In this document: positions 1 to 64,000 of the stretch, in pieces
How positions within the stretch are numbered: position 1 is the first letter of the stretch
Layout: each line of letters begins with the position of its first letter
Assembly (NCBI GenBank): GCA_001805445.1
Contig: MHGF01000036.1
Span: 7,526-71,525, forward strand
DNA: 64,000 nucleotides
Reading direction: 5' to 3'
Source: Omnitrophica WOR_2 bacterium GWF2_43_52
Lineage (GTDB): Bacteria; Omnitrophota; Gorgyraeia; Gygaellales; UBA12090
Translations under genes and position numbers: made by a program
Notes under the pieces: generated by a model
What the model was told of the DNA's origin: nothing
The model's input: only the letters and a program-made list of their open reading frames with translations
Databases searched by the model: none

Positions 1-183
1 AAATCGATCCTGGTTTTTATAGGCCCTGAAGGCGACTTTAGCGAGGAAGAAATAGCCCTTGCCAAAGAAAACGGCTGTCATGGGATTTCTTTGGGTGAGC
101 TGACGCTTAAGGTTGATACCGCGGCAATTGCGGTGGTTGCATTTTTAAAGTTTTCATATTATCAGGCGCGAGAGTTCAGGTGA
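1..183 (+). CDS. rsmE: 16S rRNA (uracil1498-N3)-methyltransferase RsmE, C-terminal fragment (5' end lies upstream of window)
   Basis: Frame-1 translation KSILVFIGPEGDFSEEEIALAKENGCHGISLGELTLKVDTAAIAVVAFL... carries the RsmE C-terminal IGPEGGFS...E...G.....LG..ILR.ETA signature. Stop TGA at 181-183. Confidence 0.6.
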   Translation, partial: KSILVFIGPEGDFSEEEIALAKENGCHGISLGELTLKVDTAAIAVVAFLKFSYYQAREFR

Positions 184-231
184 GGTTAAAAGAAAAAACT
201 TCCTGAGTGGCTAGCCTGAAACGTTATCATT

Positions 232-1554
232 GTGCTTATGGAGGTAGTAACCAAGCGTATCACTATGAAGACATTTGAAGTAAGGACGTTAGGCTGTAAA
301 GTAAATCAGTATGAGAGTCAGGCATTGCGGGAACGCCTCCTGCGTTTAGGGCTGAAGGAGTCCCGGGGAGAGATTGCGGATGTTTATGTGATAAACACCT
401 GCTCGGTAACCCATAGGGCGGACAAGGAATCTCGTGATGCCATTCGCAAATTAAATTGTGTTAATCCCAAGGCGCAAATATTTGTTACCGGTTGTTCCGC
501 GGAAAACGCCCCGGAGAAATTAAAATCACTTGGCGGGGTTACGCGTATCGTGGGGAATATTCAGAAGGATAACCTGCCGCAGTTTATCGTATCCAGCAGC
601 GAAGGGATATCTGGTGGGCGATTGGGCATCAGCGGATTTGCTGGGCATACCAGGGCATTCTTGAAGATCCAGGACGGCTGTAATAACGGATGTTCGTATT
701 GTATTATTCCTACATTGCGCGGTAGCTCTCACAGCAGGAAGTTAGCGGAGATTATACAAGAGGCGCGGGATTTAGCCGCAAACGGTTATAAGGAGATCGT
801 GCTCTGCGGGATATGTGTCGGTGCCTATGGAAAAGATATCGCCCTTAGCGCGGGGTTGGTAAAGGTCATCGGGGAATTAGAAAAAATCGAGGGTTTGAGG
901 CGTATCCGGCTGAGTTCTATTGAGGCAACGGATGTAACTCCTGAGCTTATAGAGGCATTTGCTCATTCTAAGAAGCTTTGTTCCCACCTGCATATTCCCT
1001 TTCAAAGCGGGGATGATAAAATATTACGATTGATGAACCGTCCAATGAGCTCTGACGGTTATCGGAAGTTAATCCTTTCTTTGCGCGGGATTATGCCGCA
1101 GATAGGGATTACTACTGATATGATGGTGGGATTTCCCGGTGAGGATGAAAAAAGTTTCGCCGCGACGGTTCAGTTTTTGAAGGAAATCCATCCCTCAAGG
1201 ATGCATGTTTTTTCTTTTAGCCCCCGTAAAAATACCTTGGCATTTCGGCTCGGCTCGACAGTGAATCCCTTTATCAAAAAAGAGAGGGCGCGGCATTTGA
1301 AGTCTTTAGCCAAAGACTTTTTACTTGATTTTTCACGGGCACAGCTGGGAAGAACTATGGAGGTTTTAGTTGAAGCAAGCCCTTATAGAGATACTGGCTT
1401 ATATAAAGGCTATAGCAGTAATTATGTAAAAGTATTTATTAGAAGCGCAGAACCTGTTATAAATAAAGTAGTTACGTTAGAGGCAGTAAAAGTTTATGCT
1501 GATGGAATCCTTGCTGGAATGTCCCGAGAAAGCGCTTTCCTTGACACAACTTAG
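232..1554 (+). CDS. mtaB: MiaB-family radical SAM tRNA methylthiotransferase, MtaB-like
   Basis: N-terminal MTTase domain (TLGCKVNQYESQAL), CSYCIIP radical SAM cysteine triad, TRAM-like C-terminus; 440 aa. True start may be the internal MKTFEV at about 265. Confidence 0.8.
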   Translation: MLMEVVTKRITMKTFEVRTLGCKVNQYESQALRERLLRLGLKESRGEIADVYVINTCSVTHRADKESRDAIRKLNCVNPKAQIFVTGCSAENAPEKLKSLGGVTRIVGNIQKDNLPQFIVSSSEGISGGRLGISGFAGHTRAFLKIQDGCNNGCSYCIIPTLRGSSHSRKLAEIIQEARDLAANGYKEIVLCGICVGAYGKDIALSAGLVKVIGELEKIEGLRRIRLSSIEATDVTPELIEAFAHSKKLCSHLHIPFQSGDDKILRLMNRPMSSDGYRKLILSLRGIMPQIGITTDMMVGFPGEDEKSFAATVQFLKEIHPSRMHVFSFSPRKNTLAFRLGSTVNPFIKKERARHLKSLAKDFLLDFSRAQLGRTMEVLVEASPYRDTGLYKGYSSNYVKVFIRSAEPVINKVVTLEAVKVYADGILAGMSRESAFLDTT

Positions 1555-1674
1555 GTTATATGTTATACTTAAGAACGAAGTGGCCTGCCATTTTAAAGCA
1601 TTTTAGCCTTAGATTATTCGTCAGGATTATAATAGGAGATGCCCTCTAGTGGGGTTTAAACAAGGGGAGGTCGT

Positions 1675-2256
1675 ATGGCCATCCAGGAAACATTGGCTAA
1701 GTTTAATTGGATTGATTTATTGGCGCTTCTTTTATTGTTAAGAACCTGTTCGGTAGGTTTAAGAAGCGGACTGATTATAGGCTTGTTTAAGATAGTCGGC
1801 TGGATAGTATCGCTTTTAGTTTCTCTGCATTATTTTTCCGAAGCCGGCAGGTATCTGGTGCGCCTTATTCCTCCGTTTGGAGCTGATTTTTCAAATTTCG
1901 CCTGCTATATTATTTTGTCTATGTTAGCCTATATTGCTATAGCGTTCTTTAGGCAGGCAATTTTGCGCTTGGTCAAACCTGAGGCTACCAGCGCTGTGGA
2001 TCGGTGGGGAGGATTATTTTTGGGATTTTTTGTCGGAATTATGCTCTTGAGTGCTGTATTTATCGGTTTCCATTTATCCGGTATTACCTATGTAAAGGAA
2101 AGCCTGAAGCGCTCAGGTACGGGTACCGCGATAGCCTATACCAACGTTAAGGCCTATGAAGGTATTGTTAACGGTATTGTCTCCAAATTTAGCCCGGACA
2201 CAACAGTAAACCAGGATATCTATTCCGCGTTTGAATCCCCGGCGCTTGAGGAATAA
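1675..2256 (+). CDS. cvpA: CvpA-family (colicin V production) membrane protein
   Basis: 193 aa with several TM helices; N-terminus WIDLLALLLLL...GLRSGLI typical of CvpA. Confidence 0.6.
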   Translation: MAIQETLAKFNWIDLLALLLLLRTCSVGLRSGLIIGLFKIVGWIVSLLVSLHYFSEAGRYLVRLIPPFGADFSNFACYIILSMLAYIAIAFFRQAILRLVKPEATSAVDRWGGLFLGFFVGIMLLSAVFIGFHLSGITYVKESLKRSGTGTAIAYTNVKAYEGIVNGIVSKFSPDTTVNQDIYSAFESPALEE

Positions 2257-2258
2257 GC

Positions 2259-3206
2259 ATGACATTAAAGAAATTATATGAGTTGATTGTTAAGCTTGGT
2301 ATCAGCAGGGATCCCCGTGGCGTAGCCATGCGTGAATATTTTTCTGCTATCAGGAAAGAGTACCGCGGCCTGCGGGGGGTTGAACGGCGTTATTTTGATC
2401 GAGAGGCATTGACAAATCCGTTTTCCGATACCAGGATACTCTATGGCGATAGAGAGCATCGGGTAAAGAAAATCCTCGTCGGTATTGATATTGAGGCTCC
2501 GGAGATTTTACTCGCGGATAAAATCAGGGAAAAGGACGGCCTTGACTTAGTGATTGCGCATCATCCGGAAGGCATAGCCTACGCGGGTTTAGCGGAGGTA
2601 ATGCGGGTGCATAATTTTATTCTGCAAAAATTAGGCTTGCATAAAGAGGTTGTTGATGATTTTGTCAAGGAGCGTAGTAATGAGGTTGCGCGGCGGATAT
2701 CTTCTGCCAACCATTCTCGGGCAGTGGATGCCGCACGGCTTTTAAATATTCCCTTTTTATGCTGCCATACGCCTTCGGATAATTTTGTCGCGGGGTATCT
2801 CCAGGCATTGCTTGATAAAAGTAAGCCTAAAAAAGTAGGCGATATTATGAATATCCTCTATAAAATTCCGGAGTATACAGGGGCGCTTATCAGGAAGGCC
2901 GGGCCAAAGATTGTTTTGGGTAAGGCTGGAAAGAAGGCAGGAAAAGTTTTTGTAGATATGACCGGCGGCACTGAGGGGCCGAAGGAACTTTTTGCCAGGC
3001 TTTCACAGGCAGGAGTGGGGACTTTGGTATGCATGCATCTTTCCGAAGAGCATTTTGCCAAGGTAAAGCCGGAACATATCAATGTGGTGATAGCAGGCCA
3101 TATGGCCTCCGATAACTTAGGGCTGAATTTACTTTTTGATAAAATCGAGTCTGTGGAAAAGCTGGATATTGAATGTTGCTCCGGGTTTGAAAGAATACGG
3201 CGCTAA
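2259..3206 (+). CDS. Hypothetical protein, possibly NIF3/YbgI-like dinuclear metal-centre family
   Basis: DLVIAHHPEG and VVIAGHMASDNLG resemble NIF3 motifs (AD.VI.HH / AGHH.TE). N-terminal region not recognisable. Confidence 0.4.
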   Translation: MTLKKLYELIVKLGISRDPRGVAMREYFSAIRKEYRGLRGVERRYFDREALTNPFSDTRILYGDREHRVKKILVGIDIEAPEILLADKIREKDGLDLVIAHHPEGIAYAGLAEVMRVHNFILQKLGLHKEVVDDFVKERSNEVARRISSANHSRAVDAARLLNIPFLCCHTPSDNFVAGYLQALLDKSKPKKVGDIMNILYKIPEYTGALIRKAGPKIVLGKAGKKAGKVFVDMTGGTEGPKELFARLSQAGVGTLVCMHLSEEHFAKVKPEHINVVIAGHMASDNLGLNLLFDKIESVEKLDIECCSGFERIRR

Positions 3207-3363
3207 GCCTTGATTCTAGAGAAAGAAAGTTTTTTTAAAAGCGCCAAGGGGGGTTAATCACCCTATGCCGTTTTAGGTCCTTACAGCATGTTTCCAAAGA
3301 GCGCGCCGTATCTTTGAGTATCCATTGTGATAACCAGAAAAAACAACAGTTTTAAAAATTAGC

Positions 3364-5136
3364 ATGGCATTGATTCCCGAGAGCACTATTGAAGAAATCC
3401 TCTCGCGTATAGATATTATCGAGTTGATTTCAAGCTGTATCCCCTTAAAGCGTATAGGTAAAAGCTATAAGGCGCTGTGTCCTTTCCATAGCGAAAAAAC
3501 CCCTTCTTTTGTAGTAAGCCAGGACCGTCAGATTTTTCATTGTTTTGGTTGTTCAGCGGGTGGCAACGCGATAGGGTTTTTAATGCAGTATGAGCGCCTG
3601 CAATTCCCCGAGGCGGTTGAGGCTTTGGCTAAAAAGGCGGGAGTCATCCTGCCGCAGGCTTCTTCGAGCGCTCAGGAAACGCGCAATCGCGCGGTAACGC
3701 CGCAACTCTACGCAGTCAATGAACTAGCGGCTCAATTTTATAGTAAGTATCTTTGTTCTCCGGAAGGAAAAACAGCGCTTGCCTACCTTAAAAAAAGAGG
3801 TATCGGTTCGGAGTTGATTACAAGCTTTAAGATAGGCTATGCCCCCAGCCGATGGGATGGCTTGCTTACCTATGCAAGAGATAAAAATTATTCCTTAGGG
3901 CTTATTGAAAAGGCGGGTTTGGTTATTCCCAAGGATGGAGGGGGATACTATGACCGTTTTCGGGGCAGGCTTATGATTCCTATCGTTGATGCGAAAGATA
4001 GGGTCGTTGCCTTTGGGGCACGGGTTTTAGATCAGTCGTTTCCAAAATACATCAATTCCCCTGAAACCGCTGTCTATACCAAAGGTAAAATTCTCTTCGG
4101 ATTAATAACCGCGGCCCAGGAAATACGCGCGCAGGATACGGTGATCATTGTTGAGGGTTATTTCGACCTTATGATGCCTTACCAGGCAGGCATAAAGAAT
4201 ATCGTTGCCTCCTGCGGCACAGCGTTGACACTAGAGCAGATACGGCTCCTGAAGCGCTATACCCATAATGTCATTATGATTTACGATTCGGATAATGCCG
4301 GGCAGATGGCAACGATGCGCAGTTTACATACCTTAGTCCACGAGGGGATGGATGTGAAGGTAGTGTGCCTTCCTCAAGGCTATGACCCCGATGCGTATAT
4401 GCGCCATTTCGGCCCTGAGAAGTTTCGGGCGTTGGTAGCTCAGGCAAAAGATATCTTTGATTATGCCATTGATATGCTAAAAATAAAATACAACCCTTGC
4501 GAGGTAAGCGGTAAGGTGAAAATAGCATCTGAAATGCTTGTACTCATCGGCAGTTTTGATAATACAGTTATTGTATCCGCGTACATAAAGAAATTAGCGC
4601 AAGAGTTAACCCTTGATGAACATTCTCTTTTAGTAGAGTTTAAGAAAATAAAGCATGCCGCGCTCTCGCCTATGCATGAGAAAAAAACGCCCGTTTCCGT
4701 GAAACCGTTTTTAGCTTCGTTAGCGTCGGAGCGTTTGTTGGTGAAATTAATGTTGGAGGAGCAGGAGCTTATCGAGAATCTAAAAGGAAAAATTACTCCC
4801 GCGGATTTCCGGGACAGCCATTTAAGCCGGATAGTCGAGAGGATGTTTGATTTATTCTGTCAAGGAAAGAAAATCGACGCGAAAAGCTTAGTCAATGATT
4901 TCTCGGACTCCTCTCTTTCTGCTGTGATCTGTGAGCTTGCCGCAGGTGACGGCCCCCAGTCGCCAGACCGCGGAAAGGCTATGAATGACTGTATTAAACG
5001 GATGAAGGAAGACACGCGCAAACTAAAACAGCAGGAGATCTGCGAAAAGATGAAATTGGCTGAAGTGCAAAAAGATGAGCATAGGCTAAAAGAGCTATTG
5101 GAAGAATTTCAGTGTTTGTCTAAAAAGGGAGGATAA
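3364..5136 (+). CDS. dnaG: DNA primase DnaG
   Basis: CHC2 zinc finger [13 protein letters not shown]...[21 protein letters not shown] region EGYFDLM; immediately upstream of rpoD (classic dnaG-rpoD arrangement). Confidence 0.95.
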
Positions 5137-5138
5137 CG

Positions 5139-6701
5139 TTGGCTAAGGTGAATGTCAAGAGAGATTTAAAAAAGATTATTAGCTTGGGAAAGCAAAAGGG
5201 TTTTCTGACGTACGACGAACTCAATGACCTGCTTCCCGAAGATATTTCTTCTACCGAAGAGATTGACCAAATTTTTGAGCTTTTAGGCAGTGAGGACATC
5301 CGCATTATTAATCCTCTTGACCAGAAGGGGAAAGAGGCTGAAGAGCCGGAAGAGCAGGTAAAGGAGCTCTTGGATGAAAAGCTTATTCTTGAGAGCAGGT
5401 TTGTTCCACTCGACGATCCGGTAAAAATGTACCTCAAGCAGATGGGCTCTATCGCTCTTTTAACCCGGGAAGAGGAAATCACCCTGGCAAAAAAAATAGA
5501 AGCGACGGAAGTAGAGCTGTGCGAGGCGGTGTATTCCACGGCATATGCCAGGGCTGAAGTTTTAAAGGTTGTAAATAGTTTATTCCATAAGGAGGCTAAT
5601 CTAGAAGATATCCTTAAGGAGGAAATTAAAGTAAAAAAAGAGTCAATCATGCGGCGTTTTTCGCGCCTGGCGCATCGGCTAAGGCATTCACGGATGCAAT
5701 CGAATAATGTAAAGCTGCTTATGTCATTCGGTTTTACCACCTCTATTGTTGAGGACACCGCGAAGAACTTTATGGCTATGCTAAAAGAGCTTGATGAGGC
5801 AACCCGCAGGCTTGAGCAGTCTCCAAAGAAATCACCTAAGATACCGGACTATAGGGCCAAGAGAAGGGAGCTGTTAAAGCTCTTAGGCAGCCAGTCGCCA
5901 GAGACACTCAAGGAAAGTAGTAAAATAATAAGGATGCGGCTTTTCAGGTTCAATAAGGCAAAGAAAAAACTAGTTGAGGCAAATCTGAGGCTAGTAGTAA
6001 GTATTGCCAAGAAATATACCAATCGGGGGATGTCCTTTCTGGATTTGATTCAGGAGGGTAACATCGGGCTTATGCGCGCGGTTGAGAAGTTTGAATATAA
6101 GCGCGGGTATAAATTTTCAACCTATGCCACCTGGTGGATCCGCCAGGCGATTACCCGCTCCATAGCTGACCAGGCACGCACTATCCGCATCCCTGTGCAT
6201 ATGACAGAGGTAATCAACAAAATTTTACGGGTGAGCAGGATTTTTGTCCAGGAATATGGGCGCGACCCACAGTCTGAAGAGATAGCCAAAGAGATGAGAA
6301 TATCCCAGGATAAAGTAAAAGCGATCTTAAAGATTGCGCAGGAGCCGATTTCTTTGCAAACACCGATTGGCGATGAAGGTGATACCCATTTCGGAGACTT
6401 TATTGAAGATAAAAAGGCTATTTCTCCCGCTAATGCCACGGTGTATTCAATGCTCAAAGATAATATGAGCGAGGCTTTAGCGACGCTGACCGAAAGGGAA
6501 AGGAGAATATTGCTCTTACGTTTTGGCCTTCAGGATGGAACTGCCCGTACCCTGGAAGAGGTGGGTAAGGTTTTTAGGGTAACCCGCGAGAGGGTACGCC
6601 AGATTGAAGCCAAGGCGTTAAAGAAACTGAGGCACCCTACACGCAGCAGGAAACTGCGCACATTTCTTGATATGGCTATTGCAAGCGAGAGAGAGTATTA
6701 A
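5139..6701 (+). CDS. rpoD: RNA polymerase sigma-70 factor RpoD
   Basis: Region 2 ([63 protein letters not shown]) and regions 3-4 ([18 protein letters not shown]). Confidence 0.95.
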
Positions 6702-6773
6702 TAATTAGGGACAGACACTATTTATTAAAAATGGCGCGTCTAATATGGAAATAAATAGTGTCTGTCCCTAATT
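6702..6773. repeat. Perfect 23-bp inverted repeat (AATTAGGGACAGACACTATTTAT / ATAAATAGTGTCTGTCCCTAATT) around a 26-nt loop, between the rpoD stop and tRNA-Gly
   Basis: Read directly. No U-tract follows, so it is not a canonical intrinsic terminator. Could be a processing or regulatory hairpin or a mini-palindromic element. Confidence 0.7.
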
Positions 6774-6777
6774 AAGC

Positions 6778-6850
6778 GCGGGAGTAGTTCAGTGGTAGAA
6801 CAATAGCCTTCCAAGCTATATATGGGGGTTCGATTCCCCTCTCCCGCTTT
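6778..6850 (+). tRNA. tRNA-Gly (anticodon TCC)
   Basis: Cloverleaf parsed by eye: acceptor GCGGGAG/CTCCCGC, D-stem GTTC/GAAC, anticodon stem ATAGC/GCTAT with loop CTTCCAA (anticodon TCC), T-loop TTCGATT. CCA not encoded. Confidence 0.85.
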
Positions 6851-6856
6851 TAAAAA

Positions 6857-7276
6857 ATGAGATTCCTTACCGAACATCTTTGGTTTAACACCTCCACCAA
6901 GCGCGCCTATATAAATATTACCCCTCAGATTGAAGAATTAGTAAGAAAAAGCCAAGTCAAAGAAGGGCTATGTTTAGTCAATGCCATGCATATTACCGCA
7001 AGTGTCTTCATTAACGATGATGAAGATGGCTTGCTGAAAGATTTTGAAAAGTGGCTGGAACGCTTAGCCGCGCATGAGCCGGTTTCGGCGTACAGCCATA
7101 ATCTTACCGGCGAAGATAACGCTGATGCCCATTTAAAGAGGCAGATAATGGGCAGAGAAGTAGTGGTTGCTATTACCAACAGGAAGCTTGATTTTGGCCC
7201 GTGGGAACAGATTTTTTACGGAGAGTTTGATGGTATGCGTAAGAAAAGGGTAATGGTTAAGATTATTGGGGAATAA
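6857..7276 (+). CDS. yjbQ: YjbQ/UPF0047-family protein (secondary thiamine-phosphate synthase-like)
   Basis: 139 aa; motifs INIT..I......G...V...HTSASV.IN and H...GEDNADAH consistent with the YjbQ family. Confidence 0.65.
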
Positions 7277-7307
7277 CAATATAGCAATATAGTACTATGT
7301 TAAAAGC

Positions 7308-7460
7308 GGATATCAGGGAATCAGGATATTAGGCTTTGGGAATCAGGAGATCAGGAAAGTGGGATTTGTTTTTGTCCCTAATATCCTGATGCCCTGATTG
7401 CCAAATCCTGATACCCAGATTACCTCATTCCCGTATTACACATATTGTAGTTACTGCTGA
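7308..7460. repeat. Copy A of a ~150-nt palindromic element built from ATCAGG/ATTAGG hexamers on the left arm and CCTGAT/CCTAAT on the right arm
   Basis: GGATATCAGGGAATCAGGATATTAGG...CCTAATATCCTGATGCCCTGATTGCCAAATCCTGATACCCAG. Shares architecture and sequence with copies at 16537-16705 and 18641-18775. Confidence 0.8.
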
Positions 7461-7475
7461 AAAACCTTTATTTTG

Positions 7476-7568
7476 CACGAATAGGCACAAATTACACACA
7501 AATACACACGAATTAATTCGTCGCTGTATTCGTGATGATTAGTGTGTAATTCGTGGGAATTCGTGTTT
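7476..7568. promoter_or_regulatory. Cluster of CACGAAT/ATTCGTG motifs upstream of the thyA-like gene, including a perfect 14-bp palindrome ACGAATTAATTCGT at 7509-7522
   Basis: Six copies of the 7-mer in both orientations within about 95 bp directly upstream of the CDS. Operator-like. Confidence 0.4.
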
Positions 7569-7614
7569 AAAAGACGCTTTTTCAGTGATAACTATTGTAA
7601 GAAGGGGGGATGCT

Positions 7615-8391
7615 ATGGCAGAGGAATTCCTAAAACCGGTGTATCTGGAAGCGTTTGATCTTGATGACGCATGGTTTCAGTGCCTTAGTGCGATTATCGA
7701 AAATGGCCACATTTACTCTATTGACCGCGGCAGTTATCAGGGGCAGCGCCGCCTGGAGTTTGATTTTGTTACGGTGAGGGTAAAAAAACCGTCGCATCAG
7801 ATTATTCCTGTTATTCCCGAGGGGATGTCTATTCCCTCGCCCACGGATATGGAGTATGTGCAAGGGTATTTAAGTTACCTGCTTACCGGAACTAAGACGA
7901 ATACGGAAGATTATACCTATGGAGAGCGTTTGGTTGACGCGAAAGCCCGTGTGCGTAACGGCGATTTAGTCAAAGAAATGCCGCTTGAAGTAAACCAGAT
8001 AGAAGAAGTTATCAGGATGTATAAAACCCAGGGTTTTGGCACGAACCAGGCAACGATGGAAATCGGTATGCCTTCGGATATAAAGCTTGAAGACCCGCCT
8101 TGCCTAAGAATTATTGATACGCGCATCCGTTACGGGAAACTGCATTTTATACTTTACTTTCGTTCCTGGGATTTGTGGGGAGGGTTTCCTTCTAATTTGG
8201 GAGGGCTGCAGTTAGTTAAGCAGTATATGGCTTCAGAGATAGGTGTGGAAGACGGTGAGATTATTGCCTGCAGCAAGGGGCTGCATTTGTATGAGTATTC
8301 CTGGGAATTAGCCCAGATGCGTACGAAGAAAGTTATTAAAACAAACCCTACAAAGAGTAATCCCTTCGTAACTTCTTCCCGGTCGTGTTGA
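7615..8391 (+). CDS. Divergent thymidylate synthase (ThyA) superfamily protein, alternative or archaeal-like
   Basis: Aligns by eye to ThyA blocks: DRGSYQGQRRLEFDF (like DRTGTGTLSIFG), PPCLRIIDTRIRYGKLHFILYFRSWDLWGGFPSNLGGLQLV (like [38 protein letters not shown]). Preferred start ATG 7615 has SD AAGGGGGG; the longer ORF uses GTG 7585. Confidence 0.55.
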   Translation: MAEEFLKPVYLEAFDLDDAWFQCLSAIIENGHIYSIDRGSYQGQRRLEFDFVTVRVKKPSHQIIPVIPEGMSIPSPTDMEYVQGYLSYLLTGTKTNTEDYTYGERLVDAKARVRNGDLVKEMPLEVNQIEEVIRMYKTQGFGTNQATMEIGMPSDIKLEDPPCLRIIDTRIRYGKLHFILYFRSWDLWGGFPSNLGGLQLVKQYMASEIGVEDGEIIACSKGLHLYEYSWELAQMRTKKVIKTNPTKSNPFVTSSRSC

Positions 8392-8482
8392 TATGACAAA
8401 CGAAGCCTGTATCTTTGGGTGAGGTTACCTACTCAGGATGAAATCTGCCATAGGGTAGCTTCGAGCTACGCTTGAGCATAGT

Positions 8483-8529
8483 GCTACACTCTCGCGCGGT
8501 AATGAGCGCGAACGTGTAGCATTTTTTTC
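8483..8529 (+). terminator. Rho-independent terminator after the thyA-like gene
   Basis: GC-rich hairpin GCTACACTCTCGCGC...GCGCGAACGTGTAGC followed by a T7 tract. Confidence 0.7.
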
Positions 8530-8541
8530 GAAACGAAGATA

Positions 8542-8570
8542 TTGACAGTGAAGAGTTTCTTAGCTATTAT
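8542..8570 (+). promoter_or_regulatory. Sigma-70-type promoter for gpsA
   Basis: TTGACA (8542-8547), 17-nt spacer, TATTAT (8565-8570); about 30 nt upstream of the gpsA start. Confidence 0.55.
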
Positions 8571-8602
8571 AGATTGTTTCATTATATATACTATGGAGAG
8601 CG

Positions 8603-9601
8603 ATGCAAAAGGTTACAATTCTTGGGGATGGAGGCTGGGGGACGACACTTGCTATCCTGTTAGCCCATAAGGGTTTTCAGGTATGTCTTTGGGGAGCATT
8701 TGAGGAAAATATTAACCGTATACATAAGCGGGGGGTTAATGATAAATTCCTCCCGGGTATTCGCGTTCCTTCCTCAATAAAGCTTACTTCGGACTTATCA
8801 GCAGCCATTAGTGACGCGCAGGTAATTATTCTTGCTGTGCCTTCGCAATTTATCCGTCAGGTAGTAAGGCGTATCGCGCCCTTGAAGAAGGCGGGAGTAC
8901 CTTTGGTAAGCGTGATTAAGGGGATTGAAACCAAAACGCTTCGGCGTATGTCTGAGGTTATTTATCAAGAATTAGGCAGGCGCCTGAAACTGGCAGTACT
9001 TTCAGGCCCGACGATTGCCCTAGAAGTCGCTCAGGGTATTCCTACTACCGCGGTAGTAGCTGCTACGGACAAATCTCTGGCTCAGGCACTACAGCATATG
9101 TTTATCACCGATAGATTCAGGGTGTATACGAATTCAGATGTTATAGGGGTAGAATTAGGCGGGAGCCTTAAAAATATCATTGCTATCGCTTGCGGGATAT
9201 CCGATGGCTTAGGCTTTGGCACGAATACGAAAGCAGCGCTTTTGGCGAGGGGATTGGCAGAAATGAGCCGTTTGGGTATAGTGATGGGGGCTAAAAAAGA
9301 AACCTTTAGCGGAATAAGCGGCTTGGGTGATTTAGTGACTACCTGTATAAGCTTGCAGAGCCGTAATAGATTTGTCGGTGAGCAAATCGGGAAAGGTAAA
9401 AAACTAAAGGATATTTTATCGCATATGAATATGGTGGCAGAAGGCGTGCCTACCGCGAAAGCCGGGTATCTCTTGAGCAGAAAATACAAAGTCGCGATGC
9501 CCATTACCGAACAGGTCTACAATGTCCTCTATAAAAACAAGAACCCGCTTAAGGCGGTAAATGATTTGATGAGGCGGGAGAAGAAGGCGGAGATTAGTTA
9601 A
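8603..9601 (+). CDS. gpsA: NAD(P)H-dependent glycerol-3-phosphate dehydrogenase
   Basis: N-terminal Rossmann motif KVTILGDGGWGTTLAILLA, 332 aa, conserved GpsA core. Confidence 0.9.
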   Translation: MQKVTILGDGGWGTTLAILLAHKGFQVCLWGAFEENINRIHKRGVNDKFLPGIRVPSSIKLTSDLSAAISDAQVIILAVPSQFIRQVVRRIAPLKKAGVPLVSVIKGIETKTLRRMSEVIYQELGRRLKLAVLSGPTIALEVAQGIPTTAVVAATDKSLAQALQHMFITDRFRVYTNSDVIGVELGGSLKNIIAIACGISDGLGFGTNTKAALLARGLAEMSRLGIVMGAKKETFSGISGLGDLVTTCISLQSRNRFVGEQIGKGKKLKDILSHMNMVAEGVPTAKAGYLLSRKYKVAMPITEQVYNVLYKNKNPLKAVNDLMRREKKAEIS

Positions 9602-9602
9602 G

Positions 9603-9887
9603 GTGCAGTATGTCTATGTGTTACAAAGTTTGAAAGATGGTAATTTTTACACTGGGTATACAGGCGATTTAAAACGCCGAATAGAAGAACATAACAGCGG
9701 TTTGCAAGTTTCAACTAAAGCCAGAATGCCTTTTAAGCTTGTTTATTATGAATGGTGTATATCAAAAGAGGACGCGATTAATAGAGAGAAATATTTAAAA
9801 AGTGGCAGAGGTAAGGCGTATCTAAAAGAAAGAATCAGGCATTATTTACAGGAGTTTGACGGAGTGCTCCTCGAACAAAACCTGTAA
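9603..9887 (+). CDS. GIY-YIG nuclease-domain protein (YhbQ/UPF0213-like)
   Basis: VYVLQS..DGNFYTGYTGDLKRRIEEHNSG is the GIY-YIG signature; 94 aa. Confidence 0.75.
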   Translation: MQYVYVLQSLKDGNFYTGYTGDLKRRIEEHNSGLQVSTKARMPFKLVYYEWCISKEDAINREKYLKSGRGKAYLKERIRHYLQEFDGVLLEQNL

Positions 9888-10110
9888 TTAGAATAGCGTA
9901 GGTACAGGAAAGATGATGAGGGGGCGTGCCCCGTACAAAACCTGTAATTTACAGAGCAAAGTTTTGTTCGGGGCGTGCCCCGAACAAATTTTCTGTATAG
10001 GATGTTGATATAAATTAAATTTTATAAAATAGATACCTGGGTATAGTAATTGACTATGGGGGGGCGTGCCCCGTACAAAATTGCTATACTTAGATATAAC
10101 AATTTTGTAC
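9868..10110. repeat. Array of GGGGCGTGCCCCG palindromes, each followed by (T/A)ACAAAA(CCTGTAATT), between the GIY-YIG gene and tRNA-Pro
   Basis: Units at about 9921, 9969 and 10059. The 9-mer CGGGGCGTG is identical to the tRNA-Pro 5' end at 10110. TTTGTTCGGGGCGTGCCCCGAACAAA is itself a long palindrome. Spacing is irregular. Confidence 0.75.
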
Positions 10111-10184
10111 GGGGCGTGGCTCAGTTTGGCTAGAGCGCTTGAATGGGGTTCAAGAGGTCGACGGTTCAAGTCCGTCCGCCCCGA
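10110..10184 (+). tRNA. tRNA-Pro (anticodon GGG)
   Basis: Acceptor CGGGGCG/CGCCCCG, D-stem GCTC/GAGC, anticodon stem CTTGA/TCAAG with loop ATGGGGT (anticodon GGG), T-arm ACGG-TTCAAGT-CCGT, discriminator A. Confidence 0.75.
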
Positions 10185-10249
10185 CTACACTCTTTTAACG
10201 TTTACCCTATTACACCGTTAAATTAATTATTATTGGTTAACGGTGTAAT

Positions 10250-10375
10250 AAAGGGGGTGTGGGGGAGACCGTCACCCACGATTGGGGAGTGCTCAGCGAT
10301 CCGCCGTAGGCGGAGAGCGCCGAAGGGGGGCTTGCTCCCCTAGCGGAAGTGCGGAGGCAAATTCCGCTTACCCAT
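10250..10375. repeat. Copy 1 of a ~100-nt GC-rich conserved element (AAGGGGTGTGGGGGAGACCGTC.CCCACG.TTGGGG.GTGCTCAGCGATCCGCCGTAGGCGGAGAGCGCCGAAGGGGGGCTTGC.CCCCTAGCGGAAGTGCG)
   Basis: Near-identical second copy at 15402-15530. Contains nested hairpins (CCGCC-GTAG-GCGG; GGGGGG-CTTGC-CCCC). GC-rich island in AT-rich DNA, upstream of the GroES-like gene. Preceded by the inverted repeat TTACACCGTTAA...TTAACGGTGTAA. Confidence 0.75.
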
Positions 10376-10398
10376 AAGAATTAATTTGACGGAGCGCT

Positions 10399-10767
10399 AT
10401 GGCAGATAAAATTGATAAAAAATTGATCGTCGTAGGTGATCGGGTGCTGATTATCCCTGATGACGGCCAGAATCGCACCGATACAGGGTTATATCTACCG
10501 CAAGGAGTAAAAGAGAAGGAAAAGGTACAGAGTGGGACTATTGTCAAGATTGGCCCTGGGTATCCTGTGGTTGACCCTTCGGCGCTCGAGGTAGAGCCAT
10601 GGCAGGCGCCAAAGGTAGAGAATAGGTATTTCCCGCTTTTGGCAAAGGAAGGCGATTATTGTATTTTCTTAAGAAACGCCGGAGTAGAGATAGAATATGA
10701 GGGGAAAAAATATATCGTGGCTCCCCATTCCGCAATCCTTGTGCTTTTAAGAAATACGTTAGAATAG
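10399..10767 (+). CDS. GroES/Cpn10-like small protein
   Basis: 122 aa; N-terminal KKLIVVGDRVLIIPDD and overall beta-rich pattern resemble co-chaperonin GroES; longer than canonical. Confidence 0.45.
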   Translation: MADKIDKKLIVVGDRVLIIPDDGQNRTDTGLYLPQGVKEKEKVQSGTIVKIGPGYPVVDPSALEVEPWQAPKVENRYFPLLAKEGDYCIFLRNAGVEIEYEGKKYIVAPHSAILVLLRNTLE

Positions 10768-10908
10768 TTTTTTGTAATTGTAAGATAAATTGAGGCCAGC
10801 GCCATGGGTAGCCAAAAGCACCTTGGTAAAGAGATTGCGAAGCTAATGATAATTAATGTAAGCAAGAGCTAAAAAACATCCAGCTCTTCGGCAAAAGGGA
10901 GGACACGT

Positions 10909-11268
10909 ATGACAGTCTATACAGGGCCTGAGCGGAGGAAAAAACCTCGGATCGCGGGTAAATTTGTGGTTTCTTACCGTGTAAAAGTTGAGGTCAATAA
11001 CTATGATATTTCTCAGACACGTAATTTAAGCCTCGGGGGAATGTTACTTACCACCAATAGATTTTTTTCTCGAGGGACGGTTCTTGCCATTGATATCCGC
11101 CTGCCGTTTTTTATCGACGCGATAAAGCTTACGGGAATGGTAATAGAATCAAAGGAAGTGGTGAAAGACCTGATTTATGATACCCGTATCCAGTTCCTGG
11201 AAATAGACCCAAGGGCTGAAAGCATTGTGAATGATACGGTAGGATATTATTTAAGAACACAAAAATAA
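10909..11268 (+). CDS. PilZ-domain protein (c-di-GMP-binding type)
   Basis: PERRKKPR (RxxxR) and DIS.GG motifs characteristic of PilZ; 119 aa. Confidence 0.7.
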   Translation: MTVYTGPERRKKPRIAGKFVVSYRVKVEVNNYDISQTRNLSLGGMLLTTNRFFSRGTVLAIDIRLPFFIDAIKLTGMVIESKEVVKDLIYDTRIQFLEIDPRAESIVNDTVGYYLRTQK

Positions 11269-11280
11269 ATAAGGATACCT

Positions 11281-12576
11281 ATGATGGACAAAATTAATAT
11301 CGGGGTGATCGGCTTTGGTACCGTCGGAAGCGGAGTTATCCGCGCCTTACTGGCAAAACCACACTTTTTTGAGAAGAAAACAGGCGCACGGCTGGTAGTA
11401 AAAACTATTTGCGACAAAGATATCCGAACCAAGCGTGAGGTGAGTGTCGAAAAGAGTATCCTGACGACTGATGTCAACAGTATTCTACATGACGCTGACG
11501 TGTCTATTGTTGTTGAGCTTATCGGGGGGATACATCCGGCGAAAGAATTTATTTTAGAAGCATTGAGGCGCGGAAAGCATGTGGTTACCGCCAATAAAGC
11601 GCTCTTGGCAGAATGCGGGGAAGAAATTTTTCAGGCGGCGAAAAAAGCAAATGTGGATTTATATTTTGAGGCATCGGTGGGCGGAGGTATCCCAATTATT
11701 AAGGCGCTCAGGGAATCATTAGGAGGGAATCATATTGATACCCTCTTGGGGATTGTGAATGGAACATCGAATTATATCTTGACGTCTATGGATGAAGAGG
11801 GTTTGAGTTTTAATCAGGCGCTCATAGAAGCAAAAAAGAAAGGCTACGCGGAGAAGAATCCTGCCTTGGATATTAAGGGCATTGATTCGGCGCACAAACT
11901 GGCCATCTTGTCTTTACTGAGCTTTGGTAAAAGCATTGCCAGCAACGCGATCTATGTCGAAGGCATAGAAGATATTTCTTTGAGCGATATTCGTTATGCC
12001 CAGGATTTTGGCTATGTGATAAAACTTTTGGCAATCGCGAAAAATATCAACGGCCAGTTAGAGGCACGGGTTCATCCCACGCTTTTATCCAAGGAACATC
12101 TGCTTTCTAATGTCAAGGGTGTCTATAACGCGATTTATGTGCACGGGGATTTGGCGGGAGGCACATTGTTTTATGGCCGCGGCGCAGGCAGTAAGCCCGC
12201 GGCAAGTTCAGTCTTAGGTGATATTATAGATGTGGCGCGAAACATAAAACATAATTCCGTAAACCGGGTGCCTATCTATGTAGAAGATAAGACGATTAAG
12301 AAAGTCCGGGATATAGATGATATAGAAACCAGGTATTATCTGAGGCTCTCGGTTATCGATAAGCCCGGCGGGTTAGGAAAAATTGCCGCGATTTTAGGCC
12401 GGCACGGCATTTCTATTGCCTCAGTAGCGCAAAAAGAAAGAAAACAAGCAAAGATTGTCCCTGTTGTTATGATGACTCATGACGCAAAGGAAAGAAATAT
12501 GCGTTTGGCGTTAGAGGAAATCAGCAGGCTTGGCGGGATTAAGAAAAAAACTATAGCTATACGGGTTGAACGGTAA
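11281..12576 (+). CDS. hom: Homoserine dehydrogenase
   Basis: N-terminal NAD-binding INIGVIGFGTVGSGV, catalytic domain, C-terminal ACT domain; 431 aa. Confidence 0.9.
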   Translation: MMDKINIGVIGFGTVGSGVIRALLAKPHFFEKKTGARLVVKTICDKDIRTKREVSVEKSILTTDVNSILHDADVSIVVELIGGIHPAKEFILEALRRGKHVVTANKALLAECGEEIFQAAKKANVDLYFEASVGGGIPIIKALRESLGGNHIDTLLGIVNGTSNYILTSMDEEGLSFNQALIEAKKKGYAEKNPALDIKGIDSAHKLAILSLLSFGKSIASNAIYVEGIEDISLSDIRYAQDFGYVIKLLAIAKNINGQLEARVHPTLLSKEHLLSNVKGVYNAIYVHGDLAGGTLFYGRGAGSKPAASSVLGDIIDVARNIKHNSVNRVPIYVEDKTIKKVRDIDDIETRYYLRLSVIDKPGGLGKIAAILGRHGISIASVAQKERKQAKIVPVVMMTHDAKERNMRLALEEISRLGGIKKKTIAIRVER

Positions 12577-13652
12577 TGGGCTATCGAGGCTTAATCGAGA
12601 CATTTAGGAGATTCCTGCCTGTTACTGAAAAAACGCCCGTGGTTAGCCTCTTGGAAGGCAATACGCCCTTAATGCCTTCAGGCTATCTAAACAGCATTGT
12701 GGGAACTGGCTTTGAGGTGTATTTTAAGTTTGAAGGGTTAAATCCTACCGGCTCATTTAAGGACCGAGGGATGACCCTGGCGGTTTCCAAAGCCAAAGAA
12801 GCAGGCGCGAAGATTATTATGTGCGCCTCAACAGGAAATACCTCTGCTTCAGCTGCTGCCTATGCCGCTAAAGCCGGGCTTGGCTGTGTGGTGTTGATTC
12901 CTGAGGGAGCTATTGCCTTGGGTAAGCTTGCCCAGGCGCTTATTCATGGAGCGAAGGTTTTGGCGCTCCAAGGAAATTTTGACGAAGCCTTAAGCATTGT
13001 TAAAGAAATTACTGCCCGGTATCCCATTGTCTTGGTCAATTCTTTAAATCCTCATCGTTTAGAAGGGCAAAAGACCGCTGCCTTTGAGATTTGTGATACG
13101 TTAGAAGGCGCGCCTGATTACCAATGTATTCCTGTCGGTAACGCGGGAAATATCACTGCCTACTGGAAAGGTTACCAGGAATACAAAAAACAAGGCTTGG
13201 TTTCGTCACTGCCGAAATTATTAGGATTCCAGGCCGCGGGAGCCGCTCCTATCGTTAATGGCCGTCCCATAAAAAAGCCAAAAACCATTGCTACGGCAAT
13301 CAGAATCGGTAATCCTGCAAGCTGGAAGCAGGCAGAGGCTGCCCGCGATGAATCCGGAGGGTTGATTGATTCTGTAACGGACAAAGAGATTGTTGATGCG
13401 TATAAACTTTTAGCATCAAAAGAGGGTATTTTTGTTGAGCCCGCGTCAGCCGCGTCAGTTGCCGGTTTACTGAAGTTGGCAAGAAAAGGATATTTTCACC
13501 GCACATCACAAATCACAAATCGCAAATTGAAAATTGTTTGTATTTTGACCGGCCACGGCCTGAAAGACCCTGACCGGGCAATTAAAATAGTCCATAAGCC
13601 AAAGATTATAAAGGCAGATTTAAAGGCTGTGTTACGGGAGATTGGGTATTAG
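12576..13652 (+). CDS. thrC: Threonine synthase
   Basis: PLP-lysine motif FEGLNPTGSFKDRGM; 358 aa. Carries a short tandem-repeat-derived insertion near the C-terminus (13505-13528). Confidence 0.9.
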   Translation: MGYRGLIETFRRFLPVTEKTPVVSLLEGNTPLMPSGYLNSIVGTGFEVYFKFEGLNPTGSFKDRGMTLAVSKAKEAGAKIIMCASTGNTSASAAAYAAKAGLGCVVLIPEGAIALGKLAQALIHGAKVLALQGNFDEALSIVKEITARYPIVLVNSLNPHRLEGQKTAAFEICDTLEGAPDYQCIPVGNAGNITAYWKGYQEYKKQGLVSSLPKLLGFQAAGAAPIVNGRPIKKPKTIATAIRIGNPASWKQAEAARDESGGLIDSVTDKEIVDAYKLLASKEGIFVEPASAASVAGLLKLARKGYFHRTSQITNRKLKIVCILTGHGLKDPDRAIKIVHKPKIIKADLKAVLREIGY

Positions 13653-13726
13653 CAGCTGTCAGCTTTCGGCTGTCAGCTATCAGCTTTGAGCTGAAAGCCG
13701 GATGCTGATAGCTGAAGGCTGAAAAA

Positions 13727-14368
13727 ATGAATTTAAGAAATAAGCGAATTTTGATTACTGCCGGGCCTACGTGGGTTGCTATAGACAGCATGCGGATAAT
13801 TTCTAATAGCGCAACCGGTACGACCGGCATTTTGTTAGCCCGTGATTTAGCCCGTAAGGGTGCTAAAGTAACGCTTGTTTTGGGCCCTGTCTGCGGTGGC
13901 AGCGGGTATCAGTTGCCTAACATTAGGATAGTGAGGTTTAGTTTTTTTCATGAATTAAAACATGCCCTTATCCAAGAGTTACGTTGGCAAGCCTATGATG
14001 TGGTTATCCATTCTGCCGCGGTTTCAGATTTCGCGCCAGCCCACCATATCAGGGGAAAATTAAAATCCGATAGGCCGCATACTTTAAGGCTTAAGGTGCT
14101 GCCAAAACTTATTGCTACGATACAAAGGGTTTCTCCTCAATCGGCCTTGGTAATATTTAAATTGGAATCGGGGATATCTGACCTTGAACTCATACGGCGC
14201 GCGAGAAGGGCACTCTCAGATCAAGGCGCGGATATCATTGTGGCAAATAAAATAAAGCCAAAGTATCGGGCTTACCTGCTTGATAAAGAAAAAATATACG
14301 CGAAGGTTGATGCTAAAGAAACGTTAGTCAAGTCTCTTATTACTCTCATAGGTGATATATGGAATTAA
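13727..14368 (+). CDS. coaB: Phosphopantothenate--cysteine ligase domain protein (stand-alone CoaB)
   Basis: RILITAGPTWVAIDSMRIISNSATGTTG matches the CoaB motif ILVTAGPT.E.ID.VR.I.N.SSG; no CoaC flavoprotein domain. Confidence 0.75.
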   Translation: MNLRNKRILITAGPTWVAIDSMRIISNSATGTTGILLARDLARKGAKVTLVLGPVCGGSGYQLPNIRIVRFSFFHELKHALIQELRWQAYDVVIHSAAVSDFAPAHHIRGKLKSDRPHTLRLKVLPKLIATIQRVSPQSALVIFKLESGISDLELIRRARRALSDQGADIIVANKIKPKYRAYLLDKEKIYAKVDAKETLVKSLITLIGDIWN

Positions 14369-15090
14369 CGCAGGTAAACGCGGCTTTTAGGAAAGTGCTC
14401 CAGGATTTTACCGTATTGCTTAGAGTGAAGCTTCCGGAAAATTTAAAGGTAGTCATGCTCTATGGGAGCGCGGTAGGTGGTGATTATTCAAAGAAACATT
14501 CGGATATTAATATTTTGTTGATTGTTGAGCAGCTTGATACAGCGACGCTTAAAAGTATTGGTATTCTTAAACGACGGCGCGGCTTTGGCGCCATTGCGCC
14601 ATTGGTATTATCTAAAAAAGATATGGAAACATCAGTCGATACCTTCCCGATAGAGTTTTTAGATATAAAAGAAAACCATATTCTTATATGGGGAGAAGAT
14701 TATAGTAAAGATTTGGTTATTAATCTTACGCACTTAAGGCATCAGTGCGAAGTGGAACTCAAATCAAAGCTCATTCAGGCGCAGCAGGCCTATAGCGCGG
14801 CATGTACTGATAAACGCGCGCTTGAAAACTTTTTGGTTAAAAATTTACCGGCCTTTATTATTGTTTTTAAGAATATTTTGCGCCTTAAGGGGATTTCGGA
14901 AGACGCGAAGGATAAAATTCTTGAACGGATTGCTCTTGAGTTTGGTTTATCAGCGGCTCTTTTCAGGCAGCTATGGCAGCTACGCCAGGAAACGGTAAAA
15001 AGAGCTGAGGCTGGCGACATCTTTGAGAGGTTCTTGGAAGCTTTGTGGCAGCTTTCCGATAAGGTTGATGCCTTTATGGTAAAGGGATAG
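14359..15090 (+). CDS. Nucleotidyltransferase-domain protein (Pol-beta superfamily)
   Basis: LYGSAVGGDYSKKHSDINILLIV fits the GS....G....SD.D NTase motif; 243 aa. Confidence 0.5.
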   Translation: MELTQVNAAFRKVLQDFTVLLRVKLPENLKVVMLYGSAVGGDYSKKHSDINILLIVEQLDTATLKSIGILKRRRGFGAIAPLVLSKKDMETSVDTFPIEFLDIKENHILIWGEDYSKDLVINLTHLRHQCEVELKSKLIQAQQAYSAACTDKRALENFLVKNLPAFIIVFKNILRLKGISEDAKDKILERIALEFGLSAALFRQLWQLRQETVKRAEAGDIFERFLEALWQLSDKVDAFMVKG

Positions 15091-15573
15091 TTACTAGTGC
15101 GCTGTGACATTAGATTTTGACATTGCGCTATCATGTTTGAATATAGGGCGGAGGTCCTGTCAAGGTTATGTTTTCGCGGGGACGTTCGGCCTGCTCCTGC
15201 GGCAGACCTCACTCGGCGTAAATTTTCGCGCCCGCCACTAAAAGCGAGAGCGGGTCCAAGCCGCGAAAATTTCCGTACGCCCCGCTCAAACACAACCTTG
15301 CCACCCCCGCTGGCAAGTGAAGTGTTGCAGATAGCATGAATTTATGTCACGGAGCACTAGTACACTGTGAAATTAATTTTCAATAATTGACAGTGTAGTA
15401 AAAGGGGTGTGGGGGAGACCGTCCCCCACGCTTGGGGGGGTGCTCAGCGATCCGCCGTAGGCGGAGAGCGCCGAAGGGGGCTTGCCCCCCTAGCGCCTGC
15501 CTGCCTGCCGGCAGGGAAGTGCGCCCTCAAACCACCGTATATTATCAATAATTAAGTTCACAGCGCACTAGTT
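15091..15573. repeat. About 480-bp noncoding segment bounded by 13-bp inverted repeats (CTAGTGCGCTGTG / CACAGCGCACTAG, with a degenerate internal copy at 15346-15361) holding a GC-rich block and copy 2 of the GC-rich element
   Basis: Read directly. Internal inverted repeat GGCGTAAATTTTCGCGC / GCGAAAATTTCCGTACGCC. Strong GC skew relative to flanks. The 68-aa ORF at 15133-15339 is low-complexity (P/R/A-rich) and judged noncoding. Confidence 0.6.
15402..15530. repeat. Copy 2 of the GC-rich conserved element, carrying a nested insertion of the 22-bp CCTGCCTGCCGGCAGG palindrome between CTAGCG and GGAAGTGCG
   Basis: Copy 1 reads CTAGCGGAAGTGCG. Copy 2 reads CTAGCG-CCTGCCTGCCTGCCGGCAG-GGAAGTGCG. 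Confidence 0.75.
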
Positions 15574-16473
15574 ATGCTCAAGCACACAGCGATATGGTTG
15601 TTAGGTGTTATAGGTACTATAGCTTTATCGCCACAGGCCGTTGGCGATACTATCCCCCAGCCGGCAGGGTGGGTAAATGATTTTTCCAATTGCATCAGCG
15701 ATGAGTATAGGCAGAAGATTACTGAATTGATCACTGAAGTAGAGCTTAAGACTTCATCTGAAATAGCTGTAGTCACAGTCGCTTCAATGGCTCCTTATGA
15801 TGAGGCAGGCTACGCGCGATTGCTCTTTGATAGGTGGAAACCGGGTAAGAAAGGCAAAGATAACGGGGTTTTGGTATTATTGGCGATAAAGGAAAGGGCT
15901 TGGCGTATTGAAACCGGTTATGGTATGGAAGAGCTTTTGCCTGATGGGGTATGTGGTGAGATAGGCAGAGACTATATGGTGCCTTCTTTTAAGGAGGGTT
16001 TATACGGCAAGGGGCTTTATTACGGAGTCCTCGCGATAGCAGGGGCCATTGTGAAAAATTCAGGCGGCACTTTGGAGCATGCAGAAAGGCTCCCTCCTAA
16101 GAAAAGCGTTGATGCGCCGTTATTTCTATATTTTTTTGCCTTTATATTTTTTGCCATCTGGAATTTACCCTGGCCGATTTTTATAGGGTTGCCATTTACC
16201 GCATTCTTTGCCCTGTGTTTCTATCAAGTGTCCCCATGGGTGAGCTTATTGATTATTGCAGGATATTGCGTTTCTCTGATTATTAGATACAGGTATTGGT
16301 CAGAGCAATCACCTAAAAGGCGAAGAAGTTTTTTCGGGCCGCAGGATTATGGTGGAAGAGTGACAAGCGGAGGATGGGGAGGTGGATACAGCGGTGGTTT
16401 TGGCGGAGGGGGGAGTTTCGGTGGCTTTGGCGGCGGTGGCGGCGGTGGCGGCGGAGCCGGGGGCAGGTTCTAA
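15574..16473 (+). CDS. TPM-domain (YgcG/TLP18.3-like) membrane-anchored protein with Gly-rich C-terminal tail
   Basis: Signal/TM start, TPM core (KITELITEVELKTSSEIAVVTV...GVLVLLAIKERAWRIETGYG), TM helices, GGWGGGYSGGFGGGG tail. Classic partner of LemA. Confidence 0.75.
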   Translation: MLKHTAIWLLGVIGTIALSPQAVGDTIPQPAGWVNDFSNCISDEYRQKITELITEVELKTSSEIAVVTVASMAPYDEAGYARLLFDRWKPGKKGKDNGVLVLLAIKERAWRIETGYGMEELLPDGVCGEIGRDYMVPSFKEGLYGKGLYYGVLAIAGAIVKNSGGTLEHAERLPPKKSVDAPLFLYFFAFIFFAIWNLPWPIFIGLPFTAFFALCFYQVSPWVSLLIIAGYCVSLIIRYRYWSEQSPKRRRSFFGPQDYGGRVTSGGWGGGYSGGFGGGGSFGGFGGGGGGGGGAGGRF

Positions 16474-16536
16474 ATAGAGCTCAAAGCGTTCTCTAGTACA
16501 CCGTTATATTAATTATTGCCTGCCTGCCACGGGCAG

Positions 16537-16705
16537 GGATATCAGGGTATCAGGGAATTGGGATTTGGGGATCGGGCAATCGAAGGATTAGGGAAAAACC
16601 GATATTTTGTTCCCAATATCCTGATATCCTAATCACCAAATCCTAATCTCCCGATCACCTAATCTCCGCATTTAACATGGTTAATTACATATATTATACG
16701 AGGAG
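16537..16705. repeat. Copy B of the ATCAGG-hexamer palindromic element plus conserved tail CCGCATTTAACATGGTTAATTACATATATTATACG (promoter-like) upstream of lemA
   Basis: GGATATCAGGGTATCAGGGAATTGGGATTTGGGG...CCCAATATCCTGATATCCTAATCACCAAATCCTAATCTCCCGATCACCTAATCTCC. Immediately preceded by the GCCTGCCTGCCACGGGCAGGG palindrome (16518-16538). Confidence 0.8.
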
Positions 16706-16713
16706 GTTTTAAG

Positions 16714-17271
16714 ATGAAGAATTTTTTTATCGGTTTGTTGATTATCGTGGTTATCATAGGAGTGGGTTTTATCGGTATTTATAATACCTTAGTTTCAAAG
16801 AGTGAAAATGTCAAGGCTTCCTGGGCGCAAGTAGAGAATGTGTTGCAGAGAAGAGCGGATTTAATTCCGAATCTGGTAAATACGGTAAAAGGATATGCCG
16901 CCCATGAAAAGACGGTGTTTGAAGAAATAACCAAGGCGCGTTCTGCCTGGGCAAATGCCCCAACACAGGATGATAAAATTAAAGCGGCATCTTCTATGGA
17001 TTCGGCAATTTCCCGGCTTTTGATCGTCGCTGAGAATTATCCTACGTTAAAAGCAGACGGCACCTTTTTAAGGCTTCAGGATGAATTAGCAGGCACAGAA
17101 AACAGGATTTCTGTGGAGAGAATGCGTTATAATGAAGCCGTGCGCGGCTACGCTGTCCTTTTGAAGAGTTTTCCGTCTAATCTGCTTGCGCATTGGTTTG
17201 GGTTTACGCAATTCTCAGAATATTTCAAGGCTGAGGAAAAGGCAAGGGTAGTGCCAGAGGTGAAGTTTTAA
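16714..17271 (+). CDS. lemA: LemA-family protein
   Basis: N-terminal TM followed by YNTLV...E.V...W.QVEN.LQRRADLIPNLV, typical LemA; 185 aa; strong RBS GAGGAGG. Confidence 0.85.
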   Translation: MKNFFIGLLIIVVIIGVGFIGIYNTLVSKSENVKASWAQVENVLQRRADLIPNLVNTVKGYAAHEKTVFEEITKARSAWANAPTQDDKIKAASSMDSAISRLLIVAENYPTLKADGTFLRLQDELAGTENRISVERMRYNEAVRGYAVLLKSFPSNLLAHWFGFTQFSEYFKAEEKARVVPEVKF

Positions 17272-17389
17272 ACAATCCCTCGCGTAGACGCTTGAAAATT
17301 TCTTTCGAAATTTTCTTCGCACGCTTCGGGATAAATTCGGCCGGATACCTTACGTTCGCTGCCTTACTTCGTAAGGCGCTCCGTAAGGT

Positions 17390-18595
17390 ATGGCCTCATT
17401 TATGAAATACATTATCTTAGTCGGTGACGGGATGTGTGATTATCCTCTCGCGGAGCTGGGCAATAAAACGCCGCTTGAATATGCCAAAACTCCGCATATG
17501 GATTTTCTGGCTAAAAATGGCAAGATTGGCCTGGCTAAAACTATTCCCGAAGGGATGTCCGCGGCTTCTGATGTTGCTAATTTGGGCATCTTTGGCTATG
17601 ACCCCAAGGTTTACTATTGCGGCAGAGGGCCGCTTGAGGCAGCGAACTTGGGGATAGCGCTAAAGCCTGATGAGGTAGCTTTTCGCTGTAATTTGATTAC
17701 CGCATCTGATGATGTCTTGATTGACTATAGCGCCGGCCATATCTCAACCAAAGAGGCGGGCGTGTTGATAAAGTTTTTAGACCAGAAACTTGGCTCATCA
17801 GAGGTGCGGTTTTATCCCGGGGTAAGTTACCGGCATTTGGCAATTATAAAGAATAAAGCCTTGCAAGCGCGCTGCGTGCCTCCCCACGATATTACCGGAA
17901 GGGAATTTAAAAAATACCTGCCGCATGGCGAGGATGCCCAGTTTCTGATTCTTTTAATGCAGGAAGCGCGTAAGCTTTTGCTTGAACATGAAATAAACCA
18001 GGTGCGCCTTGACTTAAAAGAAAACCCCGCGAATATGATGTGGCTCTGGGGGCAAGGGAAAAAGCCGGCAATTGTTCCTTTTAAGGATAAATATGGGATT
18101 AGAGGTTCAGTAATCTCAGCGGTTGATTTGATTAATGGCATTGGCAGGCTTGCCGGTTTAGAGGTGATTAAGGTTGAAGGCGCTACAGGCTATTATGATA
18201 CCAATTATAAAGGTAAGGCAGAGGCAGCGCTTGCCTCGTTAAAAAATAAGGATTTTGTCTACGTGCATGTTGAGGCCGCGGATGAGGCATCCCACAACGG
18301 CCACCTTCAGGAAAAGCTTTTAGCAATTGAAAGGTTTGACCAGTCTGTGGTGGGAACCATTATGGAAGGTTTGAAAGGCAGAGAGGATTTTCGGATCCTG
18401 CTGATGCCTGACCATGCCACCCCGTTATCGCTGCGCACGCATACCGCAGATAGCGTATGTTTTGCGGTGTACGGAAAAGGAATTAGCGCATCCGGCGCGG
18501 AAGGTTTTAATGAGATAGAAGCAAAAAAGAGTGGTATAGCCTTAGATAAGGCCTTTGTGCTTATGGATAGGTTGATTAAGGAAGAAGAGATATAA
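17390..18595 (+). CDS. ApgM-type cofactor-independent phosphoglycerate mutase homolog (family also proposed as a non-orthologous homoserine kinase)
   Basis: MKYIILVGDGMCDYPL...KTPLEYAKTPHMD matches archaeal-type iPGM/ApgM; 401 aa. Embedded between hom-thrC and lysC. Confidence 0.75.
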   Translation: MASFMKYIILVGDGMCDYPLAELGNKTPLEYAKTPHMDFLAKNGKIGLAKTIPEGMSAASDVANLGIFGYDPKVYYCGRGPLEAANLGIALKPDEVAFRCNLITASDDVLIDYSAGHISTKEAGVLIKFLDQKLGSSEVRFYPGVSYRHLAIIKNKALQARCVPPHDITGREFKKYLPHGEDAQFLILLMQEARKLLLEHEINQVRLDLKENPANMMWLWGQGKKPAIVPFKDKYGIRGSVISAVDLINGIGRLAGLEVIKVEGATGYYDTNYKGKAEAALASLKNKDFVYVHVEAADEASHNGHLQEKLLAIERFDQSVVGTIMEGLKGREDFRILLMPDHATPLSLRTHTADSVCFAVYGKGISASGAEGFNEIEAKKSGIALDKAFVLMDRLIKEEEI

Positions 18596-18640
18596 GAGTA
18601 CAAAGTAAGCCGATAGATAGTGAAAAGTTGCTTTAAAAGT

Positions 18641-18775
18641 GGATATCAGGGTATCGGGAAATTAGGAAAAAAACTATTCTTTATTCCTACTATCCCGATA
18701 TCCTGATTACCAAATCCTAATCTTCCCGGCCACCTGATTTCCGTATTTAACATGGTTATTTACCTATAGTATGTG
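18641..18775. repeat. Copy C of the ATCAGG-hexamer palindromic element with conserved tail CCGTATTTAACATGGTTATTTACCTATAGTATG upstream of lysC
   Basis: GGATATCAGGGTATCGGGAAATTAGG...CCTACTATCCCGATATCCTGATTACCAAATCCTAATCTTCCCGGCCACCTGATTTCC. Confidence 0.8.
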
Positions 18776-18798
18776 AAGAGAAAGGCAAAAGTAGAGAA

Positions 18799-20019
18799 AT
18801 GAAAAAATTGATTGTGCAAAAATACGGTGGTTCTTCAGTAGCAAATCCGGAAAAGATAAAGAATGTTGCCAAGCGCGTTGTGCGTTACAAAAAAAAAGGC
18901 AATGATTTGGTGGTGGTGGTTTCAGCCTTAGGAGATACCACAGATGAATTGATAGAGCTTGCCTCGCAAATATCGGCGGAGCCTCCGGAGCGGGAGATGG
19001 ATATGCTGCTTTCAACCGGTGAGCAGATATCGGTAGCTCTTTTGGCAATGGCAATTCATGAGTTAGGGTATGAGGCGATATCCTTAACGGGTTCACAGGT
19101 AGGCATTATTACCGATACCGTTCATACAAGAGCGAGAATTGTAAAGATAGAGGCTAATAAAATTCATCAAGAGTTGAAAAAGGGTAAAGTAGTAATCGTG
19201 GCGGGCTTTCAGGGAATGACCCCGGATAAGGATATTACAACCTTAGGCAGAGGCGGCTCTGATTTGACCGCGGTTGCCCTTGCCAAGACGTTAGAGGCTA
19301 ATGAGTGCGAGATTTATACCGATGTGGAGGGGATTTTCACCACCGACCCCCGCATTGAGCCTAAGGCAAGAAAGATAGATGAGATAACCTACGATGAGAT
19401 GCTTGAGATGGCTTCTCTTGGGGCGCAGGTAATGCAGGCGCGCTCTATTGAAGTGGCCAAGAAATTTGATGTGCCGATACAGGTGCGTTCGTCATTTTCC
19501 GAGAACTGCGGTACCATGATTATTAAGGAGGTAAAAAATATGGAAGATGTGGCAGTGACGGGGATAACCCTCAATAAAAGTGAATCTAAGATTACCATTT
19601 GTAATGTTCCCGATAAGCCGGGGATCGCCGCTAAGATTTTTAATCAGCTTGCTCAAGGCGGGATTAACGTGGATATGATTGTGCAGAATGTATCGCATAC
19701 GCGCCAAACCGATATATCTTTTACCGTCCCGAAAGTGGATTCTCAAAAAGCGATAAAATTAACCCAGAGGGCGGCACAGGAAATAGGGGAATTAGAGGTT
19801 TTAGAGGATTTGGATATCGCGCGTGTTTCCATTGTGGGAGTAGGGATGAAGACTCATTCCGGGGTTGCGGCAGGGATGTTTGAGACACTCGCTAAGGAGA
19901 AGATAAATATCGAGATGATCTCAACCTCTGAAATCAGCATTTCCTGTATTATCAAGAAAAAATTCGCGGAGACAGCGGTAAAATCTTTGCATGAAAAGTT
20001 TGACTTAGCTAAGAGGTGA
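18799..20019 (+). CDS. lysC: Aspartate kinase (monofunctional, two ACT domains)
   Basis: KYGGSSVANPEKIKNVAKRV, conserved kinase core, tandem ACT domains at the C-terminus; 406 aa. Confidence 0.9.
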   Translation: MKKLIVQKYGGSSVANPEKIKNVAKRVVRYKKKGNDLVVVVSALGDTTDELIELASQISAEPPEREMDMLLSTGEQISVALLAMAIHELGYEAISLTGSQVGIITDTVHTRARIVKIEANKIHQELKKGKVVIVAGFQGMTPDKDITTLGRGGSDLTAVALAKTLEANECEIYTDVEGIFTTDPRIEPKARKIDEITYDEMLEMASLGAQVMQARSIEVAKKFDVPIQVRSSFSENCGTMIIKEVKNMEDVAVTGITLNKSESKITICNVPDKPGIAAKIFNQLAQGGINVDMIVQNVSHTRQTDISFTVPKVDSQKAIKLTQRAAQEIGELEVLEDLDIARVSIVGVGMKTHSGVAAGMFETLAKEKINIEMISTSEISISCIIKKKFAETAVKSLHEKFDLAKR

Positions 20020-21590
20020 GGAGAATGCTCAAAGTTGAATTATACGATACCACCTTGCGTGACGGCGCGCAGACCGAAGGGATTTCCTATTCGGTCCAGG
20101 ATAAGGTGCGCATTGCCCGTAAGCTTGATGAGATGGGGATTCATTTTATTGAAGCCGGCTGGCCGGCGAATCCCAAGGATCGGGAAGTCTTTAGGATATT
20201 GAAGGCCAAGCCTCTTAAGCAGGCCGCGTTAGTTGCTTTTGGTTCTACCCGCAGGATAGATAAAAAGGCAAGCCTTGACGCAAGCATAAAGAGTATCCTC
20301 GCGGCCGAGACTAGGGTTGTGACTATTTTTGGCAAAACCTGGGATCTCCATATTCAAGAGGTGTTGAAGATTTCCTTGGATGAAAACCTTGCGATAATTC
20401 ATGATACGGTTAAATATTTGGTCTCTCAAGGGAAAATGGTTATCTATGATTGCGAGCATTTCTTTGACGGCTATAAGAGTAACCCGGAGTACGCGCTTAA
20501 GACTGCCTTAATTGCCCAGGAAGCGGGGGCGGGCCGTATTGTCTTTTGCGATACTAACGGAGGGACCGTTACTTCTGAGATGATCAGGATTATCCATCAG
20601 GTTGCGCCTAAACTAAAATCAACCCTTGGCATCCATGCCCATAATGATTTGGGATTGGCTGTGGCCAATTCTATTTTCGCGGTTGAAAATGGGGTTACTC
20701 ACGTGCAAGGGACATTCAATGGTTATGGCGAGCGCTGCGGCAACGCTGACTTAACCACTATCATCGGAATTTTGAAAACCAAACTTACTATCGAGTGCAT
20801 TCCAGATAAGAATCTTAAGGAATTAACGAAGGTTTCCCATTTTGTAAGCGAAGTTTCTAATATGCGCCAGCAGCCGAACCAGCCTTTTGTGGGCAGTTCA
20901 GCTTTTGTGCATAAAGGAGGCGTGCATATTGACGCGATGCTGAAGAACCAAAAAACCTATGAGCATATTGATCCTCTTTGGGTAGGTAATCACCGCAGGT
21001 TACTAGCTTCTGAGCTTTCCGGGAAGATGCCTATTATCTTGAAAGCAAAGGAATTTGATCTTGATTTAGACAAAAAATCGCCCAAGACCCAAAAGATTCT
21101 CAAGCTTTTGCAGGATTTAGAACATAAGGGTTATCAGTTTGAGGCGGCTGATGGCTCATTTGAGATTCTCATTAAGCGCGCGCTAAAGCAGTACAAGAAC
21201 TTTTTTAGCCTGGAAAGTTTCAGGGTGGTGGTAGAGAAAAAGCCTGACGGAAGGATTACGTCTGAGGCGATCATCAAGGTGAAGGTAAAAGGGGTTCAGG
21301 AACATACCGCAGCAGACGGCGACGGCCCGGTGAACGCCTTGGATAACGCCCTGCGCAAAGCGCTTAAGTCTTTTTATCCGACGCTGACTAAAATGCATTT
21401 GTCTGATTTTAAGGTGCGGGTCTTGGATGAGAAAGCGGGGACCGCCTCAGGGGTGCGCGTGCTTATCCAGTCTCAGGATGAAACAGATTCCTGGGGCACA
21501 GTCGGGGTTTCGGAGAATATCATTGAGGCGTCATGGCAGGCTCTCGTGGATAGTGTTGAGTATAAATTGCTTAAGGATAAGGTTAGTTGA
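20016..21590 (+). CDS. cimA: Citramalate synthase / 2-isopropylmalate synthase family (CimA-like)
   Basis: LYDTTLRDGAQTEGISYSVQDKVRIARKLDEMGIHFIEAGWP, HxH metal site (IHAHNDLGLAVAN), LeuA-dimer C-terminal domain; length 524 aa fits CimA. Confidence 0.75.
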   Translation: MRRMLKVELYDTTLRDGAQTEGISYSVQDKVRIARKLDEMGIHFIEAGWPANPKDREVFRILKAKPLKQAALVAFGSTRRIDKKASLDASIKSILAAETRVVTIFGKTWDLHIQEVLKISLDENLAIIHDTVKYLVSQGKMVIYDCEHFFDGYKSNPEYALKTALIAQEAGAGRIVFCDTNGGTVTSEMIRIIHQVAPKLKSTLGIHAHNDLGLAVANSIFAVENGVTHVQGTFNGYGERCGNADLTTIIGILKTKLTIECIPDKNLKELTKVSHFVSEVSNMRQQPNQPFVGSSAFVHKGGVHIDAMLKNQKTYEHIDPLWVGNHRRLLASELSGKMPIILKAKEFDLDLDKKSPKTQKILKLLQDLEHKGYQFEAADGSFEILIKRALKQYKNFFSLESFRVVVEKKPDGRITSEAIIKVKVKGVQEHTAADGDGPVNALDNALRKALKSFYPTLTKMHLSDFKVRVLDEKAGTASGVRVLIQSQDETDSWGTVGVSENIIEASWQALVDSVEYKLLKDKVS

Positions 21591-21868
21591 AAATGTCTGA
21601 CGTAGATTTATATGAATATGCGTATCAAGTTATATCTGAAGCAATTGTCAAGAACAATCCTGGTATTTGGAAGAGTGATTTGCGCAGAATGACAATTGAA
21701 GAAATCAGGCGAAAACTTAAACACCGTATAGCCTTTGAAGATGTGGATTCTTGCGATTTTCGTAATTGGCCAGCAGAAAAGAAGCTGGATTGGCTGCAAG
21801 ATTTGAATGAATTTGTATATAAAACAATAGGCAAGAGTAAATATATGGAATTGAGAGGATTTAAATAA
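21587..21868 (+). CDS. Hypothetical small protein
   Basis: 93-aa ORF translationally coupled to cimA (ATGA overlap). No recognisable motifs. Confidence 0.35.
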   Translation: MKMSDVDLYEYAYQVISEAIVKNNPGIWKSDLRRMTIEEIRRKLKHRIAFEDVDSCDFRNWPAEKKLDWLQDLNEFVYKTIGKSKYMELRGFK

Positions 21869-22057
21869 ATGGTTCTGCGCATGAACCAAGTTGCTCGCGA
21901 TAAAGCGGATAAGAAGGCAAGGCGCGGTTGTTATTTAGAGATTCACATTGAAGAAGACGGGAAGATAAGGTTTATACCGCTCACCAGAAATACGGCTTTA
22001 GTGGTGAGGGCGCTTTCCGATAAGGCTTTCAAAAGCCTGAGTGTTTACTGCGGATAA
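21869..22057 (+). CDS. Hypothetical small protein
   Basis: 62-aa ORF abutting the previous ORF, upstream of the Ycf46-like ATPase. No recognisable motifs. Confidence 0.3.
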   Translation: MVLRMNQVARDKADKKARRGCYLEIHIEEDGKIRFIPLTRNTALVVRALSDKAFKSLSVYCG

Positions 22058-22095
22058 AGAAAAGTATCCTTTTTATAGAAAAGGAGTGCGTGAGC

Positions 22096-23640
22096 ATGGA
22101 AACCAAGTGCGATAAGGAAATTGATGTTTTGGTCAGGGCCAGGTATCCTCTGATTTATTTGGTAAGCTGGGAGGAAACTAGGATTATAGAGCGCTTAAGG
22201 GATATGGCGGAGCGCAGGCAAAAAAAGCTTTTTCTTTGGTCTATTACGCGGGGGATTTTTAAATTAGAGGATGTATCCTCAAAGGTTGACGAGGCGACCA
22301 GGGATCCTATAAACGCCCTTAGCTATATTGAGAAATACCCTGACCCCGCGCTTTTTGTGTTTCTTGACTTTCATTCCTTTTTAAATGACCAAACGATAAT
22401 CCGCAAGGCAAGGGACTTGGTAAGTAATCTGAAAGATACGTATGAAACTTTGATTATTATCTCTCCGGTCTTGACGGTGCCTGTAGAATTAGAGAAGGAA
22501 TTCGTGGTTGTGGATTATGATATGCCCTATTATGAGGAAATGACTGAATTGCTCGATGAGATAATTCAGGTGGTATCTAAAACGCCGGAAGTAACCATAG
22601 ACCTTACTCCCGATACTAAGGAAAGGTTAGCCAAGGCAGCGCTTGGCCTGACGCGTTCTGAAGCGGAGAATGCCTTTGCCCGGGCGATTGTGATTGATAA
22701 GAAGTTAGATGTTAATGATATTGATAAAATCCTCGATGAGAAAAAACAGGCGATTAGAAAGAGTAAGCTGTTAGAATATTATGAACTAAGGGAAGAATTT
22801 TCCAATGTCGGAGGCGTCGATTGTTTAAAAGATTGGCTTTCTAAACGCGGCATTGCCTTTACCCAAAAAGCCCAGGAGTTCGGCCTGCCTCAACCAAAAG
22901 GGATTATGCTCCTAGGCGTGCAGGGATGCGGCAAGAGCTTAACCGCTAAAGCTGTTTCGGGTTTGTGGAAATTGCCTCTTTTACGCCTGGATATTGGCGC
23001 GGTCTTTAGCGGTATCGTCGGCTCATCAGAAGAGAATATGCGCCGGGCAATAAAGCTGGCGGAAGCTTTGGCGCCGATAGTGTTATGGATTGATGAGATA
23101 GAAAAAGGCTTGTCAGGAGTGCAGAGTTCAACATTCTCTGACGCAGGGACCTCCGCGCGCGTCTTTAGCACATTCCTTACCTGGCTCCAGGAAAAGACTG
23201 CTGCTGTGTTTGTCATTGCTACTGCCAACAATATCCAGCAGCTTCCTCCGGAGTTGCTGCGAAAAGGGCGATTTGATGAAATATTCTTTGTGGATTTACC
23301 GACTCAGGATGAAAGAAAAGAGATATTTGGAATACATATAAAAAAGAGAAAACGAGATGCGGCGCGCTTTGACGTAGAGCTTTTGGCCAAGGAAAGCGAG
23401 GGTTTTTCAGGCGCGGAAATAGAACAAGCGGTGATTGCCGCTATGTATGATGCCTTTTTGGAAAAGAAGGATATTGACTCTGAAGGCATTATTCGCAGCA
23501 TAAAACAAAGCGTGCCTTTATCGGTAACGATGAAAGAGAATATTGAAGACCTCCGCGCGTGGGCCAAGTATAGGGCGCGCCCGGCAAGCAGCTCTCGAAA
23601 AGAAGTGTCCTCTAACAAGGAGAGAAAGTTAGAGTTTTAA
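22096..23640 (+). CDS. Ycf46-like AAA+ ATPase
   Basis: N-terminal LVRARYPLIYLVSWEETRIIERL resembles the cyanobacterial/plastid Ycf46 N-domain. Walker A GVQGCGKS, Walker B VLWIDEIEK, arginine finger region. ATG 22096 preferred (SD AAGGAG 9 nt upstream); the GTG at 22090 is too close to the SD. Confidence 0.7.
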   Translation: METKCDKEIDVLVRARYPLIYLVSWEETRIIERLRDMAERRQKKLFLWSITRGIFKLEDVSSKVDEATRDPINALSYIEKYPDPALFVFLDFHSFLNDQTIIRKARDLVSNLKDTYETLIIISPVLTVPVELEKEFVVVDYDMPYYEEMTELLDEIIQVVSKTPEVTIDLTPDTKERLAKAALGLTRSEAENAFARAIVIDKKLDVNDIDKILDEKKQAIRKSKLLEYYELREEFSNVGGVDCLKDWLSKRGIAFTQKAQEFGLPQPKGIMLLGVQGCGKSLTAKAVSGLWKLPLLRLDIGAVFSGIVGSSEENMRRAIKLAEALAPIVLWIDEIEKGLSGVQSSTFSDAGTSARVFSTFLTWLQEKTAAVFVIATANNIQQLPPELLRKGRFDEIFFVDLPTQDERKEIFGIHIKKRKRDAARFDVELLAKESEGFSGAEIEQAVIAAMYDAFLEKKDIDSEGIIRSIKQSVPLSVTMKENIEDLRAWAKYRARPASSSRKEVSSNKERKLEF

Positions 23641-23656
23641 TAGTGAATAAAATGAT

Positions 23657-24376
23657 ATGCTGAGAAAATTCATCAAGCGTTTTGAGAAATTAGAGCACGC
23701 GCCAAAAGATGGTCTGTGCAAAGGATGTATTAAGATTTCAAAACGTTTTGAGCGGCTTGAAATAGGAAACAGGAGAATAGAAGTTGTCATTACAGACACA
23801 ATAGGGCAAACTGAAGTTTATCAGGCGCCAGCCAACGCGAACGTTGATTACTCCGTTGTGTGTCCTTATTGCGGCAAGGAAAACCTCTCCAGCGCTATCC
23901 TCTGTATCTCCTGCCAGAATTCGCTGCAGACGCCTTTAACCGAAAACTATCAGAAAGCTGCCCGGTCAATTAAAAAATGCACCTGTGGGGCAATAAATCA
24001 AGGGGAGAGAAGGAATTGCTGGGTCTGTGGCAGGGATTTTTCCTTGGCAGGGGATAAGAATGTGGCAATTGATTCAGCCAATGAAATAATTCTTAATATT
24101 GATGGCGTAGAGTATAAATCCTCAGATAGAAATTTGCCTTTTGACATAGTGACGCTTATGGAAAGGATACGAAAATACGGCTATAGCAAAGAGTTGATTG
24201 ACGATTGGGTAAAGCGTAAAAAGGCGGAAAATGACTTGAAGCAACAGTCATTGCGCGAACGTATTGAGGAAATAAGATCGCAGCTCTCCGCGCGTCAGGT
24301 TCAGCTCATCATCGGTATTGTGGTTGTGGCACTTTACTATTTTTTTAGGTTTTTTATATTTAATCAATTGAGATAA
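23657..24376 (+). CDS. Multi-zinc-ribbon protein with C-terminal transmembrane helix
   Basis: Cys pairs CKGC, CPYCG...CISCQ, CTCG...CWVCG. C-terminal hydrophobic stretch LIIGIVVVALYYFFRFFIF. Confidence 0.5.
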   Translation: MLRKFIKRFEKLEHAPKDGLCKGCIKISKRFERLEIGNRRIEVVITDTIGQTEVYQAPANANVDYSVVCPYCGKENLSSAILCISCQNSLQTPLTENYQKAARSIKKCTCGAINQGERRNCWVCGRDFSLAGDKNVAIDSANEIILNIDGVEYKSSDRNLPFDIVTLMERIRKYGYSKELIDDWVKRKKAENDLKQQSLRERIEEIRSQLSARQVQLIIGIVVVALYYFFRFFIFNQLR

Positions 24377-24398
24377 TACGTAAAAAGGGAGGACTTGC

Positions 24399-24788
24399 AT
24401 GTCTTCAGAGGCTTGTTTGATTACTATGATTGGCGATTTAATTGCTTTAAAGAGAACCTTGTCCGATTTGCAGGTAGAATATGAAGAGACAAAGACTTTG
24501 ACTACTGCCGATGGATCCTCTCATAAAGTTGAAGTGGTAATTAAGGATCCTAACGGCCGTTTAATCGGCCTTGAGAAAACTAAAAAGGGAGAGTATCAGT
24601 TTGTGGCGGATACAAAAGGCTTAACCAAAGAGCAGTTGAAAAAACAGCAAGTGTTTATCAATAAAATTAAGCAGAAATACGCCTATAGTAAGGTTATTGC
24701 TGAGCTTAAAAAACAAGGCTATATGATTTCCGAGGAAGAGAGGGTTCAGAAAAATACCATTCGGCTGGTAGCGCGAAAATGGTCATAG
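24399..24788 (+). CDS. DUF1257 (Ycf35-like) protein
   Basis: 129 aa; C-terminal KIKQKYAYSKVIAELKKQGYMISEEERVQKNTIRLVARKW matches the remembered Ycf35 pattern (QRYAY...QGF...EE...IRLV.QRW). Confidence 0.55.
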   Translation: MSSEACLITMIGDLIALKRTLSDLQVEYEETKTLTTADGSSHKVEVVIKDPNGRLIGLEKTKKGEYQFVADTKGLTKEQLKKQQVFINKIKQKYAYSKVIAELKKQGYMISEEERVQKNTIRLVARKWS

Positions 24789-24940
24789 CAGCAGAGCTGA
24801 ACATGTTATAGAGGAAGATGATAATTGTTGCGTGTATCGTTAACCTTGCCTACCGGCAGGCAGGCGTGTACCGCTTGCCGTAACGGTAAACGGTTAGCGG
24901 TAAACGGTACACGAAACATAATTTTTAACATAGGAGAGAT

Positions 24941-25147
24941 ATGGCGGGAAAACAAGAGATTGAATTATTTATATCTGATGATGGTGAGCTTAAGGTGCAT
25001 ATTAAGGGCATGAAAGGGCCGGGGTGCCTGAAAGTATTAGAAACTTTGGCAAAGGAAATCGGCAGTGAAAAAGGAAGAACGCTTACCAGTGAGTACTACG
25101 AATCAACGAAAAATACGAATACGACGTCAACGAAGTTAAAAAAGTAG
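24941..25147 (+). CDS. DUF2997-like small protein (usual partner of DUF1257)
   Basis: 68 aa; IELFISDDGELKVHIKGMKGPGCLKVLETLAKEIG...TSEYYE fits the DUF2997 pattern (I..DG.V....G..G..C......L...LG...TSEY). Confidence 0.5.
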   Translation: MAGKQEIELFISDDGELKVHIKGMKGPGCLKVLETLAKEIGSEKGRTLTSEYYESTKNTNTTSTKLKK

Positions 25148-25157
25148 GAAGATTTTT

Positions 25158-28004
25158 ATGGAAGAATTAAACAGCCGTTACAATTCAAAAGAGGTGGAAG
25201 ACAGGATGTATGCCTTTTGGCAAAGTGAAAACCTGTTTGCCGCCAAAGTTAATCCTGATAAGAAGCCTTTTTGTATCGTTATCCCGCCGCCTAATGTAAC
25301 AGGAATATTACATATGGGCCACGCGCTCAATAACACCTATCAAGACATTTTAATCCGTCTTAGGCGTATGCAAGGCTTTGAGTCTTTGTGGATGCCCGGG
25401 ACCGATCACGCCGGTATTGCCACCCAGAATGTGGTAGAACGCCAACTTGCCAAGGAGGGCTTGAAGCGCCAGGATTTAGGCAGGGACAAGTTTTTGGAGA
25501 GAGTCTGGCAGTGGAAGGAGCAATACGGCTCAACGATTATACGGCAGTTAAAGAAATTGGGCGCGTCAAGTGACTGGCAGCGGGTGCGTTTTACTATGGA
25601 TGAGGAATACTCTCAGTCGGTAAAAGAGGTATTTGTTGCCTTGTGGAATAAAGGCCTGATTTATCAGGATGATAAGATCATCAACTGGTGCCCTCGCTGC
25701 CAAACGGCCTTATCGGATGAGGAAGCTGCTCATCGCGAAGTTCAGGGGAATTTGTATTATATACGGTATTCTCTTAAAGAAGAAATTCGAAATTCGAAAT
25801 TCGAAATTCGAGATAAATCTCAAATCGAAAATCACACATCGCAAAATTATATCGTGGTAGCAACCACACGGCCGGAGACGATGGTAGGGGATACGGCGGT
25901 TGCTCTGAATCCAAAAGATGAGCGCTATAAGCACTTAATTGGTAAAACGGTTATTGTGCCTCTAATAGAACGGGAAATTAAAATAATTGCCGATGAATTG
26001 ATTGATATGGAATTTGGAACCGGTTTGGTGAAGGTTACCCCGGCCCATGACTCCAATGATTATGAGATGGGCAAGCGCCATACACTAGAGTTTATCAACA
26101 TTATGCATCCTAACGCGGTTTTAAATACGAATGCCGGTGACTATAACGGCTTGGATAGGTTTGAGGCGCGAGAGGCAATTATTGAAGATTTAAAAGAAAG
26201 AAAACTCATTGAAAAGATTGAGCCGCATACCCATGCCGTGGGGCATTGTTATCGCTGCTCAACCGTGATAGAACCGTATTTGTCAAGGCAGTGGTTTGTG
26301 AAAATGGAGCCGTTGGCAAAACCGGCGATTGAAGCGGTAAAAGACGGGAGAATCAATTTTTATCCTAAACGCTGGGCCAAGGTTTATCTTAACTGGATGG
26401 AGAATATCAGGGATTGGTGTATCTCTCGCCAAATCTGGTGGGGGCATAGACTGCCGGTTTATTATTGCAAAGAATGCTTGAAAACCGGCAGTCAGTGTAA
26501 AGTTGAAAGTGTAAAGTGTAAAGAAAAAGGAATTATTGTGGCTAAAGTTAAGCCCCAGAAGTGTCCGGATTGCGGTGGAGGGGATATCTATCAGGATGAA
26601 GATGTTTTGGATACCTGGTTTTCTTCCTGGCTGTGGCCGTTTGCTACTTTTTATTGGCCGTTTAATACGAAGGATGAAGCCTGCCTGCCGGCAAGGCAGG
26701 GACGAAGGATGAAGGACGAAAAAGATTTAAACTATTTTTATCCTACGTCTGTCTTAGTGACCGCTCCTGAAATTATTTTTTTCTGGGTGGCGCGTATGAT
26801 TATGGCTGGTTTTGAATTCATGGGAAAAGAACCGTTTAAGGATGTCTATATCCACGGCACCGTGCGGGATGTAGAAGGTAAAAAGATGTCTAAGTCCTTA
26901 GGCAATATCATTGACCCTTTGGAAATTATTGAGAAATACGGCACTGATGCGCTTCGCTTCAGCCTTATTTCTATAACCGCAAGCGGGCAGGATGTCTTTT
27001 TATCCGAGCAGAAGTTCGAGGTGGGCAGGAATTTTGCCAATAAACTCTGGAATGCCTCGCGGTTTTCACTTATGAATTTGGATTTGAGTTTAGTAAATGT
27101 GGATTTATGCGTTTTATTTGAGAAGGAAGACCTTGAACTCCCTGAGCGATGGATCTTGAGCCGGTTTTATTCAATGCTTAGTGCCTTAAATAAGGCGTTA
27201 GATAACTACCGTTTTAATGACGCGGCTAATATCCTCTATGAATTTGTATGGCATGAGTTTTGTGATTGGTATATAGAGCTGGCAAAGCCTAATTTGGTGA
27301 GCGGGTTAGCGGGTGAGCGGGTGAGCGGGGAAAGCAAGAATACACAGATAGTATTGTATAAGGTTTTAGAAAAAACCTTAAGGTGTTTGCATCCGTTTAT
27401 GCCCTTTATTACCGAAGAAATCTGGCAGAAACTTTCTTTAACGTCCCTCGTCCCTCGTCCCCCGTCCTTCGTAAGTATTATGACCCAACCGTGGCCGCAT
27501 GTGCAAAAAAAGATAATCGATAAGAAGGCCGAAAGCCAAATGCAGCTGGCTATTGAGGTTATTACCGCGATCAGAAATTTAAAAGCTGAGGTAAAGATTG
27601 CTCCGGCGCAGGCGGTTAAAGTAATGCTCATAGCTAAGGATAAAGAAGTAAAAAGCGCCTTGGATACAGTAGCGAGCTATATCACGAATTTGGGAAGGGT
27701 AGAGGCTTTAACAATTCAAGGAGCGCCCGCAAAGCTGAAAAAAGGTATAAGTGCTATAGTACATGAGGTGCAGGTATTTTTAGAGCTTGAAGGATTGCTT
27801 GATATTGATCAGGAAATAGAACGGCTTACTAAGGAAGCCGATGCGCTTGCGGGATCTTTAAAGTCAAAGGAATCCCGGCTAAAAAATAAGGATTTCCTCA
27901 AAAAAGCACCCGAAGAAATTGTGGAAAAAGAGAAAGAGTCGCTGGCACAAGGCCAGGAAAAATTGGCAAGCCTGCAGAGGGTTATTAGTGAGCTTAAGAA
28001 ATAA
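25158..28004 (+). CDS. valS: Valine--tRNA ligase
   Basis: HIGH (PPNVTGILHMGHALN), KMSKS, editing domain, C-terminal coiled-coil; 948 aa. Carries five short repeat-derived in-frame insertions (25783-25810, 26494-26523, 26667-26714, 27298-27331, 27443-27472). Confidence 0.95.
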   Translation: MEELNSRYNSKEVEDRMYAFWQSENLFAAKVNPDKKPFCIVIPPPNVTGILHMGHALNNTYQDILIRLRRMQGFESLWMPGTDHAGIATQNVVERQLAKEGLKRQDLGRDKFLERVWQWKEQYGSTIIRQLKKLGASSDWQRVRFTMDEEYSQSVKEVFVALWNKGLIYQDDKIINWCPRCQTALSDEEAAHREVQGNLYYIRYSLKEEIRNSKFEIRDKSQIENHTSQNYIVVATTRPETMVGDTAVALNPKDERYKHLIGKTVIVPLIEREIKIIADELIDMEFGTGLVKVTPAHDSNDYEMGKRHTLEFINIMHPNAVLNTNAGDYNGLDRFEAREAIIEDLKERKLIEKIEPHTHAVGHCYRCSTVIEPYLSRQWFVKMEPLAKPAIEAVKDGRINFYPKRWAKVYLNWMENIRDWCISRQIWWGHRLPVYYCKECLKTGSQCKVESVKCKEKGIIVAKVKPQKCPDCGGGDIYQDEDVLDTWFSSWLWPFATFYWPFNTKDEACLPARQGRRMKDEKDLNYFYPTSVLVTAPEIIFFWVARMIMAGFEFMGKEPFKDVYIHGTVRDVEGKKMSKSLGNIIDPLEIIEKYGTDALRFSLISITASGQDVFLSEQKFEVGRNFANKLWNASRFSLMNLDLSLVNVDLCVLFEKEDLELPERWILSRFYSMLSALNKALDNYRFNDAANILYEFVWHEFCDWYIELAKPNLVSGLAGERVSGESKNTQIVLYKVLEKTLRCLHPFMPFITEEIWQKLSLTSLVPRPPSFVSIMTQPWPHVQKKIIDKKAESQMQLAIEVITAIRNLKAEVKIAPAQAVKVMLIAKDKEVKSALDTVASYITNLGRVEALTIQGAPAKLKKGISAIVHEVQVFLELEGLLDIDQEIERLTKEADALAGSLKSKESRLKNKDFLKKAPEEIVEKEKESLAQGQEKLASLQRVISELKK
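25783..25810 (+). repeat. Intragenic tandem repeat (GAAATTC)x4 within valS
   Basis: Read directly. Lies in a surface-loop region that is about 13 aa longer than E. coli ValRS. Confidence 0.8.
26667..26714 (+). repeat. 22-bp palindrome CCTGCCTGCCGGCAAGGCAGGG flanked by perfect 13-bp direct repeats ACGAAGGATGAAG, inserted in-frame inside valS
   Basis: Read directly. The same palindrome family occurs at 15496-15516, 16518-16538 and (reverse orientation) 24844-24866. Confidence 0.8.
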
Positions 28005-28112
28005 GTAATAATGCGTTGTTACATTAAATAATAGTAGTTCTTTAGCCCTTTAGCTGATTAGTCCCTTAGCTAATGAGCTGCTGCCAAAATATACTTTAAC
28101 AGAGTAATAGCT

Positions 28113-29012
28113 ATGAAGAAACAAATGTTGCATCGTGTCATCAAAGATGCGCTAACGGAGGATATCGGAGGCGGCGATATCACCAGCCGCATTCTGATAC
28201 CTAAGGGTAAGAAAATAAAGGCTGTGCTGTTTTTAAAAGAAAGAGGCGTGGTGGCGGGGCTGGCTGTCGCGCGGAACGTTTTTAAAATAGTAAACACGTC
28301 GGTTACTTTTAAAGCGCACTACGCTGAAGGCTCATGGCAAAACGCGGGGAAAATTCTTGCAACGGTAGAAGGTGATGCCCACGCTATACTGAAAGCGGAG
28401 CGGACGGCGTTAAATCTTTTAAGCCATCTTTGCGCAATAGCTACAGCTGCCAGGAAGTTTGTGGATAGAGTTAAGCCGTATAAAGTTAAGATTTTGGACA
28501 CTCGTAAGACTATTCCCGGGCTGCGTGACTTGCAAAAATACGCGGTGAGTCTTGGCGGCGGCTGTAATCACCGCATGGGCCTCTGGGATGGTATCTTGAT
28601 TAAGGATAATCATATTGCTATAGGGTGTAGGGGGCAGGGTTTAGGGTACATTGAAGAATTAATTGGGATGGCGAAAAAGAGAAGGCCAAAGGGCCTGAAA
28701 ATTGAAATAGAGGTAAAGAATTTACAGGAGTTTAGGCAAGCACTAAAGGCAGAGCCAGATATAATAATGTTGGATAATATGAAAATAGCTGATATTAGAA
28801 AGGCAGTTGAAATAAGACGCACGACACAAGGCGTCCGTCAAAGCAGTGTGGCGGGCGCACAACGCATGACGCAGATAGAAGCCTCCGGAGGCGTCCACCT
28901 AGATAATGTTAGGGCAATTGCCAAAACAGGCGTTGATAGTATTTCTATCGGTAGTCTCACCCATTCAGTGAAAGCCATTGATATTTCCTTAGAAGTAGCC
29001 CCTTCCCCTTGA
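28113..29012 (+). CDS. nadC: Nicotinate-nucleotide pyrophosphorylase (quinolinate phosphoribosyltransferase)
   Basis: ALTEDIGGGDITS N-terminus, ERTALNLLSHL, TRKT.PGLR, IMLDNM...IEASGG...TGVD.IS.GSLTHS. Contains a GC-rich ~14-aa insertion (28815-28872). Confidence 0.9.
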   Translation: MKKQMLHRVIKDALTEDIGGGDITSRILIPKGKKIKAVLFLKERGVVAGLAVARNVFKIVNTSVTFKAHYAEGSWQNAGKILATVEGDAHAILKAERTALNLLSHLCAIATAARKFVDRVKPYKVKILDTRKTIPGLRDLQKYAVSLGGGCNHRMGLWDGILIKDNHIAIGCRGQGLGYIEELIGMAKKRRPKGLKIEIEVKNLQEFRQALKAEPDIIMLDNMKIADIRKAVEIRRTTQGVRQSSVAGAQRMTQIEASGGVHLDNVRAIAKTGVDSISIGSLTHSVKAIDISLEVAPSP

Positions 29013-29027
29013 GTAGTACTTTTTGAG

Positions 29028-30989
29028 ATGAATAAATTCAAACTTGTGAGCTCTTATAATCCTGCGGGAGACCAGCCTCTGGCAATTGATGCTCTGGCTC
29101 AAGGTATTGGCTGTGGTGAAAAATACCAGACTCTTTTGGGAGTTACTGGTTCGGGAAAGACCTTTACCTTGGCCAATGTGATAGCCAAGATAAATAAACC
29201 AACCCTAGTTATTTCGCATAACAAAACCCTCGCAGCACAGCTTTACGGTGAATTTAAGGAATTCTTCCCCGAGAACGCGGTTGAATATTTTGTCAGCTAC
29301 TATGATTATTACCAGCCGGAAGCCTATATCCCCTCAACTGATATCTATATAGAAAAGGATTCTTCTATAAATGACCGCCTTGACCGTCTGCGCCTTTCAA
29401 GCACCAGTTCTCTTATGAGCAGGCGAGATTGCCTTATTGTGGCATCGGTTTCCTGTATTTATAATTTAGGCTCGCCTGAAGATTATAAAGAATCGCTGGT
29501 ATTTATTGAAAAAGGCCAAACCGTATCCAGGGATGGCCTGTTGCGTAAGCTTATTGAAATTCAATATGAGCGCAATGACTATGAATTTATCCGGGGAAGA
29601 ATCCGTGTCCGGGGGGATGTGGTTGAGGTCTTTCCCGCCTACACCAAAACCGCGCTTCGGGTGGAATTATCCGGCGATGAGGTAGAGAAAATCTTTGAGT
29701 GTAACCCTATAGACGGGAAAAAAATAACGGAGTTACAACGAGCAGCGATATATCCGGCAAAGCATTTTATTGTATCAAGTAAGCATCTTGAAGGAGCGCT
29801 TCTATCGATAGCCGAAGAATTGGAAGAAAGGCTTATTTTTTTGCGAACGCAAAATAAAATTTTAGAAGCCCAGCGCCTTGAATCCCGCACCAACTACGAT
29901 ATGGAGATGCTTAAGGAAATCGGCTATTGCCACGGGATTGAGAATTATTCGCGCCATTTATCAGGCAAGCCTCTAGGCTCAAGGCCGCATTGCCTGATTG
30001 ACTACTTTCCGGAAGATTTCCTTCTTATTATTGATGAAAGCCATGTGACTATTCCTCAGATTCGTGGGATGTATGAGGGTGATAAAGCGCGAAAAGAAAC
30101 ATTAGTGGAATTTGGTTTTCGTCTGCCCTCATGCCTCGATAACCGCCCTTTAAAGTTTGATGAATTTGAAAGTTTAATCCCTCTGGCTCTCTTTGTTTCG
30201 GCAACGCCAGCGGATTATGAGATAAAAAAGTCAAAGAGCACAATAATTGAGCAGATAATCCGGCCTACAGGCTTGGTTGACCCTGAAATTATCGTTAAGC
30301 CAAGCGCGGGGCAAGTTGAGGATTTGATTAAAGAGGTGAAAAAACGCGCTCAAAGAAATGAGCGGGTTTTGGTAACCGCGCTTACCAAGAGGATGTCTGA
30401 GGACCTGTCGCAGTATTTAAAGGAAGAAGGGCTCAAGGTAAAATACCTGCATTCGGAAATCCTGACCATTGAACGCACTAAGATATTGAAAGAATTGCGG
30501 CAGAAAAAGTTTGATTGTTTGGTAGGAGTGAACCTTTTACGTGAGGGATTGGATTTGCCTGAAGTTTCGCTCGTGGCTATTTTAGACGCGGATAAGGAAG
30601 GTTTTTTGCGTTCGGCAACTTCGCTTATCCAGGTTTCCGGAAGAGCTGCCCGTAACATTAATGGCCAGGTTATCATGTATGCCGATACAATTACCGGTTC
30701 AATGCAAAAGGCAATTTCTGAAAGCAGCCGCCGCCGTAAAATTCAGCTGGAATTTAATGCCAAGCACAAAATAACTCCCCGGGGTATCCAAAAGGCAATT
30801 CGCGAGGGGATTGAAGCCTTAGAAGATGCCGAAGATCTTACCCAGGATATCGTTGAGCTTTCCAAAGAAGAATATGAATTGAAGTCTTATATCGGGGAAT
30901 TAGAATATCAGATGGAGCTTGCCTCAAGAAACCTTCAATTTGAGGAAGCCGCCCGAATTCGGGATAAGATAAAGGAATTTAAAGGGTAG
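29028..30989 (+). CDS. uvrB: Excinuclease ABC subunit B
   Basis: Walker A GVTGSGKT, beta-hairpin [21 protein letters not shown], helicase motifs, C-terminal UVR domain; 653 aa. Confidence 0.95.
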
Positions 30990-31022
30990 GGACATGCCTC
31001 TGTGCTGTACTCAACAAATTGA

Positions 31023-31058
31023 GGGCAACCACAAGGGTTGCCCCTACTTTGGGGATTT
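31023..31058 (+). terminator. Putative intrinsic terminator after uvrB
   Basis: Hairpin GGGCAACC-ACAA-GGGTTGCCC then CCCC-TACTTT-GGGG and ATTTTA; the U-tract is weak. Confidence 0.4.
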
Positions 31059-31061
31059 TAG

Positions 31062-31838
31062 ATGGATGACGGGATCCTAAGAGTTTTTCGCGGCAAAGAA
31101 TTAGATACGCGTGTCATTGGCAAAAAGATTTACAAGTATGATACGGTTGGCTCAACCAATGACTCAGCGTTTATGTACGCGCTTAAAGGAGAGAAGGAAG
31201 GCGCTGTCTTTTGGGCAAGGTCTCAAACCAAAGGACGGGGAAGGCTGGGGAGGCAATGGATTTCTCATAAGGATAAAGGGCTTTATTTTTCCTTAATTTT
31301 ACGCCCGGATATCGTAGTGAATGACGCTCCAAAGATCACCCTCCTGGTTGCTTTAAGTATTTGTAAGGCGCTTGGAGGCTATACTCATTGCCAATTCCTT
31401 ATTAAATGGCCTAATGATATCTTTGTTGATGATAAGAAGATAGGCGGCATCCTCACGGAAATGGATGCCGAAATACAGAAAGTAAGGTTTCTTGTGGTAG
31501 GTATTGGCATTAACACTAATTTAAGGCAGAATGAATTACCCCTACGAGGCATAACTTCATTGAGAGTATTGCTTCAAAAAGATATCCACAACGAAAACCT
31601 TTTAGGGGCTTGCCTGAAAGAAATAGACCGTCATTATTTTCAATTCAAAAAAGAAGGAATTTCAGATATAATAGAGGATGCGCGCCATTTCTCAAGCCTC
31701 TGGGGCAAACAGGTGAAGGTTAACGGCAAGCCTGAAGGAACAGCGGTAGATTTTGATAATGAGGGAGCCTTGGTAGTGCGGCAAAACAATGGTTTTATGA
31801 AACATATTTTCGCGGGAGATGTAGAGCTGTTGAGGTAA
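31062..31838 (+). CDS. birA: Biotin--[acetyl-CoA-carboxylase] ligase, group I (no HTH domain)
   Basis: GRGRLGRQW motif, KWPNDIF; 258 aa. Confidence 0.85.
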   Translation: MDDGILRVFRGKELDTRVIGKKIYKYDTVGSTNDSAFMYALKGEKEGAVFWARSQTKGRGRLGRQWISHKDKGLYFSLILRPDIVVNDAPKITLLVALSICKALGGYTHCQFLIKWPNDIFVDDKKIGGILTEMDAEIQKVRFLVVGIGINTNLRQNELPLRGITSLRVLLQKDIHNENLLGACLKEIDRHYFQFKKEGISDIIEDARHFSSLWGKQVKVNGKPEGTAVDFDNEGALVVRQNNGFMKHIFAGDVELLR

Positions 31839-31840
31839 TA

Positions 31841-32608
31841 ATGATTTTAGCCGTAGATATAGGAAATACCACTATAACCATAGGCATATTCCGAAGAAAG
31901 AAGCTTATTCTTAAATCCAGCCTCGCGGCTCAAAAATATCGGAAGTTTAAAACCTTTTTAGAAGAAAATTTGAAAAAAAGCCATAACGCGTTGTCAGCCA
32001 TAGAGTGTGCGGTTATCTGTAGCGTAGTCCCTGGGGTTACGCCCACAATAGAAAAAGCAATAGGATCAAAGGGGAATATCCCTGTTTATGTCTTGGGGAA
32101 GAACCTTAAAGTTCCCATAAAGAATCTCTACGCGAAACCAAAACAAGTTGGCCAAGATCGCCTGTTGTGCGCCTATATGGCAATGAAGCTTTATGGCGCG
32201 CCGGTTATCTCCATAGATTTAGGAACTGCCCTTACGTTTGATGTGGTTTCTAAGAATAAAGAATATTTAGGGGGAATTATTTTTCCAGGATTAACGCTTT
32301 CATTAGCTGTACTCCATCGTTATACCGCTTTATTGCCTGAGGTAGAATTAAAGCAATCCAAAGCATTGATTGGGAAAAATGCGCAGGGGAGCATGCTCTC
32401 AGGAATCACGTATGGTTATGGAAGTTTGATTGATGGATTAGTGGAAAAGTTGAAGAAGGAAATTCACGGTAAGCCAAAGATAATTGCTACTGGCGGGGAT
32501 AGCCTATTCGTAAAACGATATTGTGCCAGTATAGATTTCTTTGAGCCAGGCCTAATTTTAAAAGGAATGGCAGAATTGTTTGAAGAAACAGCATATGATA
32601 CGCGATAA
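31841..32608 (+). CDS. coaX: Type III pantothenate kinase
   Basis: MILAVDIGNTTITIGIF, ...GTA.TFD...GG.I.PG; 255 aa; birA-coaX adjacency is common. Confidence 0.9.
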   Translation: MILAVDIGNTTITIGIFRRKKLILKSSLAAQKYRKFKTFLEENLKKSHNALSAIECAVICSVVPGVTPTIEKAIGSKGNIPVYVLGKNLKVPIKNLYAKPKQVGQDRLLCAYMAMKLYGAPVISIDLGTALTFDVVSKNKEYLGGIIFPGLTLSLAVLHRYTALLPEVELKQSKALIGKNAQGSMLSGITYGYGSLIDGLVEKLKKEIHGKPKIIATGGDSLFVKRYCASIDFFEPGLILKGMAELFEETAYDTR

Positions 32609-33761
32609 GAATATTCTCTTTGTGATTACAAAATTAGAATTAGGAGGCGCCCAAAAACAATTATTAAACCTGATAAAACATTTAGATAGGGAAAACAATA
32701 ATATTTTCTTGTTTACCGCTAAAAGTGGTTTATTACATGCTGAAACATTATCAATGGCAGGGCTCAAGGTAAAAAAATCAGGATTCCTGGAACGCTCTCC
32801 GCATCCCTTAAAGGATTTATTGGCGTTATGCGAGCTATATTTTTTTATTAAAAGAAATAATATTGATATTGTGCATACCCATAGCTCTAAAGCGGGCATT
32901 CTTGGGCGCATAGCAGCATGGTTAGCAAAAGCAAAAGGTGTGGTGCACACCGTTCATGGCTGGTCATTTAATGATTACCAGCCATTTTTTGTGCGCGAGC
33001 TTTATATTTTCTTGGAAAGATTGGTTGCGCGAGTTACTGATATACTGGTAGTCGTTTCTTGCCATGATCGCACTAAGGGTATAGCCAATCATATCGGGAC
33101 TATTGGAAAGTATGTTCTTATTCGTTACGGTATTAATTATTCGGAATTTGCTGGGACAGATAACGGAAATGTAAGGAAAGAATTAGGGCTAACAGCGGAT
33201 GATTTGGTTGTTGGGATGGTGGCATGTTTTAAGCCGCAAAAGGCTCCGCAGGATTTTATTAAGATGGCATCTTTGGTTAACGAGGTTCTGCCCGAAGTGA
33301 AGTTTATTTTAATCGGTGATGGGATTTTACGTAAAAAGATAGAATACCTTATTAGGCAGCTTAAATTACAAAAACAGATAGTATTATTGGGCTGGCGCCG
33401 GGATATCCCAAGAATTTTATCGGCACTTGATATTTTTGTGCTTACTTCCTTATGGGAGGGATTACCGATATCGGTATTGGAGGCGATGGCTTCCTCTAAG
33501 TCTGTAGTAGTTACTGATACTGGTGGAGTTCGGGAGGTAGTACGTGAGAACGAGACAGGCTTTTTAACCGCGCCAAAAGATATTCCCGCAATGGCGCAAA
33601 GGCTTGAGATTTTGTTAAAGGATAAAGGCTTGAGAGAGGCTTATGGGGGCAATAGTAGAGAGAGCCTCTCTCTGGATTTTCATCTTGATACTATGCTCTT
33701 TTGTACTCAGCATTGCTACAGAATTTTATTAGAAGGAAGAAAAGTTGCAGATATTTATTAA
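32580..33761 (+). CDS. Glycosyltransferase family 4
   Basis: N-terminal KILFVITKLELGGAQKQLLNL; C-terminal GT4 nucleotide-sugar-binding region (EGLPISVLEAMASSKSVVVTDTGG). Confidence 0.85.
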   Translation: MKKQHMIRDKNILFVITKLELGGAQKQLLNLIKHLDRENNNIFLFTAKSGLLHAETLSMAGLKVKKSGFLERSPHPLKDLLALCELYFFIKRNNIDIVHTHSSKAGILGRIAAWLAKAKGVVHTVHGWSFNDYQPFFVRELYIFLERLVARVTDILVVVSCHDRTKGIANHIGTIGKYVLIRYGINYSEFAGTDNGNVRKELGLTADDLVVGMVACFKPQKAPQDFIKMASLVNEVLPEVKFILIGDGILRKKIEYLIRQLKLQKQIVLLGWRRDIPRILSALDIFVLTSLWEGLPISVLEAMASSKSVVVTDTGGVREVVRENETGFLTAPKDIPAMAQRLEILLKDKGLREAYGGNSRESLSLDFHLDTMLFCTQHCYRILLEGRKVADIY

Positions 33762-34719
33762 ACCTGTTCTTACTATCCTCATTTCTTTTGCCTTGTGTTC
33801 CGTTTTTTTATGCTTTTTAAAGAAACAATTTTTACAGAGAGCGCCGCAGTGTATCCCTTCAGTCGGTGGGATTAGCATAGGGATAGTATCGCTTATAGTC
33901 TGTTTTTTAGTGCTTTTTATAGGTAAGGGGCTATCCCACAATATGATAGGGATTTTAGCCTCTTCTTTTATAATGTTGCTGTTTGGTATCATTGATGATA
34001 TCTTTGAATTGTCAATAGTGGCTAAATTCATCGCCCAGATTTTCTCACTATCAGTCTTGATTGCTTGGGGTATAAGGGCTAATATCGTTGGTATTGGTGT
34101 TTTACTGAATTTAGTGGTAACGTTTCTATGGGTTTTGGGGGTTTCTAATGCTTTTAACCATTTAGATGTAATGGATGGCCTGGCAGGAATGGTTGCAATG
34201 ATGGTGAGTTTTGGTTTGCTATGGGTAAGCATTGGAACCTTCGATATCCAGGCAATTATTTTACTCTGCGCGCTCATAGGGGCCTTATGGAGTTTTTTAA
34301 TTTACAACTTTCCCCCAGCAAAGGTTTATTTAGGCAATGCTGGGAGCCATTTCTTGGGATTTATTATAGCATCGCTTGCTTTATTAGCACACTATGCGCC
34401 TTTAGAAAGAAAGATTGCCCTGCTTTCACCTTTAGCTATTCTTGGTTTTCCTGTTTTCGATACGGCATTCGTAATAGTAATGCGTTTGCGTAAGCATCAA
34501 TCTCCTTTTAAGAAAAGTGACGACCATCTTGCATTACGATTGCTAAAAAATGGATATACAAAAAAAGGGGCGCTGATTTTTATGGCTTCCTTATGCATCT
34601 TTTTTGTGGTGAGCGGGATAGTTTTAAGCAGCGTTTCTAATATAATCGGCCTTAGAGTTATTATAACTGTTGTTTTAGTGAGTTTATGCGTAGTTGTCCA
34701 ATGTAGTAAAATAGGATAA
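33745..34719 (+). CDS. Polyprenyl-phosphate sugar-1-phosphate transferase (WecA/MraY family); likely initiating enzyme
   Basis: About 10 TM helices; NAFNHLDVMDGLAG corresponds to the MraY/WecA NxxNxxDGIDGL motif. Confidence 0.75.
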   Translation: MQIFIKPVLTILISFALCSVFLCFLKKQFLQRAPQCIPSVGGISIGIVSLIVCFLVLFIGKGLSHNMIGILASSFIMLLFGIIDDIFELSIVAKFIAQIFSLSVLIAWGIRANIVGIGVLLNLVVTFLWVLGVSNAFNHLDVMDGLAGMVAMMVSFGLLWVSIGTFDIQAIILLCALIGALWSFLIYNFPPAKVYLGNAGSHFLGFIIASLALLAHYAPLERKIALLSPLAILGFPVFDTAFVIVMRLRKHQSPFKKSDDHLALRLLKNGYTKKGALIFMASLCIFFVVSGIVLSSVSNIIGLRVIITVVLVSLCVVVQCSKIG

Positions 34720-36032
34720 TGGCGAAGAAGAAAAGGATCATCATTGTAGGTGCAGGATTGTCAGGATTAAGTGCTGCATGGCATCTTCAGAAAAGAGGGA
34801 TAGAATGTCTAGTCTTTGAGAAAGAACCCGAGGTAGGAGGACTATGTCGTTCTAAAAAAATAAACGGCTTTACTTTTGATTACGCAGGGCATCTTTTACA
34901 TTTTAGGCATCGTTACGCTTTTAATCTTGTTAAGCGTTTACTAAGCGATAATCTACACCCATATAAACGGAGTGCTTGGGTTTATTCTCATGAGCGGTAT
35001 ATACCGTATCCTTTTCAGGCAAATCTTTTTGGTTTACCTCCTAAAGTTGTTAAAGACTGCCTCATGGGTTTTATTCAGGCGCATCATAATAAGCGTTTCC
35101 TCAAAAAAAGAAATATGAGTTTTCATGATTGGATATACGATACTTTTGGCAAAGGGATAGCGGCCCATTTTATGGTTCCTTATAACAGGAAATTTTGGAC
35201 AGTTCCCCTTACTGAATTAACCTGTGAATGGTTGAATGGTTTTATCCCTTTACCCTCTTTAGCTGAGGTAGTTGAAGGAGCTGTGCAAAAGACAAAAAAA
35301 GATGGTTGGGGATACAATAGCCGCTTTTGGTACCCCGAGAAAGGGGGTATTGCTTCGCTTCCTTTGGCGTTAGCAAGGCAGATTAGAAATATATATACCC
35401 ATTGCGAAATTGTAGAGGTAAACTCCAAGGAAAAAGAAATCAGAATGAAGTCAGGAAGCAAAGAAAAATTCGATTGCCTTATTTCTACAATTCCTTTGCC
35501 TGAGTTCGGCTGTTTATTTAAAAGTCTCCCACAGTCGATACATAGTTTATTGCATAAATTAAAATGGAATTCTATTTTTAATCTTAATTTAGGCCTCCAA
35601 AAGAGAAAGAATGCGCACTGCCACTGGGTATATTTCCCGCAAAAAGAAATCAATTTTTTTCGCATAGGGTTCCCTTCGTGTTTTTCTCCATACACAGTAC
35701 CATCGCGGGGGAGTTCCTTATATGCAGAGGTGGCATATTCCAAGGATCAACCCATCGACAAAAGCTCGATAGTCTCCTCTATCAAGAAGGATTTGCAAAA
35801 GATAGGAATCATAGGAGGCGAAGGTGATGTGTGTGCCCAGGATGTTAACGATATAAGATACGGATATCCTATTTATGACAAAAACTATCGAGGAGCAAGA
35901 AAAGGCATAGTGCGCTTCCTCTTGCAAAAACAAATTATTCCCTGCGGCCGTTTTGGCTCATGGCGGTATATGAGTATGGAAGATGTGCTATTAAATGGCA
36001 TGGAATTAGCAAAGAGCATAGCTCATTATTAA
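34719..36032 (+). CDS. FAD-dependent oxidoreductase, UDP-galactopyranose mutase-like
   Basis: Rossmann IIIVGAGLSGLSAA...FEKEPEVGG; internal FWYPEKGGI; C-terminal CGRFGSWRYMSMEDV resembles the Glf C-terminus (GRLG.Y.Y..MD). Confidence 0.55.
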   Translation: MAKKKRIIIVGAGLSGLSAAWHLQKRGIECLVFEKEPEVGGLCRSKKINGFTFDYAGHLLHFRHRYAFNLVKRLLSDNLHPYKRSAWVYSHERYIPYPFQANLFGLPPKVVKDCLMGFIQAHHNKRFLKKRNMSFHDWIYDTFGKGIAAHFMVPYNRKFWTVPLTELTCEWLNGFIPLPSLAEVVEGAVQKTKKDGWGYNSRFWYPEKGGIASLPLALARQIRNIYTHCEIVEVNSKEKEIRMKSGSKEKFDCLISTIPLPEFGCLFKSLPQSIHSLLHKLKWNSIFNLNLGLQKRKNAHCHWVYFPQKEINFFRIGFPSCFSPYTVPSRGSSLYAEVAYSKDQPIDKSSIVSSIKKDLQKIGIIGGEGDVCAQDVNDIRYGYPIYDKNYRGARKGIVRFLLQKQIIPCGRFGSWRYMSMEDVLLNGMELAKSIAHY

Positions 36033-36033
36033 A

Positions 36034-36855
36034 ATGGTTGCTATTTTACAAGAAATATTTTCCAGAAGAAATTTATTATATGAGCTTGTTATGAGAGATT
36101 TAAAGATTCGTTATGCAAGGAAATCAATGGGGTTTCTTTGGACTTTTTTAATGCCTTTTGCAACAGTTATAACTTTCTACGTAATTTTTTGCCAAATATT
36201 AAAGGTCAAAATAGGGGAAGCACCTTTTTTCTTATATTTAATGAGCGGGGTATTCAGTTGGAGGTTTTTTCACGATTCTGTTGCTGCTGCTACTACGTGT
36301 TTAACGGATAATAAGAAGTTGGTTCAAGAACCGGCCTTCCCCCATTATTTTATTCCTCTCGCGATTACCCTTGCCAATGTAATTAATTTTCTCCCTTCTT
36401 TATTTATTACGGTAGTTATTTCTTTGTTCGTCTCACGCGGAAATGTTATTTTTATTTTTTCTTTACCTTTTATTATATGTATCCATGTTTGTTTAACCGC
36501 AGGCGTTGCAGTTATTTTCTCTATTCTTTATGTGCGATGGAGGAATGTTAAATATGTTGTAGAATTATTTCTATTCGAAGCCTTCTATGCAACTCCTGTC
36601 TTTTATTCGATATATTTAATCAAAGCCACATTCCCCGATATATTCTTTAAGATATTTCTTTGTAACCCATTTACGGGTATTTTGAATTTGTATCGTATCG
36701 CTTTATTGCGGGGCTTTTATGACATGACCAAAAATGACCTTAGCATTTTTAGTTTAATCATTGGTCCTCTCGTCTTTACAATCGGGATTCTTATTCTTGG
36801 ATATATGCTTTACGAGAGGCATAAAACTATAATTAATGATTATTTGTCAGGATAA
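36034..36855 (+). CDS. wzm: ABC-2 type polysaccharide export permease (Wzm/KpsM/TagG-like)
   Basis: MRDLKIRYARKSMGFLWTFLMPF signature; 6 TM helices; 273 aa. Confidence 0.85.
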   Translation: MVAILQEIFSRRNLLYELVMRDLKIRYARKSMGFLWTFLMPFATVITFYVIFCQILKVKIGEAPFFLYLMSGVFSWRFFHDSVAAATTCLTDNKKLVQEPAFPHYFIPLAITLANVINFLPSLFITVVISLFVSRGNVIFIFSLPFIICIHVCLTAGVAVIFSILYVRWRNVKYVVELFLFEAFYATPVFYSIYLIKATFPDIFFKIFLCNPFTGILNLYRIALLRGFYDMTKNDLSIFSLIIGPLVFTIGILILGYMLYERHKTIINDYLSG

Positions 36856-36858
36856 AAT

Positions 36859-38595
36859 ATGATTCCGTTACTTTTAAACGATACCGCTATGGCTGTTTCT
36901 TTGGGCGCGTTAAGCAAGAAATATCCGCTTCAGGCAGTATCCGGGAGCCACACGCGCTATCTGGGTGGCGAATTTTGGGCATTAAAGGATATCTCTTTAA
37001 GTATTCCTCAGGGACATATTTTAGGTATCCTTGGCCGGAATGGCTCAGGCAAGACAACACTTTTAAATGTCGTTGCAGGAATCGTACCTCCTACCAAGGG
37101 AAAGGTTGTGACCAAGGGGAAGGTGCTTGGCTTGTTTAACTTGGGAATAGGGTTTCAAGATGAACTCAGCGGGAGAGAAAATATTTTTCTTAATGGGTCG
37201 ATTATTGGAGCAGGAAAGACGGAGCTTGAAAATGCATTATCGGCAATTATAGACTTTTCAGAGTTGGGAGATTTTATTGATATGCCCTTAGGCAGCTATT
37301 CGCAAGGCATGCGTTTGCGTTTAGGTTTTAGTATTATTGCCCATTTGGATTTTGAGGTATTGGTGATTGATGAAATTTTAACTGTAGGAGACATCCTATT
37401 TCAAAATAAGTGCTTTCAGCGTTTGATAGAGTTTAAACATTCAGGAAAAACATTGCTGATAACTACGCAAAGCATGGATTTGCTTGAGAGGCTTTGTGAT
37501 ACAGTTGCCCTTTTGGAGCATGGATGCTTATTGTTTCATGGTGAAGCAGAAAAAGCTGTTAACCACTATTATGCCCTATTAAATGCAAAGAAGTTCTTTG
37601 TAGGGTTACCGAAAGAGAACGTGCGTATGGTTGAGACTACCAAGAAATGGGCGGATAATAGATCGGAGTGGGGTTTACGGCTTGGGACAAAGGAAGCGGA
37701 AATACATTCCCTTAGCCTTTATAATAAATTCGGATTGCTCTGTAAGCGTATTAGAAGTGGCCAACCATTAAAACTAAGAGTTAATTTTAGTGTTAATACT
37801 ATTATTAAGGATCCGCATTTTGGAATAGCAATATTCAGAAAAGATGGGGTCTATTGCTACGGGCCTAATACTCTCTTTGATGGGCACAAAATCCCAGAGC
37901 TCAAAAAAGGGAAAGGGTGGTTTTCTCTTCATTATAAGAAATTATGGTTAGCTCCCGGAGAGTATGTGCTCTCAGTAGCTATTTGGGATAAATATGAGAC
38001 CGTGGCGTTTGATTACCATTGTGGTTATTATACGTTATTAGTAACAGGAGCTGATAATAGAGATAACAAGCTTTTAGATGTCAAAGCCAAGTATAAGCTT
38101 TCAAGGAAAAAATATCGCCCATATACTTTTATAAAAAAAAGTGATGCCAGAGCCATTATGCCATTTCTTAGCGATGCGAGCGTCCATAAGCAGCAGTATG
38201 CCGGCATAGAAATACAATCATTTTTACTCTCCCACCCCTCTGGGCAAAAAAAAGGTATTTTTATCACTAATCAGCCGGTTATGTTTCGTATCACTATAAG
38301 TACTCATTTGCTTGAGGAAAAAGGTAGAGATATATGGTTTGGCATCTTTAGGGAAGATGGTATTTATTGCCACGGAATATCGTTCGCGATAGAAAACGAT
38401 ACCAGGATTACTCTTGTGTACCCTCAACTGCCGTTATTACCGGGAAAATACGGGGTTTCGATTGGACTCTCGAATAAAAAAACGCGTAGGCCATTTCTGC
38501 ACTTCCCCGGGATACATTCGTTTTGTATGACATTTGATAAACATGATCATGGAACAGTTTATCTAGAGCATTCTTGGGCATGGAAAATGGCCTAA
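36859..38595 (+). CDS. wzt: Polysaccharide ABC transporter ATP-binding protein (Wzt/TagH-like) with about 330-aa C-terminal extension (likely glycan-binding domains)
   Basis: Walker A GRNGSGKTT, signature SYSQGMRLRLGF, Walker B VLVIDE; long beta-rich C-terminal extension, possibly duplicated. Confidence 0.85.
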   Translation: MIPLLLNDTAMAVSLGALSKKYPLQAVSGSHTRYLGGEFWALKDISLSIPQGHILGILGRNGSGKTTLLNVVAGIVPPTKGKVVTKGKVLGLFNLGIGFQDELSGRENIFLNGSIIGAGKTELENALSAIIDFSELGDFIDMPLGSYSQGMRLRLGFSIIAHLDFEVLVIDEILTVGDILFQNKCFQRLIEFKHSGKTLLITTQSMDLLERLCDTVALLEHGCLLFHGEAEKAVNHYYALLNAKKFFVGLPKENVRMVETTKKWADNRSEWGLRLGTKEAEIHSLSLYNKFGLLCKRIRSGQPLKLRVNFSVNTIIKDPHFGIAIFRKDGVYCYGPNTLFDGHKIPELKKGKGWFSLHYKKLWLAPGEYVLSVAIWDKYETVAFDYHCGYYTLLVTGADNRDNKLLDVKAKYKLSRKKYRPYTFIKKSDARAIMPFLSDASVHKQQYAGIEIQSFLLSHPSGQKKGIFITNQPVMFRITISTHLLEEKGRDIWFGIFREDGIYCHGISFAIENDTRITLVYPQLPLLPGKYGVSIGLSNKKTRRPFLHFPGIHSFCMTFDKHDHGTVYLEHSWAWKMA

Positions 38596-38859
38596 GTATA
38601 GGTTTTTTCTATGGTATTTTCTAGGGATACCATAACTTTGTTACTGCTGGCAAGGAATGGATTTTACGGCAAGGGGCGTTTATAATCAAAACACATAAGC
38701 GACAGAAATTATTTCAGCGAAGAAAACCAGAATTATCAAGCCTTCTTCCTGTCGAGCATTCCATACATTAAATTGAAAAGGCGAAAGCCCTGTAATCCTT
38801 TAGGCCTTATCTTGAGTTAGCGCGAGCCTGTAACACAAAGGAAATCCAGAGACTAAAGC

Positions 38860-40719
38860 ATGAATGATAAGATCCCGCTCATAAGCATTATTGTCGTTAA
38901 TCATAATGGGAAGCAATTCTTGGAACCTTGTTTCGGCACGTTATTAAATCTTGCTTATCCGAAAGATAAAGTAGAGCTCATTATGGTAGATAATTGTTCT
39001 ACAGACAATTCTGTAAATTTCGTTAGAGAAAGATATCCAGAAGTTATCGTTCTTAAGAATGATGTCAATAATTACTGCCGTGCTAACAATGTGGGCATAG
39101 AGCACGCGAAAGGTGAATTTGTGGCTGTGCTCAATAATGACACAAAAGTGGAGCAGAATTGGCTTCGTGGGCTTGTGAATCTAATGATAGAATATCACGA
39201 TGTTGCCGCGGTAGGAAGTAAAATCTTATTTATGGATGGTAAAATAAATAGTGTAGGGCATAGGGAATTGCCTGATTTTTATTGGACAGACCTGGGATAT
39301 AAGGAAACTGATGGTGGCCAGTATGATACTGTTTGTCAGGCCAGTAGTGTATGCGCAGGCGCAGCACTATTTAGAAAAACAGCCATAAAGCAAATAGGCC
39401 TGTTCGACGAAGACTTCGAGATGTATGTCGAAGATGTTGATGTAGCGATACGCCTTAAGAAAAGTGGATGGAGGATAATGTATTCTCCTTTTGGTATTGT
39501 TCATCATCAATTTCATGGGACATCAAATGATGCGTTGGCAAGATTCTATGTGGAAAGAAACCGGTTGTTACTTATTGCAAAACATTATCCGGAAAAATTG
39601 AGCGCTGCATTTTTAGGGAGAGGTTATTTTACCGTGACGCACGATAGTAATAACCTTACCGACGTGTATGCCATCCTGCCGTTAGTATTTTCAAAATTGT
39701 TACGCCACCATGGTATTGAAACAATTAATGCCCTCTTGCCAGATCTATTTGATAATTTAAAAAAAATTCTTAATTTTGAGAAAGATTATTTAATCCAGGC
39801 TTTAGATGGCGAAAGAGTAAAGCTTCAGCTTAAAGATAAAGAGTTAACCCAAATAGATATCGAAAAAAAGGAACAGTTGCAAGATGCTTCGCAACAGCTC
39901 CAACAAAGGCTTGCTGAGCTTCAGTTAAAGGGTAAAGATTTGCTTCAAAAAGACGCCATTATACGAGAAAAGAATGATCTGTTAAAGCAGGTTTCCGAGC
40001 AGCTTCAACAAAAGCTTTCCGAAGCAGATGTTCTTAAAAGACAAATTGACGCTTTTTATTCTTCAGAGACATTTAGGTATGTGGTTCGTCCGTTATGGGC
40101 AATGCTTGAGTATATAAAGAAAACTCGGAATGGGCATAAGGGAAGAGAGGCTGAAAAGCGCGTTTTGTTTATCAAGCCCCAACAAGTATCTGTTCGGGAT
40201 ACTGAGAAGATATTAGAAGAATTCCAAGAGCAATATCCCTGCGCACGAATTTCCTTAATTGGTAATTTGCTGGTAGATGATTATGGGCGATTATCTCGAA
40301 ATGCTACGATCAACGAGGGGTTGTTGTATTGTCCCGATGCCAGAAGCTTTAGCATTTTAGAAAAAGTGCGGTTGACCTTACAGTTGCCAAGAAAGAAATA
40401 TGCTGTGGCGATAGTGCTGGCAGGGCAACGGTTTTATCTAGGGTATACTCTTGCGAGAATGTTGGCTCTTTTAAGCGGCGCAAGAGAAGTTAAACAAATA
40501 CTGGTTGACAGAGGGAGCGGAGCGGAAAATCGCCTGGAGTCCATGCCTCTTAAGAAAATAGCGATAGTGAGGGATATGGTTGTGCAGAGTATAGTGCACT
40601 TGCTTAATGGCTTTTTTGTGTTAGGGGTCATGCTTCTTTTTTTCATCTTTATAATCATTGATTTAAAGATCAGAAAATTAATATATAAACTGAAAATCTA
40701 CTTCTTCGCTAAGATATGA
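38860..40719 (+). CDS. Family 2 glycosyltransferase with C-terminal coiled-coil region and C-terminal TM helix
   Basis: ISIIVVNHNG...MVDNCSTDNS...DED GT2-A motifs. About 100-aa heptad-like segment (LQLKDKELTQIDIEKKEQLQDASQQLQQRLAELQLKGKDLLQKD...). Terminal hydrophobic helix. Confidence 0.8.
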   Translation: MNDKIPLISIIVVNHNGKQFLEPCFGTLLNLAYPKDKVELIMVDNCSTDNSVNFVRERYPEVIVLKNDVNNYCRANNVGIEHAKGEFVAVLNNDTKVEQNWLRGLVNLMIEYHDVAAVGSKILFMDGKINSVGHRELPDFYWTDLGYKETDGGQYDTVCQASSVCAGAALFRKTAIKQIGLFDEDFEMYVEDVDVAIRLKKSGWRIMYSPFGIVHHQFHGTSNDALARFYVERNRLLLIAKHYPEKLSAAFLGRGYFTVTHDSNNLTDVYAILPLVFSKLLRHHGIETINALLPDLFDNLKKILNFEKDYLIQALDGERVKLQLKDKELTQIDIEKKEQLQDASQQLQQRLAELQLKGKDLLQKDAIIREKNDLLKQVSEQLQQKLSEADVLKRQIDAFYSSETFRYVVRPLWAMLEYIKKTRNGHKGREAEKRVLFIKPQQVSVRDTEKILEEFQEQYPCARISLIGNLLVDDYGRLSRNATINEGLLYCPDARSFSILEKVRLTLQLPRKKYAVAIVLAGQRFYLGYTLARMLALLSGAREVKQILVDRGSGAENRLESMPLKKIAIVRDMVVQSIVHLLNGFFVLGVMLLFFIFIIIDLKIRKLIYKLKIYFFAKI

Positions 40720-41912
40720 ATATATGTTTCCTATCCAGAGAGTATCCTCCTAAGATTATTGGTGGCGTTGGTACCTATACCTATGAAATGGCCCAGGCAT
40801 TACGCGCGTTAGGCCATGGAGTGTACATCATTACAGAGGCTATCGGTGAGGAAAGGGAATTGTATGAGGATGGCATTTATGTAATGAGAATCGCCTGCCG
40901 GGATATTCCCTTATTTGCTCCTTTTAGAAATGTGCTCAAGATGACCATTGATCGTTTAGAATACAGTTATGCCGTATCAAAAAAGTTGAGCCGCATAGTT
41001 GAAAAATATAAAATAGATATCGTTGAGAGCTGTGAAGCTCGGGCTGAAGGATTTTGGTATTATCTGTTTCATCGTAAGCCGCCTTTAATCATTAAATTGC
41101 ATACACCAGAAAAGATAGCATTTAGGCTTGACCGCATAACTGAGAGCTTAGATGTAAAAATAAGAAATTTATTAGAAGAATGGTGGATTCTTCGGGCAGA
41201 TAAGATAGTCGCGGTAACAAAGGCCATAGCGGGATTAGTATCGCACTATTACCATATTGAGTTAAAAGATTTATCTCCAGTATATTATCCTCTCAACGCG
41301 GAACTGTTTAAGCCAAATGGTCACCTATCAAAGAATACGAATCCGGTAGTTTTATATGCGGGAAGGCTAGAGGTAAGAAAAGGTGTGCTCATATTATTGG
41401 AGGCAATCCCTTTGGTTATTGCAGAATTTCCCAATGTTCAATTCTATTTTGTTGGTGCCGATGCAGGCATTAAATATCGCATGGATAAAATGATTGATAG
41501 GCTTGGATGTGCAAAAAATATCACTTTTGTTAGTCAAGTAAGTAGAGAGGAAATGGTCTCTTATTATCGGTCTTCCGATATATGCGTGTTCCCCTCACTA
41601 TGGGAAAATTTTGCTTTTACTGCGCTTGAAGCTATGGCATGCGCTAAGACAGTGATCGTTAGCCGTACAGGAGGATTCCTTGAAATGATTGATGACGGGG
41701 TAACTGGTATTTTTTGTGACCCCGAGGATCCCTGCGATGTAGCGGAAAAGATGCGATGCGCTCTAAGAGATGCCTCATTTAGAGCGTCTATAGGGGAGCA
41801 AGCAAGGGCCAGAGTATTACAGAGGTATGCCCCAAGAAAAAAGGCAAAGGAGATGGCTGAAATTTATCAAAAAATGCTTAGCAGAAATAATCATGATAAA
41901 AAGGGAGAGTAG
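40716..41912 (+). CDS. Glycosyltransferase family 4
   Basis: REYPPKIIGGVGTYTYEMAQAL N-terminus; C-terminal E..FAFTALEAMACAKTVIVSRTGG. Confidence 0.85.
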   Translation: MNICFLSREYPPKIIGGVGTYTYEMAQALRALGHGVYIITEAIGEERELYEDGIYVMRIACRDIPLFAPFRNVLKMTIDRLEYSYAVSKKLSRIVEKYKIDIVESCEARAEGFWYYLFHRKPPLIIKLHTPEKIAFRLDRITESLDVKIRNLLEEWWILRADKIVAVTKAIAGLVSHYYHIELKDLSPVYYPLNAELFKPNGHLSKNTNPVVLYAGRLEVRKGVLILLEAIPLVIAEFPNVQFYFVGADAGIKYRMDKMIDRLGCAKNITFVSQVSREEMVSYYRSSDICVFPSLWENFAFTALEAMACAKTVIVSRTGGFLEMIDDGVTGIFCDPEDPCDVAEKMRCALRDASFRASIGEQARARVLQRYAPRKKAKEMAEIYQKMLSRNNHDKKGE

Positions 41913-42170
41913 TTAATGAAGTGTTTATTACAGGTGCCAGGGCCATGGTATCGCTCTCTTGTTGAGATTTGCATGAGACGGCCAAGATAAGAAGTACAGC
42001 CTTGTGGGTAAAAGGTATTCGAAGTGTTATTAATCCCTAGCATTAAATCAAATCCAGCTAAGCATAGTATATGCTCATCAACCATATTCTCAGAGATGGA
42101 AAAACAGGGTATTGCGGGCATCCCTGTAAGGAGAGGTAACTATTGCCTTATGTTTGGATCATAAGGAAAA

Positions 42171-44609
42171 ATGGTTAGATGTAGAAAAATGGGAAAAACA
42201 GCCCTGAGAGATATTTATTTGTTAAATGAGTTTACCGATATATGTAATTTGAAGTGCATTATGTGCGACCATGGGCGCGGTAAGAAGATCCATGGAGAAT
42301 ATCCTCTTGGTATCCTGCCAGACGAACAGTTCCAGCGTATCCTTAATCATATCAAGTATCAGGGAGTGCATATCAAGTGTTTTCACGCAGGATGGCTCGG
42401 CGAACCTCTTTGTCACCCCGCATCTTCCATCCTGCTTGCGCAATTATTTAGGGAAAACGCATTGTATAATTATTTTGACGGTTTTAGCATGAATACAAAC
42501 GGTATATTGTTGCATAAGGAAATAAGTAATGTTTTTTTAGACTATGCTCAGTTTCTAGAAGAAAAAAAATCAGGGTTTGTTAGGATTCATATGTCGCTTC
42601 ATGCAGCAACAAAAAAAATATATGAAACAATTACCGGTAAGCAGGGGGAAAATATTGGAAAGGTGTTGGATAATATTGATTATCTTATGGCAGAAAGAAA
42701 AAAGAGAAACCTTCAGTTGCCAAACCTAACGTTTCTTTTTGTTGTGACTGAGAGTAACAAAGACGAGGCTAAGGCATTTCTTCGTTTTTGGCAGAAAAAA
42801 CTCAAAGAATACAACAGAAAATTTGAAATTATATTTGATTGGCCAAAAGATGCTCCAGGGATTGATACCGATGCGATATATTTCAGGAGAGAAATTGCCT
42901 ATGAACAATATAAGGCAGAACAATTGCACAAGCAGGTAGCCTGCCGGCTTGGACTGATACCTAAGCCCATGATGAAGGAACGGATTATTAAATCAAACGA
43001 AGTGTTGCGGAAAACTGTAGAGGAAAACTACAATTATCAGAGACGACCATGTCCTGCCCTCTTTCGTACTCTCGTGGTTCATAACACAGGAATCGCAGTC
43101 CCTTGTTGCAGCGATTTACGCTTGGAATTGAAGGTAGGGGATTTGACAAAACAATCCTTAGACGTAATCTGGCATGGTGAGGCGATTACGGAAATGAGAT
43201 TGGCGCATATACGGGGTGATTTCGCAAAATATAACCGTTGTTGTTATTGTAACAATATTGATTCATTTGTAATTTCAGATGATGAAATAGTGCAGTATCT
43301 CGATGATATTGGCAGAAAAGATGAAATTATGCCTTTCTTAAGGCGTATGCGTAAGATGGAGGCAGTGTTACCGCTGCGCCTTCGGGAAAGATTAAACATC
43401 TGTTTGGTTTCTCGTGAGTATCCCCAAGAAACAGGGTGGGGGGGGATAGGAACGTATACTTATCAGTTAGCCACGGGATTAGAAAAGAAGGGGCATACAG
43501 TGCATGTGGTTGCTTTGAGTTTAAATGGGAATAAAGAATATACGCAGGATCATATTTATGTCCATCGCATAGCTGCTTCCGGCCTATTTTGCTTTAAGGG
43601 TTTTTTCCCCGAGTTTCTTACTCGGTTAGAATATAGTTATCATCTCTACAAAACATTGCAGCAGCTTATTCGTAAGTACAGTATTGATATAGTAGAGGCT
43701 CCTAACTTCTTCGCGGAGGCCTTTATTTATTCTTTATTCGGGAACGTCCCTCTGGTGATACGGTTACATTCATCCTTTAAAGAAATAATCAAGGCATACG
43801 GATGGCCGTTTACCTTAGACCGGAAGCTAAGTTGTTTTATGGAAGATAGTGCTATTATCCGTAGCGATTTAATAACGTGTTCAACGAAAATATGCGCTCA
43901 GTCTATGGCGGAAGAAGCGGGGATTGATGTTCGCAGGATTGCCGTGATTCCTTTAGGTGTAATGCTTCCTGATATCCAGGAGGAAAGGCTTGGAGATAAT
44001 TATGAAGATGATGAAACGTTGCGGGTACTTTTTGTTGGAAGATTGGAGCGAAGAAAAGGCGTGCATATTTTAATGCAGGCTATTCCCAGAATCTTAGAGG
44101 AAATGCCTCATGCGCATTTTACCTTTATCGGCAGGGATACCTTTATCAATGCCAAAAATTCCGCTTTCACAGGCTCAAAGAAGGAATCATTCAGAGAGTT
44201 TCTTTTAAAAGATTTTCCTCAGCGCATGAAGGGTAATCTTCATTTTCTAGGATTTGCTGAGGAAGCAGAATTGCGGCATTATTTAAGAAACTGCCATTTT
44301 CTCGTTGCGCCTTCCTTATATGAAACATTTGGATTTATTTACATAGAAGCTATGTCTTATGGAAAGCCTGTAATTGGTTGCAAGGTCGGAGGTGTGTCAG
44401 AAGTCATTATTGATCAAAAAACAGGAATAGTGGTGCCTCCTGCAGATTCAAATGCCCTCGCGCAGGCAATAGCATATTTGCTTAAAAATAAACAGGTGCG
44501 GGTTAAGATGGGTCAGGCAGCGTTTGAGCATGTTAAGAATAATTTTATTTGCGATACAATGATTGAGAGGACGCTCAATGCTTATAAAGAAGTCTTGCGC
44601 AGAAAATAA
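42171..44609 (+). CDS. Fusion protein: N-terminal radical SAM/SPASM domain (~400 aa) plus C-terminal GT4 glycosyltransferase (~400 aa)
   Basis: CNLKCIMC (CxxxCxxC) at residues about 25-32; Cys-rich SPASM-like region CPALF...PCCSDL...NRCCYCNN. GT4 then restarts with LNICLVSREYPQETGWGGIGTYTYQLATGL and ends with the E..FGFIYIEAMSYGKPVIG motif. Confidence 0.8.
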   Translation: MVRCRKMGKTALRDIYLLNEFTDICNLKCIMCDHGRGKKIHGEYPLGILPDEQFQRILNHIKYQGVHIKCFHAGWLGEPLCHPASSILLAQLFRENALYNYFDGFSMNTNGILLHKEISNVFLDYAQFLEEKKSGFVRIHMSLHAATKKIYETITGKQGENIGKVLDNIDYLMAERKKRNLQLPNLTFLFVVTESNKDEAKAFLRFWQKKLKEYNRKFEIIFDWPKDAPGIDTDAIYFRREIAYEQYKAEQLHKQVACRLGLIPKPMMKERIIKSNEVLRKTVEENYNYQRRPCPALFRTLVVHNTGIAVPCCSDLRLELKVGDLTKQSLDVIWHGEAITEMRLAHIRGDFAKYNRCCYCNNIDSFVISDDEIVQYLDDIGRKDEIMPFLRRMRKMEAVLPLRLRERLNICLVSREYPQETGWGGIGTYTYQLATGLEKKGHTVHVVALSLNGNKEYTQDHIYVHRIAASGLFCFKGFFPEFLTRLEYSYHLYKTLQQLIRKYSIDIVEAPNFFAEAFIYSLFGNVPLVIRLHSSFKEIIKAYGWPFTLDRKLSCFMEDSAIIRSDLITCSTKICAQSMAEEAGIDVRRIAVIPLGVMLPDIQEERLGDNYEDDETLRVLFVGRLERRKGVHILMQAIPRILEEMPHAHFTFIGRDTFINAKNSAFTGSKKESFREFLLKDFPQRMKGNLHFLGFAEEAELRHYLRNCHFLVAPSLYETFGFIYIEAMSYGKPVIGCKVGGVSEVIIDQKTGIVVPPADSNALAQAIAYLLKNKQVRVKMGQAAFEHVKNNFICDTMIERTLNAYKEVLRRK

Positions 44610-44697
44610 GCAGGAACCTTTACTTATGTATAATCCAAAAGACCAAATCACCCGTCATCTATTTTCTTAAAGCCCGAATGGTTATGATGTCCACAGA

Positions 44698-46053
44698 ATG
44701 AAAATCATGCAAGTAACGCACAGTTTCCCGCCGTATACCTTTGCCGGAACTGAGGTATATGCATATGCCTTAGCAGTAGAGTTGTCTAAAAGGCATAGGG
44801 TTTCAGTAGTGTTCAGGGTCAATCAGCCTCATGAAAAAGAATATGCGCTATCTGTTAATAATCGCGGAGATTTTGCAACGTACAGTATTAATAGAACATT
44901 TAATACGTGCGATTCTTTCGGCCAGACATATGATGACCACATAGTATCTGCTATAGGAGGGAGGCTTTTAGACGAAGTTAATCCCGATGTGGTGCATATC
45001 CAACATCTTTTATTCCTTTCTATAGGGATTATTAAGGAAGCTTGGAAAAGGAGGATACCTGTAGTTTTTACTCTCAATGATTACTGGTTAATGTGCCATA
45101 AGGGGCAGTTAATCAAAAACGATTTTAAGGTTTGTCAAGGATATACGATAGATGGCTGTAGAGTGTGTTTGGAAGCGCAGTTGAGTATAACAAAATATAG
45201 CATTTTCTTTTATAATCTTCTAAGGAGGCATTTGCCCGTTCAGCTAACACAGTTTGTAAAGAGCCTTTATATACTATTTGCCAGAAAAACATTTTTGAGC
45301 CAGAGGAAATCCTCCACGTTAATTTTAAAGCGTTATGCGTCTATGCAGGCAATAACTTCACGTATCGACTATTTTGTCGCGCCATCTCAGTTCATCAAAA
45401 AGAAATTCATCGCATTCGGGTTCCCTCAGGAAAAGATATTTTTCTTTTCCTATGGAATAAAACACCGAAGCGTAAGCCCTGGGGATAAAACTTATTCCCC
45501 TAATTTAAGAATAGGCTATATCGGGACGTTAATCCCGACGAAGGGGGTTAGTATTCTGATTTCCGCCTTTAGAAAGATTATTAAAAAGAATATCAGGCTC
45601 AGTATCTATGGGAAATTAGCCCCGTATGCTGGCTATGAAGCATATTATAGGCAGATTATTAAAAGTGCGCGCGATGAGAGAATTGCCTTCATGGGCCAAT
45701 TCGACAATAGCAAAATTTTTGATATATTAAGAAGTATCGATATTTTAGTTGTTCCTTCTCTGTGGCTAGAAAATTCCCCTTTGGTTATACATGAAGCCTT
45801 TATATCAAAAACGCCTGTTATCGCATCGCGAATCGGGGGGATCCCTGAGCTCATCTGTGATGGCATGAACGGTTTGCTTTTTAACCCCGGCGATGCCGAT
45901 GATTTAAGTGAGAAAATAAAGCAGGTTATGGAAAATCCTGAAATACTCGCGTGCATGAGAAGAAACATGCCGGCTATTAAAAGTATAGAAGAAAACGCTA
46001 TGGAAATGTTAGAGGTGTATAAGAAAGCATCTATGAATTGTGGCACGGTATGA
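44698..46053 (+). CDS. Glycosyltransferase family 4
   Basis: KIMQVTHSFPPYTFAGTEVYAYAL N-terminus; C-terminal E.SPLVIHEAFISKTPVIASRIGG. Confidence 0.8.
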   Translation: MKIMQVTHSFPPYTFAGTEVYAYALAVELSKRHRVSVVFRVNQPHEKEYALSVNNRGDFATYSINRTFNTCDSFGQTYDDHIVSAIGGRLLDEVNPDVVHIQHLLFLSIGIIKEAWKRRIPVVFTLNDYWLMCHKGQLIKNDFKVCQGYTIDGCRVCLEAQLSITKYSIFFYNLLRRHLPVQLTQFVKSLYILFARKTFLSQRKSSTLILKRYASMQAITSRIDYFVAPSQFIKKKFIAFGFPQEKIFFFSYGIKHRSVSPGDKTYSPNLRIGYIGTLIPTKGVSILISAFRKIIKKNIRLSIYGKLAPYAGYEAYYRQIIKSARDERIAFMGQFDNSKIFDILRSIDILVVPSLWLENSPLVIHEAFISKTPVIASRIGGIPELICDGMNGLLFNPGDADDLSEKIKQVMENPEILACMRRNMPAIKSIEENAMEMLEVYKKASMNCGTV

Positions 46054-46084
46054 TAGTAAATCCTGTGTAATGTTCTGGCAGCCT

Positions 46085-47995
46085 ATGATGAGCGTAGCTT
46101 TCTTTTTCTTTTTTTTGACTTCTTCGGCCTTGGCAGATACGCTTGAGAGTACGCGCGTCGTGAAGGAGGTTGTAATAAAGAATGTCGTAAGGCCGCTTGA
46201 AGAAGTCTCTATAGAGATTAAAGTCGATATTTCTTTAAAGCAGCTAGAATTCAAAATTCAAGACGCAGCGGGGAGCGTGTATGATAGGCAAAAAGTTGCG
46301 GTTCACGGGGGCGTAGCGAAAACGACCACTTTTGTCGGCGGCGCTATCGGGGTGCATACGTTATCAATATTCTTAAATCAGGAAAAAATAGGTGTAGCGA
46401 ATTTCATGCTTGATCCGGAGACTTTGATACAGACAAAAGGCGGGAGGATTGATTCTTTTCTGGAAGGGTTAAAGTCGCAAGTAGAAAAGGATAGAACTAT
46501 ACATATGGTTAATAATGAGCCGGTTAACCTGTATGCCGTATGGCTTCGAGATCATATTTATGAGATGAAAGGGTACAAGTATTGGGAGAATGATGTTGCC
46601 TCAGGATTCGGCTTTTTTTTAAAAAGGCAGCATCCCAGGGGTTTCTTTTATGAGATAAAAGTCCCCCCCGAAGATCCTCATGTGGCATGTGTTTCTCCTG
46701 AATGGATTAGCCCTGATAAAAAGAATAACTTTATTTTAGTGAGATTAGAAATAGAGGCGGATATTGAGTATTTGATGGTGGAGGCTTTATATACCATATG
46801 GCAGGCAACCGGCAATAGTGTTTTGTTAGAGCCATATTTATTAAAGGTGGAAAAGGGATTGCTGTATCTCATGAGCGACCCTGACAGATGGTCATCTCGG
46901 CATGGTTTGGTCAAGAGGGCATTTACCATAGATACATGGGATTTTACCTATGCTGCCGATACTTGGGATAGAAACATAACAGAAGATACTCCTATGGCAA
47001 TTATGCATGGGGATAACAGCGGAGTTTACTATGCCTGCAGAAAGTTATCGGAACTTTATAGGCTTTGCGGGAATATTCGTAAGTCAAGATACTGGAGAAG
47101 AAAGGCAGAACAGTTTAAAAGAAATACTAACAGGGTTTGCTGGAACGGAAAATTTTATACGCATCAGATTCATTTGGGCAAGATTCCCGATACAGGGCTC
47201 AAAGAAGAAGTGATCTTGAGTTTTAGCAATGTGTATGATATTAATCGCGGCTTGGCAGATCATCAGAAAGCAGTCAGCATCATTAAGGAGTATATTAAAA
47301 GATACAGAGAGCAAAGGAGTGAATATTTTGCGGAATGGTTTAGCATTAGCCCATCGTATGCTGAATTCCCGGGGAATTCTTTCCCGGGGTATACAGCAGG
47401 TAGTTATATTAATGGTGGCATAGCGTCTTTTGTAGCCGGTGAGCTGGCAAAAGCATCCTTTAACCATGGATTTGAGACGTATGGGCTTGATATTATCAAT
47501 CGCCTTTATAGCCTGTGGCAAAAGGATGGAAGAATATATTTTCTCTATACACGAGAGGGTAATGATCAGGGGGGAGGGCCTGAGGCATGGGGAGCTTCAG
47601 CGATTATTTCCGCTTTGATTGAAGGTCTGGCAGGTTTATATGATAAATCTTGTCTATTTAAAAATGTAGAAATATCTCCTCGTTGGGCAGTAAGTAACGA
47701 TAGGTATGCTTGGGTAATAGCGAGCTACGGCGCTTCAAAGGCATATTGCAGTTATATTTATACAATTTCTCCCCAAGGAAATAGTATTACCTTAAAATGC
47801 ACAAAATCAACCCGCGGGGAATATTCTTTTCATATCCTTTTGCCAAGCGGTAAGTTAGCGAATGCGGTTATGTGTAATTCTAGGAAGATTCCTTTTCGGA
47901 TTATAGATATGGAAGGCTCAAAGTATGCTGATTTTAAACTTAACTCTGAAGCGGTTATCCAGGAAATAGTCATATATTTGAAGGATGAGTTCTAA
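46085..47995 (+). CDS. Secreted hypothetical protein, possible (alpha/alpha)6-barrel glycoside-hydrolase-like fold
   Basis: Signal peptide MMSVAFFFFFLTSSALA; W.RD and aromatic-rich motifs weakly reminiscent of GH63/GH15-type toroids. Functional call is weak. The ORF could start at 46040. Confidence 0.35.
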   Translation: MMSVAFFFFFLTSSALADTLESTRVVKEVVIKNVVRPLEEVSIEIKVDISLKQLEFKIQDAAGSVYDRQKVAVHGGVAKTTTFVGGAIGVHTLSIFLNQEKIGVANFMLDPETLIQTKGGRIDSFLEGLKSQVEKDRTIHMVNNEPVNLYAVWLRDHIYEMKGYKYWENDVASGFGFFLKRQHPRGFFYEIKVPPEDPHVACVSPEWISPDKKNNFILVRLEIEADIEYLMVEALYTIWQATGNSVLLEPYLLKVEKGLLYLMSDPDRWSSRHGLVKRAFTIDTWDFTYAADTWDRNITEDTPMAIMHGDNSGVYYACRKLSELYRLCGNIRKSRYWRRKAEQFKRNTNRVCWNGKFYTHQIHLGKIPDTGLKEEVILSFSNVYDINRGLADHQKAVSIIKEYIKRYREQRSEYFAEWFSISPSYAEFPGNSFPGYTAGSYINGGIASFVAGELAKASFNHGFETYGLDIINRLYSLWQKDGRIYFLYTREGNDQGGGPEAWGASAIISALIEGLAGLYDKSCLFKNVEISPRWAVSNDRYAWVIASYGASKAYCSYIYTISPQGNSITLKCTKSTRGEYSFHILLPSGKLANAVMCNSRKIPFRIIDMEGSKYADFKLNSEAVIQEIVIYLKDEF

Positions 47996-47998
47996 CGA

Positions 47999-49303
47999 AT
48001 GAAAGTCCTACTTCTAAAACCATGTTGGCCGTATCCTGTCGGAGATGATTTTATCTATAACCGAATATGGCCTCCTTTATGCTTAGCCAACTGCGCTGCC
48101 TTGTTGCTACGAGAGGGACATACGGTAAGAATATTCGACGCGCATGCAGAGAGGACTCCCGCGGATAAAATTAAAGAACATGTATATGGTTTTGATAAAA
48201 TATTTATAACTTCTTCAGCGTTAGACAGATGGCAGTGCCCAAATCTAAACATAGAGCCTTTTTTACGCGCAGCCCGTCTGATAAGAAAAGAAAACGACGA
48301 ACTCTATGTGATGGGTTATCATGGGACTGTAAATCCTGATGAAATCTTATCGCTGACAGGGGCGAAGGCGATTATTAGGGGGCAGCCAGAAATAGGCGTT
48401 TTAGAGATATGCCAGAATCAAAGTTTATCCCGTATAAAAGGTATCAGTTATAGAAGCAGCGGTAAAATAATATCTACTGCCGAGAGAGCTGTGATAGACT
48501 TGGATACTCTCCCTGTGCCCGCCTTTCACTTGGTTAATTTTAAGTATTATTTTTATGAAATATTAGGGAGCAACTTTGCGTTGTTTGAAGGCTCGCGAGG
48601 TTGTACGCATGGGTGTACATTTTGTTCTAAGGTAATGTTTGGAGTTACCTTTAGGCAGAAATCACCCATGAGGTTAATGGAAGAGATTGATAGAGCAGTC
48701 AGAGAATGTAAGATAAAAACAGGCTATTTTATAGATCTTGATTTTACGCTTAACAAGAAGTGGGTTGAAGAAGTCTGTAGCCTTCTTATAGAAAGAAACT
48801 ATGATTTTGAATGGTGCTGCCAGGCAAGGTTAGATGAAGTTGATGCGCCGCTGCTAAAGAAGATGAAACAGGCAAAGTGCCGGTTAATTCATTATGGCGT
48901 GGAAACAGCCTCTGATAAGATGTTGAGGCTGGCGCATAAAGGCTTAACTACTGAGAGAATAACAGAGGGGATACGATTGACGCAGGAAGCAGGGATTAAA
49001 ACATTGTGCTTCTTTATGATAGGGTTATCATCTGATAGTAGGGAAGAAATGAGGCAGAATATGGCGTTTGCCCATAGATTAAATCCTACGTACCTGCATT
49101 ATCATCTTGCCGTTTCTTATGGCGCATCCTGTATTCAGGAGAATAGCCTTAATCTTCCATGCGATGTGAGCAGGCGAATGATTAAGCACGCCATTATGAA
49201 ATTCTATCTTCGCCCAAGGTATATAATCCAGCGTCTGAAGCAGAAGGAAGATAGAAAAGCCATGCTCAGGCAGTTGAAACTATTATATGCATATATACGA
49301 TGA
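47999..49303 (+). CDS. B12-binding domain radical SAM protein (class B radical SAM)
   Basis: N-terminal cobalamin-binding Rossmann-like domain; radical SAM triad GCTHGCTFC; 434 aa. Confidence 0.8.
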   Translation: MKVLLLKPCWPYPVGDDFIYNRIWPPLCLANCAALLLREGHTVRIFDAHAERTPADKIKEHVYGFDKIFITSSALDRWQCPNLNIEPFLRAARLIRKENDELYVMGYHGTVNPDEILSLTGAKAIIRGQPEIGVLEICQNQSLSRIKGISYRSSGKIISTAERAVIDLDTLPVPAFHLVNFKYYFYEILGSNFALFEGSRGCTHGCTFCSKVMFGVTFRQKSPMRLMEEIDRAVRECKIKTGYFIDLDFTLNKKWVEEVCSLLIERNYDFEWCCQARLDEVDAPLLKKMKQAKCRLIHYGVETASDKMLRLAHKGLTTERITEGIRLTQEAGIKTLCFFMIGLSSDSREEMRQNMAFAHRLNPTYLHYHLAVSYGASCIQENSLNLPCDVSRRMIKHAIMKFYLRPRYIIQRLKQKEDRKAMLRQLKLLYAYIR

Positions 49304-51084
49304 ACATAAAGAGCGGCTTGTTGGAAAAGAAAAGCATGGCATTGAGTATTTTTAGTATTGCAGCCATTATCTTTTGTTCCCCTATTTTTCATAACTTTAG
49401 CTATTTAGGGCAGATGGATTGGGACCAGTTTACCTTTTGGAATGCGGTTCCCAGAAAAACGGTCCTGACGTATCATCAATTTCCTCTTTGGAATCCTTAT
49501 GGTAACGGCGGAAATGTTCTCTTAGCCCATCCCCACTCCTCATTTTTATCTCCCTTTTACCTTTTCGTATTATTTTTTGGCCCGGTAACCGGGATAAAAT
49601 TGGAAATTATAGTTCTTTTAATTATCGGAATGCTTGGGATGTTTTTATTGTCTAACCATATGGGGGGGAAAGGAATATCCTCATATGCGCCATCTTTTGT
49701 TTTTATGTTAAGCTCTATTTATCCGCTGCATTTAACTGAAGGCCATGTGGAGTGGTTAGGGATGGCATTTGTCCCATGGTTATTTTTATCTTATCTAAAG
49801 AGTATAGATAATAAGAACTATGTATATGTGGCACTATTACTTTTTGCGGTAATGGTATTAGGGGGTGGCGTTTATATCTCAGTAATAATGGCTGCATTTC
49901 TTACGCTCTATTCATTTGTTATGATTGTGCGAGAAAAAAGAATCGTGTGGCTTAGAAATATAGCTATTATCTTCGCGGGCGTTTTCCTGCTCTCTTCGAT
50001 TAAATTGTTCCCTATGCTTGAGTTTCTAACTCATTCCCCCAGAACTATTGAATCTACGGAAAATATAAGCCCGTTGTTACTTCCTACTATTTTGTTAGAT
50101 AGAAATCAAGGTGGTTTATATGCTCAGACTAAATGGAGTGCTCCTGATAAGAAGGCTTTTGTCGGGAACAATGTAGTGATAGATTACGGTTGGCATGAAT
50201 ATGGCGCATATATAGGAATTATCCCCCTGCTGTTATTTGCCGGGGGCATATTTTTTAGCTTTAAAAAACAATGGCCATTCCTCTTGATTGGAATTATTTT
50301 TCTGATACTGAGCTTGGGGCGAGGTTTTCCCATTGATCTATGGCGGATACTGCATTTTTTACCAATCTATGATTCCCTCCATGTACCTTCAAGATTAATC
50401 CTTATTTTTATTTTCGTTCTTTCCATCTTTTCCGGTTTATGTTTATCAAAAATTGAAGAAAACATGAAAAAAATGAATACAGGCAGGGCAGGAGTATTTC
50501 TGATAGTTTTGTTCATTTTTTTAGATTTATATTTAGTGAATGGCTTTATTTTAAAGCAGGCATTTGTAATTGCACCAATAAGAGTTGAATATAACGCAGA
50601 ATTTAAGCAAAGGTATGATTCCGTTAATTTTTATCCCGCTATTAGCCGCAGCGCTATGTATCCCATCTTTTTAAGCAATAGCGGGATACTTGACGCGTAT
50701 GAAGTGATAAATGTTAAAAAGGGAAATGTTCTTGCAGTTAAGGATCCTGGGTATAGAGGGGAGGTTTATTTAGCTGACGGCAAAGGTAGCGCAACGATTA
50801 CTTCTTTTTCTCCCAATAGAATAGTTGTAAATGTTAACGCTCATGACGTGGATACTTTAGTTTTGAACCAGAATTATTATAAAGGTTGGAGGCTAAAAGG
50901 TTGTCATGATCCCAGAGTAAGATCTTTTAATGGCCTTATTGCAGCACATGTTGATTCTTCGGATAAGAAAGCAATATTTTTTTATATGCCAAAGAGTTTC
51001 ATCATAGGGTGCCTTGTGACCGGTGCAAGCATAATAACAATATTTTTATTTTTGTTAAAGAGTAAACTGGCAAGCAATGATTAA
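49300..51084 (+). CDS. Polytopic membrane protein, GT-C-like (YfhO-like) candidate glycosyltransferase or polymerase
   Basis: About 12 TM helices; conserved FPLWNPYGNGG loop; C-terminal soluble beta-rich domain; 594 aa. Confidence 0.45.
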   Translation: MNIKSGLLEKKSMALSIFSIAAIIFCSPIFHNFSYLGQMDWDQFTFWNAVPRKTVLTYHQFPLWNPYGNGGNVLLAHPHSSFLSPFYLFVLFFGPVTGIKLEIIVLLIIGMLGMFLLSNHMGGKGISSYAPSFVFMLSSIYPLHLTEGHVEWLGMAFVPWLFLSYLKSIDNKNYVYVALLLFAVMVLGGGVYISVIMAAFLTLYSFVMIVREKRIVWLRNIAIIFAGVFLLSSIKLFPMLEFLTHSPRTIESTENISPLLLPTILLDRNQGGLYAQTKWSAPDKKAFVGNNVVIDYGWHEYGAYIGIIPLLLFAGGIFFSFKKQWPFLLIGIIFLILSLGRGFPIDLWRILHFLPIYDSLHVPSRLILIFIFVLSIFSGLCLSKIEENMKKMNTGRAGVFLIVLFIFLDLYLVNGFILKQAFVIAPIRVEYNAEFKQRYDSVNFYPAISRSAMYPIFLSNSGILDAYEVINVKKGNVLAVKDPGYRGEVYLADGKGSATITSFSPNRIVVNVNAHDVDTLVLNQNYYKGWRLKGCHDPRVRSFNGLIAAHVDSSDKKAIFFYMPKSFIIGCLVTGASIITIFLFLLKSKLASND

Positions 51085-52594
51085 CAAAAAATTCAATAAA
51101 ATATGCCTTATAAGGATGGATTCGCGTATTTTAAAGATAACAGCAGGACATCCTAAACATTTTTCTCCGCCTTTTACGCTAAAATATATACAGGCATTAT
51201 TGGCTAAAAATGAAAATTTCCAGGTTAAGCTGATTGATTGCATAGTTACTTCGGTAGATTTGAAAAATCTTCTTGATCGTTCCCTGGACTGGGGCACAGA
51301 GGTAATGGTTGTTTCTAGCACTACGCATAGCAGGGAACTGGCAATGCAATTCTGTTCGTTGGTTAAGATGAAAAAGGATGTTTTTGTTGTAGCTGTTGGG
51401 CAAGGAGCAACCGCTCATTCTTTTGATTATTGCTTTCCATCGTCTCCTTTTGATGTTGTGTTGCGAGGTGAATCTGAGCAAGAGGTAATTTCTTTGCTTG
51501 AATCTTTGAATAGTGGGGAAAACCAGCAGCAGATCAGAGAAACATACCGTAAGAAGTTGAATGCAAAGGAAGTTACTCTAATTTGGGATTTGGATTCTTT
51601 GCCGTTTCCAGATTATGAGGATAGAGAAATAGAAGCCTACCGCTTTTTTTATCCTATAAGGACATGGAAAAGGCTTCGTTGGGGCCATATTCTTTCGTCC
51701 CGCGGATGCCATCACGGCTGCATATTCTGTTCTCAAATAATCAGGGAAACGTACGGGAATAAAATGAGATTAAGGGACCCTGTGAAGGTAGTTGATGAAA
51801 TTGAATATTTAATGGGCAAGGGCATTAACATTATTGCATTTGATGATGATAATTTTACTGCTTCAGCGCAGCATGTTGTTGCAATATCCTCGGAATTAAT
51901 AAAAAGAAAATTGAAAATTCGGTGGATTGCTCATGCGCGGGCAGATGAACTCAGTATTCCTCTCATGCATCTTATGAAAAAAGCGGGCTGCGTTTTATTG
52001 CGTTTTGGTATTGAATCGGCTTCAGCTCGAATTATCAGGATTCTTAAGAAAAATACCCGGGATACCAATTGGATAGAGACAATTGAAAATATCCTAAGGC
52101 ATTGCAGAAAAACTGGAATCGCAACGCATGCCTTATTTATGGTTGGGAACCCTACTGAGACGTCGGAAGAAATAAAAGCAACGATACAATTAGCTGAAAT
52201 ATTGAAGCCGGATTTAATACAGGTGCATTTTTTTACTCCTTATCCCGGTTCAGTTATATATGAAAATGTCTGTAATCACGTAATCAGAAACCATCAATTG
52301 TCGCAGATGCATCATTATGCTTTCCCAAAGGTAAATTTAGCGTATGTTGATAGTGATGATTTAATGATGTTGCGTGCTCTATTCTATAGAAGGTTTCTAT
52401 TGAGGCCGTCTTTTTTGCTCAAGCATTTTTCCCGATATTTTTTGTATTACCTTGCCAATGGCAGATGTAGATATGCGTTATTAAAGGTTTTTAAAATTTT
52501 ATTTCAACGCAGAGCTGGAAAGCGGTCCCAATTCTGCAGGAAAAGAGACGGTGGTTTTTTGGCGCTCGATGCGCTTAATAACGGGATTATATGA
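51077..52594 (+). CDS. B12-binding domain radical SAM protein
   Basis: Triad GCHHGCIFC, B12-binding N-domain; 505 aa. Confidence 0.8.
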   Translation: MINKKFNKICLIRMDSRILKITAGHPKHFSPPFTLKYIQALLAKNENFQVKLIDCIVTSVDLKNLLDRSLDWGTEVMVVSSTTHSRELAMQFCSLVKMKKDVFVVAVGQGATAHSFDYCFPSSPFDVVLRGESEQEVISLLESLNSGENQQQIRETYRKKLNAKEVTLIWDLDSLPFPDYEDREIEAYRFFYPIRTWKRLRWGHILSSRGCHHGCIFCSQIIRETYGNKMRLRDPVKVVDEIEYLMGKGINIIAFDDDNFTASAQHVVAISSELIKRKLKIRWIAHARADELSIPLMHLMKKAGCVLLRFGIESASARIIRILKKNTRDTNWIETIENILRHCRKTGIATHALFMVGNPTETSEEIKATIQLAEILKPDLIQVHFFTPYPGSVIYENVCNHVIRNHQLSQMHHYAFPKVNLAYVDSDDLMMLRALFYRRFLLRPSFLLKHFSRYFLYYLANGRCRYALLKVFKILFQRRAGKRSQFCRKRDGGFLALDALNNGII

Positions 52595-54039
52595 AAGTTG
52601 CATTAATTTTTCCGACATATGCCCATAAAATATTTACTGAAAATTTGAGCACTGTTGATGAGGAATTTTGTGTCGCTCCGCCGATAATACTGGCCTATGT
52701 GGCTGCGATTCTTGAAAAGCATGGTCACGCGGTAATGTTACTTGATGCAAAAGCATTGACTCTTTCAAAAGAGGAGGCGTTGAAAAGGTTTGTGGCGTTT
52801 GAGCCGGATATATTAGGTTTTAGGGCCGAAACATACTATTTCCATGAAGCATTAGACTGGATCCGCTATCTTAAGGCTCATCTTGGAGTTCCGGTAATAG
52901 CAGGAGGAATTAATTTGACCTTGTATCCTCTCGAAGTTCTTTCTCACCCGGAGATTGATTATGGAATTATTGGTGAGGCTTTTGAGTCTCTCCCGCGGTT
53001 TCTTTCCGCTTTAGAAAATGGCGATGACTATTCGCGCCTGTCCGGCGTCGCCTATAAGGATGATGAAAATAAAGTAGTGATAAATCCTCCTGAGCATAAG
53101 GTGTACGATTTTGATTTATACCCCTATCCTGCACGGCATCTCCTGCCAAACGATAAATATTATTCTTTTGTGTCGCAGCGGAAAAATTTTACCATAATGC
53201 TCACGAGCACGGGGTGCCCTTATGGATGTTTATTTTGCGCGATTCCTTTTTCTTATAGGGTAAGGACTCCTGAAAATGTTGTTGATGAGATTGAAGTTTG
53301 TTATCAAGATTTCGGAGTGCGGGAAATCGATTTTTTTGATGCGGTATTGTTTATGCCCAGAGAGCGCATACGGGAGATTTTTCGCTTAATTCAAAGACGC
53401 AAATTAGATATAGAGTGGTCAGCCCGCTCAAGGATTGATGTAGTCGATGAGCAACTGCTCAAAGAGGCTGCACGGGCAGGATGCAGGCAAATATACTACG
53501 GCATAGAATCTGCAGATCAGCAAATTCTTGATAGTGTGAAAAAGGGGATACAGCCAAAAGCCGTAATTGAAACGATAAAAATTTCTAAGAAGTTTGGTAT
53601 ACGGACTATGGGTTTTTTTATGGTGGGTAACCCCGGCGAAACCAAGGAAAGCGTGCGTAAAACTATAGAATTCTCAAAAACCTTAGGTTTAGATTTCATC
53701 CAGGTTTCGCGGACAATCCCAAAGCCAGGGACAGAACTTGATAATGCGATGATGAAGGTGAGCATGCGTGATTATTGGAGAATGCATGTGCAAGGTGAAG
53801 AAATAGCGCATAGATTGCCAACCCCATGGGTTAATTTAACTGAACAAGAAAAGGAGTCTTTGGCAAAGGAGTTCTATATAAAATTTTATTTTCGCCCAAG
53901 AATTATAGCGCAAAGGATACTGCAGTTGCGATCATGGGAGGAATTTATAAGGTACATCAGAGTTGCGTTGAAAATCATATTCCAGAAATCAGAATTAAGC
54001 TTGAGGCGTACGGGGAGCGAAATAAAAAACTATGAATAA
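52591..54039 (+). CDS. B12-binding domain radical SAM protein
   Basis: Triad GCPYGCLFC; 482 aa. Confidence 0.8.
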   Translation: MKVALIFPTYAHKIFTENLSTVDEEFCVAPPIILAYVAAILEKHGHAVMLLDAKALTLSKEEALKRFVAFEPDILGFRAETYYFHEALDWIRYLKAHLGVPVIAGGINLTLYPLEVLSHPEIDYGIIGEAFESLPRFLSALENGDDYSRLSGVAYKDDENKVVINPPEHKVYDFDLYPYPARHLLPNDKYYSFVSQRKNFTIMLTSTGCPYGCLFCAIPFSYRVRTPENVVDEIEVCYQDFGVREIDFFDAVLFMPRERIREIFRLIQRRKLDIEWSARSRIDVVDEQLLKEAARAGCRQIYYGIESADQQILDSVKKGIQPKAVIETIKISKKFGIRTMGFFMVGNPGETKESVRKTIEFSKTLGLDFIQVSRTIPKPGTELDNAMMKVSMRDYWRMHVQGEEIAHRLPTPWVNLTEQEKESLAKEFYIKFYFRPRIIAQRILQLRSWEEFIRYIRVALKIIFQKSELSLRRTGSEIKNYE

Positions 54040-54174
54040 AAGGAGTTTAAAGAACAGAAGCGCAATAGTGCCTTGTCAAATAATAAAAACCAAAACAGTG
54101 TAGCGGGGTGCGCGAGCTTTTTTTATGACGCTACTATGAGTCAACGCAGGGCGCTTGCGCTTTAAAAGGACAGA

Positions 54175-55626
54175 ATGCATAAACCGAATAAGGTTGTTTT
54201 TATCAGGTTCCCAAAAAACTTACAAAAAAAATCCCATCCGACTGAAACGGTTTGGCCTTTTTCCATAGGCATCGCAGGGACTATACTAAAGAGATTGGGC
54301 TTTTCCATAAAGATAATTGACCTTCAGGTTGAAGAAAATCAGAGATATGACAATGCCATGCAAGCTATTCTGAGCCTTGATATGGATATGCTTTTTGTCC
54401 AATATGAAACGCTTTCACTTTGTTTGGCTTCGTCTTTTTGCGCCCAGTTAAGAAAGGTAAAAGAAAATATTATTGTCATTGGCTTTGGACAGCATGCTTC
54501 TGCTCTTCCTCGTGAACTTATTGAGAGCCATGGGGCAGATATCTGTATCACTACTGACCTTGAGTTTGTTATAGAGGAATTAGTTCATGCTATTCAAAAT
54601 GATAGTCTCGTAAAACTTAAAAATATCGCTTACAAGGATTGCGAGAAGGTTATTATTAAAGAAAGCGCTGTGCCTGATTTTCATCCGGATTCTCTTCCAT
54701 TTGTTGATCCATCCCTTTTTCAGCTTACTCGATACAGGCGAAAAAAGTTTCCCAAGCCATTCTTTTGGGGAAAGGACTGGGGTTTCGTCAGAACAAGCTT
54801 AGGGTGTCCCTACCATTGTATATTCTGTTCGCCTCTTCTAAGGCATTCCATAGAGAAGGCATACAGGGCCCATTCAATAGGGTATATTTATAGGCAAATT
54901 AAATATTACAAAGAAGAGTTTGGGTTAAGGACTTTTTCTATGGAAGACGATATATTCTCCATTGATGAAGACAGGACCCTGCGTCTTTGCGATGCGCTCA
55001 GAAGCCTAAGAATAAGATGGGTTGTTGATGGGGCCAGGGCCGATAGGTTATCCGCGGCGTTATTAAAAATGATGAAGCAGGCCGGATGTTATGGAATAGG
55101 TATTGGTATCGAGTCAGGAAGTCAGAATATTTTGGATAGTTTAGGAAAGCAGCAAAACAGGGAAAAGATAAAAGAATGCGCCCTTACTATAAAAAAAACA
55201 GGCATGCTGTTGGTCGGGTACGTTATGGTGGGAGCTCCCCGTGAGACCGAGCATGAGGTAGAAGAAACCTTTCGCTTGATACGTGAAATAGCTCCCCATG
55301 TCCTCTACGCGCACTATTTTATCCCTTACCCAGGCTCACAGGCATATGAACTATTTAAAGAAAAGCTTTTTCTTGCGCATATGACGCATTATAGATACCC
55401 TCGAGTGAATTTTAGCAATATGGATGCTATAGTATTAAGGAATTGCATGAAAACGCTCTATGCCCGCTATTATTTATCTTTTAGCTACCTAAAAGAATAT
55501 ATAACAGGGAGATTGAAATATGCGCTCTTTGATATACATGAGGTAATGTTACTTAAAGATGCGATTGTATTTATTATGCGTGGAAATCAAAAAGATGAGA
55601 CTATCGAAAAAATTGAAAGCTTGTAA
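54175..55626 (+). CDS. B12-binding domain radical SAM protein
   Basis: Triad GCPYHCIFC; 483 aa. Confidence 0.8.
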   Translation: MHKPNKVVFIRFPKNLQKKSHPTETVWPFSIGIAGTILKRLGFSIKIIDLQVEENQRYDNAMQAILSLDMDMLFVQYETLSLCLASSFCAQLRKVKENIIVIGFGQHASALPRELIESHGADICITTDLEFVIEELVHAIQNDSLVKLKNIAYKDCEKVIIKESAVPDFHPDSLPFVDPSLFQLTRYRRKKFPKPFFWGKDWGFVRTSLGCPYHCIFCSPLLRHSIEKAYRAHSIGYIYRQIKYYKEEFGLRTFSMEDDIFSIDEDRTLRLCDALRSLRIRWVVDGARADRLSAALLKMMKQAGCYGIGIGIESGSQNILDSLGKQQNREKIKECALTIKKTGMLLVGYVMVGAPRETEHEVEETFRLIREIAPHVLYAHYFIPYPGSQAYELFKEKLFLAHMTHYRYPRVNFSNMDAIVLRNCMKTLYARYYLSFSYLKEYITGRLKYALFDIHEVMLLKDAIVFIMRGNQKDETIEKIESL

Positions 55627-56629
55627 GGAGATTTTTAAGATAAAGATGTTCGGGAAGAGAATGCCTTTAGCAGTGACCTGGAGTATTACCGATAGATGTA
55701 ATTTTCAGTGTTACTATTGCGGCAGGTGGAAGATGAGTACGCAGGAGCTCTCAACAGATGATGCGATGGCGCTTATATCGGGTCTTGCAAACGCGCGGTG
55801 CCTGAGAATAGTCTTTGGGGGAGGGGAACCGTTATTGAGAAAGGACATAGGGCTATTAATTGATTTCTGTAAGAAAAAGGGGATTTCTACCGGCCTGATC
55901 TCAAACGGTTATTTTCTCGCAGAAAGGATAGACGAAATAAGGAATATTGATACGTTGGCATTGAGCATTGACGGAATTGGAGGAGTGTGCGATTTTATAA
56001 GGGGTACGTCAGGAGCCTATGAAAATGTCGTGGCGGCCATTAAAATAGCGAGGAAGAAAAAAATAAGAGTAATCCTGAATACTGTTTTAACAAGGTATAA
56101 TCTGGATCAGGTAGATTTGATTATAGAGTTTGCCACGAAACATGGTGCAGGGGTGATGTTTGGCCCTGTGAGCTCTATTCACTTCGGAGGCAGCGCAATA
56201 GATTCCCTAGTACCCGGCAAATCGGAATTTCGAAATATCATTGATACATTAGTTGGATACAAAAAAGATAAAAAACCTATACTTAATTCTCTTGCCGCGT
56301 TACATTATATGCATGATTGGCCATATTATAAGCAGATACCTTGTTATGCGGGAAGGGTTTTTTGTCATATTTCAGCAAACGGCAGTTTTTATCCCTGCGT
56401 GGCGCTGGAGGGCAGCGTTACGGCATCTTGCCTGCGTCATGATTTTAGTGAAGTTCTGGAGGCAGTTTCGCATAAGACAAGGCATTGTAATGGATGTTGG
56501 TGCACAGGGACATTAGAGTTTAACCAAATGTTATCCCTCAAACTAACGGCATTGATGAGTATTTTACATTTCGCTACATCTCCGCCAAAAATTAGGAACC
56601 GAAGAATTCATGAGCCATGTAAGATTTAA
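55595..56629 (+). CDS. Radical SAM/SPASM-domain protein, paralog 1 of 5
   Basis: PLAVTWSITDRCNFQCYYCG; GGGEPLL; C-terminal Cys cluster CYAGRVFCH...YPC...CNGCWCTGTLEFN. Start chosen at MRLSKKL by alignment with paralogs. Confidence 0.75.
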   Translation: MRLSKKLKACKEIFKIKMFGKRMPLAVTWSITDRCNFQCYYCGRWKMSTQELSTDDAMALISGLANARCLRIVFGGGEPLLRKDIGLLIDFCKKKGISTGLISNGYFLAERIDEIRNIDTLALSIDGIGGVCDFIRGTSGAYENVVAAIKIARKKKIRVILNTVLTRYNLDQVDLIIEFATKHGAGVMFGPVSSIHFGGSAIDSLVPGKSEFRNIIDTLVGYKKDKKPILNSLAALHYMHDWPYYKQIPCYAGRVFCHISANGSFYPCVALEGSVTASCLRHDFSEVLEAVSHKTRHCNGCWCTGTLEFNQMLSLKLTALMSILHFATSPPKIRNRRIHEPCKI

Positions 56630-56695
56630 TGATTTCTGCGGAAGAGGCATGATAGGTAATGAGGAAAGGATGAGGCAGGCCTTTATCGGGTAGTT

Positions 56696-58276
56696 ATGGT
56701 AAAACGTGATACGGTGAAATTTAATGGTGGTTATCAAAGAATATCTGTTTATGCCATTCTTTTCTTGGGGATAGGTGGGTATACTGTGTTCTTTACCGCT
56801 TTGCAAGTAATAAAATACAGGACCTTGTTTACTCTTAATCCAATTAGTTTAGCAGGCTTCAACCAAGTGGCAATTAATACCGCCAGAGGAATCCCTTTTT
56901 ATTGTAGCTTTAGTAATGATGTCTTTGCCAATAATCATTTCCATCTCATTTTTATTCTCCTTGCATTAGCGTATAAAATATATCCCCATATCTATACTTT
57001 ATTTTTTTGCGTAAGTTTTGCTTTAGGAATAGGAGGAGTTGGTATCTATTTGATAACAAAGAAGCTCTTTTCTAGTATTCGGATGGGTGTATTCTTCTTT
57101 ATCGTATATTTACTCTCGCCCGTTTTGCATTTTATAAATTTTGTTGATTTTAGGCCAATTGTATTGAGCATACCTTTTTTTATCTTTATGGTTTACTTCT
57201 ATATGGAAGAAAAATTTATTCCTTTCTTTGTTTTTTCATCATTATTTCTTATGTGCCAGGAACATTTGGCATTTTGCTTGATGATGTTCGGAATATCTTC
57301 TATTTTCCGGAGAAAAAGCCTTCAATGGATACTTATGCCAATTATCTATGGGGGAGCATGGTTCATAGTCACGGCAACAATTATTTTGCCTTCTCTCGGG
57401 TATGAAATCTATAGGCCCCTTGAGGATTACTTCCGCGGGGAAAGAAACAGTTTGGCGCACGGCTGCCTTTGGATACTGGAAAATCCTCTGGCAGCATTGA
57501 AAATTATGTTTTCTTCAAGCCATATTTCTTATTTGGCAATGATAGTTAATCCCGCTATTTTTTCCATGGCAATCTTCTCCCCCGAAATATTGGTTTTCGC
57601 CTTTCCAACTTTCTTGGAGTTGTTGTTGCGTACTGATGCGTACCAGTTTACTCCTGATTTAGCAACTACCAGTATTTCTCCTATTTTTGTTTGCCTATTT
57701 CTGGCGCTTGTCCATAGTTATAAGAAAATATTCACAGCCGTTAATTCTTTGAAGTTACCAAGTGCTATACAAATAGGTTTTAAGAAAATAATATTATTAG
57801 CTTTAGTTTCATGGACATGTACAGGAAATCTTGGAAATAATTTAATCTTTGATAAGAATAGCAGGGAGAAAGGAGTGGATATTGCGGAAAAATTCAAAAG
57901 AGCCACCAATATGTTTGACCCAGTTTTTTATACCATCGAGGAGGATGATTATCTGGCATGGCGTTTGATTTCAGCAATCCCTGTTGAGGCTTCAGTCGCT
58001 ACAAGAGGCGATTTGTTGCCTGCTTTGTCGAATCGTGCCAGGCTCTATGAGTTTGGCAGAGTCGGTTTTCAGAAAAAAGAAAAAGAGGTGGGAGTAGGAA
58101 GTTACCTTTTACCTGACTATATAATTTTTAGAAGGAAAACGTGTTTTTACGGAGCATATAACGATGAGATCGATGACGCAATGGCGCTTGATTTTGCTCA
58201 TAGGCTCATAAACGAGCATACGTATAACAGTGTTGTTGAAAATGATACCTTTGTGTTTTTGAAAAGAAATCCTTAG
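56696..58276 (+). CDS. Polytopic membrane protein (DUF2079-like), paralog of the partial ORF at 62489
   Basis: About 12 TM helices; C-terminal conserved block MFDPVFYTIEEDDYLAWRLISAIPVEASVATRGDLLPALSNRARLYEFG shared with the downstream paralog. Confidence 0.5.
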   Translation: MVKRDTVKFNGGYQRISVYAILFLGIGGYTVFFTALQVIKYRTLFTLNPISLAGFNQVAINTARGIPFYCSFSNDVFANNHFHLIFILLALAYKIYPHIYTLFFCVSFALGIGGVGIYLITKKLFSSIRMGVFFFIVYLLSPVLHFINFVDFRPIVLSIPFFIFMVYFYMEEKFIPFFVFSSLFLMCQEHLAFCLMMFGISSIFRRKSLQWILMPIIYGGAWFIVTATIILPSLGYEIYRPLEDYFRGERNSLAHGCLWILENPLAALKIMFSSSHISYLAMIVNPAIFSMAIFSPEILVFAFPTFLELLLRTDAYQFTPDLATTSISPIFVCLFLALVHSYKKIFTAVNSLKLPSAIQIGFKKIILLALVSWTCTGNLGNNLIFDKNSREKGVDIAEKFKRATNMFDPVFYTIEEDDYLAWRLISAIPVEASVATRGDLLPALSNRARLYEFGRVGFQKKEKEVGVGSYLLPDYIIFRRKTCFYGAYNDEIDDAMALDFAHRLINEHTYNSVVENDTFVFLKRNP

Positions 58277-58311
58277 GGTTTTTCTTTAGCGTAGCACGTT
58301 GCTAAATAAAA

Positions 58312-59364
58312 ATGTTTTATTCTGCGAGCATGGATGTAAAGGGATTGGCCAACCTGAAGGATAAGATGCGGCGTATTGTATCCTTTTCTTTGCCTATTTT
58401 GAAAGCGCGGTTTCTTAAGCGGAAAATACCGTTATTTGTAGGCTGGGAATTGACTAATCGTTGTAATCTGAAATGTAGATATTGCGGTGTCGCTCACGCG
58501 GTAAGGGGAGGGGAATTAGACACGCAACGCATTTTGTTAATGGTAGATGGATTAAAACTGTTAGGTACACGGTTTATCAGTTTTACCGGCGGCGAGCCTT
58601 TGTTACGGCCTGATATAGGTTTAATTATAGATTATTGCAGGCAAAAGAATGTTTTTACTTCTCTCAATTCAAATGGAATTCTGGTGAAACAAAAGATTTC
58701 TGAAATTAAGAATGTTAATTGCGTCTGTCTTAGTTTAGATGGAGCAGAGGAAATCCATGATTCTATACGAGGAGCGGGGGTCTTTAAAGCGGTAATAGAG
58801 GCTGCCAGGATTATACAAAGAACAAACATCCCGTTAAAATTTTTTGTCACATTAACAGGTATTAATGTAAATCAAATTGATTTCCTAATAAACATAGCTA
58901 TGGAATATAATGCGGTTTTAGTCTTCCAGCCATCGGTACAAAATAAGCTTTATTCTAACGAGGTTAATGAGATATGCCTCTCGCGCGCAGAGAACGAAAT
59001 GGTTTTTAGACAATTGATATGCCGCAAGAGAAGACTAAGGAAAATGGTGATAGCGAATTCATACATGAATTTAGCGCATCTTAGCCATTGGCCTCATCCT
59101 CGATATATCCGTTGCGCGTCAGGGCATATCACGGGCCGTATCAAGAGTAACGGCGATTTTGCCCCATGCAACCGTTATGCGCTTCAAACAGCCGCAGGCG
59201 CGTCTCTGAGCCCGATGGATTTGAAGAGAAAATACCTTGCTCTTCAGAATATTTCCTGCGAAGAATGTTGGTGCGCTAATCGGGTAGAATTAAACTTGCT
59301 CTTTGCCCTGCAGTTAGAGCCAATTATTAATAGCATTAGGTATTTAGCGAGCAATAAAAAATAG
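58312..59364 (+). CDS. Radical SAM/SPASM-domain protein, paralog 2
   Basis: IPLFVGWELTNRCNLKCRYCG; FTGGEPLL; C-terminal CxxCWC. Confidence 0.75.
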   Translation: MFYSASMDVKGLANLKDKMRRIVSFSLPILKARFLKRKIPLFVGWELTNRCNLKCRYCGVAHAVRGGELDTQRILLMVDGLKLLGTRFISFTGGEPLLRPDIGLIIDYCRQKNVFTSLNSNGILVKQKISEIKNVNCVCLSLDGAEEIHDSIRGAGVFKAVIEAARIIQRTNIPLKFFVTLTGINVNQIDFLINIAMEYNAVLVFQPSVQNKLYSNEVNEICLSRAENEMVFRQLICRKRRLRKMVIANSYMNLAHLSHWPHPRYIRCASGHITGRIKSNGDFAPCNRYALQTAAGASLSPMDLKRKYLALQNISCEECWCANRVELNLLFALQLEPIINSIRYLASNKK

Positions 59365-59435
59365 AATGAAAAAGCAGCTATGCAATGAATGCTGGCAGAC
59401 AATAGCAGGGGTGAATCCTGCTAAGGAGGCTGTGC

Positions 59436-60440
59436 GTGAAATTGCGGAATAAGTTGAAGATCGCCAAAGAAACCTTAGAAGTAAAATTTCTTAAAAAGAA
59501 AATTCCTATAGCGGTGACATGGGCGATTACCAATACCTGTAATTTGCAATGTAGATATTGCGGAAGGTGGAAAACAAATTCTGATGAGCTGTCAACGCAG
59601 GAGGCGAAGATAATTATCGAACAGCTTGCTCATGCTGGGTGCATGAGAATATCTTTTTTAGGAGGAGAACCTTTATTGAGAAAGGATATTGGAGATTTAA
59701 TTAATTTCTGTAAGGCGAAAGGTATTTCTATCAGTTTGATTTCGAATGGATATTTTGTTGCAGAAAAAATAAGCAAAATAAGCAATATTGATTTGCTGGA
59801 ATTAAGCATCGATGGAATTAATGATGAGGCAAATTTCTTAAGAGGCAAGGGTCTGTATGAAAGAGTGCTCACCGCGTTTAACTATGCTCGCGGAGCTGGG
59901 GTAAAAACGGTATTCAAGACGGTGTTGACAAAATATAATTTACATCACATAGGATCTATCCTGGAATTTGCCGTTAAGTGCGAAACGGGGGTTATGTTTG
60001 GCCCTGTAAGTTCTCTTCATTTCGCGAATGAAGAAATAAAGGAATTATTCCCCGATAGGGGAGAATTCAGAAGGGCTATAGAAATGCTTATGTGTGAAAA
60101 GAAACGAGGCAAGCCTATAATTAATTCAATGTATGCCTTACGGTATATGAGGGATTGGCCATATCCGCATCAGTGCCCTTGTTTTGCCGGCAGGGCGTTT
60201 TGCCATATAGCGCCGAATGGCATGGTGTATCCTTGTGCTGCTTTGGAAGGCAAAATAGAACCTTTCGTTTTTAAGGAATATGATTTTAAGAATATACTTC
60301 GTATTCTTTCCCGCGCTGATTTTAAGTGTGATGGCTGCTGGTGCAAGGGGACATTAGAATTTAATTACCTCCTTGCGTTGAAGCCATCTGCGCTACTATC
60401 GCTCTCAGATTGGATGGTAGTCTATAAAGAATTGATGTAG
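59436..60440 (+). CDS. Radical SAM/SPASM-domain protein, paralog 3
   Basis: IPIAVTWAITNTCNLQCRYCG; LGGEPLL; CPCFAGRAFCH...YPC...CDGCWCKGTLEFN. Confidence 0.75.
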   Translation: MKLRNKLKIAKETLEVKFLKKKIPIAVTWAITNTCNLQCRYCGRWKTNSDELSTQEAKIIIEQLAHAGCMRISFLGGEPLLRKDIGDLINFCKAKGISISLISNGYFVAEKISKISNIDLLELSIDGINDEANFLRGKGLYERVLTAFNYARGAGVKTVFKTVLTKYNLHHIGSILEFAVKCETGVMFGPVSSLHFANEEIKELFPDRGEFRRAIEMLMCEKKRGKPIINSMYALRYMRDWPYPHQCPCFAGRAFCHIAPNGMVYPCAALEGKIEPFVFKEYDFKNILRILSRADFKCDGCWCKGTLEFNYLLALKPSALLSLSDWMVVYKELM

Positions 60441-60445
60441 AAATT

Positions 60446-61441
60446 ATGGTGATGACATTAAGGAAGAAGATTGGGTTCGCGATCCCATTGTTAAATTTTC
60501 TTTTATTTAAGAAGAAAATCCCTTTTTTCATCGGATGGATGTTAACGGCACGGTGCAATAAGCAATGTAAATATTGCAGTATTTGGGATAGACGGGAGGC
60601 CGAATTGGATACCGGCACTATTATAGCTGTCGTTAGACAATTATCGCGGTTAGGAACCAAGTTTATTTCATTTTCAGGCGGCGAACCATTGTTAAGAGAT
60701 GATATAGGGGAAATAATCGATTGTGTTTCGCACCATAAAATGTATGTAAAAATCAATTCAAACGGGGCGTTGTTTGCCCAAAAGATACACAGGCTCAGGA
60801 AATTGAACGAAATAAAGCTCAGCCTTGATGGCCCAGAGGAAATACAGGATGAATTACGAGGAAAGGGTTCTTACCGGGAAGCTATAGCTGCGGCTACTGA
60901 CGCTAAAAGAAATATGATCAAGGTCAGTTTTAACACAGTTCTCTCAGCGCATAATCTTACCTGCCTTGGTTTTATATTGGATATCGCTAGGAAATTTGAG
61001 GCAAAAGTCACTTTTCAACCAGCAACTCCTTTTTTACTGGGAGGCGATAAAGTGAATCCCGTTACGCCTTTGCAGAATGACTACAGACGGGCAATAGCCA
61101 TACTCATCAATACCAAGAAAATGAATAAGCATATAGCTAATTCATTTTCAGGGTTAGCGTATCTTTATCGCTGGCCCTATGCGGTAAGAAAAATGCATTG
61201 TTACGGAGGGCGCTTTGGCTGCCGCATAGAGGTTAATGGTGCTCTTTCCCATTGCGGCGTATATCGTCATAAGGAAGATAGTGGTAATTTACAGAATTGC
61301 AAGCACTCAGATTTTAAACTCGCGTTCCAGAGGCTCGCGGAGATTTATTGTAATGAGTGCTGGTGCGCTCCGGATATCGAGATAAATTCTCTAATTTCGT
61401 TGCAACCGGAAGTTTTATGGAATAGTTTATTTTCTGGTTAG
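60446..61441 (+). CDS. Radical SAM/SPASM-domain protein, paralog 4
   Basis: IPFFIGWMLTARCNKQCKYCS; SGGEPLL; CYGGRFGC...CNECWC. Confidence 0.75.
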   Translation: MVMTLRKKIGFAIPLLNFLLFKKKIPFFIGWMLTARCNKQCKYCSIWDRREAELDTGTIIAVVRQLSRLGTKFISFSGGEPLLRDDIGEIIDCVSHHKMYVKINSNGALFAQKIHRLRKLNEIKLSLDGPEEIQDELRGKGSYREAIAAATDAKRNMIKVSFNTVLSAHNLTCLGFILDIARKFEAKVTFQPATPFLLGGDKVNPVTPLQNDYRRAIAILINTKKMNKHIANSFSGLAYLYRWPYAVRKMHCYGGRFGCRIEVNGALSHCGVYRHKEDSGNLQNCKHSDFKLAFQRLAEIYCNECWCAPDIEINSLISLQPEVLWNSLFSG

Positions 61442-61453
61442 GAATACTGCGCT

Positions 61454-62461
61454 ATGAGATTTCAGGACACTATGAGCTATTTAATCAGGTTATTGAAGAT
61501 CAAATTCTTTAATAATGGATTTCCCTTTGTTGTAAGATGGGATATTACGGCGCGTTGCCCCATGCAATGCAGATATTGCGATATATGGAAGCTAAAGATA
61601 AAAGAGTTAAATACCGCCACAATCCTGAGAATTATAGATGAAATGGCGCAGGAGGGAGTAAAAAAAATTTCTTTTTCCGGAGGGGAACCTTTGCTGAGGG
61701 AAGATATCTGCGAGATCGTGCATTATACCAAGGCAAAAGGAATATCCGCAGAGATTAATTCTACAGGGTATTCATTTGCCGATAAGGCGGAAAGATTGAA
61801 ATCTCTGGATTTAATAAAACTAAGCCTTGATGGCCCAAAAGAAATACATGATGTAGTACGAGGCAGGGAAGGGGCGTATGATTCTGTTATTGATGCTGCT
61901 TTGGCTGCGAAGAAACAAAGGATACCATTTAGGTTTTGCGTTACCCTGTCAGGGTATAATATCCAGTATGTTGGCTTTTTACTGCAGTTAGCCAGAGATT
62001 GTGAAGCGAAGATTGTTTTTCAGCCGTTAAAAGATATCAGGTATTTGAAGCATTGCAGTTTTATCTTTAAAACGGAGGAACAGCTTTTCCCTGCTCCTGA
62101 GCAGTTTCAGAAAGCGATACATATGCTTTTAAAATGTTGTAAAGAAGAAAGGCGCCTGATAAGCAATAGCCCTCAAACTTTGAGGCATATATATTATTGG
62201 CCAAAGTATGCAAAGCTGAAATGTTGGGCAGGCAAGATTTTTTGCATGATAAGTCCATCCGGCGAGATTTCGCCCTGTGATCGTCTTTTTTATGATGTGC
62301 AACTGCCTAACTGCGCGCAGACATCCTTTCGTCAAGCAGTTACAATGATGCCGCGTTTGCCTTTTTGTGAAGGGTGTGGTTTTTGGGGGTCATTGGTATT
62401 GAATTACGCTGCCAATTTTAAAGCTGATTTGGAATTGCTGAGAAAGGCAGCTCAATGCTGA
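61454..62461 (+). CDS. Radical SAM/SPASM-domain protein, paralog 5
   Basis: FPFVVRWDITARCPMQCRYCD; SGGEPLL; CWAGKIFC...CEGCGFWG. Confidence 0.75.
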   Translation: MRFQDTMSYLIRLLKIKFFNNGFPFVVRWDITARCPMQCRYCDIWKLKIKELNTATILRIIDEMAQEGVKKISFSGGEPLLREDICEIVHYTKAKGISAEINSTGYSFADKAERLKSLDLIKLSLDGPKEIHDVVRGREGAYDSVIDAALAAKKQRIPFRFCVTLSGYNIQYVGFLLQLARDCEAKIVFQPLKDIRYLKHCSFIFKTEEQLFPAPEQFQKAIHMLLKCCKEERRLISNSPQTLRHIYYWPKYAKLKCWAGKIFCMISPSGEISPCDRLFYDVQLPNCAQTSFRQAVTMMPRLPFCEGCGFWGSLVLNYAANFKADLELLRKAAQC

Positions 62462-62488
62462 AAGACAGAGTGAACTATAAAAACTAAT

Positions 62489-64000
62489 ATGGCAAGGGTA
62501 AAATCTGTTAATGGTAGCTTTCATTATTCGGTGTTTATGCTTGTTTTTTTTATTGCTGCCTATACAGGTTTTTTTTCCTATTTATCGGTTTTAAAGTATA
62601 AAGCGTTTTTTTCCCTCGCGGGAGATGATCTGGCCATAAGTAATAATATTCTTTGGCATAGCGCGAAAGGTAATTTCTTTTACCAGAGTATAGGAGAGCA
62701 CCTTTTAGATTTTCACGCGGGGTTTTTTTATTTTTTCCTTTCCGCAGCGTATAGGCTCTATCCGCACATCCCTACCCTTTTTGTATTTGAACATTTCGCA
62801 TTGGCATTGGGAAGCATCCCTCTGTACCATATTGGGAAGAAATTATTTAATTCAAGGCGCATTGCTTTCGTATCTGCTGTAGCGTATCTTTTTTCTAATC
62901 ATCTCCATCAACTCAGTTTTGCGGATCAGAATCCTATGGTAGCATTTTCAGTAACATTTTTCCTATGCGCCTTTTATTTCTTTTACAAAAGAAATTTAGC
63001 AGGATTTGTTATCTTTGCTTTATTAACGATGGCATGCCGTGAGGATGCCGCTTTCACAATTGCCGCCTTTAGCCTCTATGCTTTCCTGAAAAGAACTGAT
63101 TTAAGATGGAAAGTTATCCCTGGATTGCTTGGGGGAGGGTATTTTTTGGTTTTTTGGCATTTTCTATCCCCTTTTTTGAATTACAGCCCGCACAATCATC
63201 CATATATATGGAATTTTTTTGGTGAAAATCAAAACAAGTATACCTTGAGTCAGCTGGTATTAAATAATTTTACTCATTTTATTCAGCGTATTATTCGTAT
63301 TGATTCTTTCAGAACGATAGTAAATTTTTTTATTCACCCGGTATATTGCGTGTTTTTTTTGTTTTCGCCTCTCATTTTTGTGTTAAGCTTGCCAACGTTG
63401 CTCGCAATTCAGCTGTCTGCCCAAAAGTATTTTGTCAGTCTCGAGTCAGTACACCATTTTGCCTTAGGGGTGCCGGTATTCTTTTTGGCCAGTTTATCCG
63501 GGATTTATAACATCGCTGCATTATTACAGAAGAATGGGATTCTCCGCAGCCATTCAGCTAAAAACAAAATGCTTTGGTTGTTGGTTATCTTGTTTTCTCT
63601 ATTTCAGGTATCTTCCAATTTCGGGAGGAATATCCGTTTACCCTATGGAGGATTGTACCGTGAGGATTTAGATATAGCCGACCATCGTTTTGTTGCAGCA
63701 AAAAATATGTATGACCCCGTCTTTTACCGACAAGATGAGCACGACAAGAAGGCATGGGATCTTATCACAATGATACCAACAGAGGCATCGGTTTCTACAT
63801 CTAAGACTTATCTCGCAGCATTATCTTCAAGGGATAAAATTTTTTATTTTGGCACAAAAAGAGAGAGCAACGACTCTGAGGGGCATGATTTTGACGTTGA
63901 CTATATTTTTTTGAATAAAAATAATGATTATTCAGGGTTTGGCGGAATAGAAATAGGCCATTCGGTTGTTGCTCAAAAAATGCCTATACTGCGTCAGAGA
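62489..64000 (+). CDS. Polytopic membrane protein (DUF2079-like), 3'-truncated by the window end; paralog of 56696-58276
   Basis: Open frame from ATG 62489 to the window end. Shares VLKYKAFFSLAGDDLAI (like VIKYRTLFTLNPISLAGF) and NMYDPVFYRQDEHDKKAWDLITMIPTEASVSTSKTYLAALSSRDKIFYFG blocks with the paralog. Confidence 0.6.
   Translation, partial: MARVKSVNGSFHYSVFMLVFFIAAYTGFFSYLSVLKYKAFFSLAGDDLAISNNILWHSAKGNFFYQSIGEHLLDFHAGFFYFFLSAAYRLYPHIPTLFVFEHFALALGSIPLYHIGKKLFNSRRIAFVSAVAYLFSNHLHQLSFADQNPMVAFSVTFFLCAFYFFYKRNLAGFVIFALLTMACREDAAFTIAAFSLYAFLKRTDLRWKVIPGLLGGGYFLVFWHFLSPFLNYSPHNHPYIWNFFGENQNKYTLSQLVLNNFTHFIQRIIRIDSFRTIVNFFIHPVYCVFFLFSPLIFVLSLPTLLAIQLSAQKYFVSLESVHHFALGVPVFFLASLSGIYNIAALLQKNGILRSHSAKNKMLWLLVILFSLFQVSSNFGRNIRLPYGGLYREDLDIADHRFVAAKNMYDPVFYRQDEHDKKAWDLITMIPTEASVSTSKTYLAALSSRDKIFYFGTKRESNDSEGHDFDVDYIFLNKNNDYSGFGGIEIGHSVVAQKMPILRQR

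Follow-up and report, generated by a model that had tools for sequence, protein, structure and literature searches.

A conserved gene of Omnitrophota joins a predicted twitch-type radical SAM domain to a GT4 glycosyltransferase in a putative cell-surface polysaccharide locus

Is a radical SAM enzyme truly joined to a glycosyltransferase on one polypeptide, and on what substrate would such a protein act? The question is raised by a single gene in the window, by which we mean the whole 64,000-nucleotide stretch analyzed here (positions 7,526 to 71,525 of contig MHGF01000036.1). The host is an uncultured Omnitrophota bacterium, represented at NCBI by the MAG Omnitrophica WOR_2 bacterium GWF2_43_52. 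A previous sequence-only reading had described the gene product as a radical SAM/SPASM domain followed by a canonical GT4, and had suggested that the radical chemistry is directed at the glycan or at a glycosylated substrate.

The ORF (42171..44609, + strand) starts with ATG, contains no internal stops and encodes 812 aa, confirming that one uninterrupted frame runs through both halves. The NCBI gene call starts later, at 42189 (M7), and gives an 806-aa protein from a 2421-nt gene; this difference does not matter to the fusion finding. Four Pfam domains were detected in the 812-aa ORF, all over their curated cut-offs, and the domain search that the sequence-only reading had proposed places Radical_SAM (42.4 bits) in the N-terminal half. 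The radical SAM domain occupies aa 13-397 and is followed, after a linker of about 10 residues, by a complete GT4 at aa 408-812, in the order that had been claimed. The features of the ORF are as follows.

42207..42905, + strand: radical SAM core (aa ~13-245), predicted six-stranded partial TIM barrel
42243..42266, + strand: CX3CX2C (C25, C29, C32), read from the sequence as predicted ligands of the SAM-binding [4Fe-4S] cluster
43050..43250, + strand: predicted twitch auxiliary-cluster domain (aa 294-360), C294-X12-G307-X4-C312 ... C357-X2-C360
43278..43361, + strand: C-terminal helices of the radical SAM domain (aa 370-397), shared with stand-alone and other fused family members
43356..43391, + strand: inter-domain linker (aa ~396-407), variable columns in alignment A1, pLDDT <50 at aa 396-404
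43392..43970, + strand: GT4 N-terminal (acceptor) lobe, from Pfam Glyco_transf_4 and invariant columns
44004..44606, + strand: GT4 C-terminal (nucleotide-sugar) lobe, from Glycos_transf_1, PDB GT4 matches and invariant residues
44322..44348, + strand: EX7E motif (E718...E726), invariant in 14/14 sequences
aa 20-206: Pfam Radical_SAM (PF04055), 42.4 bits against a cut-off of 29.5
aa 294-361: Pfam SPASM, 42.8 bits against a cut-off of 21.5
aa 423-597: Pfam Glyco_transf_4, E 6.8e-21, 75.5 bits against a cut-off of 28.5
aa 612-786: Pfam Glycos_transf_1, E 1.3e-34, 119.6 bits against a cut-off of 26.4

Scans for promoters and terminators flanking the fusion gene gave background level only.

The fusion is one real, conserved gene and not an assembly artefact. 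The 2421-nt gene and the gap upstream of it have the same nucleotide sequence on three contigs that were assembled separately (two from JGI metagenomes, one from the NCBI MAG), and GC content is even across the domain junction. The same architecture was recovered in 18 full-length homologues and two junction-spanning fragments (34-62% identity) from NCBI, JGI, ENA and Logan assemblies, which makes 20 or more homologous fusions across independent projects, and it is present in two species-representative genomes. All carriers with a named organism are Omnitrophota. A sequencing or assembly error that joined two neighboring genes can be practically dismissed on these grounds, namely the identical DNA in three assemblies, the fused homologues and the even composition, and the single polypeptide proposed earlier is genuine.

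The N-terminal half belongs to the radical SAM superfamily (PF04055) by motif, profile score and its predicted partial (beta/alpha)6 TIM-barrel fold. The CX3CX2C motif is invariant in the 17-sequence N-domain alignment (A2), and W75-G77-E78 forms a GGE-like motif in the core, likewise invariant across homologues. The fusion persists in one homologue (P0019) that no longer has the CX3CX2C loop, which counts against the bifunctional reading given below. The Cys-rich auxiliary region noted by the sequence-only reading is also present, but it is not a full SPASM domain, as only four of the seven Cys are found. We took the motif definitions from PMC6231123 and PMC9012708: SPASM has the seven-Cys motif CX9-15GX4C-gap-CX2CX5CX3C-gap-C (PMC6231123), and twitch is a shortened SPASM with one Cys before and one after a beta-hairpin and two after helix alpha-2'. 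The fusion carries CX12GX4C...CX2C only, with no Cys past C360 within the domain. C294, C312, C357, C360 and G307 are invariant in both alignments (A1 and A2), and C313 is almost invariant. Among the 150 best family representatives, 138 show the twitch pattern and none shows CX2CX5CX3C. The Pfam SPASM model reaches 42.8 bits because it covers twitch domains too. The Cys-rich region is, as judged from its sequence, a BtrN-type twitch domain with one predicted auxiliary cluster, its four Cys being the first four of the motif and aligning one-to-one with the ligand positions of BtrN.

By sequence, the closest solved relative of the N-terminal half is BtrN, the butirosin 2-deoxy-scyllo-inosamine dehydrogenase, a twitch radical SAM enzyme (PDB 4M7S/4M7T). 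BtrN is the only single-sequence match among solved structures (E 7e-5), and in a profile search it scored E 2.8e-17, in an alignment that pairs all four Cys of the auxiliary cluster; the runners-up were CteB at 2e-8 and anSME at 4e-6 (N-terminal core alone). The AF2 model of aa 1-405 (pLDDT 87, pTM 0.87) superimposes on the BtrN fold at 2.4 A over 206 residues. Both proteins have CX3CX2C and one auxiliary cluster, predicted in the case of the fusion, with four Cys at matching positions (before the hairpin, after the hairpin, and a CX2C after the helix). BtrN acts on a carbohydrate-like aminocyclitol, which is small and soluble. However, the two share only ~17% identity. BtrN, of 250 aa, stands alone and belongs to an aminoglycoside antibiotic cluster; the N-domain here, of ~395 aa, has additional helices at its C-terminal end and an insertion that separates strand 6 from the twitch hairpin, and its partner on the polypeptide is a GT4 encoded in a Wzm/Wzt polysaccharide locus. 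The N-domain may perform a BtrN-type two-electron oxidation of a secondary alcohol, on a carbohydrate or cyclitol; function in this subfamily cannot be inferred from similarity (PMC6231123).

The C-terminal half has the properties of a CAZy GT4 enzyme, with two Rossmann-like lobes over their cut-offs, EX7E and an Arg/Lys pair. EX7E is the signature of retaining CAZy GT4 enzymes, and the basic Arg/Lys pair serves the nucleotide-sugar phosphates. The N-terminal lobe opens with the conserved LNICLVSREYP..GWGGIGTYTY, the GRLExRKG motif at aa 623-630 is invariant across homologues, and R624 and K629 are invariant in 14/14 sequences. PDB matches include MshA, PimA, TreT and BshA, and AF2 predicts lobes of alternating strands and helices. 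This half is paralogous to the separately encoded GT4 at 40716 (E 4e-62, 32% identity), and the motif pair of the two proteins aligns as the sequence-only reading had it.

The neighborhood of the fusion consists of glycan-assembly genes and further radical SAM genes, arranged as follows.

32580-33761, + strand: GT4, start of the locus
33745-34719, + strand: WecA/MraY-type polyprenyl-phosphate sugar-1-phosphate transferase (Pfam Glycos_transf_4)
34719..36032, + strand: FAD amine-oxidase-like protein, syntenic in the related loci L001 and L002
36034-36855, + strand: ORF in the position of Wzm, without a Pfam match in the window
36859-38595, + strand: Wzt ABC ATPase (ABC_tran) with a glycan-binding Wzt_C domain (aa ~274-396, E 2.3e-31)
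38860..41912, + strand: GT2 (619 aa) and GT4 paralogue (398 aa), directly upstream of the fusion
44698..46053, + strand: downstream GT4 (451 aa), syntenic in related loci
47999..62461, + strand: rest of the locus
47999, 51077, 52591 and 54175, + strand: four B12-binding radical SAM genes
49300, + strand: AftD-like GT-C
56696, + strand: DUF2079 membrane protein
55559, 58312, 59436, 60446 and 61454, + strand: five small radical SAM genes

The counterparts of the Wzm-position ORF in L002 and L006 match ABC2_membrane, the GT2 and GT4 pair upstream of the fusion is kept in every related locus, and the order Wzm-Wzt-GT2-GT4-[rSAM]-fusion-GT4 is common to L001, L002, L006 and L008. Wzt with its Wzt_C domain, the WecA-type transferase and Wzm by synteny identify a predicted ABC-transporter-dependent (Wzm/Wzt), WecA-initiated locus for a cell-surface polysaccharide of O-antigen type. 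Ten radical SAM genes, the fusion included, are found in it. The other nine were considered as members of the fusion's family and rejected (best E 7e-7, partial); their relation to the small radical SAM that lies upstream of the fusion elsewhere is no more than that of distant paralogues. We also considered the 259-bp gap upstream of the ORF as the remnant of that small radical SAM, and found no signal.

Taken together, these data point to a bifunctional enzyme of a polysaccharide pathway, which probably both transfers a sugar and uses radical chemistry to alter a sugar in the same glycan. The C-terminal half is a predicted active retaining GT4. In the N-terminal half, the CX3CX2C cluster would cleave SAM, and the resulting 5'-deoxyadenosyl radical would take a hydrogen from a sugar carbon, either of the residue handled by the GT4 or of its nucleotide-sugar donor. 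The electron would then go to the one auxiliary [4Fe-4S] cluster, which has four Cys ligands, leaving a keto-sugar by dehydrogenation as in BtrN; alternatively, the hydrogen could be returned on the opposite face to give an epimer. The fusion would hold both consecutive steps on one polypeptide. We give somewhat better than even chances that the substrate of the radical SAM domain is a sugar. A lipid-linked glycan is a possible form of this sugar, and we put it before the donor of the GT4, which seems rather doubtful. Dehydrogenation and epimerization, even taken jointly, are a tentative choice of reaction. No nucleotide-sugar synthesis or tailoring genes were found in the window locus, which fits tailoring after glycosyl transfer. 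As a point against the reading, no aminotransferase or ketoreductase to use up a keto-sugar is conserved beside the fusion gene.

Alternatively, the two activities may serve the same pathway without direct coupling, at non-consecutive steps, the fusion being a neutral by-product of gene merging in Omnitrophota. We consider this unlikely, although more probable than the other rivals. The same GT4 orthologue occurs alone in some Omnitrophota, in loci that have neither a type-A nor a type-B radical SAM close by, so the GT4 does not need the radical SAM domain. Moreover, the full-length AF2 model has a pTM of 0.52 and a linker pLDDT <50, and thus no fixed interface between the domains is predicted; the sequence-only reading had asked whether an AlphaFold model would show the active sites facing each other, and the model gave no confident inter-domain packing or geometry. 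Varied fusions also occur in related loci and among relatives, including GT2+rSAM in L002, triple fusions of B12-rSAM, twitch rSAM and GT4, and tandem twitch rSAMs, and a 2026 preprint on the multi-enzyme fusion habit of Omnitrophota describes the co-occurrence of GT1 and radical SAM domains in their giant proteins. Enzyme fusions are unusually frequent in Omnitrophota, and in this phylum a fusion therefore says less about function. However, the pattern of this fusion argues for coupling. A second, "type B" lineage keeps the GT4 half at 42-59% identity, while its N-terminal half is down to 15-17%; one and the same GT4 orthologue is joined to two highly divergent lineages of twitch radical SAM. 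Both type-B loci have a separate twitch radical SAM gene of the window type directly upstream (E 6e-132 and 1e-58), and the window-type enzyme is always either fused or directly adjacent. The fusion is also kept down to 34% identity among homologues.

A role as a peptide or protein maturase, in which a peptide or protein would be modified by the radical SAM half, in the manner of RiPP SPASM maturases and anSME, and glycosylated by the GT4, is improbable. With the CX3CX2C motif starting at residue 25, there is no space for an N-terminal peptide-recognition (RRE) domain, and the four C-terminal ligand Cys correspond to one auxiliary cluster, compared with two in anSME. The Pfam SPASM match could be read in favor of a maturase, as could the best NCBIfam match, a tungsten-enzyme maturase; the latter is far below threshold (55 bits versus 380), no RiPP or maturase model comes near its cut-off, and for the N-domain and nine stand-alone relatives no NCBIfam model reaches its cut-off. 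An FGE-sulfatase family gene and an M23 peptidase gene lie near the P0024 group of relatives, a further point for this reading, but the neighbors of the fusion itself are all glycan-assembly genes and the fusion partners of the family include carbohydrate-binding modules. One short ORF of 24 aa, the sole one read by eye in the 259-bp upstream gap, is unsupported as a precursor peptide.

The radical SAM half might instead modify the polyprenyl carrier, or the lipid part of a glycolipid made by the GT4. GT4 enzymes do include glycolipid synthases such as PimA, which is among the PDB matches, lipid-modifying radical SAM enzymes are known, and Omnitrophota have been discussed in the literature as possible tetraether-lipid producers. 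The chance of such chemistry is nevertheless slim, since the N-domain resembles BtrN and not the lipid enzymes (GDGT-MAS is a weak match, at E 0.15), the fusion partners are carbohydrate-binding modules, and export is by a Wzm/Wzt glycan transporter with a Wzt_C domain.

The reading of a sugar-directed enzyme is consistent with the relatives of the fusion. Some members of the family carry CBM_11, CIA30 or laminin-G lectin-type modules on the same polypeptide, one of them being an rSAM-CBM_11-GT4 protein. Distant stand-alone members (14 proteins from a word-indexed search with the N-domain profile, of use for context look-ups only) lie in dTDP-sugar or nonulosonic-acid/O-antigen loci in 3/3 cases looked up. 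The earlier proposal that the radical SAM domain acts on the glycan is strengthened by BtrN, CBM_11, the conserved synteny with Wzm/Wzt, WecA and GT genes, the fused/adjacent alternation and these sugar loci, and it is from such indirect evidence that we infer it.

Other carbohydrate-modifying radical SAM enzymes are BlsE, DesII, SpeY and AprD4, which have PDB structures, and HygY and NeoN; they carry out sugar oxidation, epimerization, decarboxylation and dehydration, many of them with a twitch domain, and none appeared at E of 1 or better in the N-domain profile search. Unlike the fusion, all six are stand-alone enzymes of secondary-metabolite pathways. The joining of a GT to a second catalytic module on one polypeptide is known from O-polysaccharide systems, in which WbdA has two GT4 modules, WbdD is a kinase and methyltransferase terminator, and WbbB combines a terminating GT with polymerizing GTs. 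By description only, our locus resembles these in WecA-type initiation, in cytoplasmic assembly of the chain and in export by Wzm/Wzt, where Wzt ends in a glycan-binding domain. To our knowledge, however, WbdA, WbdD and WbbB contain no radical SAM domain, and no coiled-coil "ruler" is predicted in the fusion. TIGR04157 ("glyco_rSAM_CFB") of Bacteroidota likewise has a GT4-type GT genomically linked to a radical SAM/SPASM protein, but as separate genes, and that system is associated with peptides (RiPPs). The GT half matches it weakly, at E 4.7e-23 with 81.8 bits against a cut-off of 400, and the fusion is therefore not a member.

In the literature searched on the fusion, on radical SAM enzymes in O-antigen/Wzt systems, on radical SAM enzymes of Omnitrophota and on SPASM with glycosyltransferases, we found no description of the architecture, in agreement with what had been supposed. 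The fusion proteins are already in public databases, labelled "hypothetical protein" or "glycosyltransferase". The eLife "GT4-conflict" paper was considered as a precedent and rejected, being about unrelated vWA-MoxR systems.

Carbohydrate-acting radical SAM enzymes have so far come almost only from antibiotic pathways, with small soluble intermediates, and by linking a BtrN-like twitch enzyme with a GT4 the present conserved fusion would carry radical chemistry into the assembly of cell-surface polysaccharides. It is conceivable, though we regard it as speculative, that a battery of radical SAM enzymes tailors the surface polysaccharide after transfer, as a glycan counterpart of RiPP maturation, with the fusion as a coupled module that adds a sugar and then oxidizes or epimerizes it on the lipid-linked chain. 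In a sharper version, the radical-made modification may be a non-reducing-end cap read by the C-terminal domain of Wzt, in which case radical SAM chemistry would govern the termination and export of the chain. For the present the practical value is limited, as the named carriers are all uncultured Omnitrophota; the fusion nonetheless offers a single expressible protein of 812 aa, whose context is set by glycosyl transfer as the partner activity.

If the reading of a sugar-modifying enzyme is true, the fusion would moreover supply a first hint of the substrate, and narrow the search for it, in a large uncharacterized BtrN-like clade, which comprises 1,695 clusters at 50% identity with E 1e-30 or better. 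Ten stand-alone representatives bear generic names or "AslB"-type labels, and 0/10 have a cultured source. The closest relatives without a GT fusion form the P0024 group (35-38% identity), whose neighborhood is non-glycan, a point against the sugar reading. As a lead only, the ~390-aa N-domain of the P0023-26 proteins shows a weak carbamoyltransferase match (E 0.003).

The fusion is encoded by a single ORF, as the sequence-only reading had proposed, which runs uninterrupted from 42171 to 44609 on the + strand (812 aa). The further claim that a radical SAM (rSAM) core and a GT4 glycosyltransferase share one chain was borne out by four Pfam domains, all over curated cut-offs:

aa 20-206, Radical_SAM
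aa 294-361, SPASM
aa 423-597, Glyco_transf_4
aa 612-786, Glycos_transf_1

In the MAG Omnitrophica WOR_2 bacterium GWF2_43_52, 'hypothetical protein A2Y00_07030' matches the product at 100% identity. Three contigs, each assembled separately (two from JGI metagenomes, one from an NCBI MAG), share the gene together with the gap upstream without a nucleotide difference, and GC content is flat over the rSAM/GT4 junction. The same architecture was found in 18 full-length homologues and 2 junction-spanning fragments (34-62% identity), drawn from four independent data sources, and in two further fusions among 50%-identity representatives. A merger of two genes by error is effectively ruled out, and the chance that the fusion is an artefact is negligible. 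The full fusion occurs in only 2 of 185,579 species-representative genomes, both Omnitrophota, and the named carriers are all uncultured organisms. The architecture had also been called undescribed; no paper describing an rSAM-GT4 fusion was found in the literature, and a 2026 preprint goes no further than naming GT1 and radical SAM among the Pfam domains that occur together in giant proteins of Omnitrophota.

The rSAM cluster motif is C25-X3-C29-X2-C32. In a 17-sequence alignment of the domain, E20, the three cluster Cys, T109-N110, R176, N196, E199 and D234 are invariant in the core, as is W75-G77-E78, a GGE-like SAM motif; C294, G307, C312, D315, R343, C357 and C360 are invariant in the C-terminal part. 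Of the seven-Cys SPASM motif, the first half is present as C294-X12-G307-X4-C312 ... C357-X2-C360, and the CX5CX3C...C part was not found in the fusion's rSAM domain. By published definition (one auxiliary cluster; PMC6231123, PMC9012708), the auxiliary region is therefore a twitch domain. The SPASM-like Cys-rich region first described thus has a four-Cys twitch pattern rather than a full SPASM motif. A search of 1.84 billion representatives with the family profile returned 1,695 matches at E <=1e-30; among the best 150 of these, 138 show the twitch pattern and none the full SPASM motif. In one homologue of the fusion, P0019, a 9-residue deletion (in the part aligned to aa 20-35) takes out the CX3CX2C loop, while the four twitch Cys and the GT4 half are retained; known from a single Logan contig, this fusion may have lost radical SAM activity, unless the deletion is an assembly error.

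When solved structures were searched with the rSAM half as a single sequence, the only match was BtrN (E 7e-5), the butirosin 2-deoxy-scyllo-inosamine dehydrogenase. The family profile matched BtrN at E 2.8e-17 over both core and twitch, with the four auxiliary ligands aligned, and CteB (2e-8), anSME (4e-6) and MoaA (8e-5) scored far behind. AlphaFold models aa 1-405 with confidence (pLDDT 87, pTM 0.87); fold alone does not tell sugar-acting from peptide-acting enzymes, and the sequence comparison points to BtrN. However, the fusion's rSAM domain is ~145 residues longer than BtrN and ~17% identical to it, and BtrN belongs to an antibiotic cluster, whereas the window domain is GT-fused and lies in a primary cell-surface pathway.

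The stand-alone GT4 at 40716 is paralogous to the GT4 half (32% identity, E 4e-62), and aligning the two bears out the motif pair that had been cited as evidence of a GT4 restart. The half is a standard GT4 (GT-B) with the invariant EX7E (E718, E726), GRLExRKG (aa 623-630) and an N-terminal glycine-rich loop, its PDB relatives include MshA, PimA, TreT and BshA, and it looks catalytically competent. The helices at aa 370-397 likewise terminate stand-alone and otherwise-fused family members and are thus part of the rSAM domain; the true inter-domain linker is ~10 residues (aa ~396-407). In the full-length AlphaFold model both halves are confident (mean pLDDT 83.5), with pTM 0.52 and linker pLDDT <50. 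This model gives no support to a fixed arrangement with facing active sites and, built on a 14-sequence alignment, is weak evidence either way.

Positions 1-32600 of the window are housekeeping (dnaG, rpoD, gpsA, hom, thrC, valS, uvrB, birA, coaX), amid which a MiaB/RimO-type methylthiotransferase (UPF0004 and Radical_SAM; 232-1554) is unrelated to the glycan locus. The latter spans 32580 to at least 62461, on the + strand throughout:

Locus start, +, GT4 and WecA/MraY-type initiating transferase, then FAD amine-oxidase-like protein
36034-36855, +, 273-aa ORF in the Wzm position, no Pfam match at E <=0.01; then Wzt ATPase with Wzt_C glycan-binding domain
Then, +, GT2 and GT4, the fusion, and a GT4
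46040-47995, +, 651-aa ORF, no Pfam match at E <=0.01
47999, 51077, 52591 and 54175, +, four B12-binding radical SAM genes, with AftD-like GT-C interleaved
Downstream part, +, DUF2079 membrane protein
55559, 58312, 59436, 60446 and 61454, +, five small tandem radical SAM paralogues (~330-356 aa)

The ORFs syntenic with the 273-aa one in two homologues' loci (L002, L006) match ABC2_membrane, and the window locus is an ABC-transporter-dependent polysaccharide locus. Its core order, Wzm-Wzt-GT2-GT4-[radical SAMs]-fusion-GT4, is repeated in loci L001, L002/3, L006 and L008. It contains ten radical SAM genes on the same strand, the fusion and nine downstream (47999-62461), and all nine fall outside the fusion's rSAM family. 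Neither nucleotide-sugar synthesis genes nor a classical SAM methyltransferase were found in the locus. Directly upstream of the fusion is a 259-bp non-coding gap (41913-42170), with no detectable remnant of the conserved ~310-aa radical SAM (42-54% identity among loci) that occupies this position in L002, L006 and L008, sometimes accompanied by a stand-alone twitch radical SAM.

Across homologues, the GT4 half is 42-59% identical to the window protein, whereas in four of them the N-terminal half is only 15-17% identical. We distinguish type A, the window rSAM lineage, from type B, a divergent lineage fused to the same GT4 orthologue, in which the four twitch Cys are still present. In each of the two type-B loci available (L008, L015), the gene directly preceding the fusion is a stand-alone type-A twitch rSAM (E 6e-132 and 1e-58), and L006 combines B12-rSAM, type A and GT4 in a triple fusion and has a second, stand-alone type A besides. 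In these arrangements the type-A rSAM is thus always fused to the GT4 orthologue or adjoins it. The triple fusions (P0008-P0011; L006 10001-13777) are ~1245-1258 aa long and join a B12-binding rSAM, a twitch rSAM and GT4. In three Omnitrophota species the GT4 orthologue occurs by itself and no such rSAM lies nearby, which speaks against obligatory coupling.

Among the best 150 of the 1,695 family matches, 86 are stand-alone (301-460 aa), 56 are longer and 7 carry the fusion's GT4 clade. Partners in longer family proteins include GT4 (one protein being rSAM-CBM_11-GT4), the carbohydrate-binding CBM_11, CIA30 and laminin-G-type modules, B12-binding rSAM domains, tandem twitch copies, and TPR repeats with a GDSL esterase. 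All three more distant stand-alone members looked up (L088, L089, L090) lie in sugar pathways: a dTDP-deoxysugar locus, a NeuB/CMP-sugar locus with Wzx and Wzy, and a nonulosonic-acid locus with aminotransferase and formyltransferase. Each locus holds two or three distant twitch members, and the sources are Verrucomicrobiae, Deltaproteobacteria and a metagenome contig. The twitch members in dTDP-deoxysugar and nonulosonic-acid clusters point to a wider role of the clade in sugar tailoring. A counter-example comes from the nearest relatives that lack a GT partner (P0023-P0026), whose genes sit outside a glycan locus, next to an M23 peptidase, an FGE-sulfatase family gene and thioredoxins. These ~780-aa proteins (L007 10001-12340) carry the window-type twitch rSAM at the C-terminus and an unannotated ~390-aa N-domain with weak carbamoyltransferase resemblance (PDB 7XB6, E 0.003).

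What is established is that the rSAM site and the GT4 are intact, that there is one auxiliary site of BtrN type with four Cys, and that the context is glycan assembly. On wholly inferential evidence, we lean towards a sugar-directed radical SAM activity coupled to glycosyl transfer. The first cluster would cleave SAM, the 5'-deoxyadenosyl radical would take a hydrogen from a sugar carbon, and an electron would pass to the auxiliary cluster, proposed as electron acceptor in BtrN (PMC9012708), to yield a keto-sugar. Alternatively, a hydrogen atom would be given back on the opposite face, producing an epimer. Analogy with HygY and NeoN makes the nearly invariant C313, which adjoins auxiliary ligand C312, a candidate H-atom donor. 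That the reaction is specifically dehydrogenation or epimerisation is a tentative suggestion. The same lipid-linked chain would receive its sugar from GT4; since nucleotide-sugar tailoring genes are absent, modification after transfer is favoured, although the donor may instead be modified and then channelled to GT4.

It is unlikely that the two halves merely serve the same pathway with no direct coupling, a view to which the Omnitrophota fusion habit, the existence of stand-alone GT4 orthologues and the lack of a predicted inter-domain interface lend some weight. A peptide or protein maturase is improbable: the rSAM half has no RRE domain and only one auxiliary cluster, no precursor peptide was noticed by eye, and no curated NCBIfam model came near its cut-off for the rSAM domain or nine stand-alone relatives. 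Lipid-directed radical chemistry is similarly improbable.

Twitch rSAM, GT4 and the Wzm/Wzt pathway are each of a known kind, with BtrN the closest known enzyme. WbdA, WbdD and WbbB are multi-domain O-polysaccharide enzymes and functional analogues of the fusion; to our knowledge, none of them uses radical chemistry. The rSAM-GT4 fusion stands as a firmly established, conserved, as yet unexplained architecture, and hints at the substrate of a large orphan rSAM clade.

In archaea, too, members of this GT4 clade (E about 1e-126) are found, at the C-terminus of 744-993-aa stop-to-stop ORFs whose ~340-aa N-terminal region matches neither of the two rSAM profiles:

L014 8567-10798, Methanohalophilus euhalobius WG-1MB
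L013 8580-11558

In addition, a homologue's locus encodes a 683-aa GT2 and Radical_SAM protein (L002 14629-16680, also L003 7536-9587), which is a second, different glycosyltransferase/rSAM fusion in the same cluster type.

Follow-up and report, generated by a model that had tools for sequence, protein, structure and literature searches.

Four divergent class-B-type radical SAM enzymes in an Omnitrophota surface-glycan locus as candidates for radical tailoring of envelope sugars

The stretch of DNA analysed here (64 kb, hereafter the window) derives from an uncultured groundwater bacterium of the Omnitrophota and carries a very large gene cluster for a cell-surface sugar polymer. This glycan locus extends over more than 40 kb of co-directional genes (Table 1) and includes a WecA-like gene, Wzm, Wzt with a Wzt_C domain, four GT4s, one GT2 and a fusion of a radical SAM (rSAM)-SPASM protein with a GT4 (CxxxCxxC at residue 25). 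It also holds all four class-B-type rSAMs (A to D), at least four membrane proteins of the GT-C class and a set of five small rSAM paralogs that are twitch-like. The WecA-like protein reaches 87.7 bits with the NCBIfam WecA model, which is under the cut-off, and the FAD-dependent oxidoreductase matches UDP-galactopyranose mutase weakly and in its N-terminal part only. The 651-aa, probably exported protein had no match in Pfam or NCBIfam. Beyond the window, the contig encodes a 14-TM protein, a PMT_2 (ArnT-like) GT-C protein and a DegT aminotransferase.

Table 1 Features of the glycan locus, in window positions.
Feature	Position	Strand	Evidence
GT4 glycosyltransferase, opens the glycan locus right after housekeeping coaX	32580..33761	+	Pfam Glycos_transf_1 E=3.9e-39
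WecA/MraY-family polyprenyl-phosphate sugar-1-phosphate transferase (initiating enzyme)	33745..34719	+	Pfam Glycos_transf_4 E=2.1e-28; ~11 TM helices
FAD-dependent oxidoreductase	34719..36032	+	Pfam Amino_oxidase + NAD_binding_8
Wzm-like ABC-2 permease	36034..36855	+	NCBIfam galactan export permease Wzm/RfbD E=2.3e-14, under cut-off; multiple TM helices
Wzt ABC ATPase with C-terminal glycan-binding Wzt_C domain	36859..38595	+	Pfam ABC_tran + Wzt_C E=2.3e-31
GT2 glycosyltransferase, 619 aa	38860..40719	+	Pfam Glycos_transf_2; NCBIfam best matches MftF, PgaC
GT4 glycosyltransferase	40716..41912	+	Pfam Glycos_transf_1 E=1.5e-38
Single-ORF fusion, 812 aa: radical SAM + SPASM, then complete GT4	42171..44609	+	Pfam Radical_SAM, SPASM, Glyco_transf_4, Glycos_transf_1
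GT4 glycosyltransferase	44698..46053	+	Pfam
Probably exported protein (predicted), 651 aa	46040..47995	+	one N-terminal TM or signal segment
Class-B-type radical SAM A, 434 aa	47999..49303	+	Radical_SAM + B12-binding-type domain
Polytopic GT-C-class membrane protein (AftD/YfhO subgroup)	49300..51084	+	~12 predicted TM helices; GT-C_AftD sub-threshold
Class-B-type radical SAM B, 505 aa	51077..52594	+	Radical_SAM + B12-binding-type domain
Class-B radical SAM C, 482 aa	52591..54039	+	Radical_SAM + Pfam B12-binding
Class-B-type radical SAM D, 483 aa	54175..55626	+	Radical_SAM + B12-binding-type domain
Small radical SAM r5, twitch/SPASM-like C-terminal cysteine set	55559..56629	+	Pfam/NCBIfam, motif
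DUF2079 polytopic membrane protein	56696..58276	+	Pfam DUF2079 E=1.4e-33; ~8 TM helices
Small radical SAM r6	58312-59364	+	Pfam
Small radical SAM r7	59436-60440	+	Pfam
Small radical SAM r8	60446-61441	+	Pfam
Small radical SAM r9	61454-62461	+	Pfam
Second DUF2079 membrane protein, continues past window end	62489..64000	+	Pfam/TM prediction

An initial annotation had placed four ORFs with CxxxCxxC triads at 47999, 51077, 52591 and 54175; all four exist there on the forward strand, with the motifs exactly as quoted (A, GCTHGCTFC at C202; B, GCHHGCIFC at C211; C, GCPYGCLFC at C209; D, GCPYHCIFC at C211). Each exceeds the gathering score of Pfam Radical_SAM (E = 1.5e-20, 4e-17, 5.7e-24 and 5.2e-17 for A to D). 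The N-terminal cobalamin-binding domain claimed for all four is recognisable in each as B12-binding-type homology, but C alone (61.0 bits) passes the Pfam cut-off of 32.1 bits (A 21.4, B 30.4, D 25.9). We nevertheless count A, B and D as full-length homologs, since the HpnJ and BchE models align full-length on A to D (residues ~25 to 450) and a profile-profile comparison of the A and C families gave a probability of 100% over 403 columns. The A family has additional invariant cysteines (C80, C274 and C294). Pairwise identities among A to D are only 25-29%, and separate orthologs of each of the four occur elsewhere, in agreement with the earlier view of mutual divergence rather than recent duplication. 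Judging from these sequence comparisons, A to D are best explained as four anciently diverged class-B-type rSAMs, i.e., rSAMs with a B12-binding domain.

Start/stop overlaps (ATGA between A and the membrane protein gene) link A, the GT-C gene, B and C in translational coupling. The encoded GT-C protein carries a D-W-D motif after TM1, of which W41 and D42 are invariant across its family. Its earlier designation as 'YfhO-like' is approximate: the protein matches GT-C_AftD (22.1 bits, cut-off 26) and not YfhO, and among eight family members, seven match GT-C_AftD and three, weakly, YfhO. The overlap recurs in an Aenigmarchaeota contig, where the gene after an A homolog encodes a YfhO-like membrane protein. 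Homologs of the 49300 type adjoin A or C orthologs in a minority of loci only.

A to D score under the curated cut-off of every named family (BchE, HpnJ, HpnR, BzaD, AprD4 and others). The equivalog models BchE, BzaD, HpnJ and HpnR are the top-scoring ones in NCBIfam, HpnJ being the best match for B, C and D, and this could be read as identifying A to D as known cofactor or hopanoid enzymes. We give this reading next to no probability and regard it as effectively refuted, because the scores fall far short of the equivalog cut-offs (50-175 bits vs 450-650) and partner genes are missing: neither the window nor the related loci contain bacteriochlorophyll, benzimidazole or hopanoid genes. The outcome named earlier as refuting the initial annotation, assignment to a known cofactor pathway, was not obtained. 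The initial annotation had instead argued for a glycan rather than a cofactor setting, partly from GT4 neighbours, which indeed lie upstream of A. This setting is strongly supported by the WecA-like enzyme, Wzm/Wzt with Wzt_C, the glycosyltransferases and GT-C proteins, and by GT2 fusion or adjacency for two of the four.

The surroundings also bear on two further readings. Modification of membrane lipids instead of sugars, through Grs, Hbs, Hgm, Mss or ladderane-type chemistry, appears very improbable. Hbs and Mss homologs have been reported from Omnitrophota MAGs (bioRxiv 10.1101/2023.10.20.563219) and the model TIGR04072 ('lipid biosynthesis B12-binding/radical SAM') reaches 89-138 bits, but its cut-off of 360 bits is far away, the locus lacks lipid-synthesis genes, and the fusion partners are glycosyltransferases (GT2, GT4). 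The solved GDGT-MAS structure (7tol) is no more than a marginal match for the small rSAMs (E ~3e-3 to 6e-3), of which r6 to r9 show 31-54% mutual identity and conserved C262, C280, C310 and C313. Maturation of a ribosomal peptide (RiPP) by the class-B and SPASM enzymes, followed by glycosylation, is scarcely credible, even though SPASM/twitch enzymes are frequently peptide maturases and moderate matches to ApyD, rSAM_ocin_1 and PqqE/SkfB-like models were obtained. Every RiPP model score lies far under its cut-off, a RiPP-type peptidase or exporter is absent, and the sole intergenic gaps (41913-42170 and 54040-54174) contain short unremarkable ORFs and no plausible precursor. Moreover, the conserved partners are GT2, DegT and GT-C proteins, and an unsystematic look at 160 loci revealed no conserved short ORF beside A or C orthologs.

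The GT2 partners became apparent from the orthologs. At least 50 protein clusters, 51-69% identical to C, bear a C-terminal GT2 (length ~740 aa); they occur in Omnitrophota, the PVC group, Elusimicrobiota and one MAG labelled Lokiarchaeia. The five best NCBIfam matches of this fused GT2 (PpgS, AglJ, PgfS, Dol-P-hexose transferase and ArnC) are all polyprenyl-P-sugar synthases, although all score under cut-off. Of 80 C-ortholog loci from GTDB genomes, 74 extend far enough downstream, and 29 of these have the GT2 fused to or abutting the C ortholog. Likewise, among 80 metagenome loci of A orthologs, 29/68 have a short GT2 of this polyprenyl-phosphate-sugar synthase type as the next gene downstream, and 42/78 have one on either side. 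The A and C loci with a GT2 come from Omnitrophota, Elusimicrobiota, Myxococcota and DPANN archaea; A orthologs of 45-53% identity are found in Omnitrophota, Planctomycetota and Aenigmatarchaeota, while the D family is narrow and restricted to Omnitrophota. No polyprenyl-P-sugar-synthase-like GT2 was detected in the window or 10 kb downstream, so in this genome the key partner must be encoded elsewhere, unless the GT2 at 38860 takes its place. The GT2 at 38860 is itself not of this type and has no BLAST similarity to the DPM1-like GT2.

Gene order is conserved as well. In the closest relative, another Omnitrophota genome (L175), the order A - GT-C - B - C is kept at 50-79% protein identity (C 78%, GT-C 69%), so the cluster is not a chance juxtaposition. 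The full order there is PMT_2 x2 - A - GT-C - B - C - rSAM/SPASM - GT9 - ArnC-like GT2 - DegT - rSAM - D - rSAM x3. A second locus (L174) keeps the C - D adjacency within GT9 - C - D - DegT - PMT_2 - DUF2079 x2 - GT2 - rSAM x2. B orthologs recur as B - DegT - A - GT2 (L112, L114/115, L133 and L136), and L057 has two DegT genes beside the module.

Based on these data, we consider it probable that A to D tailor sugars at the lipid-carrier stage, prior to GT-C transfer onto an exported glycan. We infer each step of this pathway, including substrate stage, acceptor and chemistry, by homology or analogy. A WecA-like enzyme would prime polyprenyl phosphate, cytoplasmic GT4 and GT2 enzymes would build the polymer, and Wzm/Wzt would export it, with the Wzt_C domain reading a terminal modification. 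In parallel, a DPM1/ArnC-like GT2 would load single sugars onto polyprenyl phosphate. Just before or after loading, these sugars would be remodelled by radical chemistry of the class-B enzymes and the small twitch-type rSAMs, to which DegT transamination may add in many relatives. The modified lipid-linked sugars would then be flipped, and the GT-C-class enzymes encoded in between (49300, the two DUF2079 proteins and one PMT_2) would move them to the exported glycan, LPS or a surface protein. A GtrA/ArnE-type flippase was not identified.

Precedents for remodelling lipid-linked sugars are ArnD, DprE1/E2, HpnI/HpnK/HpnJ and calditol synthase. Deformylation of Und-P-Ara4FN by ArnD and epimerisation of decaprenyl-P-ribose by DprE1/E2 both precede GT-C transfer. 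The glycosyltransferase HpnI, then HpnK and the putative rSAM HpnJ, act on lipid-linked glucosamine, and the substrate of calditol synthase is a lipid-linked hexose (PMC13459092). The fusion or adjacency of A and C relatives to a lipid-carrier-loading enzyme points to oxygen-free chemical remodelling of envelope sugars, which would be an undescribed route; our literature search found no match for such radical tailoring.

With respect to the chemistry, the closest solved structure to all of A to D by sequence is AprD4 (6fd2; E 1.6e-10 to 2.7e-25), a cobalamin-independent sugar diol-dehydratase that does not bind cobalamin (PMC12931638). An AlphaFold2 model of C (pLDDT 91.9) also retrieved AprD4 as the best Foldseek match (TM 0.72/0.76), ahead of TsrM (TM 0.68), and its whole-length fold matches are enzymes of class-B architecture (AprD4, TsrM, QCMT, OxsB, CysS and TokK). 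The initial annotation had read the four genes as implying multiple radical methylations or related rearrangements; the methylations are putative, and AprD4 as the nearest structure makes the second half of that wording necessary.

AprD4 and the GT4 and DegT genes might even suggest a secreted aminoglycoside-like small glycoside, as GT4, DegT, twitch rSAM dehydrogenases and class-B rSAMs form the toolkit of butirosin, gentamicin and apramycin. We hold this to be most unlikely: the WecA-like enzyme, Wzm/Wzt with Wzt_C, at least four GT-C-class proteins and the LPS-type GT9 of relatives indicate lipid-linked envelope glycans, no sugar-phosphate cyclase (2-deoxy-scyllo-inosose synthase type) appeared among the Pfam results, and the small rSAMs did not match BtrN in PDB searches.

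Within the envelope-glycan role, A to D could, rather than being cobalamin-dependent methylases or acting on lipid-linked monosaccharides, catalyse radical dehydrations or rearrangements in the manner of AprD4 or HpnJ on nucleotide sugars or the assembled polymer, with keto-deoxy sugars converted to deoxy-amino sugars by DegT. Besides the AprD4 and HpnJ matches, the recurrence of DegT beside the module (in L112, L114/115, L133, L136, L057, L174 and L175, and downstream of the window) and the ordinary class-I methyltransferases of related loci speak for this. However, the AprD4 sequence alignments cover the rSAM core only (~residues 165-395), the full-length ones being those to HpnJ, BchE and BzaD, and the AprD4 equivalog model yields 62-104 bits vs a cut-off of 500. 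In addition, conservation is very strong across the N-terminal domain of the C family, where G105-G106 are among many invariant residues, and this speaks for a bound ligand. The module of L174, moreover, comes right after cobalamin salvage and uptake genes (CobC/U/T/S and a TonB-dependent receptor). We regard this dehydratase or rearrangement reading as a whole as rather unlikely. Cobalamin binding by A to D is putative; against it stand the AprD4 matches and the sub-threshold B12-binding scores of A, B and D, salvage genes adjoin the module in only one of ~170 loci, and no cobalamin riboswitch was found in the window.

For the lipid-linked tailoring that we favour, our tentative preference, short of an even chance, is cobalamin-dependent C-methylation at unactivated sugar carbons by at least some of A to D; AprD4-like dehydration to a keto-deoxy sugar with subsequent DegT amination, or an HpnJ-like rearrangement, are the alternatives. 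The C::GT2 fusion is equally compatible with rSAM action on a nucleotide sugar before its transfer to the lipid.

The initial annotation of this stretch had described four mutually divergent radical SAM (rSAM) genes, here called A to D. Their coordinates and CxxxCxxC cluster motifs (at C202 in A, C211 in B, C209 in C and C211 in D) match the annotation exactly, and pairwise identities of 25-29% among the four proteins confirm their divergence. All four show the Radical_SAM domain (PF04055) well above the Pfam gathering score (63-86 bits compared to 29.5; E-values of 4e-17 to 5.7e-24), which together with the motif places them in the radical SAM superfamily. An N-terminal cobalamin-binding domain had also been claimed for each of them. 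The B12-binding model PF02310 yielded 21.4, 30.4, 61.0 and 25.9 bits for A, B, C and D, respectively; judging from the gathering score of 32.1, C alone passes by itself, while A, B and D fall below it. Families A and C are homologous from the first residue (hhalign probability of 100% over 403 columns), and a Rossmann-type B12-binding domain precedes the rSAM core, as in class-B enzymes. Stop and start codons overlap between A and the following polytopic membrane protein of GT-C type (ATGA), between this GT-C protein and B (ATGATTAA), and between B and C (TATGA). Thus, A, the GT-C protein, B and C form one translationally coupled unit. 'Hypothetical protein' is the NCBI annotation of A, B, D, the GT-C protein, an rSAM::GT4 fusion and the first DUF2079 protein, the genes that we looked up. 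Exact sequence matches assign the window to MAGs of Omnitrophica WOR_2 recovered from groundwater at Rifle (GCA_003499645.1, contig DNSN01000016.1), which rules out an anammox origin that sample names ('ANAN16') and the match to the ladderane-type model had suggested. The alignment of family A further contains three invariant cysteines beyond the rSAM triad, i.e., C80, C274 and C294, the first of which is part of a W-Q-C-P motif, itself invariant, within the N-terminal 'B12-binding' domain. These residues could bind some other cofactor or an auxiliary metal site, whether in place of cobalamin or alongside it.

Features of the glycan locus and tRNA genes in the window
Feature	Coordinates	Strand	Remarks
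rSAM-SPASM::GT4 fusion	42171-44609	+	812 aa, complete GT4; CxxxCxxC at residue 25
651-aa protein	46040-47995	+	N-terminal signal-like segment; between GT4 and A
A (class-B-type rSAM)	47999-49303	+	434 aa; from ORF listing
GT-C protein	49300-51084	+	594 aa; between A and B; ~12 hydrophobic/TM segments
B (class-B-type rSAM)	51077-52594	+	505 aa; from ORF listing
C (class-B-type rSAM)	52591-54039	+	482 aa; from ORF listing
D (class-B-type rSAM)	54175-55626	+	483 aa; from ORF listing
r5-r9 (small twitch-like rSAMs)	55559-62461	+	alternate with two DUF2079 membrane proteins
Two tRNA genes	6778-6848, 10110-10184	+	sole Rfam matches in the window

The four proteins did not fall into any named class-B subfamily, as every NCBIfam model remained far below its cut-off. 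HpnJ (TIGR03471) was the top-scoring named family for B, C and D, with 131-175 bits for A-D compared to a cut-off of 577.6. HpnR (TIGR04367) reached 50-98 bits compared to 650, BchE (TIGR02026; the anaerobic Mg-protoporphyrin IX monomethyl ester cyclase) 99-148 compared to 481, and AprD4 (NF033070) 62-104 compared to 500, the latter covering the rSAM core alone. The other best models, i.e., BzaD, the 'ladder' lipid rSAM, the P-methylases PhpK and Sden_1168, and QCMT, likewise did not approach their cut-offs for any of A-D. The initial annotation had considered a role in a known cofactor or hopanoid pathway as the reading that would speak against a glycan context. With named-family scores this far below their cut-offs, no such assignment emerged, and we disfavour the known cofactor pathways. 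Bacteriochlorophyll (bch) genes are absent from the window, and shc/hpn genes are not present either.

In sequence comparisons, each of the four proteins has AprD4 (PDB 6fd2) as its nearest solved structure, at an identity of ~20-22%. The cobalamin-dependent glutamine C-methylase QCMT (9CCB) is next in line for A and C and takes rank three for B and rank four for D. C as predicted by AlphaFold2 (pLDDT 91.9) can be superposed along its entire length with AprD4 (TM-scores of 0.72/0.76), TsrM (0.68), QCMT, OxsB, CysS and TokK, and in this high-confidence model the architecture of C is the two-domain one of class-B enzymes. AprD4 itself binds no cobalamin though it clusters with class-B enzymes (2026 review, PMC12931638). 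The N-terminal domain of the C family is very strongly conserved in our alignments. A cobalamin riboswitch was not found in the window, where Rfam matched two tRNAs alone. In a single related locus, L174 from an Omnitrophota genome (GCA_028719045.1), genes for cobalamin nucleotide-loop salvage lie immediately upstream of GT9 - C - D - DegT - PMT_2 (positions 1-6092; CobC-like, CobU, CobT, CobS, an ABC ATPase and a TonB-dependent receptor). As this was the sole case among ~170 loci, the adjacency is anecdotal and may be coincidence. Four class-B enzymes had initially been taken to imply multiple radical methylations or related rearrangements; both stay among the candidate reactions, and 'methylase' is a name that the evidence does not establish.

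The membrane protein encoded between A and B had been described as a YfhO-like GT-C protein, of which the GT-C part is supported. Its sole Pfam match is to the N-terminal GT-C domain of AftD, at a sub-threshold 22.1 bits compared to 26. Among eight family members from related loci, the GT-C_AftD domain was found in seven (best E-value of 2.3e-8), YfhO in three (weak, best E-value of 1.3e-5) and PTPS_related in one. A D40-W41-D42 motif follows directly after TM1, and W41 and D42 are invariant in eight homologs, including an archaeal one; many TM segments combined with acidic residues in the first loop outside the cytoplasm are hallmarks of the GT-C superfamily, and the window protein shows both. 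YfhO (PF09586) gave no match to the window protein at E<=0.1, and precomputed annotations read 'YfhO (weak)' at two related loci (L093 and L175). 'YfhO-like' can serve as an approximation but does not denote family membership. A single-sequence AlphaFold model of the protein was unusable (pLDDT 41).

We then turned to the relatives of these genes. Leaving the protein itself aside, C shares 51-69% identity with its closest homologs, most of which comprise ~740 aa with an extra C-terminal GT2 domain. Such C::GT2 proteins come from Omnitrophota, the PVC group, Elusimicrobiota and one MAG labelled Lokiarchaeia. The five best NCBIfam models for the fused GT2, all scoring below cut-off, are PpgS, AglJ, PgfS, the haloarchaeal Dol-P-hexose transferase and ArnC, and all five describe polyprenyl-phosphate-sugar synthases. 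We collected 80 family C loci from species-representative genomes, with taxa taken from the depositors' record titles; the labels of MAGs are likewise the depositors' own. They comprise 27 Omnitrophota, ~8 Elusimicrobiota, ~9 'Planctomycet-', ~13 Myxococcota/Deltaproteobacteria, ~5 of Oligoflexia/Bdellovibrio type, ~7 archaea (four labelled DPANN) and two Patescibacteria. Of the 74 loci whose downstream DNA extends far enough, 29 have this GT2 either fused to the C ortholog or immediately beside it. In 19/79 loci, C has a member of the r5-r9 family of small rSAMs as its direct neighbour, and the common order is C - GT2 - r9-like. At E<=1e-30, a profile of the C family matched 19,249 representative sequences from clusters formed at 50% identity, a number that stands for the class-B superfamily as a whole; scores above 340 bits were reached by more than 100 distinct clusters.

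Homologs of A are stand-alone proteins of 430-455 aa from Omnitrophota, Planctomycetota and Aenigmatarchaeota. Across 80 metagenome loci of this family, a short GT2 of the type fused to C lies directly downstream of A in 29/68 and on either side in 42/78, and the order B - DegT - A - GT2 is repeated in several of them (L112, L114/115, L133 and L136). The overlapping gene arrangement of the window also occurs on an Aenigmarchaeota contig, where a gene for a YfhO-like membrane protein comes after that of an A homolog. Family D is narrow, with ~9 clusters above 50% identity, and those with a source name are Omnitrophota.

The whole module recurs in locus L175, where C is 78%, the GT-C protein 69%, B 61%, D 60% and A 50% identical to the window proteins, in the order PMT_2 (twice) - A - GT-C - B - C - rSAM/SPASM - GT9 - GT2 - DegT - rSAM - D - three rSAMs. 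Its GT2 (248 aa) is 43% identical to the A-associated GT2. The segment between C and D in L175 (11127-14376) holds GT9, the ArnC-like GT2 and DegT plus two rSAMs; in the window the gap between C and D is 135 nt (54040-54174), and the GT9 - GT2 - DegT segment is absent. The window locus has thus been rearranged or trimmed. The orders in two further loci are CobC - CobU - CobT - CobS - (one gene) - TonB-dependent receptor - GT9 - C - D - DegT - PMT_2 - TPR protein - DUF2079 (twice) - GT2 - rSAM (twice) in L174, and PMT_2 - DegT - rSAM - DegT - rSAM - rSAM - A - DUF3108-like - C in L057.

In the window, housekeeping genes occupy the first 32.5 kb and the glycan locus runs from 32580 to the window end and beyond, with every gene from 32580 onward on the + strand. 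G+C drops from 0.44-0.46 (1-32000) to 0.37-0.41 (32000-64000), i.e., from ~0.45 to ~0.39. GC skew is positive throughout the window, and, overlaps aside, all genes of 150 aa or more lie on the + strand. The housekeeping half also encodes a MiaB/RimO-type methylthiotransferase (232-1554, +; UPF0004 and Radical_SAM), which has no relation to the glycan locus and stands outside our count of locus rSAMs, and a 268-aa ORF with a GTG start (7585-8391, +). The latter shows a weak partial thymidylate-synthase match in its C-terminal half (E=1.6e-10) and may be a divergent ThyA-like or dCMP-hydroxymethylase-like enzyme.

The glycan locus starts with a GT4, a WecA/MraY-family initiating transferase (Glycos_transf_4, E=2.1e-28), an FAD oxidoreductase, a Wzm-like permease (E=2.3e-14), Wzt with a Wzt_C domain (ABC_tran and Wzt_C, E=2.3e-31), a GT2 and a GT4. 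Initiating transferase, Wzm and Wzt with Wzt_C together identify an ABC-transporter-dependent polysaccharide system, with all NCBIfam equivalog scores below cut-off; the 'galactan export' model is the sole NCBIfam match of Wzm and the second of Wzt. There follow the rSAM-SPASM::GT4 fusion, a GT4, the probably exported 651-aa protein, A - GT-C - B - C - D, then r5, a DUF2079 protein, r6-r9 and a second DUF2079 protein. Beyond the window, the contig encodes a 14-TM protein, a PMT_2 (ArnT-type) GT-C, a DegT aminotransferase and two large uncharacterised proteins. In total, ten rSAM domains fall within ~20 kb of the locus, which also encodes four or more membrane proteins of GT-C class. The rSAM-SPASM::GT4 protein is a second, independent rSAM-glycosyltransferase fusion, and the members of its cluster that carry source names are Omnitrophica MAGs only. 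The 651-aa protein had no Pfam or NCBIfam match, and no homologs of it were noted near A or C orthologs elsewhere. Promoter and terminator scans gave counts no higher than the shuffled expectation.

The small rSAMs r5-r9 are 31-54% identical to each other and have the C-terminal cysteines C262, C280, C310 and C313 in common, a twitch/SPASM-like set. Their closest solved relatives are generic (PqqE, SkfB, viperin, BlsE and MoaA). Maturation of a RiPP by the rSAM enzymes of the locus is disfavoured, as the two intergenic gaps hold short, unremarkable ORFs only and no convincing precursor gene. We also rejected a role in anti-phage defence, since the small rSAMs match prokaryotic viperin models over the generic rSAM core alone (positions 2-156 of 262) and the class-B proteins match just one weak candidate model.

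Taken together, the rSAM families have a conserved neighbourhood of short GT2, DegT, small twitch-type rSAMs and GT-C-class transferases. GT-C enzymes such as ArnT, YfhO and AftD use polyprenyl-phosphate-sugars as donors. The most economical model is therefore a periplasmic glycosylation of the Gtr, CsbB-YfhO or Arn kind, in which the rSAM enzymes would remodel the sugar either on the lipid carrier or immediately before that stage, and the upstream half of the locus (WecA-like, GT4/GT2, Wzm/Wzt with Wzt_C) would supply the exported polymer for decoration. As far as its sequence tells, the C::GT2 fusion appears compatible with either reaction order. We consider it plausible, if still somewhat short of probable, that class-B rSAMs fused or coupled to polyprenyl-phosphate-sugar synthases constitute an unrecognised, widespread pathway, in which a sugar is remodelled by radical chemistry on or before its lipid carrier and then installed at the surface by GT-C enzymes. 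Such a pathway would range over Omnitrophota, Elusimicrobiota, Myxococcota, Bdellovibrionota-type MAGs, Patescibacteria and DPANN archaea, and in its remodelling step the sugar could be C-methylated, deoxygenated and aminated, or rearranged in its ring. A first candidate is cobalamin-dependent C-methylation, favoured by the class-B architecture, the conserved N-terminal domain and the cobalamin salvage genes of L174. A second, in favour of which speak the structural neighbour and the repeated occurrence of DegT genes, is an AprD4-like dehydration to a keto-deoxy sugar that is aminated by DegT. The third candidate is a rearrangement of HpnJ type.

The three-component systems GtrA/GtrB/GtrV and CsbB/GtcA/YfhO, as well as the Arn pathway, share this logic: a short cytoplasmic GT2 makes a polyprenyl-phosphate-sugar, which is optionally tailored, flipped and transferred by a GT-C enzyme. 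The Arn pathway consists of the DegT-type aminotransferase ArnB, the GT2 ArnC, ArnD, ArnE/F and the PMT_2-type GT-C ArnT. Counterparts are an ArnC-like GT2, DegT, PMT_2 and GT9 in the related loci, and GT-C, DUF2079, PMT_2 and DegT proteins on the window contig. Unlike in Arn, rSAM enzymes would replace the ArnA-type NAD-dependent chemistry and the GT2 is missing from the visible part of the genome: no short DPM1/ArnC-like GT2 was found in the window or the next 10 kb, even at E=10, so that the window locus lacks the GT2 that GtrB/CsbB/ArnC-type systems encode with their GT-C. Nor was a small polytopic ORF, as a candidate GtrA/ArnE-type flippase, evident in the tightly packed locus. The overall layout also resembles mycobacterial arabinogalactan assembly, which proceeds through WecA, a cytoplasmic galactan, Wzm/Wzt export and the periplasmic GT-Cs AftA-D/Emb, whose donor decaprenyl-P-arabinose arises from lipid-level epimerisation. 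The Wzm/Wzt 'galactan export' and GT-C AftD matches, all below cut-off, are consistent with this layout; the phylum, however, is unrelated, and tailoring would be by rSAM and not by DprE1/DprE2.

ArnD and DprE1/E2 are precedents for the remodelling of a lipid-linked sugar. Further ones are the hopanoid route HpnI - HpnK - HpnJ and calditol synthase, Cds (PMC13459092), in both of which a glycosyltransferase places a hexos(amin)e on a membrane lipid and an rSAM enzyme remodels the lipid-linked sugar. HpnJ is a putative B12-type rSAM that would contract the ring of lipid-linked glucosamine after the HpnK deacetylase, and the pairing of HpnI with HpnJ, a glycosyltransferase with a class-B rSAM, follows the logic of the C::GT2 fusion. 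There are also differences: the window locus contains no hopanoid genes, GT-C transferases follow in the locus, and the resemblance of the partner GT2 to polyprenyl-phosphate-sugar synthases suggests that the lipid is probably a carrier and not, as with HpnJ, the end product. As alternative readings, modification of a membrane lipid and an aminoglycoside-like secreted product are both disfavoured. AprD4 has the two-domain architecture of the C model and acts on a sugar ring; in contrast, it is a cobalamin-free 1,2-diol dehydratase whose substrate is a soluble pseudo-disaccharide of the apramycin antibiotic pathway. To our knowledge, GenK, GenD1 and Fms7 are the sole well-established sugar-methylating class-B enzymes. 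Like A-D, they are rSAMs of class B; they are cobalamin-dependent, C-methylate unactivated sugar carbons and belong to secondary-metabolite pathways with free pseudo-oligosaccharide substrates. All three are listed in the 2026 review (PMC12931638).

In the literature, we found no account of class-B rSAMs in envelope-glycan pathways and no description of their fusion with polyprenyl-phosphate-sugar synthases; searches combining class-B rSAMs with O-antigen, GT-C, polyprenyl carriers, Omnitrophota or archaeal N-glycans returned nothing relevant. Characterised class-B rSAMs mainly act on antibiotics, cofactors, peptides or proteins, and membrane lipids. Sugar-tailoring rSAMs and three-component glycosylation are each known, while we know of no account of their combination or of the families involved. 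The recurrent fusion with a lipid-carrier sugar synthase offers a concrete, testable substrate hypothesis for thousands of genes annotated as 'hypothetical', 'BchE-like' or 'YgiQ-like' in uncultured anaerobes and DPANN archaea, with the C::GT2 proteins as ready candidates for in-vitro reconstitution. If confirmed, the pathway would add a new chemical layer to surface-glycan diversity and could account for a cobalamin demand in small-genome, possibly host-dependent Omnitrophota. Anaerobic uncultured lineages would then bear surface sugars of so far undescribed kinds. With its ten rSAM genes and no fewer than four genes of GT-C class, the window locus would be an extreme case, in which several such sugars are made.

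The search with the C-family profile also retrieved several giant proteins of 900-2,600 aa with two to six such domains. Five of them (P0446, P0463, P0469, P0493 and P0498; 1,879-2,633 aa) contain three to six tandem C-related class-B rSAM-like stretches. Giant multi-enzyme proteins have been reported from Omnitrophota (bioRxiv 10.64898/2026.06.07.730766), in a 2026 preprint that just notes rSAM and glycosyltransferase domains together in such proteins, and the tandem class-B rSAM giants may be related to them.

Follow-up and report, generated by a model that had tools for sequence, protein, structure and literature searches.

An array of five radical SAM genes in a polysaccharide island

The window, i.e. 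the whole stretch of 64,000 nucleotides analysed here, originates from an uncultured Omnitrophota bacterium and enters, at position 32580, a gene island of >40 kb with one transcription direction. At this position the GC content drops from 0.44 to 0.39, and from there to the window end every gene is located on the + strand, most gaps ranging from -32 to +88 bp. The genes are as follows:

32580-41912, + strand: core polysaccharide assembly and export, comprising a GT4, a WecA-like PNPT (PF00953), a Glf-like flavoprotein, Wzm, Wzt with a Wzt_C domain, a GT2 and a GT4
42171-44609, + strand: 812-aa fusion of a radical SAM domain (PF04055), a full SPASM domain (PF13186, 42.8 bits) and a GT4 (PF00534, 119.6 bits)
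44698-46053, + strand: GT4 glycosyltransferase (Pfam search)
46040-47995, + strand: 651-aa single-anchor protein without Pfam match
47999-49303, + strand: B1, B12-binding-domain radical SAM, 434 aa (PF04055, weak PF02310)
49300-51084, + strand: GTC594, membrane protein with ~12 TM segments and weak AftD GT-C similarity (PF11847, 4e-5, under threshold)
51077-52594, + strand: B2, B12-binding-domain radical SAM, 505 aa (Pfam and NCBIfam searches, as for B3 and B4)
52591-54039, + strand: B3, B12-binding-domain radical SAM, 482 aa
54175-55626, + strand: B4, B12-binding-domain radical SAM, 483 aa
55595-56629, + strand: R1, twitch-type radical SAM paralog, 344 aa (ORF; PF04055, 2.6e-23)
56696-58276, + strand: M1, DUF2079 polytopic membrane protein with a predicted GT-C-like fold (PF09852, 1.4e-33)
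58312-59364, + strand: R2, twitch-type radical SAM paralog, 350 aa (ORF, PF04055, as for R3 to R5)
59436-60440, + strand: R3, twitch-type radical SAM paralog, 334 aa
60446-61441, + strand: R4, twitch-type radical SAM paralog, 331 aa
61454-62461, + strand: R5, twitch-type radical SAM paralog, 335 aa
62489-64000, truncated by the window end, + strand: M2, second DUF2079 membrane protein, predicted GT-C-like (PF09852, 2.6e-36)

The locus is a cell-surface polysaccharide island and not RiPP-like. In total, it encodes four GT4-type glycosyltransferases, one of them inside the radical SAM-GT4 fusion, and at least six polytopic GT-C-like proteins; Wzm was assigned from NF050109 at 53.6 bits against a 380-bit cut-off. 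The four B12-type radical SAM genes and the radical SAM-SPASM-GT4 fusion just upstream of the array are absent from an earlier note on this DNA. Among the B12-type proteins, B1 matched BchE and then HpnJ best in NCBIfam, both far under the cut-offs, and B3 matched HpnJ (175 bits vs. a cut-off of 578). The closest sequence to B3 in the PDB is AprD4 (2.7e-25), a sugar-deoxygenating radical SAM enzyme and its closest solved relative.

The earlier note had described five intact radical SAM paralogs, and all five ORFs are indeed intact on the + strand at the starts listed above, with an invariant CxxxCxxC and without degeneration or pseudogenisation. R1 has a second possible ATG at 55559, and its 5′-end shares 32 nucleotides with the 3′-end of B4; R3 starts with GTG, preceded by AAGGAGG 7 nucleotides upstream. 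The spacing between array genes is 5-71 bp. Inspection of the source contig downstream of M2 revealed that the array does not extend past the window end: M2 would end at the window-equivalent position 64063 (full length 524 aa) and is followed by genes for a 616-aa membrane protein, a PMT_2 protein, a DegT protein and two proteins of ~620-640 aa. The downstream membrane proteins contain 10-15 predicted TM segments.

M1 and M2 are paralogs, as the note had claimed, with 31% identity (E 3e-59) and PF09852 scores of 117 and 126 bits, respectively, against a cut-off of 28.2. They do not bracket the array, however, since M1 is located within it, between R1 and R2. A loop alignment showed that the first-loop Asp conserved in the family is present in M2 (GDDLA) and replaced by Ser in M1. 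With a weak DUF2079 model, 18 of the 18 best Foldseek matches were GT-C lipid-phosphate-sugar transferases (ALG12, DPY19, STT3/PglB, ArnT and ALG9), and the DUF2079 proteins are thus modelled as GT-C-like.

The R proteins are predicted twitch-type enzymes

All five R proteins match PF04055 in a Pfam profile search (E 1e-22 to 1e-26). They range from 331 to 350 aa in length and share 29-54% pairwise identity (R2-R5 vs. R1: 31-53%), and their alignment comprises 53 invariant columns, among them CxxxCxxC, GGEPLLR and four C-terminal Cys. The N-terminal motif that the earlier note had ascribed to all of them holds approximately: I replaces V in R4, and in R5 CP replaces CN and the leading K/R is absent. 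Likewise, the C-terminal CxxCWCxGTLEFN is exact in R1 and R3 only; the tail after CxxCWC differs in R2 and R4, and R5 has CEGCGFWGSLVLN in place of the motif, without the third Cys.

Among 144 family sequences, C249, C267, C298 and C301 are 97-100% conserved, and the seven-Cys SPASM motif is absent from these members, only four auxiliary Cys being conserved. An optional Cys at R3 position 256 is missing from R2. The Pfam SPASM profile remained under threshold in R3 and R5 (18.2 vs. 21.5 bits) and did not match R1, R2 or R4. Moreover, the auxiliary Cys follow the order hairpin, helix, CxxC by which twitch domains are defined (PMC6231123); R3 is the protein that was modelled (pLDDT 92). Thus, the four C-terminal Cys argue for twitch-type proteins with one auxiliary cluster, and not for the SPASM type that had been proposed. 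Two clusters are predicted per R enzyme: a [4Fe-4S] cluster that cleaves SAM and an auxiliary one whose ligands are all Cys.

The R family is a large, unnamed and uncharacterised clade of twitch-type radical SAM proteins distributed in archaea and anaerobic bacteria. Every match to a named NCBIfam family lies far under the cut-off; the nearest by HMM score, PTO1314, MftC, PqqE and NirJ/AhbD, are peptide or cofactor enzymes.

The five copies are old and diverged

In a tree with relatives from other genomes, R1-R5 were monophyletic in 0 of 100 bootstraps. R1 and R3 are sisters (bootstrap 100) and the only local duplicate, R2 groups weakly with L009_9009 (45), R4 has an ortholog in locus L025 (95), and R5 falls into a clade with orthologs elsewhere (99). 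R5 belongs to the most widespread subfamily, and its orthologs adjoin B3 orthologs in other phyla. In addition, 15 of 30 related loci harbor 2-4 R-family copies. With no bootstrap uniting all five, with orthologs of R4 and R5 elsewhere and with half of the related loci being multi-copy, these results speak against a recent amplification and against the unusual tandem amplification that had been suggested.

Related loci link the R family to B12-type radical SAM proteins

In 30 core related loci from many phyla and 25 control loci, which are not phylogenetically independent and in which genes were counted from crude ORF calls and TM segments from a simple predictor, B12-type radical SAM genes occurred in 25/30 vs. 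6/25 (p 1e-5), large polytopic membrane proteins in 19/30 vs. 2/25 (p 2e-5; density 1.01 vs. 0.09 per 10 kb, ~11-fold), and DUF2079 genes in 2/30 core loci (p 0.49). In other genomes, B3 homologs with 44-61% identity lie beside R-family genes. The counts make a B12-type radical SAM protein, represented by B3 in this island, and not DUF2079 the conserved partner, contrary to the suggested one-to-one pairing, whereas the more general expectation of GT-C-type membrane partners agrees with the predicted DUF2079 fold and the excess of polytopic proteins.

DegT was found in 14 of 54 related loci vs. 0 of 25 controls (p 0.0035), and GTC594 homologs in five core loci. Other recurrent neighbours are small GT2 enzymes, LPG_synthase_TM/HpnL-like proteins, PMT_2 and AsnB-like enzymes, and the Pfam-annotated related loci contain NDP-sugar epimerases/dehydratases, GT2/GT4, PMT_2, YfhO and DUF2079. 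R homologs also directly adjoin DegT in some loci, and two fusions were observed: P0199 joins DegT (274 bits) to an R domain with 39% identity to R4 (E 2e-69), and P0255 joins radical SAM domains to a GT2 with 40% identity to the island GT2 (E 5e-115).

A proposed role in anaerobic sugar tailoring

The direct observations concern the genes and their order, the conserved Cys, the fold prediction, the phylogeny, the gene fusions and the statistics of co-occurrence. We propose, with a probability of roughly 0.6, that R1-R5 are cytoplasmic, oxygen-independent sugar-tailoring enzymes that feed a strain-variable envelope glycan. The WecA-like transferase and the GT2/GT4 enzymes would build a lipid-linked glycan, which Wzm/Wzt would export and which the GT-C-fold enzymes (the two DUF2079 proteins, the AftD-like protein, PMT_2 and others) would decorate outside the membrane, using lipid-phosphate-sugars as donors. 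The R enzymes may act together with the B12-type radical SAM partners (AprD4/HpnJ-like) and the DegT aminotransferase on a sugar that could be nucleotide-linked, lipid-linked or polymeric. Each would abstract H from a sugar C-H, followed by oxidation or rearrangement there; in one likely case, a secondary alcohol would become a ketone, with the electron passing to the auxiliary cluster. The ketone could then be transaminated, epimerised or deoxygenated, giving rise to several sugars of unusual structure. Substrate or ring position would set the five diverged paralogs apart, and it is still plausible that they serve a range of related substrates or act serially, as envisaged in the earlier note. 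The peptide and cofactor enzymes as nearest HMM families and the presence of DegT in only about a quarter of the loci count against this proposal.

A lipid substrate would likewise suit the LPG_synthase_TM, UbiA and HpnJ-like neighbours. Accordingly, the R and B12-type enzymes might modify a membrane lipid or polyprenol carrier, at its head group or in its hydrocarbon portion, instead of glycan sugars, following the models of Tes/Mss, Hbs/Hgm, Grs, HpnH/HpnJ and Cds, which we consider unlikely. Clusters of SPASM/twitch and B12-type radical SAM genes are a known pattern of GDGT modification (hbs-hgm-grs), and Omnitrophota have Hbs homologs (10.1101/2023.10.20.563219). Moreover, HpnJ is the top NCBIfam match of B2-B4 and the second, after BchE, of B1; 10/30 core loci carry LPG_synthase_TM/HpnL-like genes; one locus (L087) has a UbiA prenyltransferase between a B12-type radical SAM gene and an R homolog; and the family's span of archaea and anaerobic bacteria is in line with lipids. 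However, the HpnJ scores (131-175 bits) fall far below 578, Tes, Mss and Hbs were not found in the window, and two Hbs features, the N-terminal COG4001 domain of ~100 aa and the 7-8 auxiliary Cys, are missing from the R proteins. Sugar chemistry is favoured by the fusions with DegT and GT2 and by the NDP-sugar enzymes, and the gene content is that of a classic Wzm/Wzt glycan locus. Since HpnJ and Cds act on lipid-linked sugars (PMC13459092), this part of the lipid model merges with sugar tailoring.

We give little credence to a role as RiPP or protein maturases, i.e. that the paralogs cross-link or epimerise a ribosomal peptide or protein like PqqE, MftC, SkfB, AlbA or anSME, although the earlier note had called them maturase-like. 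Multi-copy radical SAM arrays are known from RiPP loci, and the mycofactocin maturase, PqqE and sactipeptide maturases are among the best named HMM matches (E 1e-20 to 1e-29), yet every score is far under its curated cut-off and the seven-Cys motif is missing. The radical SAM core begins at about residue 25, so that an RRE or PqqD domain cannot fit. A scan of the island ORFs yielded no PqqD, peptidase, peptide exporter or precursor, the small ORFs in the array gaps being unconvincing, and glycan genes rather than peptides flank the family in the 30 loci.

Hardly credible are tetrapyrrole or cofactor enzymes of the NirJ/AhbC/AhbD or MoaA type located in the island by chance: the NirJ, NirJ2, AhbD, AhbC and MoaA models match (E 1e-17 to 1e-31) and BlsE shares 35% identity with NirJ (PMC3715490), but the scores reach 60-108 bits against cut-offs of 284-650, haem, sirohaem and molybdopterin genes were not found in the window or related loci, and five diverged copies in one operon ill suit a single cofactor step.

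Comparison with known systems

BlsE, the cytosylglucuronate decarboxylase of the blasticidin S pathway (PDB 7vob), shares only 16% identity with the R proteins and belongs to a nucleoside-antibiotic pathway, in contrast to an envelope glycan island. [quoted passage not shown] AprD4, a B12-domain radical SAM sugar 1,2-diol dehydratase, and DesII belong to antibiotic pathways of Actinobacteria; their identities to island proteins are low, and nothing points to the same regiochemistry in the island.

Hbs/Hgm, the H-GDGT bridge synthase and its B12-type radical SAM methylase, resemble the island in pairing a SPASM/twitch with a B12-type enzyme, in their multi-radical-SAM operons and in their occurrence in archaea and anaerobic candidate phyla including Omnitrophota, but the neighbours of Hbs are tes/mss and not glycan genes. 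In the hopanoid side-chain genes hpnH-I-J-K-L, a radical SAM, a B12-type radical SAM (HpnJ), a GT2 (HpnI) and an LPG_synthase_TM-type membrane protein (HpnL) are combined, and the same four types recur around the R genes. For HpnJ and the calditol synthase Cds, contraction of a hexose to a cyclitol was proposed (PMC13459092). The hopanoid system differs, besides the low HpnJ scores, in the HpnH scores (53-65 against a cut-off of 225) and in its squalene/hopene genes, which are absent here, where the carrier would be a polyprenol or glycan.

Like the R proteins, BtrN of butirosin biosynthesis is a twitch radical SAM enzyme with a four-Cys auxiliary cluster. It oxidises a secondary alcohol on a carbohydrate-like ring, and we propose a similar pathway logic for R. 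The DegT-family aminotransferase BtrS aminates the ketone made by BtrN, and correspondingly R homologs are fused to (P0199) or adjoin DegT. The Cys topology is also the same: a single Cys flanks the hairpin on either side, and two more follow helix alpha-2′ (PMC6231123).

With its PNPT, Glf-like enzyme, galactan-type Wzm/Wzt and many subsequent GT-C enzymes, the island resembles the mycobacterial arabinogalactan system, although organism, glycan and GT-C families all differ. There, WecA, Glf and Wzm/Wzt are followed by the GT-C enzymes Aft/Emb, which use decaprenyl-phosphate-arabinose made by UbiA and DprE1/E2; the GT-C enzymes of this assembly thus require specially made lipid-phosphate-sugar donors. 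In mycobacteria these donors are tailored by flavin/NADH enzymes, whereas the island would use radical SAM enzymes.

Five radical SAM genes and two DUF2079 genes

The earlier note had correctly spotted an array of five radical SAM (rSAM) paralogs, here R1 to R5. All five are plus-strand open reading frames with the starts it had assigned, and each matches Radical_SAM (PF04055) with 80-92 bits (cut-off 29.5; E 1e-22 to 1e-26), which places them in the superfamily. They are accompanied by two DUF2079 membrane proteins, M1 and M2, both well above the Pfam gathering threshold.

Genes of the array
55595-56629, +, R1, rSAM (ORF listing)
56696-58276, +, M1, DUF2079 (PF09852), 117.1 bits, cut-off 28.2
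58312-59364, +, R2, rSAM (ORF listing)
59436-60440, +, R3, rSAM (ORF listing)
60446-61441, +, R4, rSAM (ORF listing)
61454-62461, +, R5, rSAM (ORF listing)
62489 onward, +, M2, 524 aa, DUF2079 (PF09852), 126.2 bits, cut-off 28.2

Proteins of the rSAM superfamily have a partial TIM barrel, hold their cluster through CxxxCxxC and carry a GGE motif for SAM binding. In the R proteins, C35/C39/C42 and GGEP are invariant and the structural model contains the beta/alpha barrel. Identity to R1 among the paralogs is 31-53 %; 53 alignment columns are invariant, CxxxCxxC and GGEPLLR among them. The motifs initially described are roughly right; however, the C-terminal motif CxxCWCxGTLEFN is exact in R1 and R3 only, and R5 lacks its third Cys. 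M1 and M2 are 31 % identical (E 3e-59). They had been thought to bracket the array, but M1 lies inside it. A possible continuation of the array past the window was likewise checked: M2 is followed by five genes, none of which encodes an rSAM protein, so the array stops at five.

The sequence of R5 is found unchanged on more than 20 public contigs, including the Omnitrophota MAG GCA_003499645.1 and Rifle groundwater assemblies; R3 is an annotated protein of Omnitrophica WOR_2 bacterium GWF2_43_52. The 3′-end of the preceding gene B4 overlaps the start of R1 (54175-55626 / 55559-56629) by 32 nt if R1 starts at 55595 or by 68 nt if it starts at 55559; public annotations give R1 a length of 356, 344 or 327 aa, and alignment with the paralogs favours position 55595. 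The N-terminal cationic helix of R1-R5, examined as a membrane anchor, has a hydrophobic moment of 0.21-0.49.

The array lies in a strain-variable polysaccharide island

The first 32 kb of the window carry housekeeping genes (DnaG, RpoD, ValRS, UvrB, BirA, CoaX and others). At 32.58 kb a co-directional, tightly packed gene block begins, and the GC content drops from ~0.44 to ~0.39 (around 32000-32600). The GC skew is positive across the window, where all large genes lie on the plus strand. A tRNA and Rfam scan revealed neither a riboswitch, for example for cobalamin, nor a tRNA at the island boundary; tRNA-Gly(TCC) (6778-6848) and tRNA-Pro(GGG) (10110-10185) belong to the housekeeping part and are unrelated to the island.

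The island opens with genes for a GT4 glycosyltransferase, a WecA-like PNPT, a Glf-like flavoprotein, Wzm, Wzt with a Wzt_C domain, a GT2 and a GT4, followed by an 812-aa fusion of rSAM, SPASM and GT4 domains, a further GT4 and a 651-aa protein without Pfam match. Next come B1 to B4, four rSAM proteins with a B12-binding-type domain, with an AftD-like protein of ~12 TM segments (49300-51084) between B1 and B2, and then the R/DUF2079 array, so that ten rSAM domains lie within 22 kb. A Wzm/Wzt-dependent pathway is recognized by a PNPT initiator, cytoplasmic glycosyltransferases, the Wzm permease and a Wzt ATPase whose C-terminal domain binds glycan. The island encodes this set (PF00953, PF00534/PF00535, ABC_tran plus Wzt_C with 109 bits), the Wzm-like permease scoring 53.6 bits with NF050109, below the 380-bit cut-off. 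Downstream of M2 follow D616, a 616-aa membrane protein with ~15 predicted TM segments, a PMT_2 protein, a DegT aminotransferase, a 618-aa single-anchor protein and a protein with ~10 predicted TM segments.

In the fusion protein (42171-44609, +) an rSAM core is combined with a complete SPASM domain (42.8 bits) and, at the C-terminus, a GT4. This protein stands outside the R family, i.e., R1-R5 and their relatives elsewhere, and physically joins radical and glycosyl-transfer chemistry. The products of 46040-47995 and of 17360-19216 on the compared contig L001 both lie within the island. They are ~620-650 aa long, carry one anchor, at the N-terminus, match neither Pfam nor NCBIfam models, and may act in periplasmic glycan processing.

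Comparison of L001 with a second strain (L004) revealed 98 % identity across B3 to R5 and most of M2. From the 3′ part of M2 (window-equivalent ~63.9 kb) L004 diverges: D616 is absent, PMT_2/DegT show 86 % nucleotide identity, and the next genes encode a D640-like protein (52 % amino acid identity) and YfhO, the membrane proteins differing from those of L001. As judged from the sequences, this implies that the GT-C cassette is variable and that the 3′-end of M2 is a putative recombination breakpoint, in agreement with the hypervariable polysaccharide cassettes described in Omnitrophota.

The R proteins resemble twitch enzymes

A SPASM domain is defined by the seven-Cys motif CX9-15GX4C-gap-CX2CX5CX3C-gap-C and binds two auxiliary clusters. 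[quoted passage not shown] Cys conservation was determined in 45 and later in 144 R-family sequences.

Cys conservation in the R family (R3 numbering)
C35, C39, C42: Cys in 100 %
C249: Cys in 100 %
C267: Cys in 99 %
C298: Cys in 98 %
C301: Cys in 97 %
position 256: Cys in 65 %
position 303: Cys in 56 %

Four auxiliary Cys are thus conserved (C249, C267, C298 and C301, in 97-100 % of the 144 sequences), together with G262 (98 %), whereas the CX5CX3C segment and the terminal Cys of SPASM are absent. In line with this, SPASM (PF13186) scores 18.2 bits in R3 and R5, below the cut-off of 21.5, and does not match R1, R2 or R4. The original description as SPASM-type, which would demand seven Cys, is therefore not tenable. 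The AlphaFold model of R3 (pLDDT 92, pTM 0.91) places C249, a hairpin (E255-258/E263-265), G262x4C267, a helix (284-293) and C298xxC301 in this order. Hence, the R family fits the published twitch definition, with one predicted auxiliary cluster that would be fully ligated as in BtrN. The partly conserved Cys at positions 256 and 303 make a second cluster site possible in some members.

When whole-protein scores were compared with curated NCBIfam cut-offs, R1-R5 reached none of those for PTO1314 (TIGR03961), MftC, PqqE, NirJ/AhbC/AhbD, MoaA, HpnH, Tes or viperin. The best match was PTO1314 (82-124 bits, cut-off 306); MftC scored 72-102 bits (cut-off 265), PqqE 82-98 (cut-off 381) and HpnH 53-65 (cut-off 225). 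The R family also does not qualify as a BtrN-type rSAM dehydrogenase, which combines BtrN homology with two-electron oxidation of a secondary alcohol. Identity with Hbs was rejected, as the R proteins lack the Hbs N-terminal domain and have four auxiliary Cys only.

Figures accompanying the rSAM-type comparison (quantity unlabelled)
SkfB 25.0; SuiB 23.6; anSME 23.5; viperin 23.2
PqqE 22.3; MoaA 22.0; DesII 19.3; BtrN 14.8

Class B rSAM enzymes are defined by an N-terminal PF02310 domain above threshold and an rSAM core. Among the upstream proteins B3 scores 61 bits with PF02310 (cut-off 32.1), and B1, B2 and B4 reach only 21-30 bits. The solved sequence closest to B3 is the sugar-deoxygenating rSAM AprD4, which is not known to contain cobalamin; the use of B12 by B1-B4 can therefore not be assumed.

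An old assembly of several subfamilies

The tandem arrangement had been regarded as an unusual amplification. In a bootstrapped neighbor-joining tree of 76 R-family members and 12 named SPASM outgroups, however, monophyly of R1-R5 was recovered in 0/100 bootstraps, which rules out a recent five-fold amplification. R1 grouped with R3 (bootstrap 100), R4 with its ortholog in another Omnitrophota genome, L025 (95), and R5 with orthologs in L025, L026 and L007 (99); the order B3 - R4 - R5 is kept in L025. Moreover, 15 of 30 related loci contain two to four R copies within 10 kb either side. Judging from the tree and the related loci, at least four subfamilies came together in the array long ago, and several copies per locus are the norm for the family. 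As the R family is monophyletic with respect to the 12 generic SPASM outgroups with a support of 29 %, we do not claim a sharply bounded clade.

In an exhaustive profile search each of the 150 best clusters at 50 % identity matched over its full length with at least 330 bits, and more than 150 clusters reach this score; 11,111 proteins match at E <= 1e-30, a count that takes in related SPASM/twitch families. The R clade has no name, characterised member or curated model. Some relatives are fused to partner domains. P0199 joins DegT to an R domain 39 % identical to R4 (E 2e-69), its DegT half being 29 % identical to the DegT of the island, and P0255 combines two rSAM domains with a GT2 that is 40 % identical to the GT2 of the island (E 5e-115). 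P0237, P0253 and P0247 carry two rSAM/SPASM units per polypeptide, and such double fusions suggest that these enzymes act together in pairs.

R genes recur with sugar and membrane enzymes

A scan of the genome collection yielded 79 distinct loci from phyla and groups including Omnitrophota, Elusimicrobiota, Planctomycetota, Desulfobacterales, Myxococcota, Magnetococcales and Nitrospirota, and from archaeal groups including Methanosarcinales, Nanohalarchaeota and Aenigmatarchaeota. We compared the neighbours in 30 core loci (R match of at least 200 bits) with those in 25 control loci of distant SPASM relatives.

Neighbours of R genes in core and control loci
B12-type rSAM: core 25/30; control 6/25; p 1e-5
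Proteins of at least 420 aa with at least 7 TM: core 19/30 (1.01 per 10 kb); control 2/25 (0.09 per 10 kb); p 2e-5
DegT: core plus mid 14/54; control 0/25; p 0.0035
DUF2079: core 2/30; control 0/25; p 0.49

Orthologs of B3 (44-61 % identity) directly adjoin R5- or R4-type genes. LPG_synthase_TM/HpnL-like proteins occur in 10/30 and a small GT2 (~246 aa) in 6/30 core loci; PMT_2, AsnB-like enzymes and TPR proteins are also recurrent. The glycan theme returns on Pfam-annotated homolog contigs: one carries YfhO and DUF2079, another, that of P0019, NDP-sugar epimerases, DegT directly upstream of the R gene and Peptidase_U32, and a third GT2/GT4, an SDR and PMT_2.

Individual loci vary the arrangement. 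Desulfobacterales have cassettes of the order B3 - B12 - R4 - LPG_synthase_TM - B12, and LPG_synthase_TM (MprF/HpnL-type, flippase-like) lies directly 3′ of R4-type genes at 10988-11968 of L019 and in nine other core loci. At 7706-11011 of L087 a B12-type rSAM gene is followed by a UbiA prenyltransferase gene, an R homolog and then at least five large TPR proteins; judging from this order, at least one R subfamily may act on a lipid-linked (polyprenyl-phosphate) substrate. The 21-kb locus of P0019, from another organism, encodes six B12-type and five other rSAM proteins, two Peptidase_U32 proteins, a family that includes O2-independent hydroxylases, two NDP-sugar epimerases/dehydratases, a Glf-like flavoprotein and a DegT overlapping the start of the R homolog. 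It is a putative anaerobic sugar-tailoring cluster still denser than the island.

DUF2079 proteins are probably GT-C-like

GT-C enzymes have a polytopic N-terminal TM module with their characteristic fold, and their first extracytoplasmic loop supplies an acidic residue for catalysis. The 18 best Foldseek matches of the weak DUF2079 model (pLDDT 62) are all GT-C lipid-phosphate-sugar transferases (E 1.5e-6 to 3e-3, TM 0.35-0.49); the DUF2079 profile gave one marginal match among PDB sequences, ALG12 (E 0.23). An Asp in the first loop, by analogy the putative catalytic residue, is kept in 8/9 DUF2079 sequences, including M2 (GDDLAISNN) and P0122 (GGDMADYNQ), the closest homolog of M1. M1 has Ser in its place (PISLAGFNQ, ~residue 55) and, on this evidence, may be catalytically altered or inactive. 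A word-indexed homolog search for M1 returned 5 matches only; low-complexity TM words probably swamped it, and the paucity of homologs accounts for the weak model. A literature search on DUF2079 found no papers.

The proposal that the DUF2079 proteins are GT-C-like agrees with the Foldseek matches, and several substrates for the array are plausible. Specific pairing of DUF2079 proteins with individual rSAM enzymes is ruled out by the census. DUF2079 can now be placed as a putative GT-C enzyme within a variable cassette for surface glycans.

Sugar tailoring is the best-supported candidate role

Taken together, the best-supported reading is that the R array performs oxygen-independent sugar tailoring for a Wzm/Wzt-exported, GT-C-decorated envelope glycan. 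Three other roles are weakened by the lack of their defining features. The first is modification of lipid tails by the R enzymes. The second, maturation of RiPPs, had been implied by the description of the proteins as maturase-like. Such maturases are recognized by a nearby precursor peptide gene, an RRE/PqqD domain and a peptidase or exporter, and the R array does not present this set. The gaps between the array genes measure 5-71 bp and hold no credible small precursor ORF, the scan of island ORFs revealed neither PqqD nor a peptidase, and the R proteins contain no RRE/PqqD domain, only ~24 aa preceding the barrel in the model. The context is, moreover, that of a polysaccharide island. The third role, cofactor synthesis, likewise lacks its defining features.

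Four small intergenic plus-strand ORFs (at 42024, 54073, 56610 and 59366) were considered as precursors and rejected: none is Cys/Gly-rich or repeated, and those at 56610 and 59366 overlap the end of R1 and the start of R3, respectively. The latter, a 28-aa ATG ORF in the R2/R3 gap (59366-59452, +; MKKQLCNECWQTIAGVNPAKEAVREIAE), is the sole Cys-containing small ORF within the array and is probably noise, since R3 has a strong Shine-Dalgarno sequence. Genome-mining tools that call any SPASM-like rSAM cluster a RiPP cluster could misannotate islands such as this one.

As to how sugar tailoring might proceed, the most specific mechanistic guess, drawn from the twitch cluster and from the fusion and adjacency to DegT, is that an R enzyme would oxidize an alcohol in a BtrN-like manner, the product feeding DegT. 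With HpnJ and Cds as precedents, and with neighbours of the LPG_synthase_TM, small GT2, UbiA and GT-C types, lipid-linked sugars are attractive candidate substrates. A bolder proposal, which we consider rather unlikely, is that R-type and B12-type rSAM enzymes form a widespread, ancient, O2-independent "sugar-editing module" of anaerobic bacteria and archaea that performs novel envelope-glycan chemistry on polyprenyl-phosphate sugars. Candidate reactions would be oxidation or amination at unactivated positions, C-methylation, deoxygenation and ring contraction of hexoses to cyclitols, and dedicated GT-C transferases would use the products as tailor-made donors. If so, the five paralogs and the four B12-type enzymes would specify several new monosaccharides of one strain-variable polymer.

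The close link of the R family to B12-type rSAMs, sugar aminotransferases, glycosyltransferases and GT-C membrane enzymes spans Omnitrophota, Elusimicrobiota, Planctomycetota, Desulfobacterota, Myxococcota and several archaeal groups, and suggests that anaerobes commonly use radical chemistry to make unusual envelope sugars. Until now, radical sugar chemistry has been documented mainly in antibiotic pathways (BtrN, DesII, AprD4 and BlsE), and radical chemistry on lipid head groups for HpnJ and Cds; beside these systems, the R family is a large, uncharacterised family in a known kind of role.
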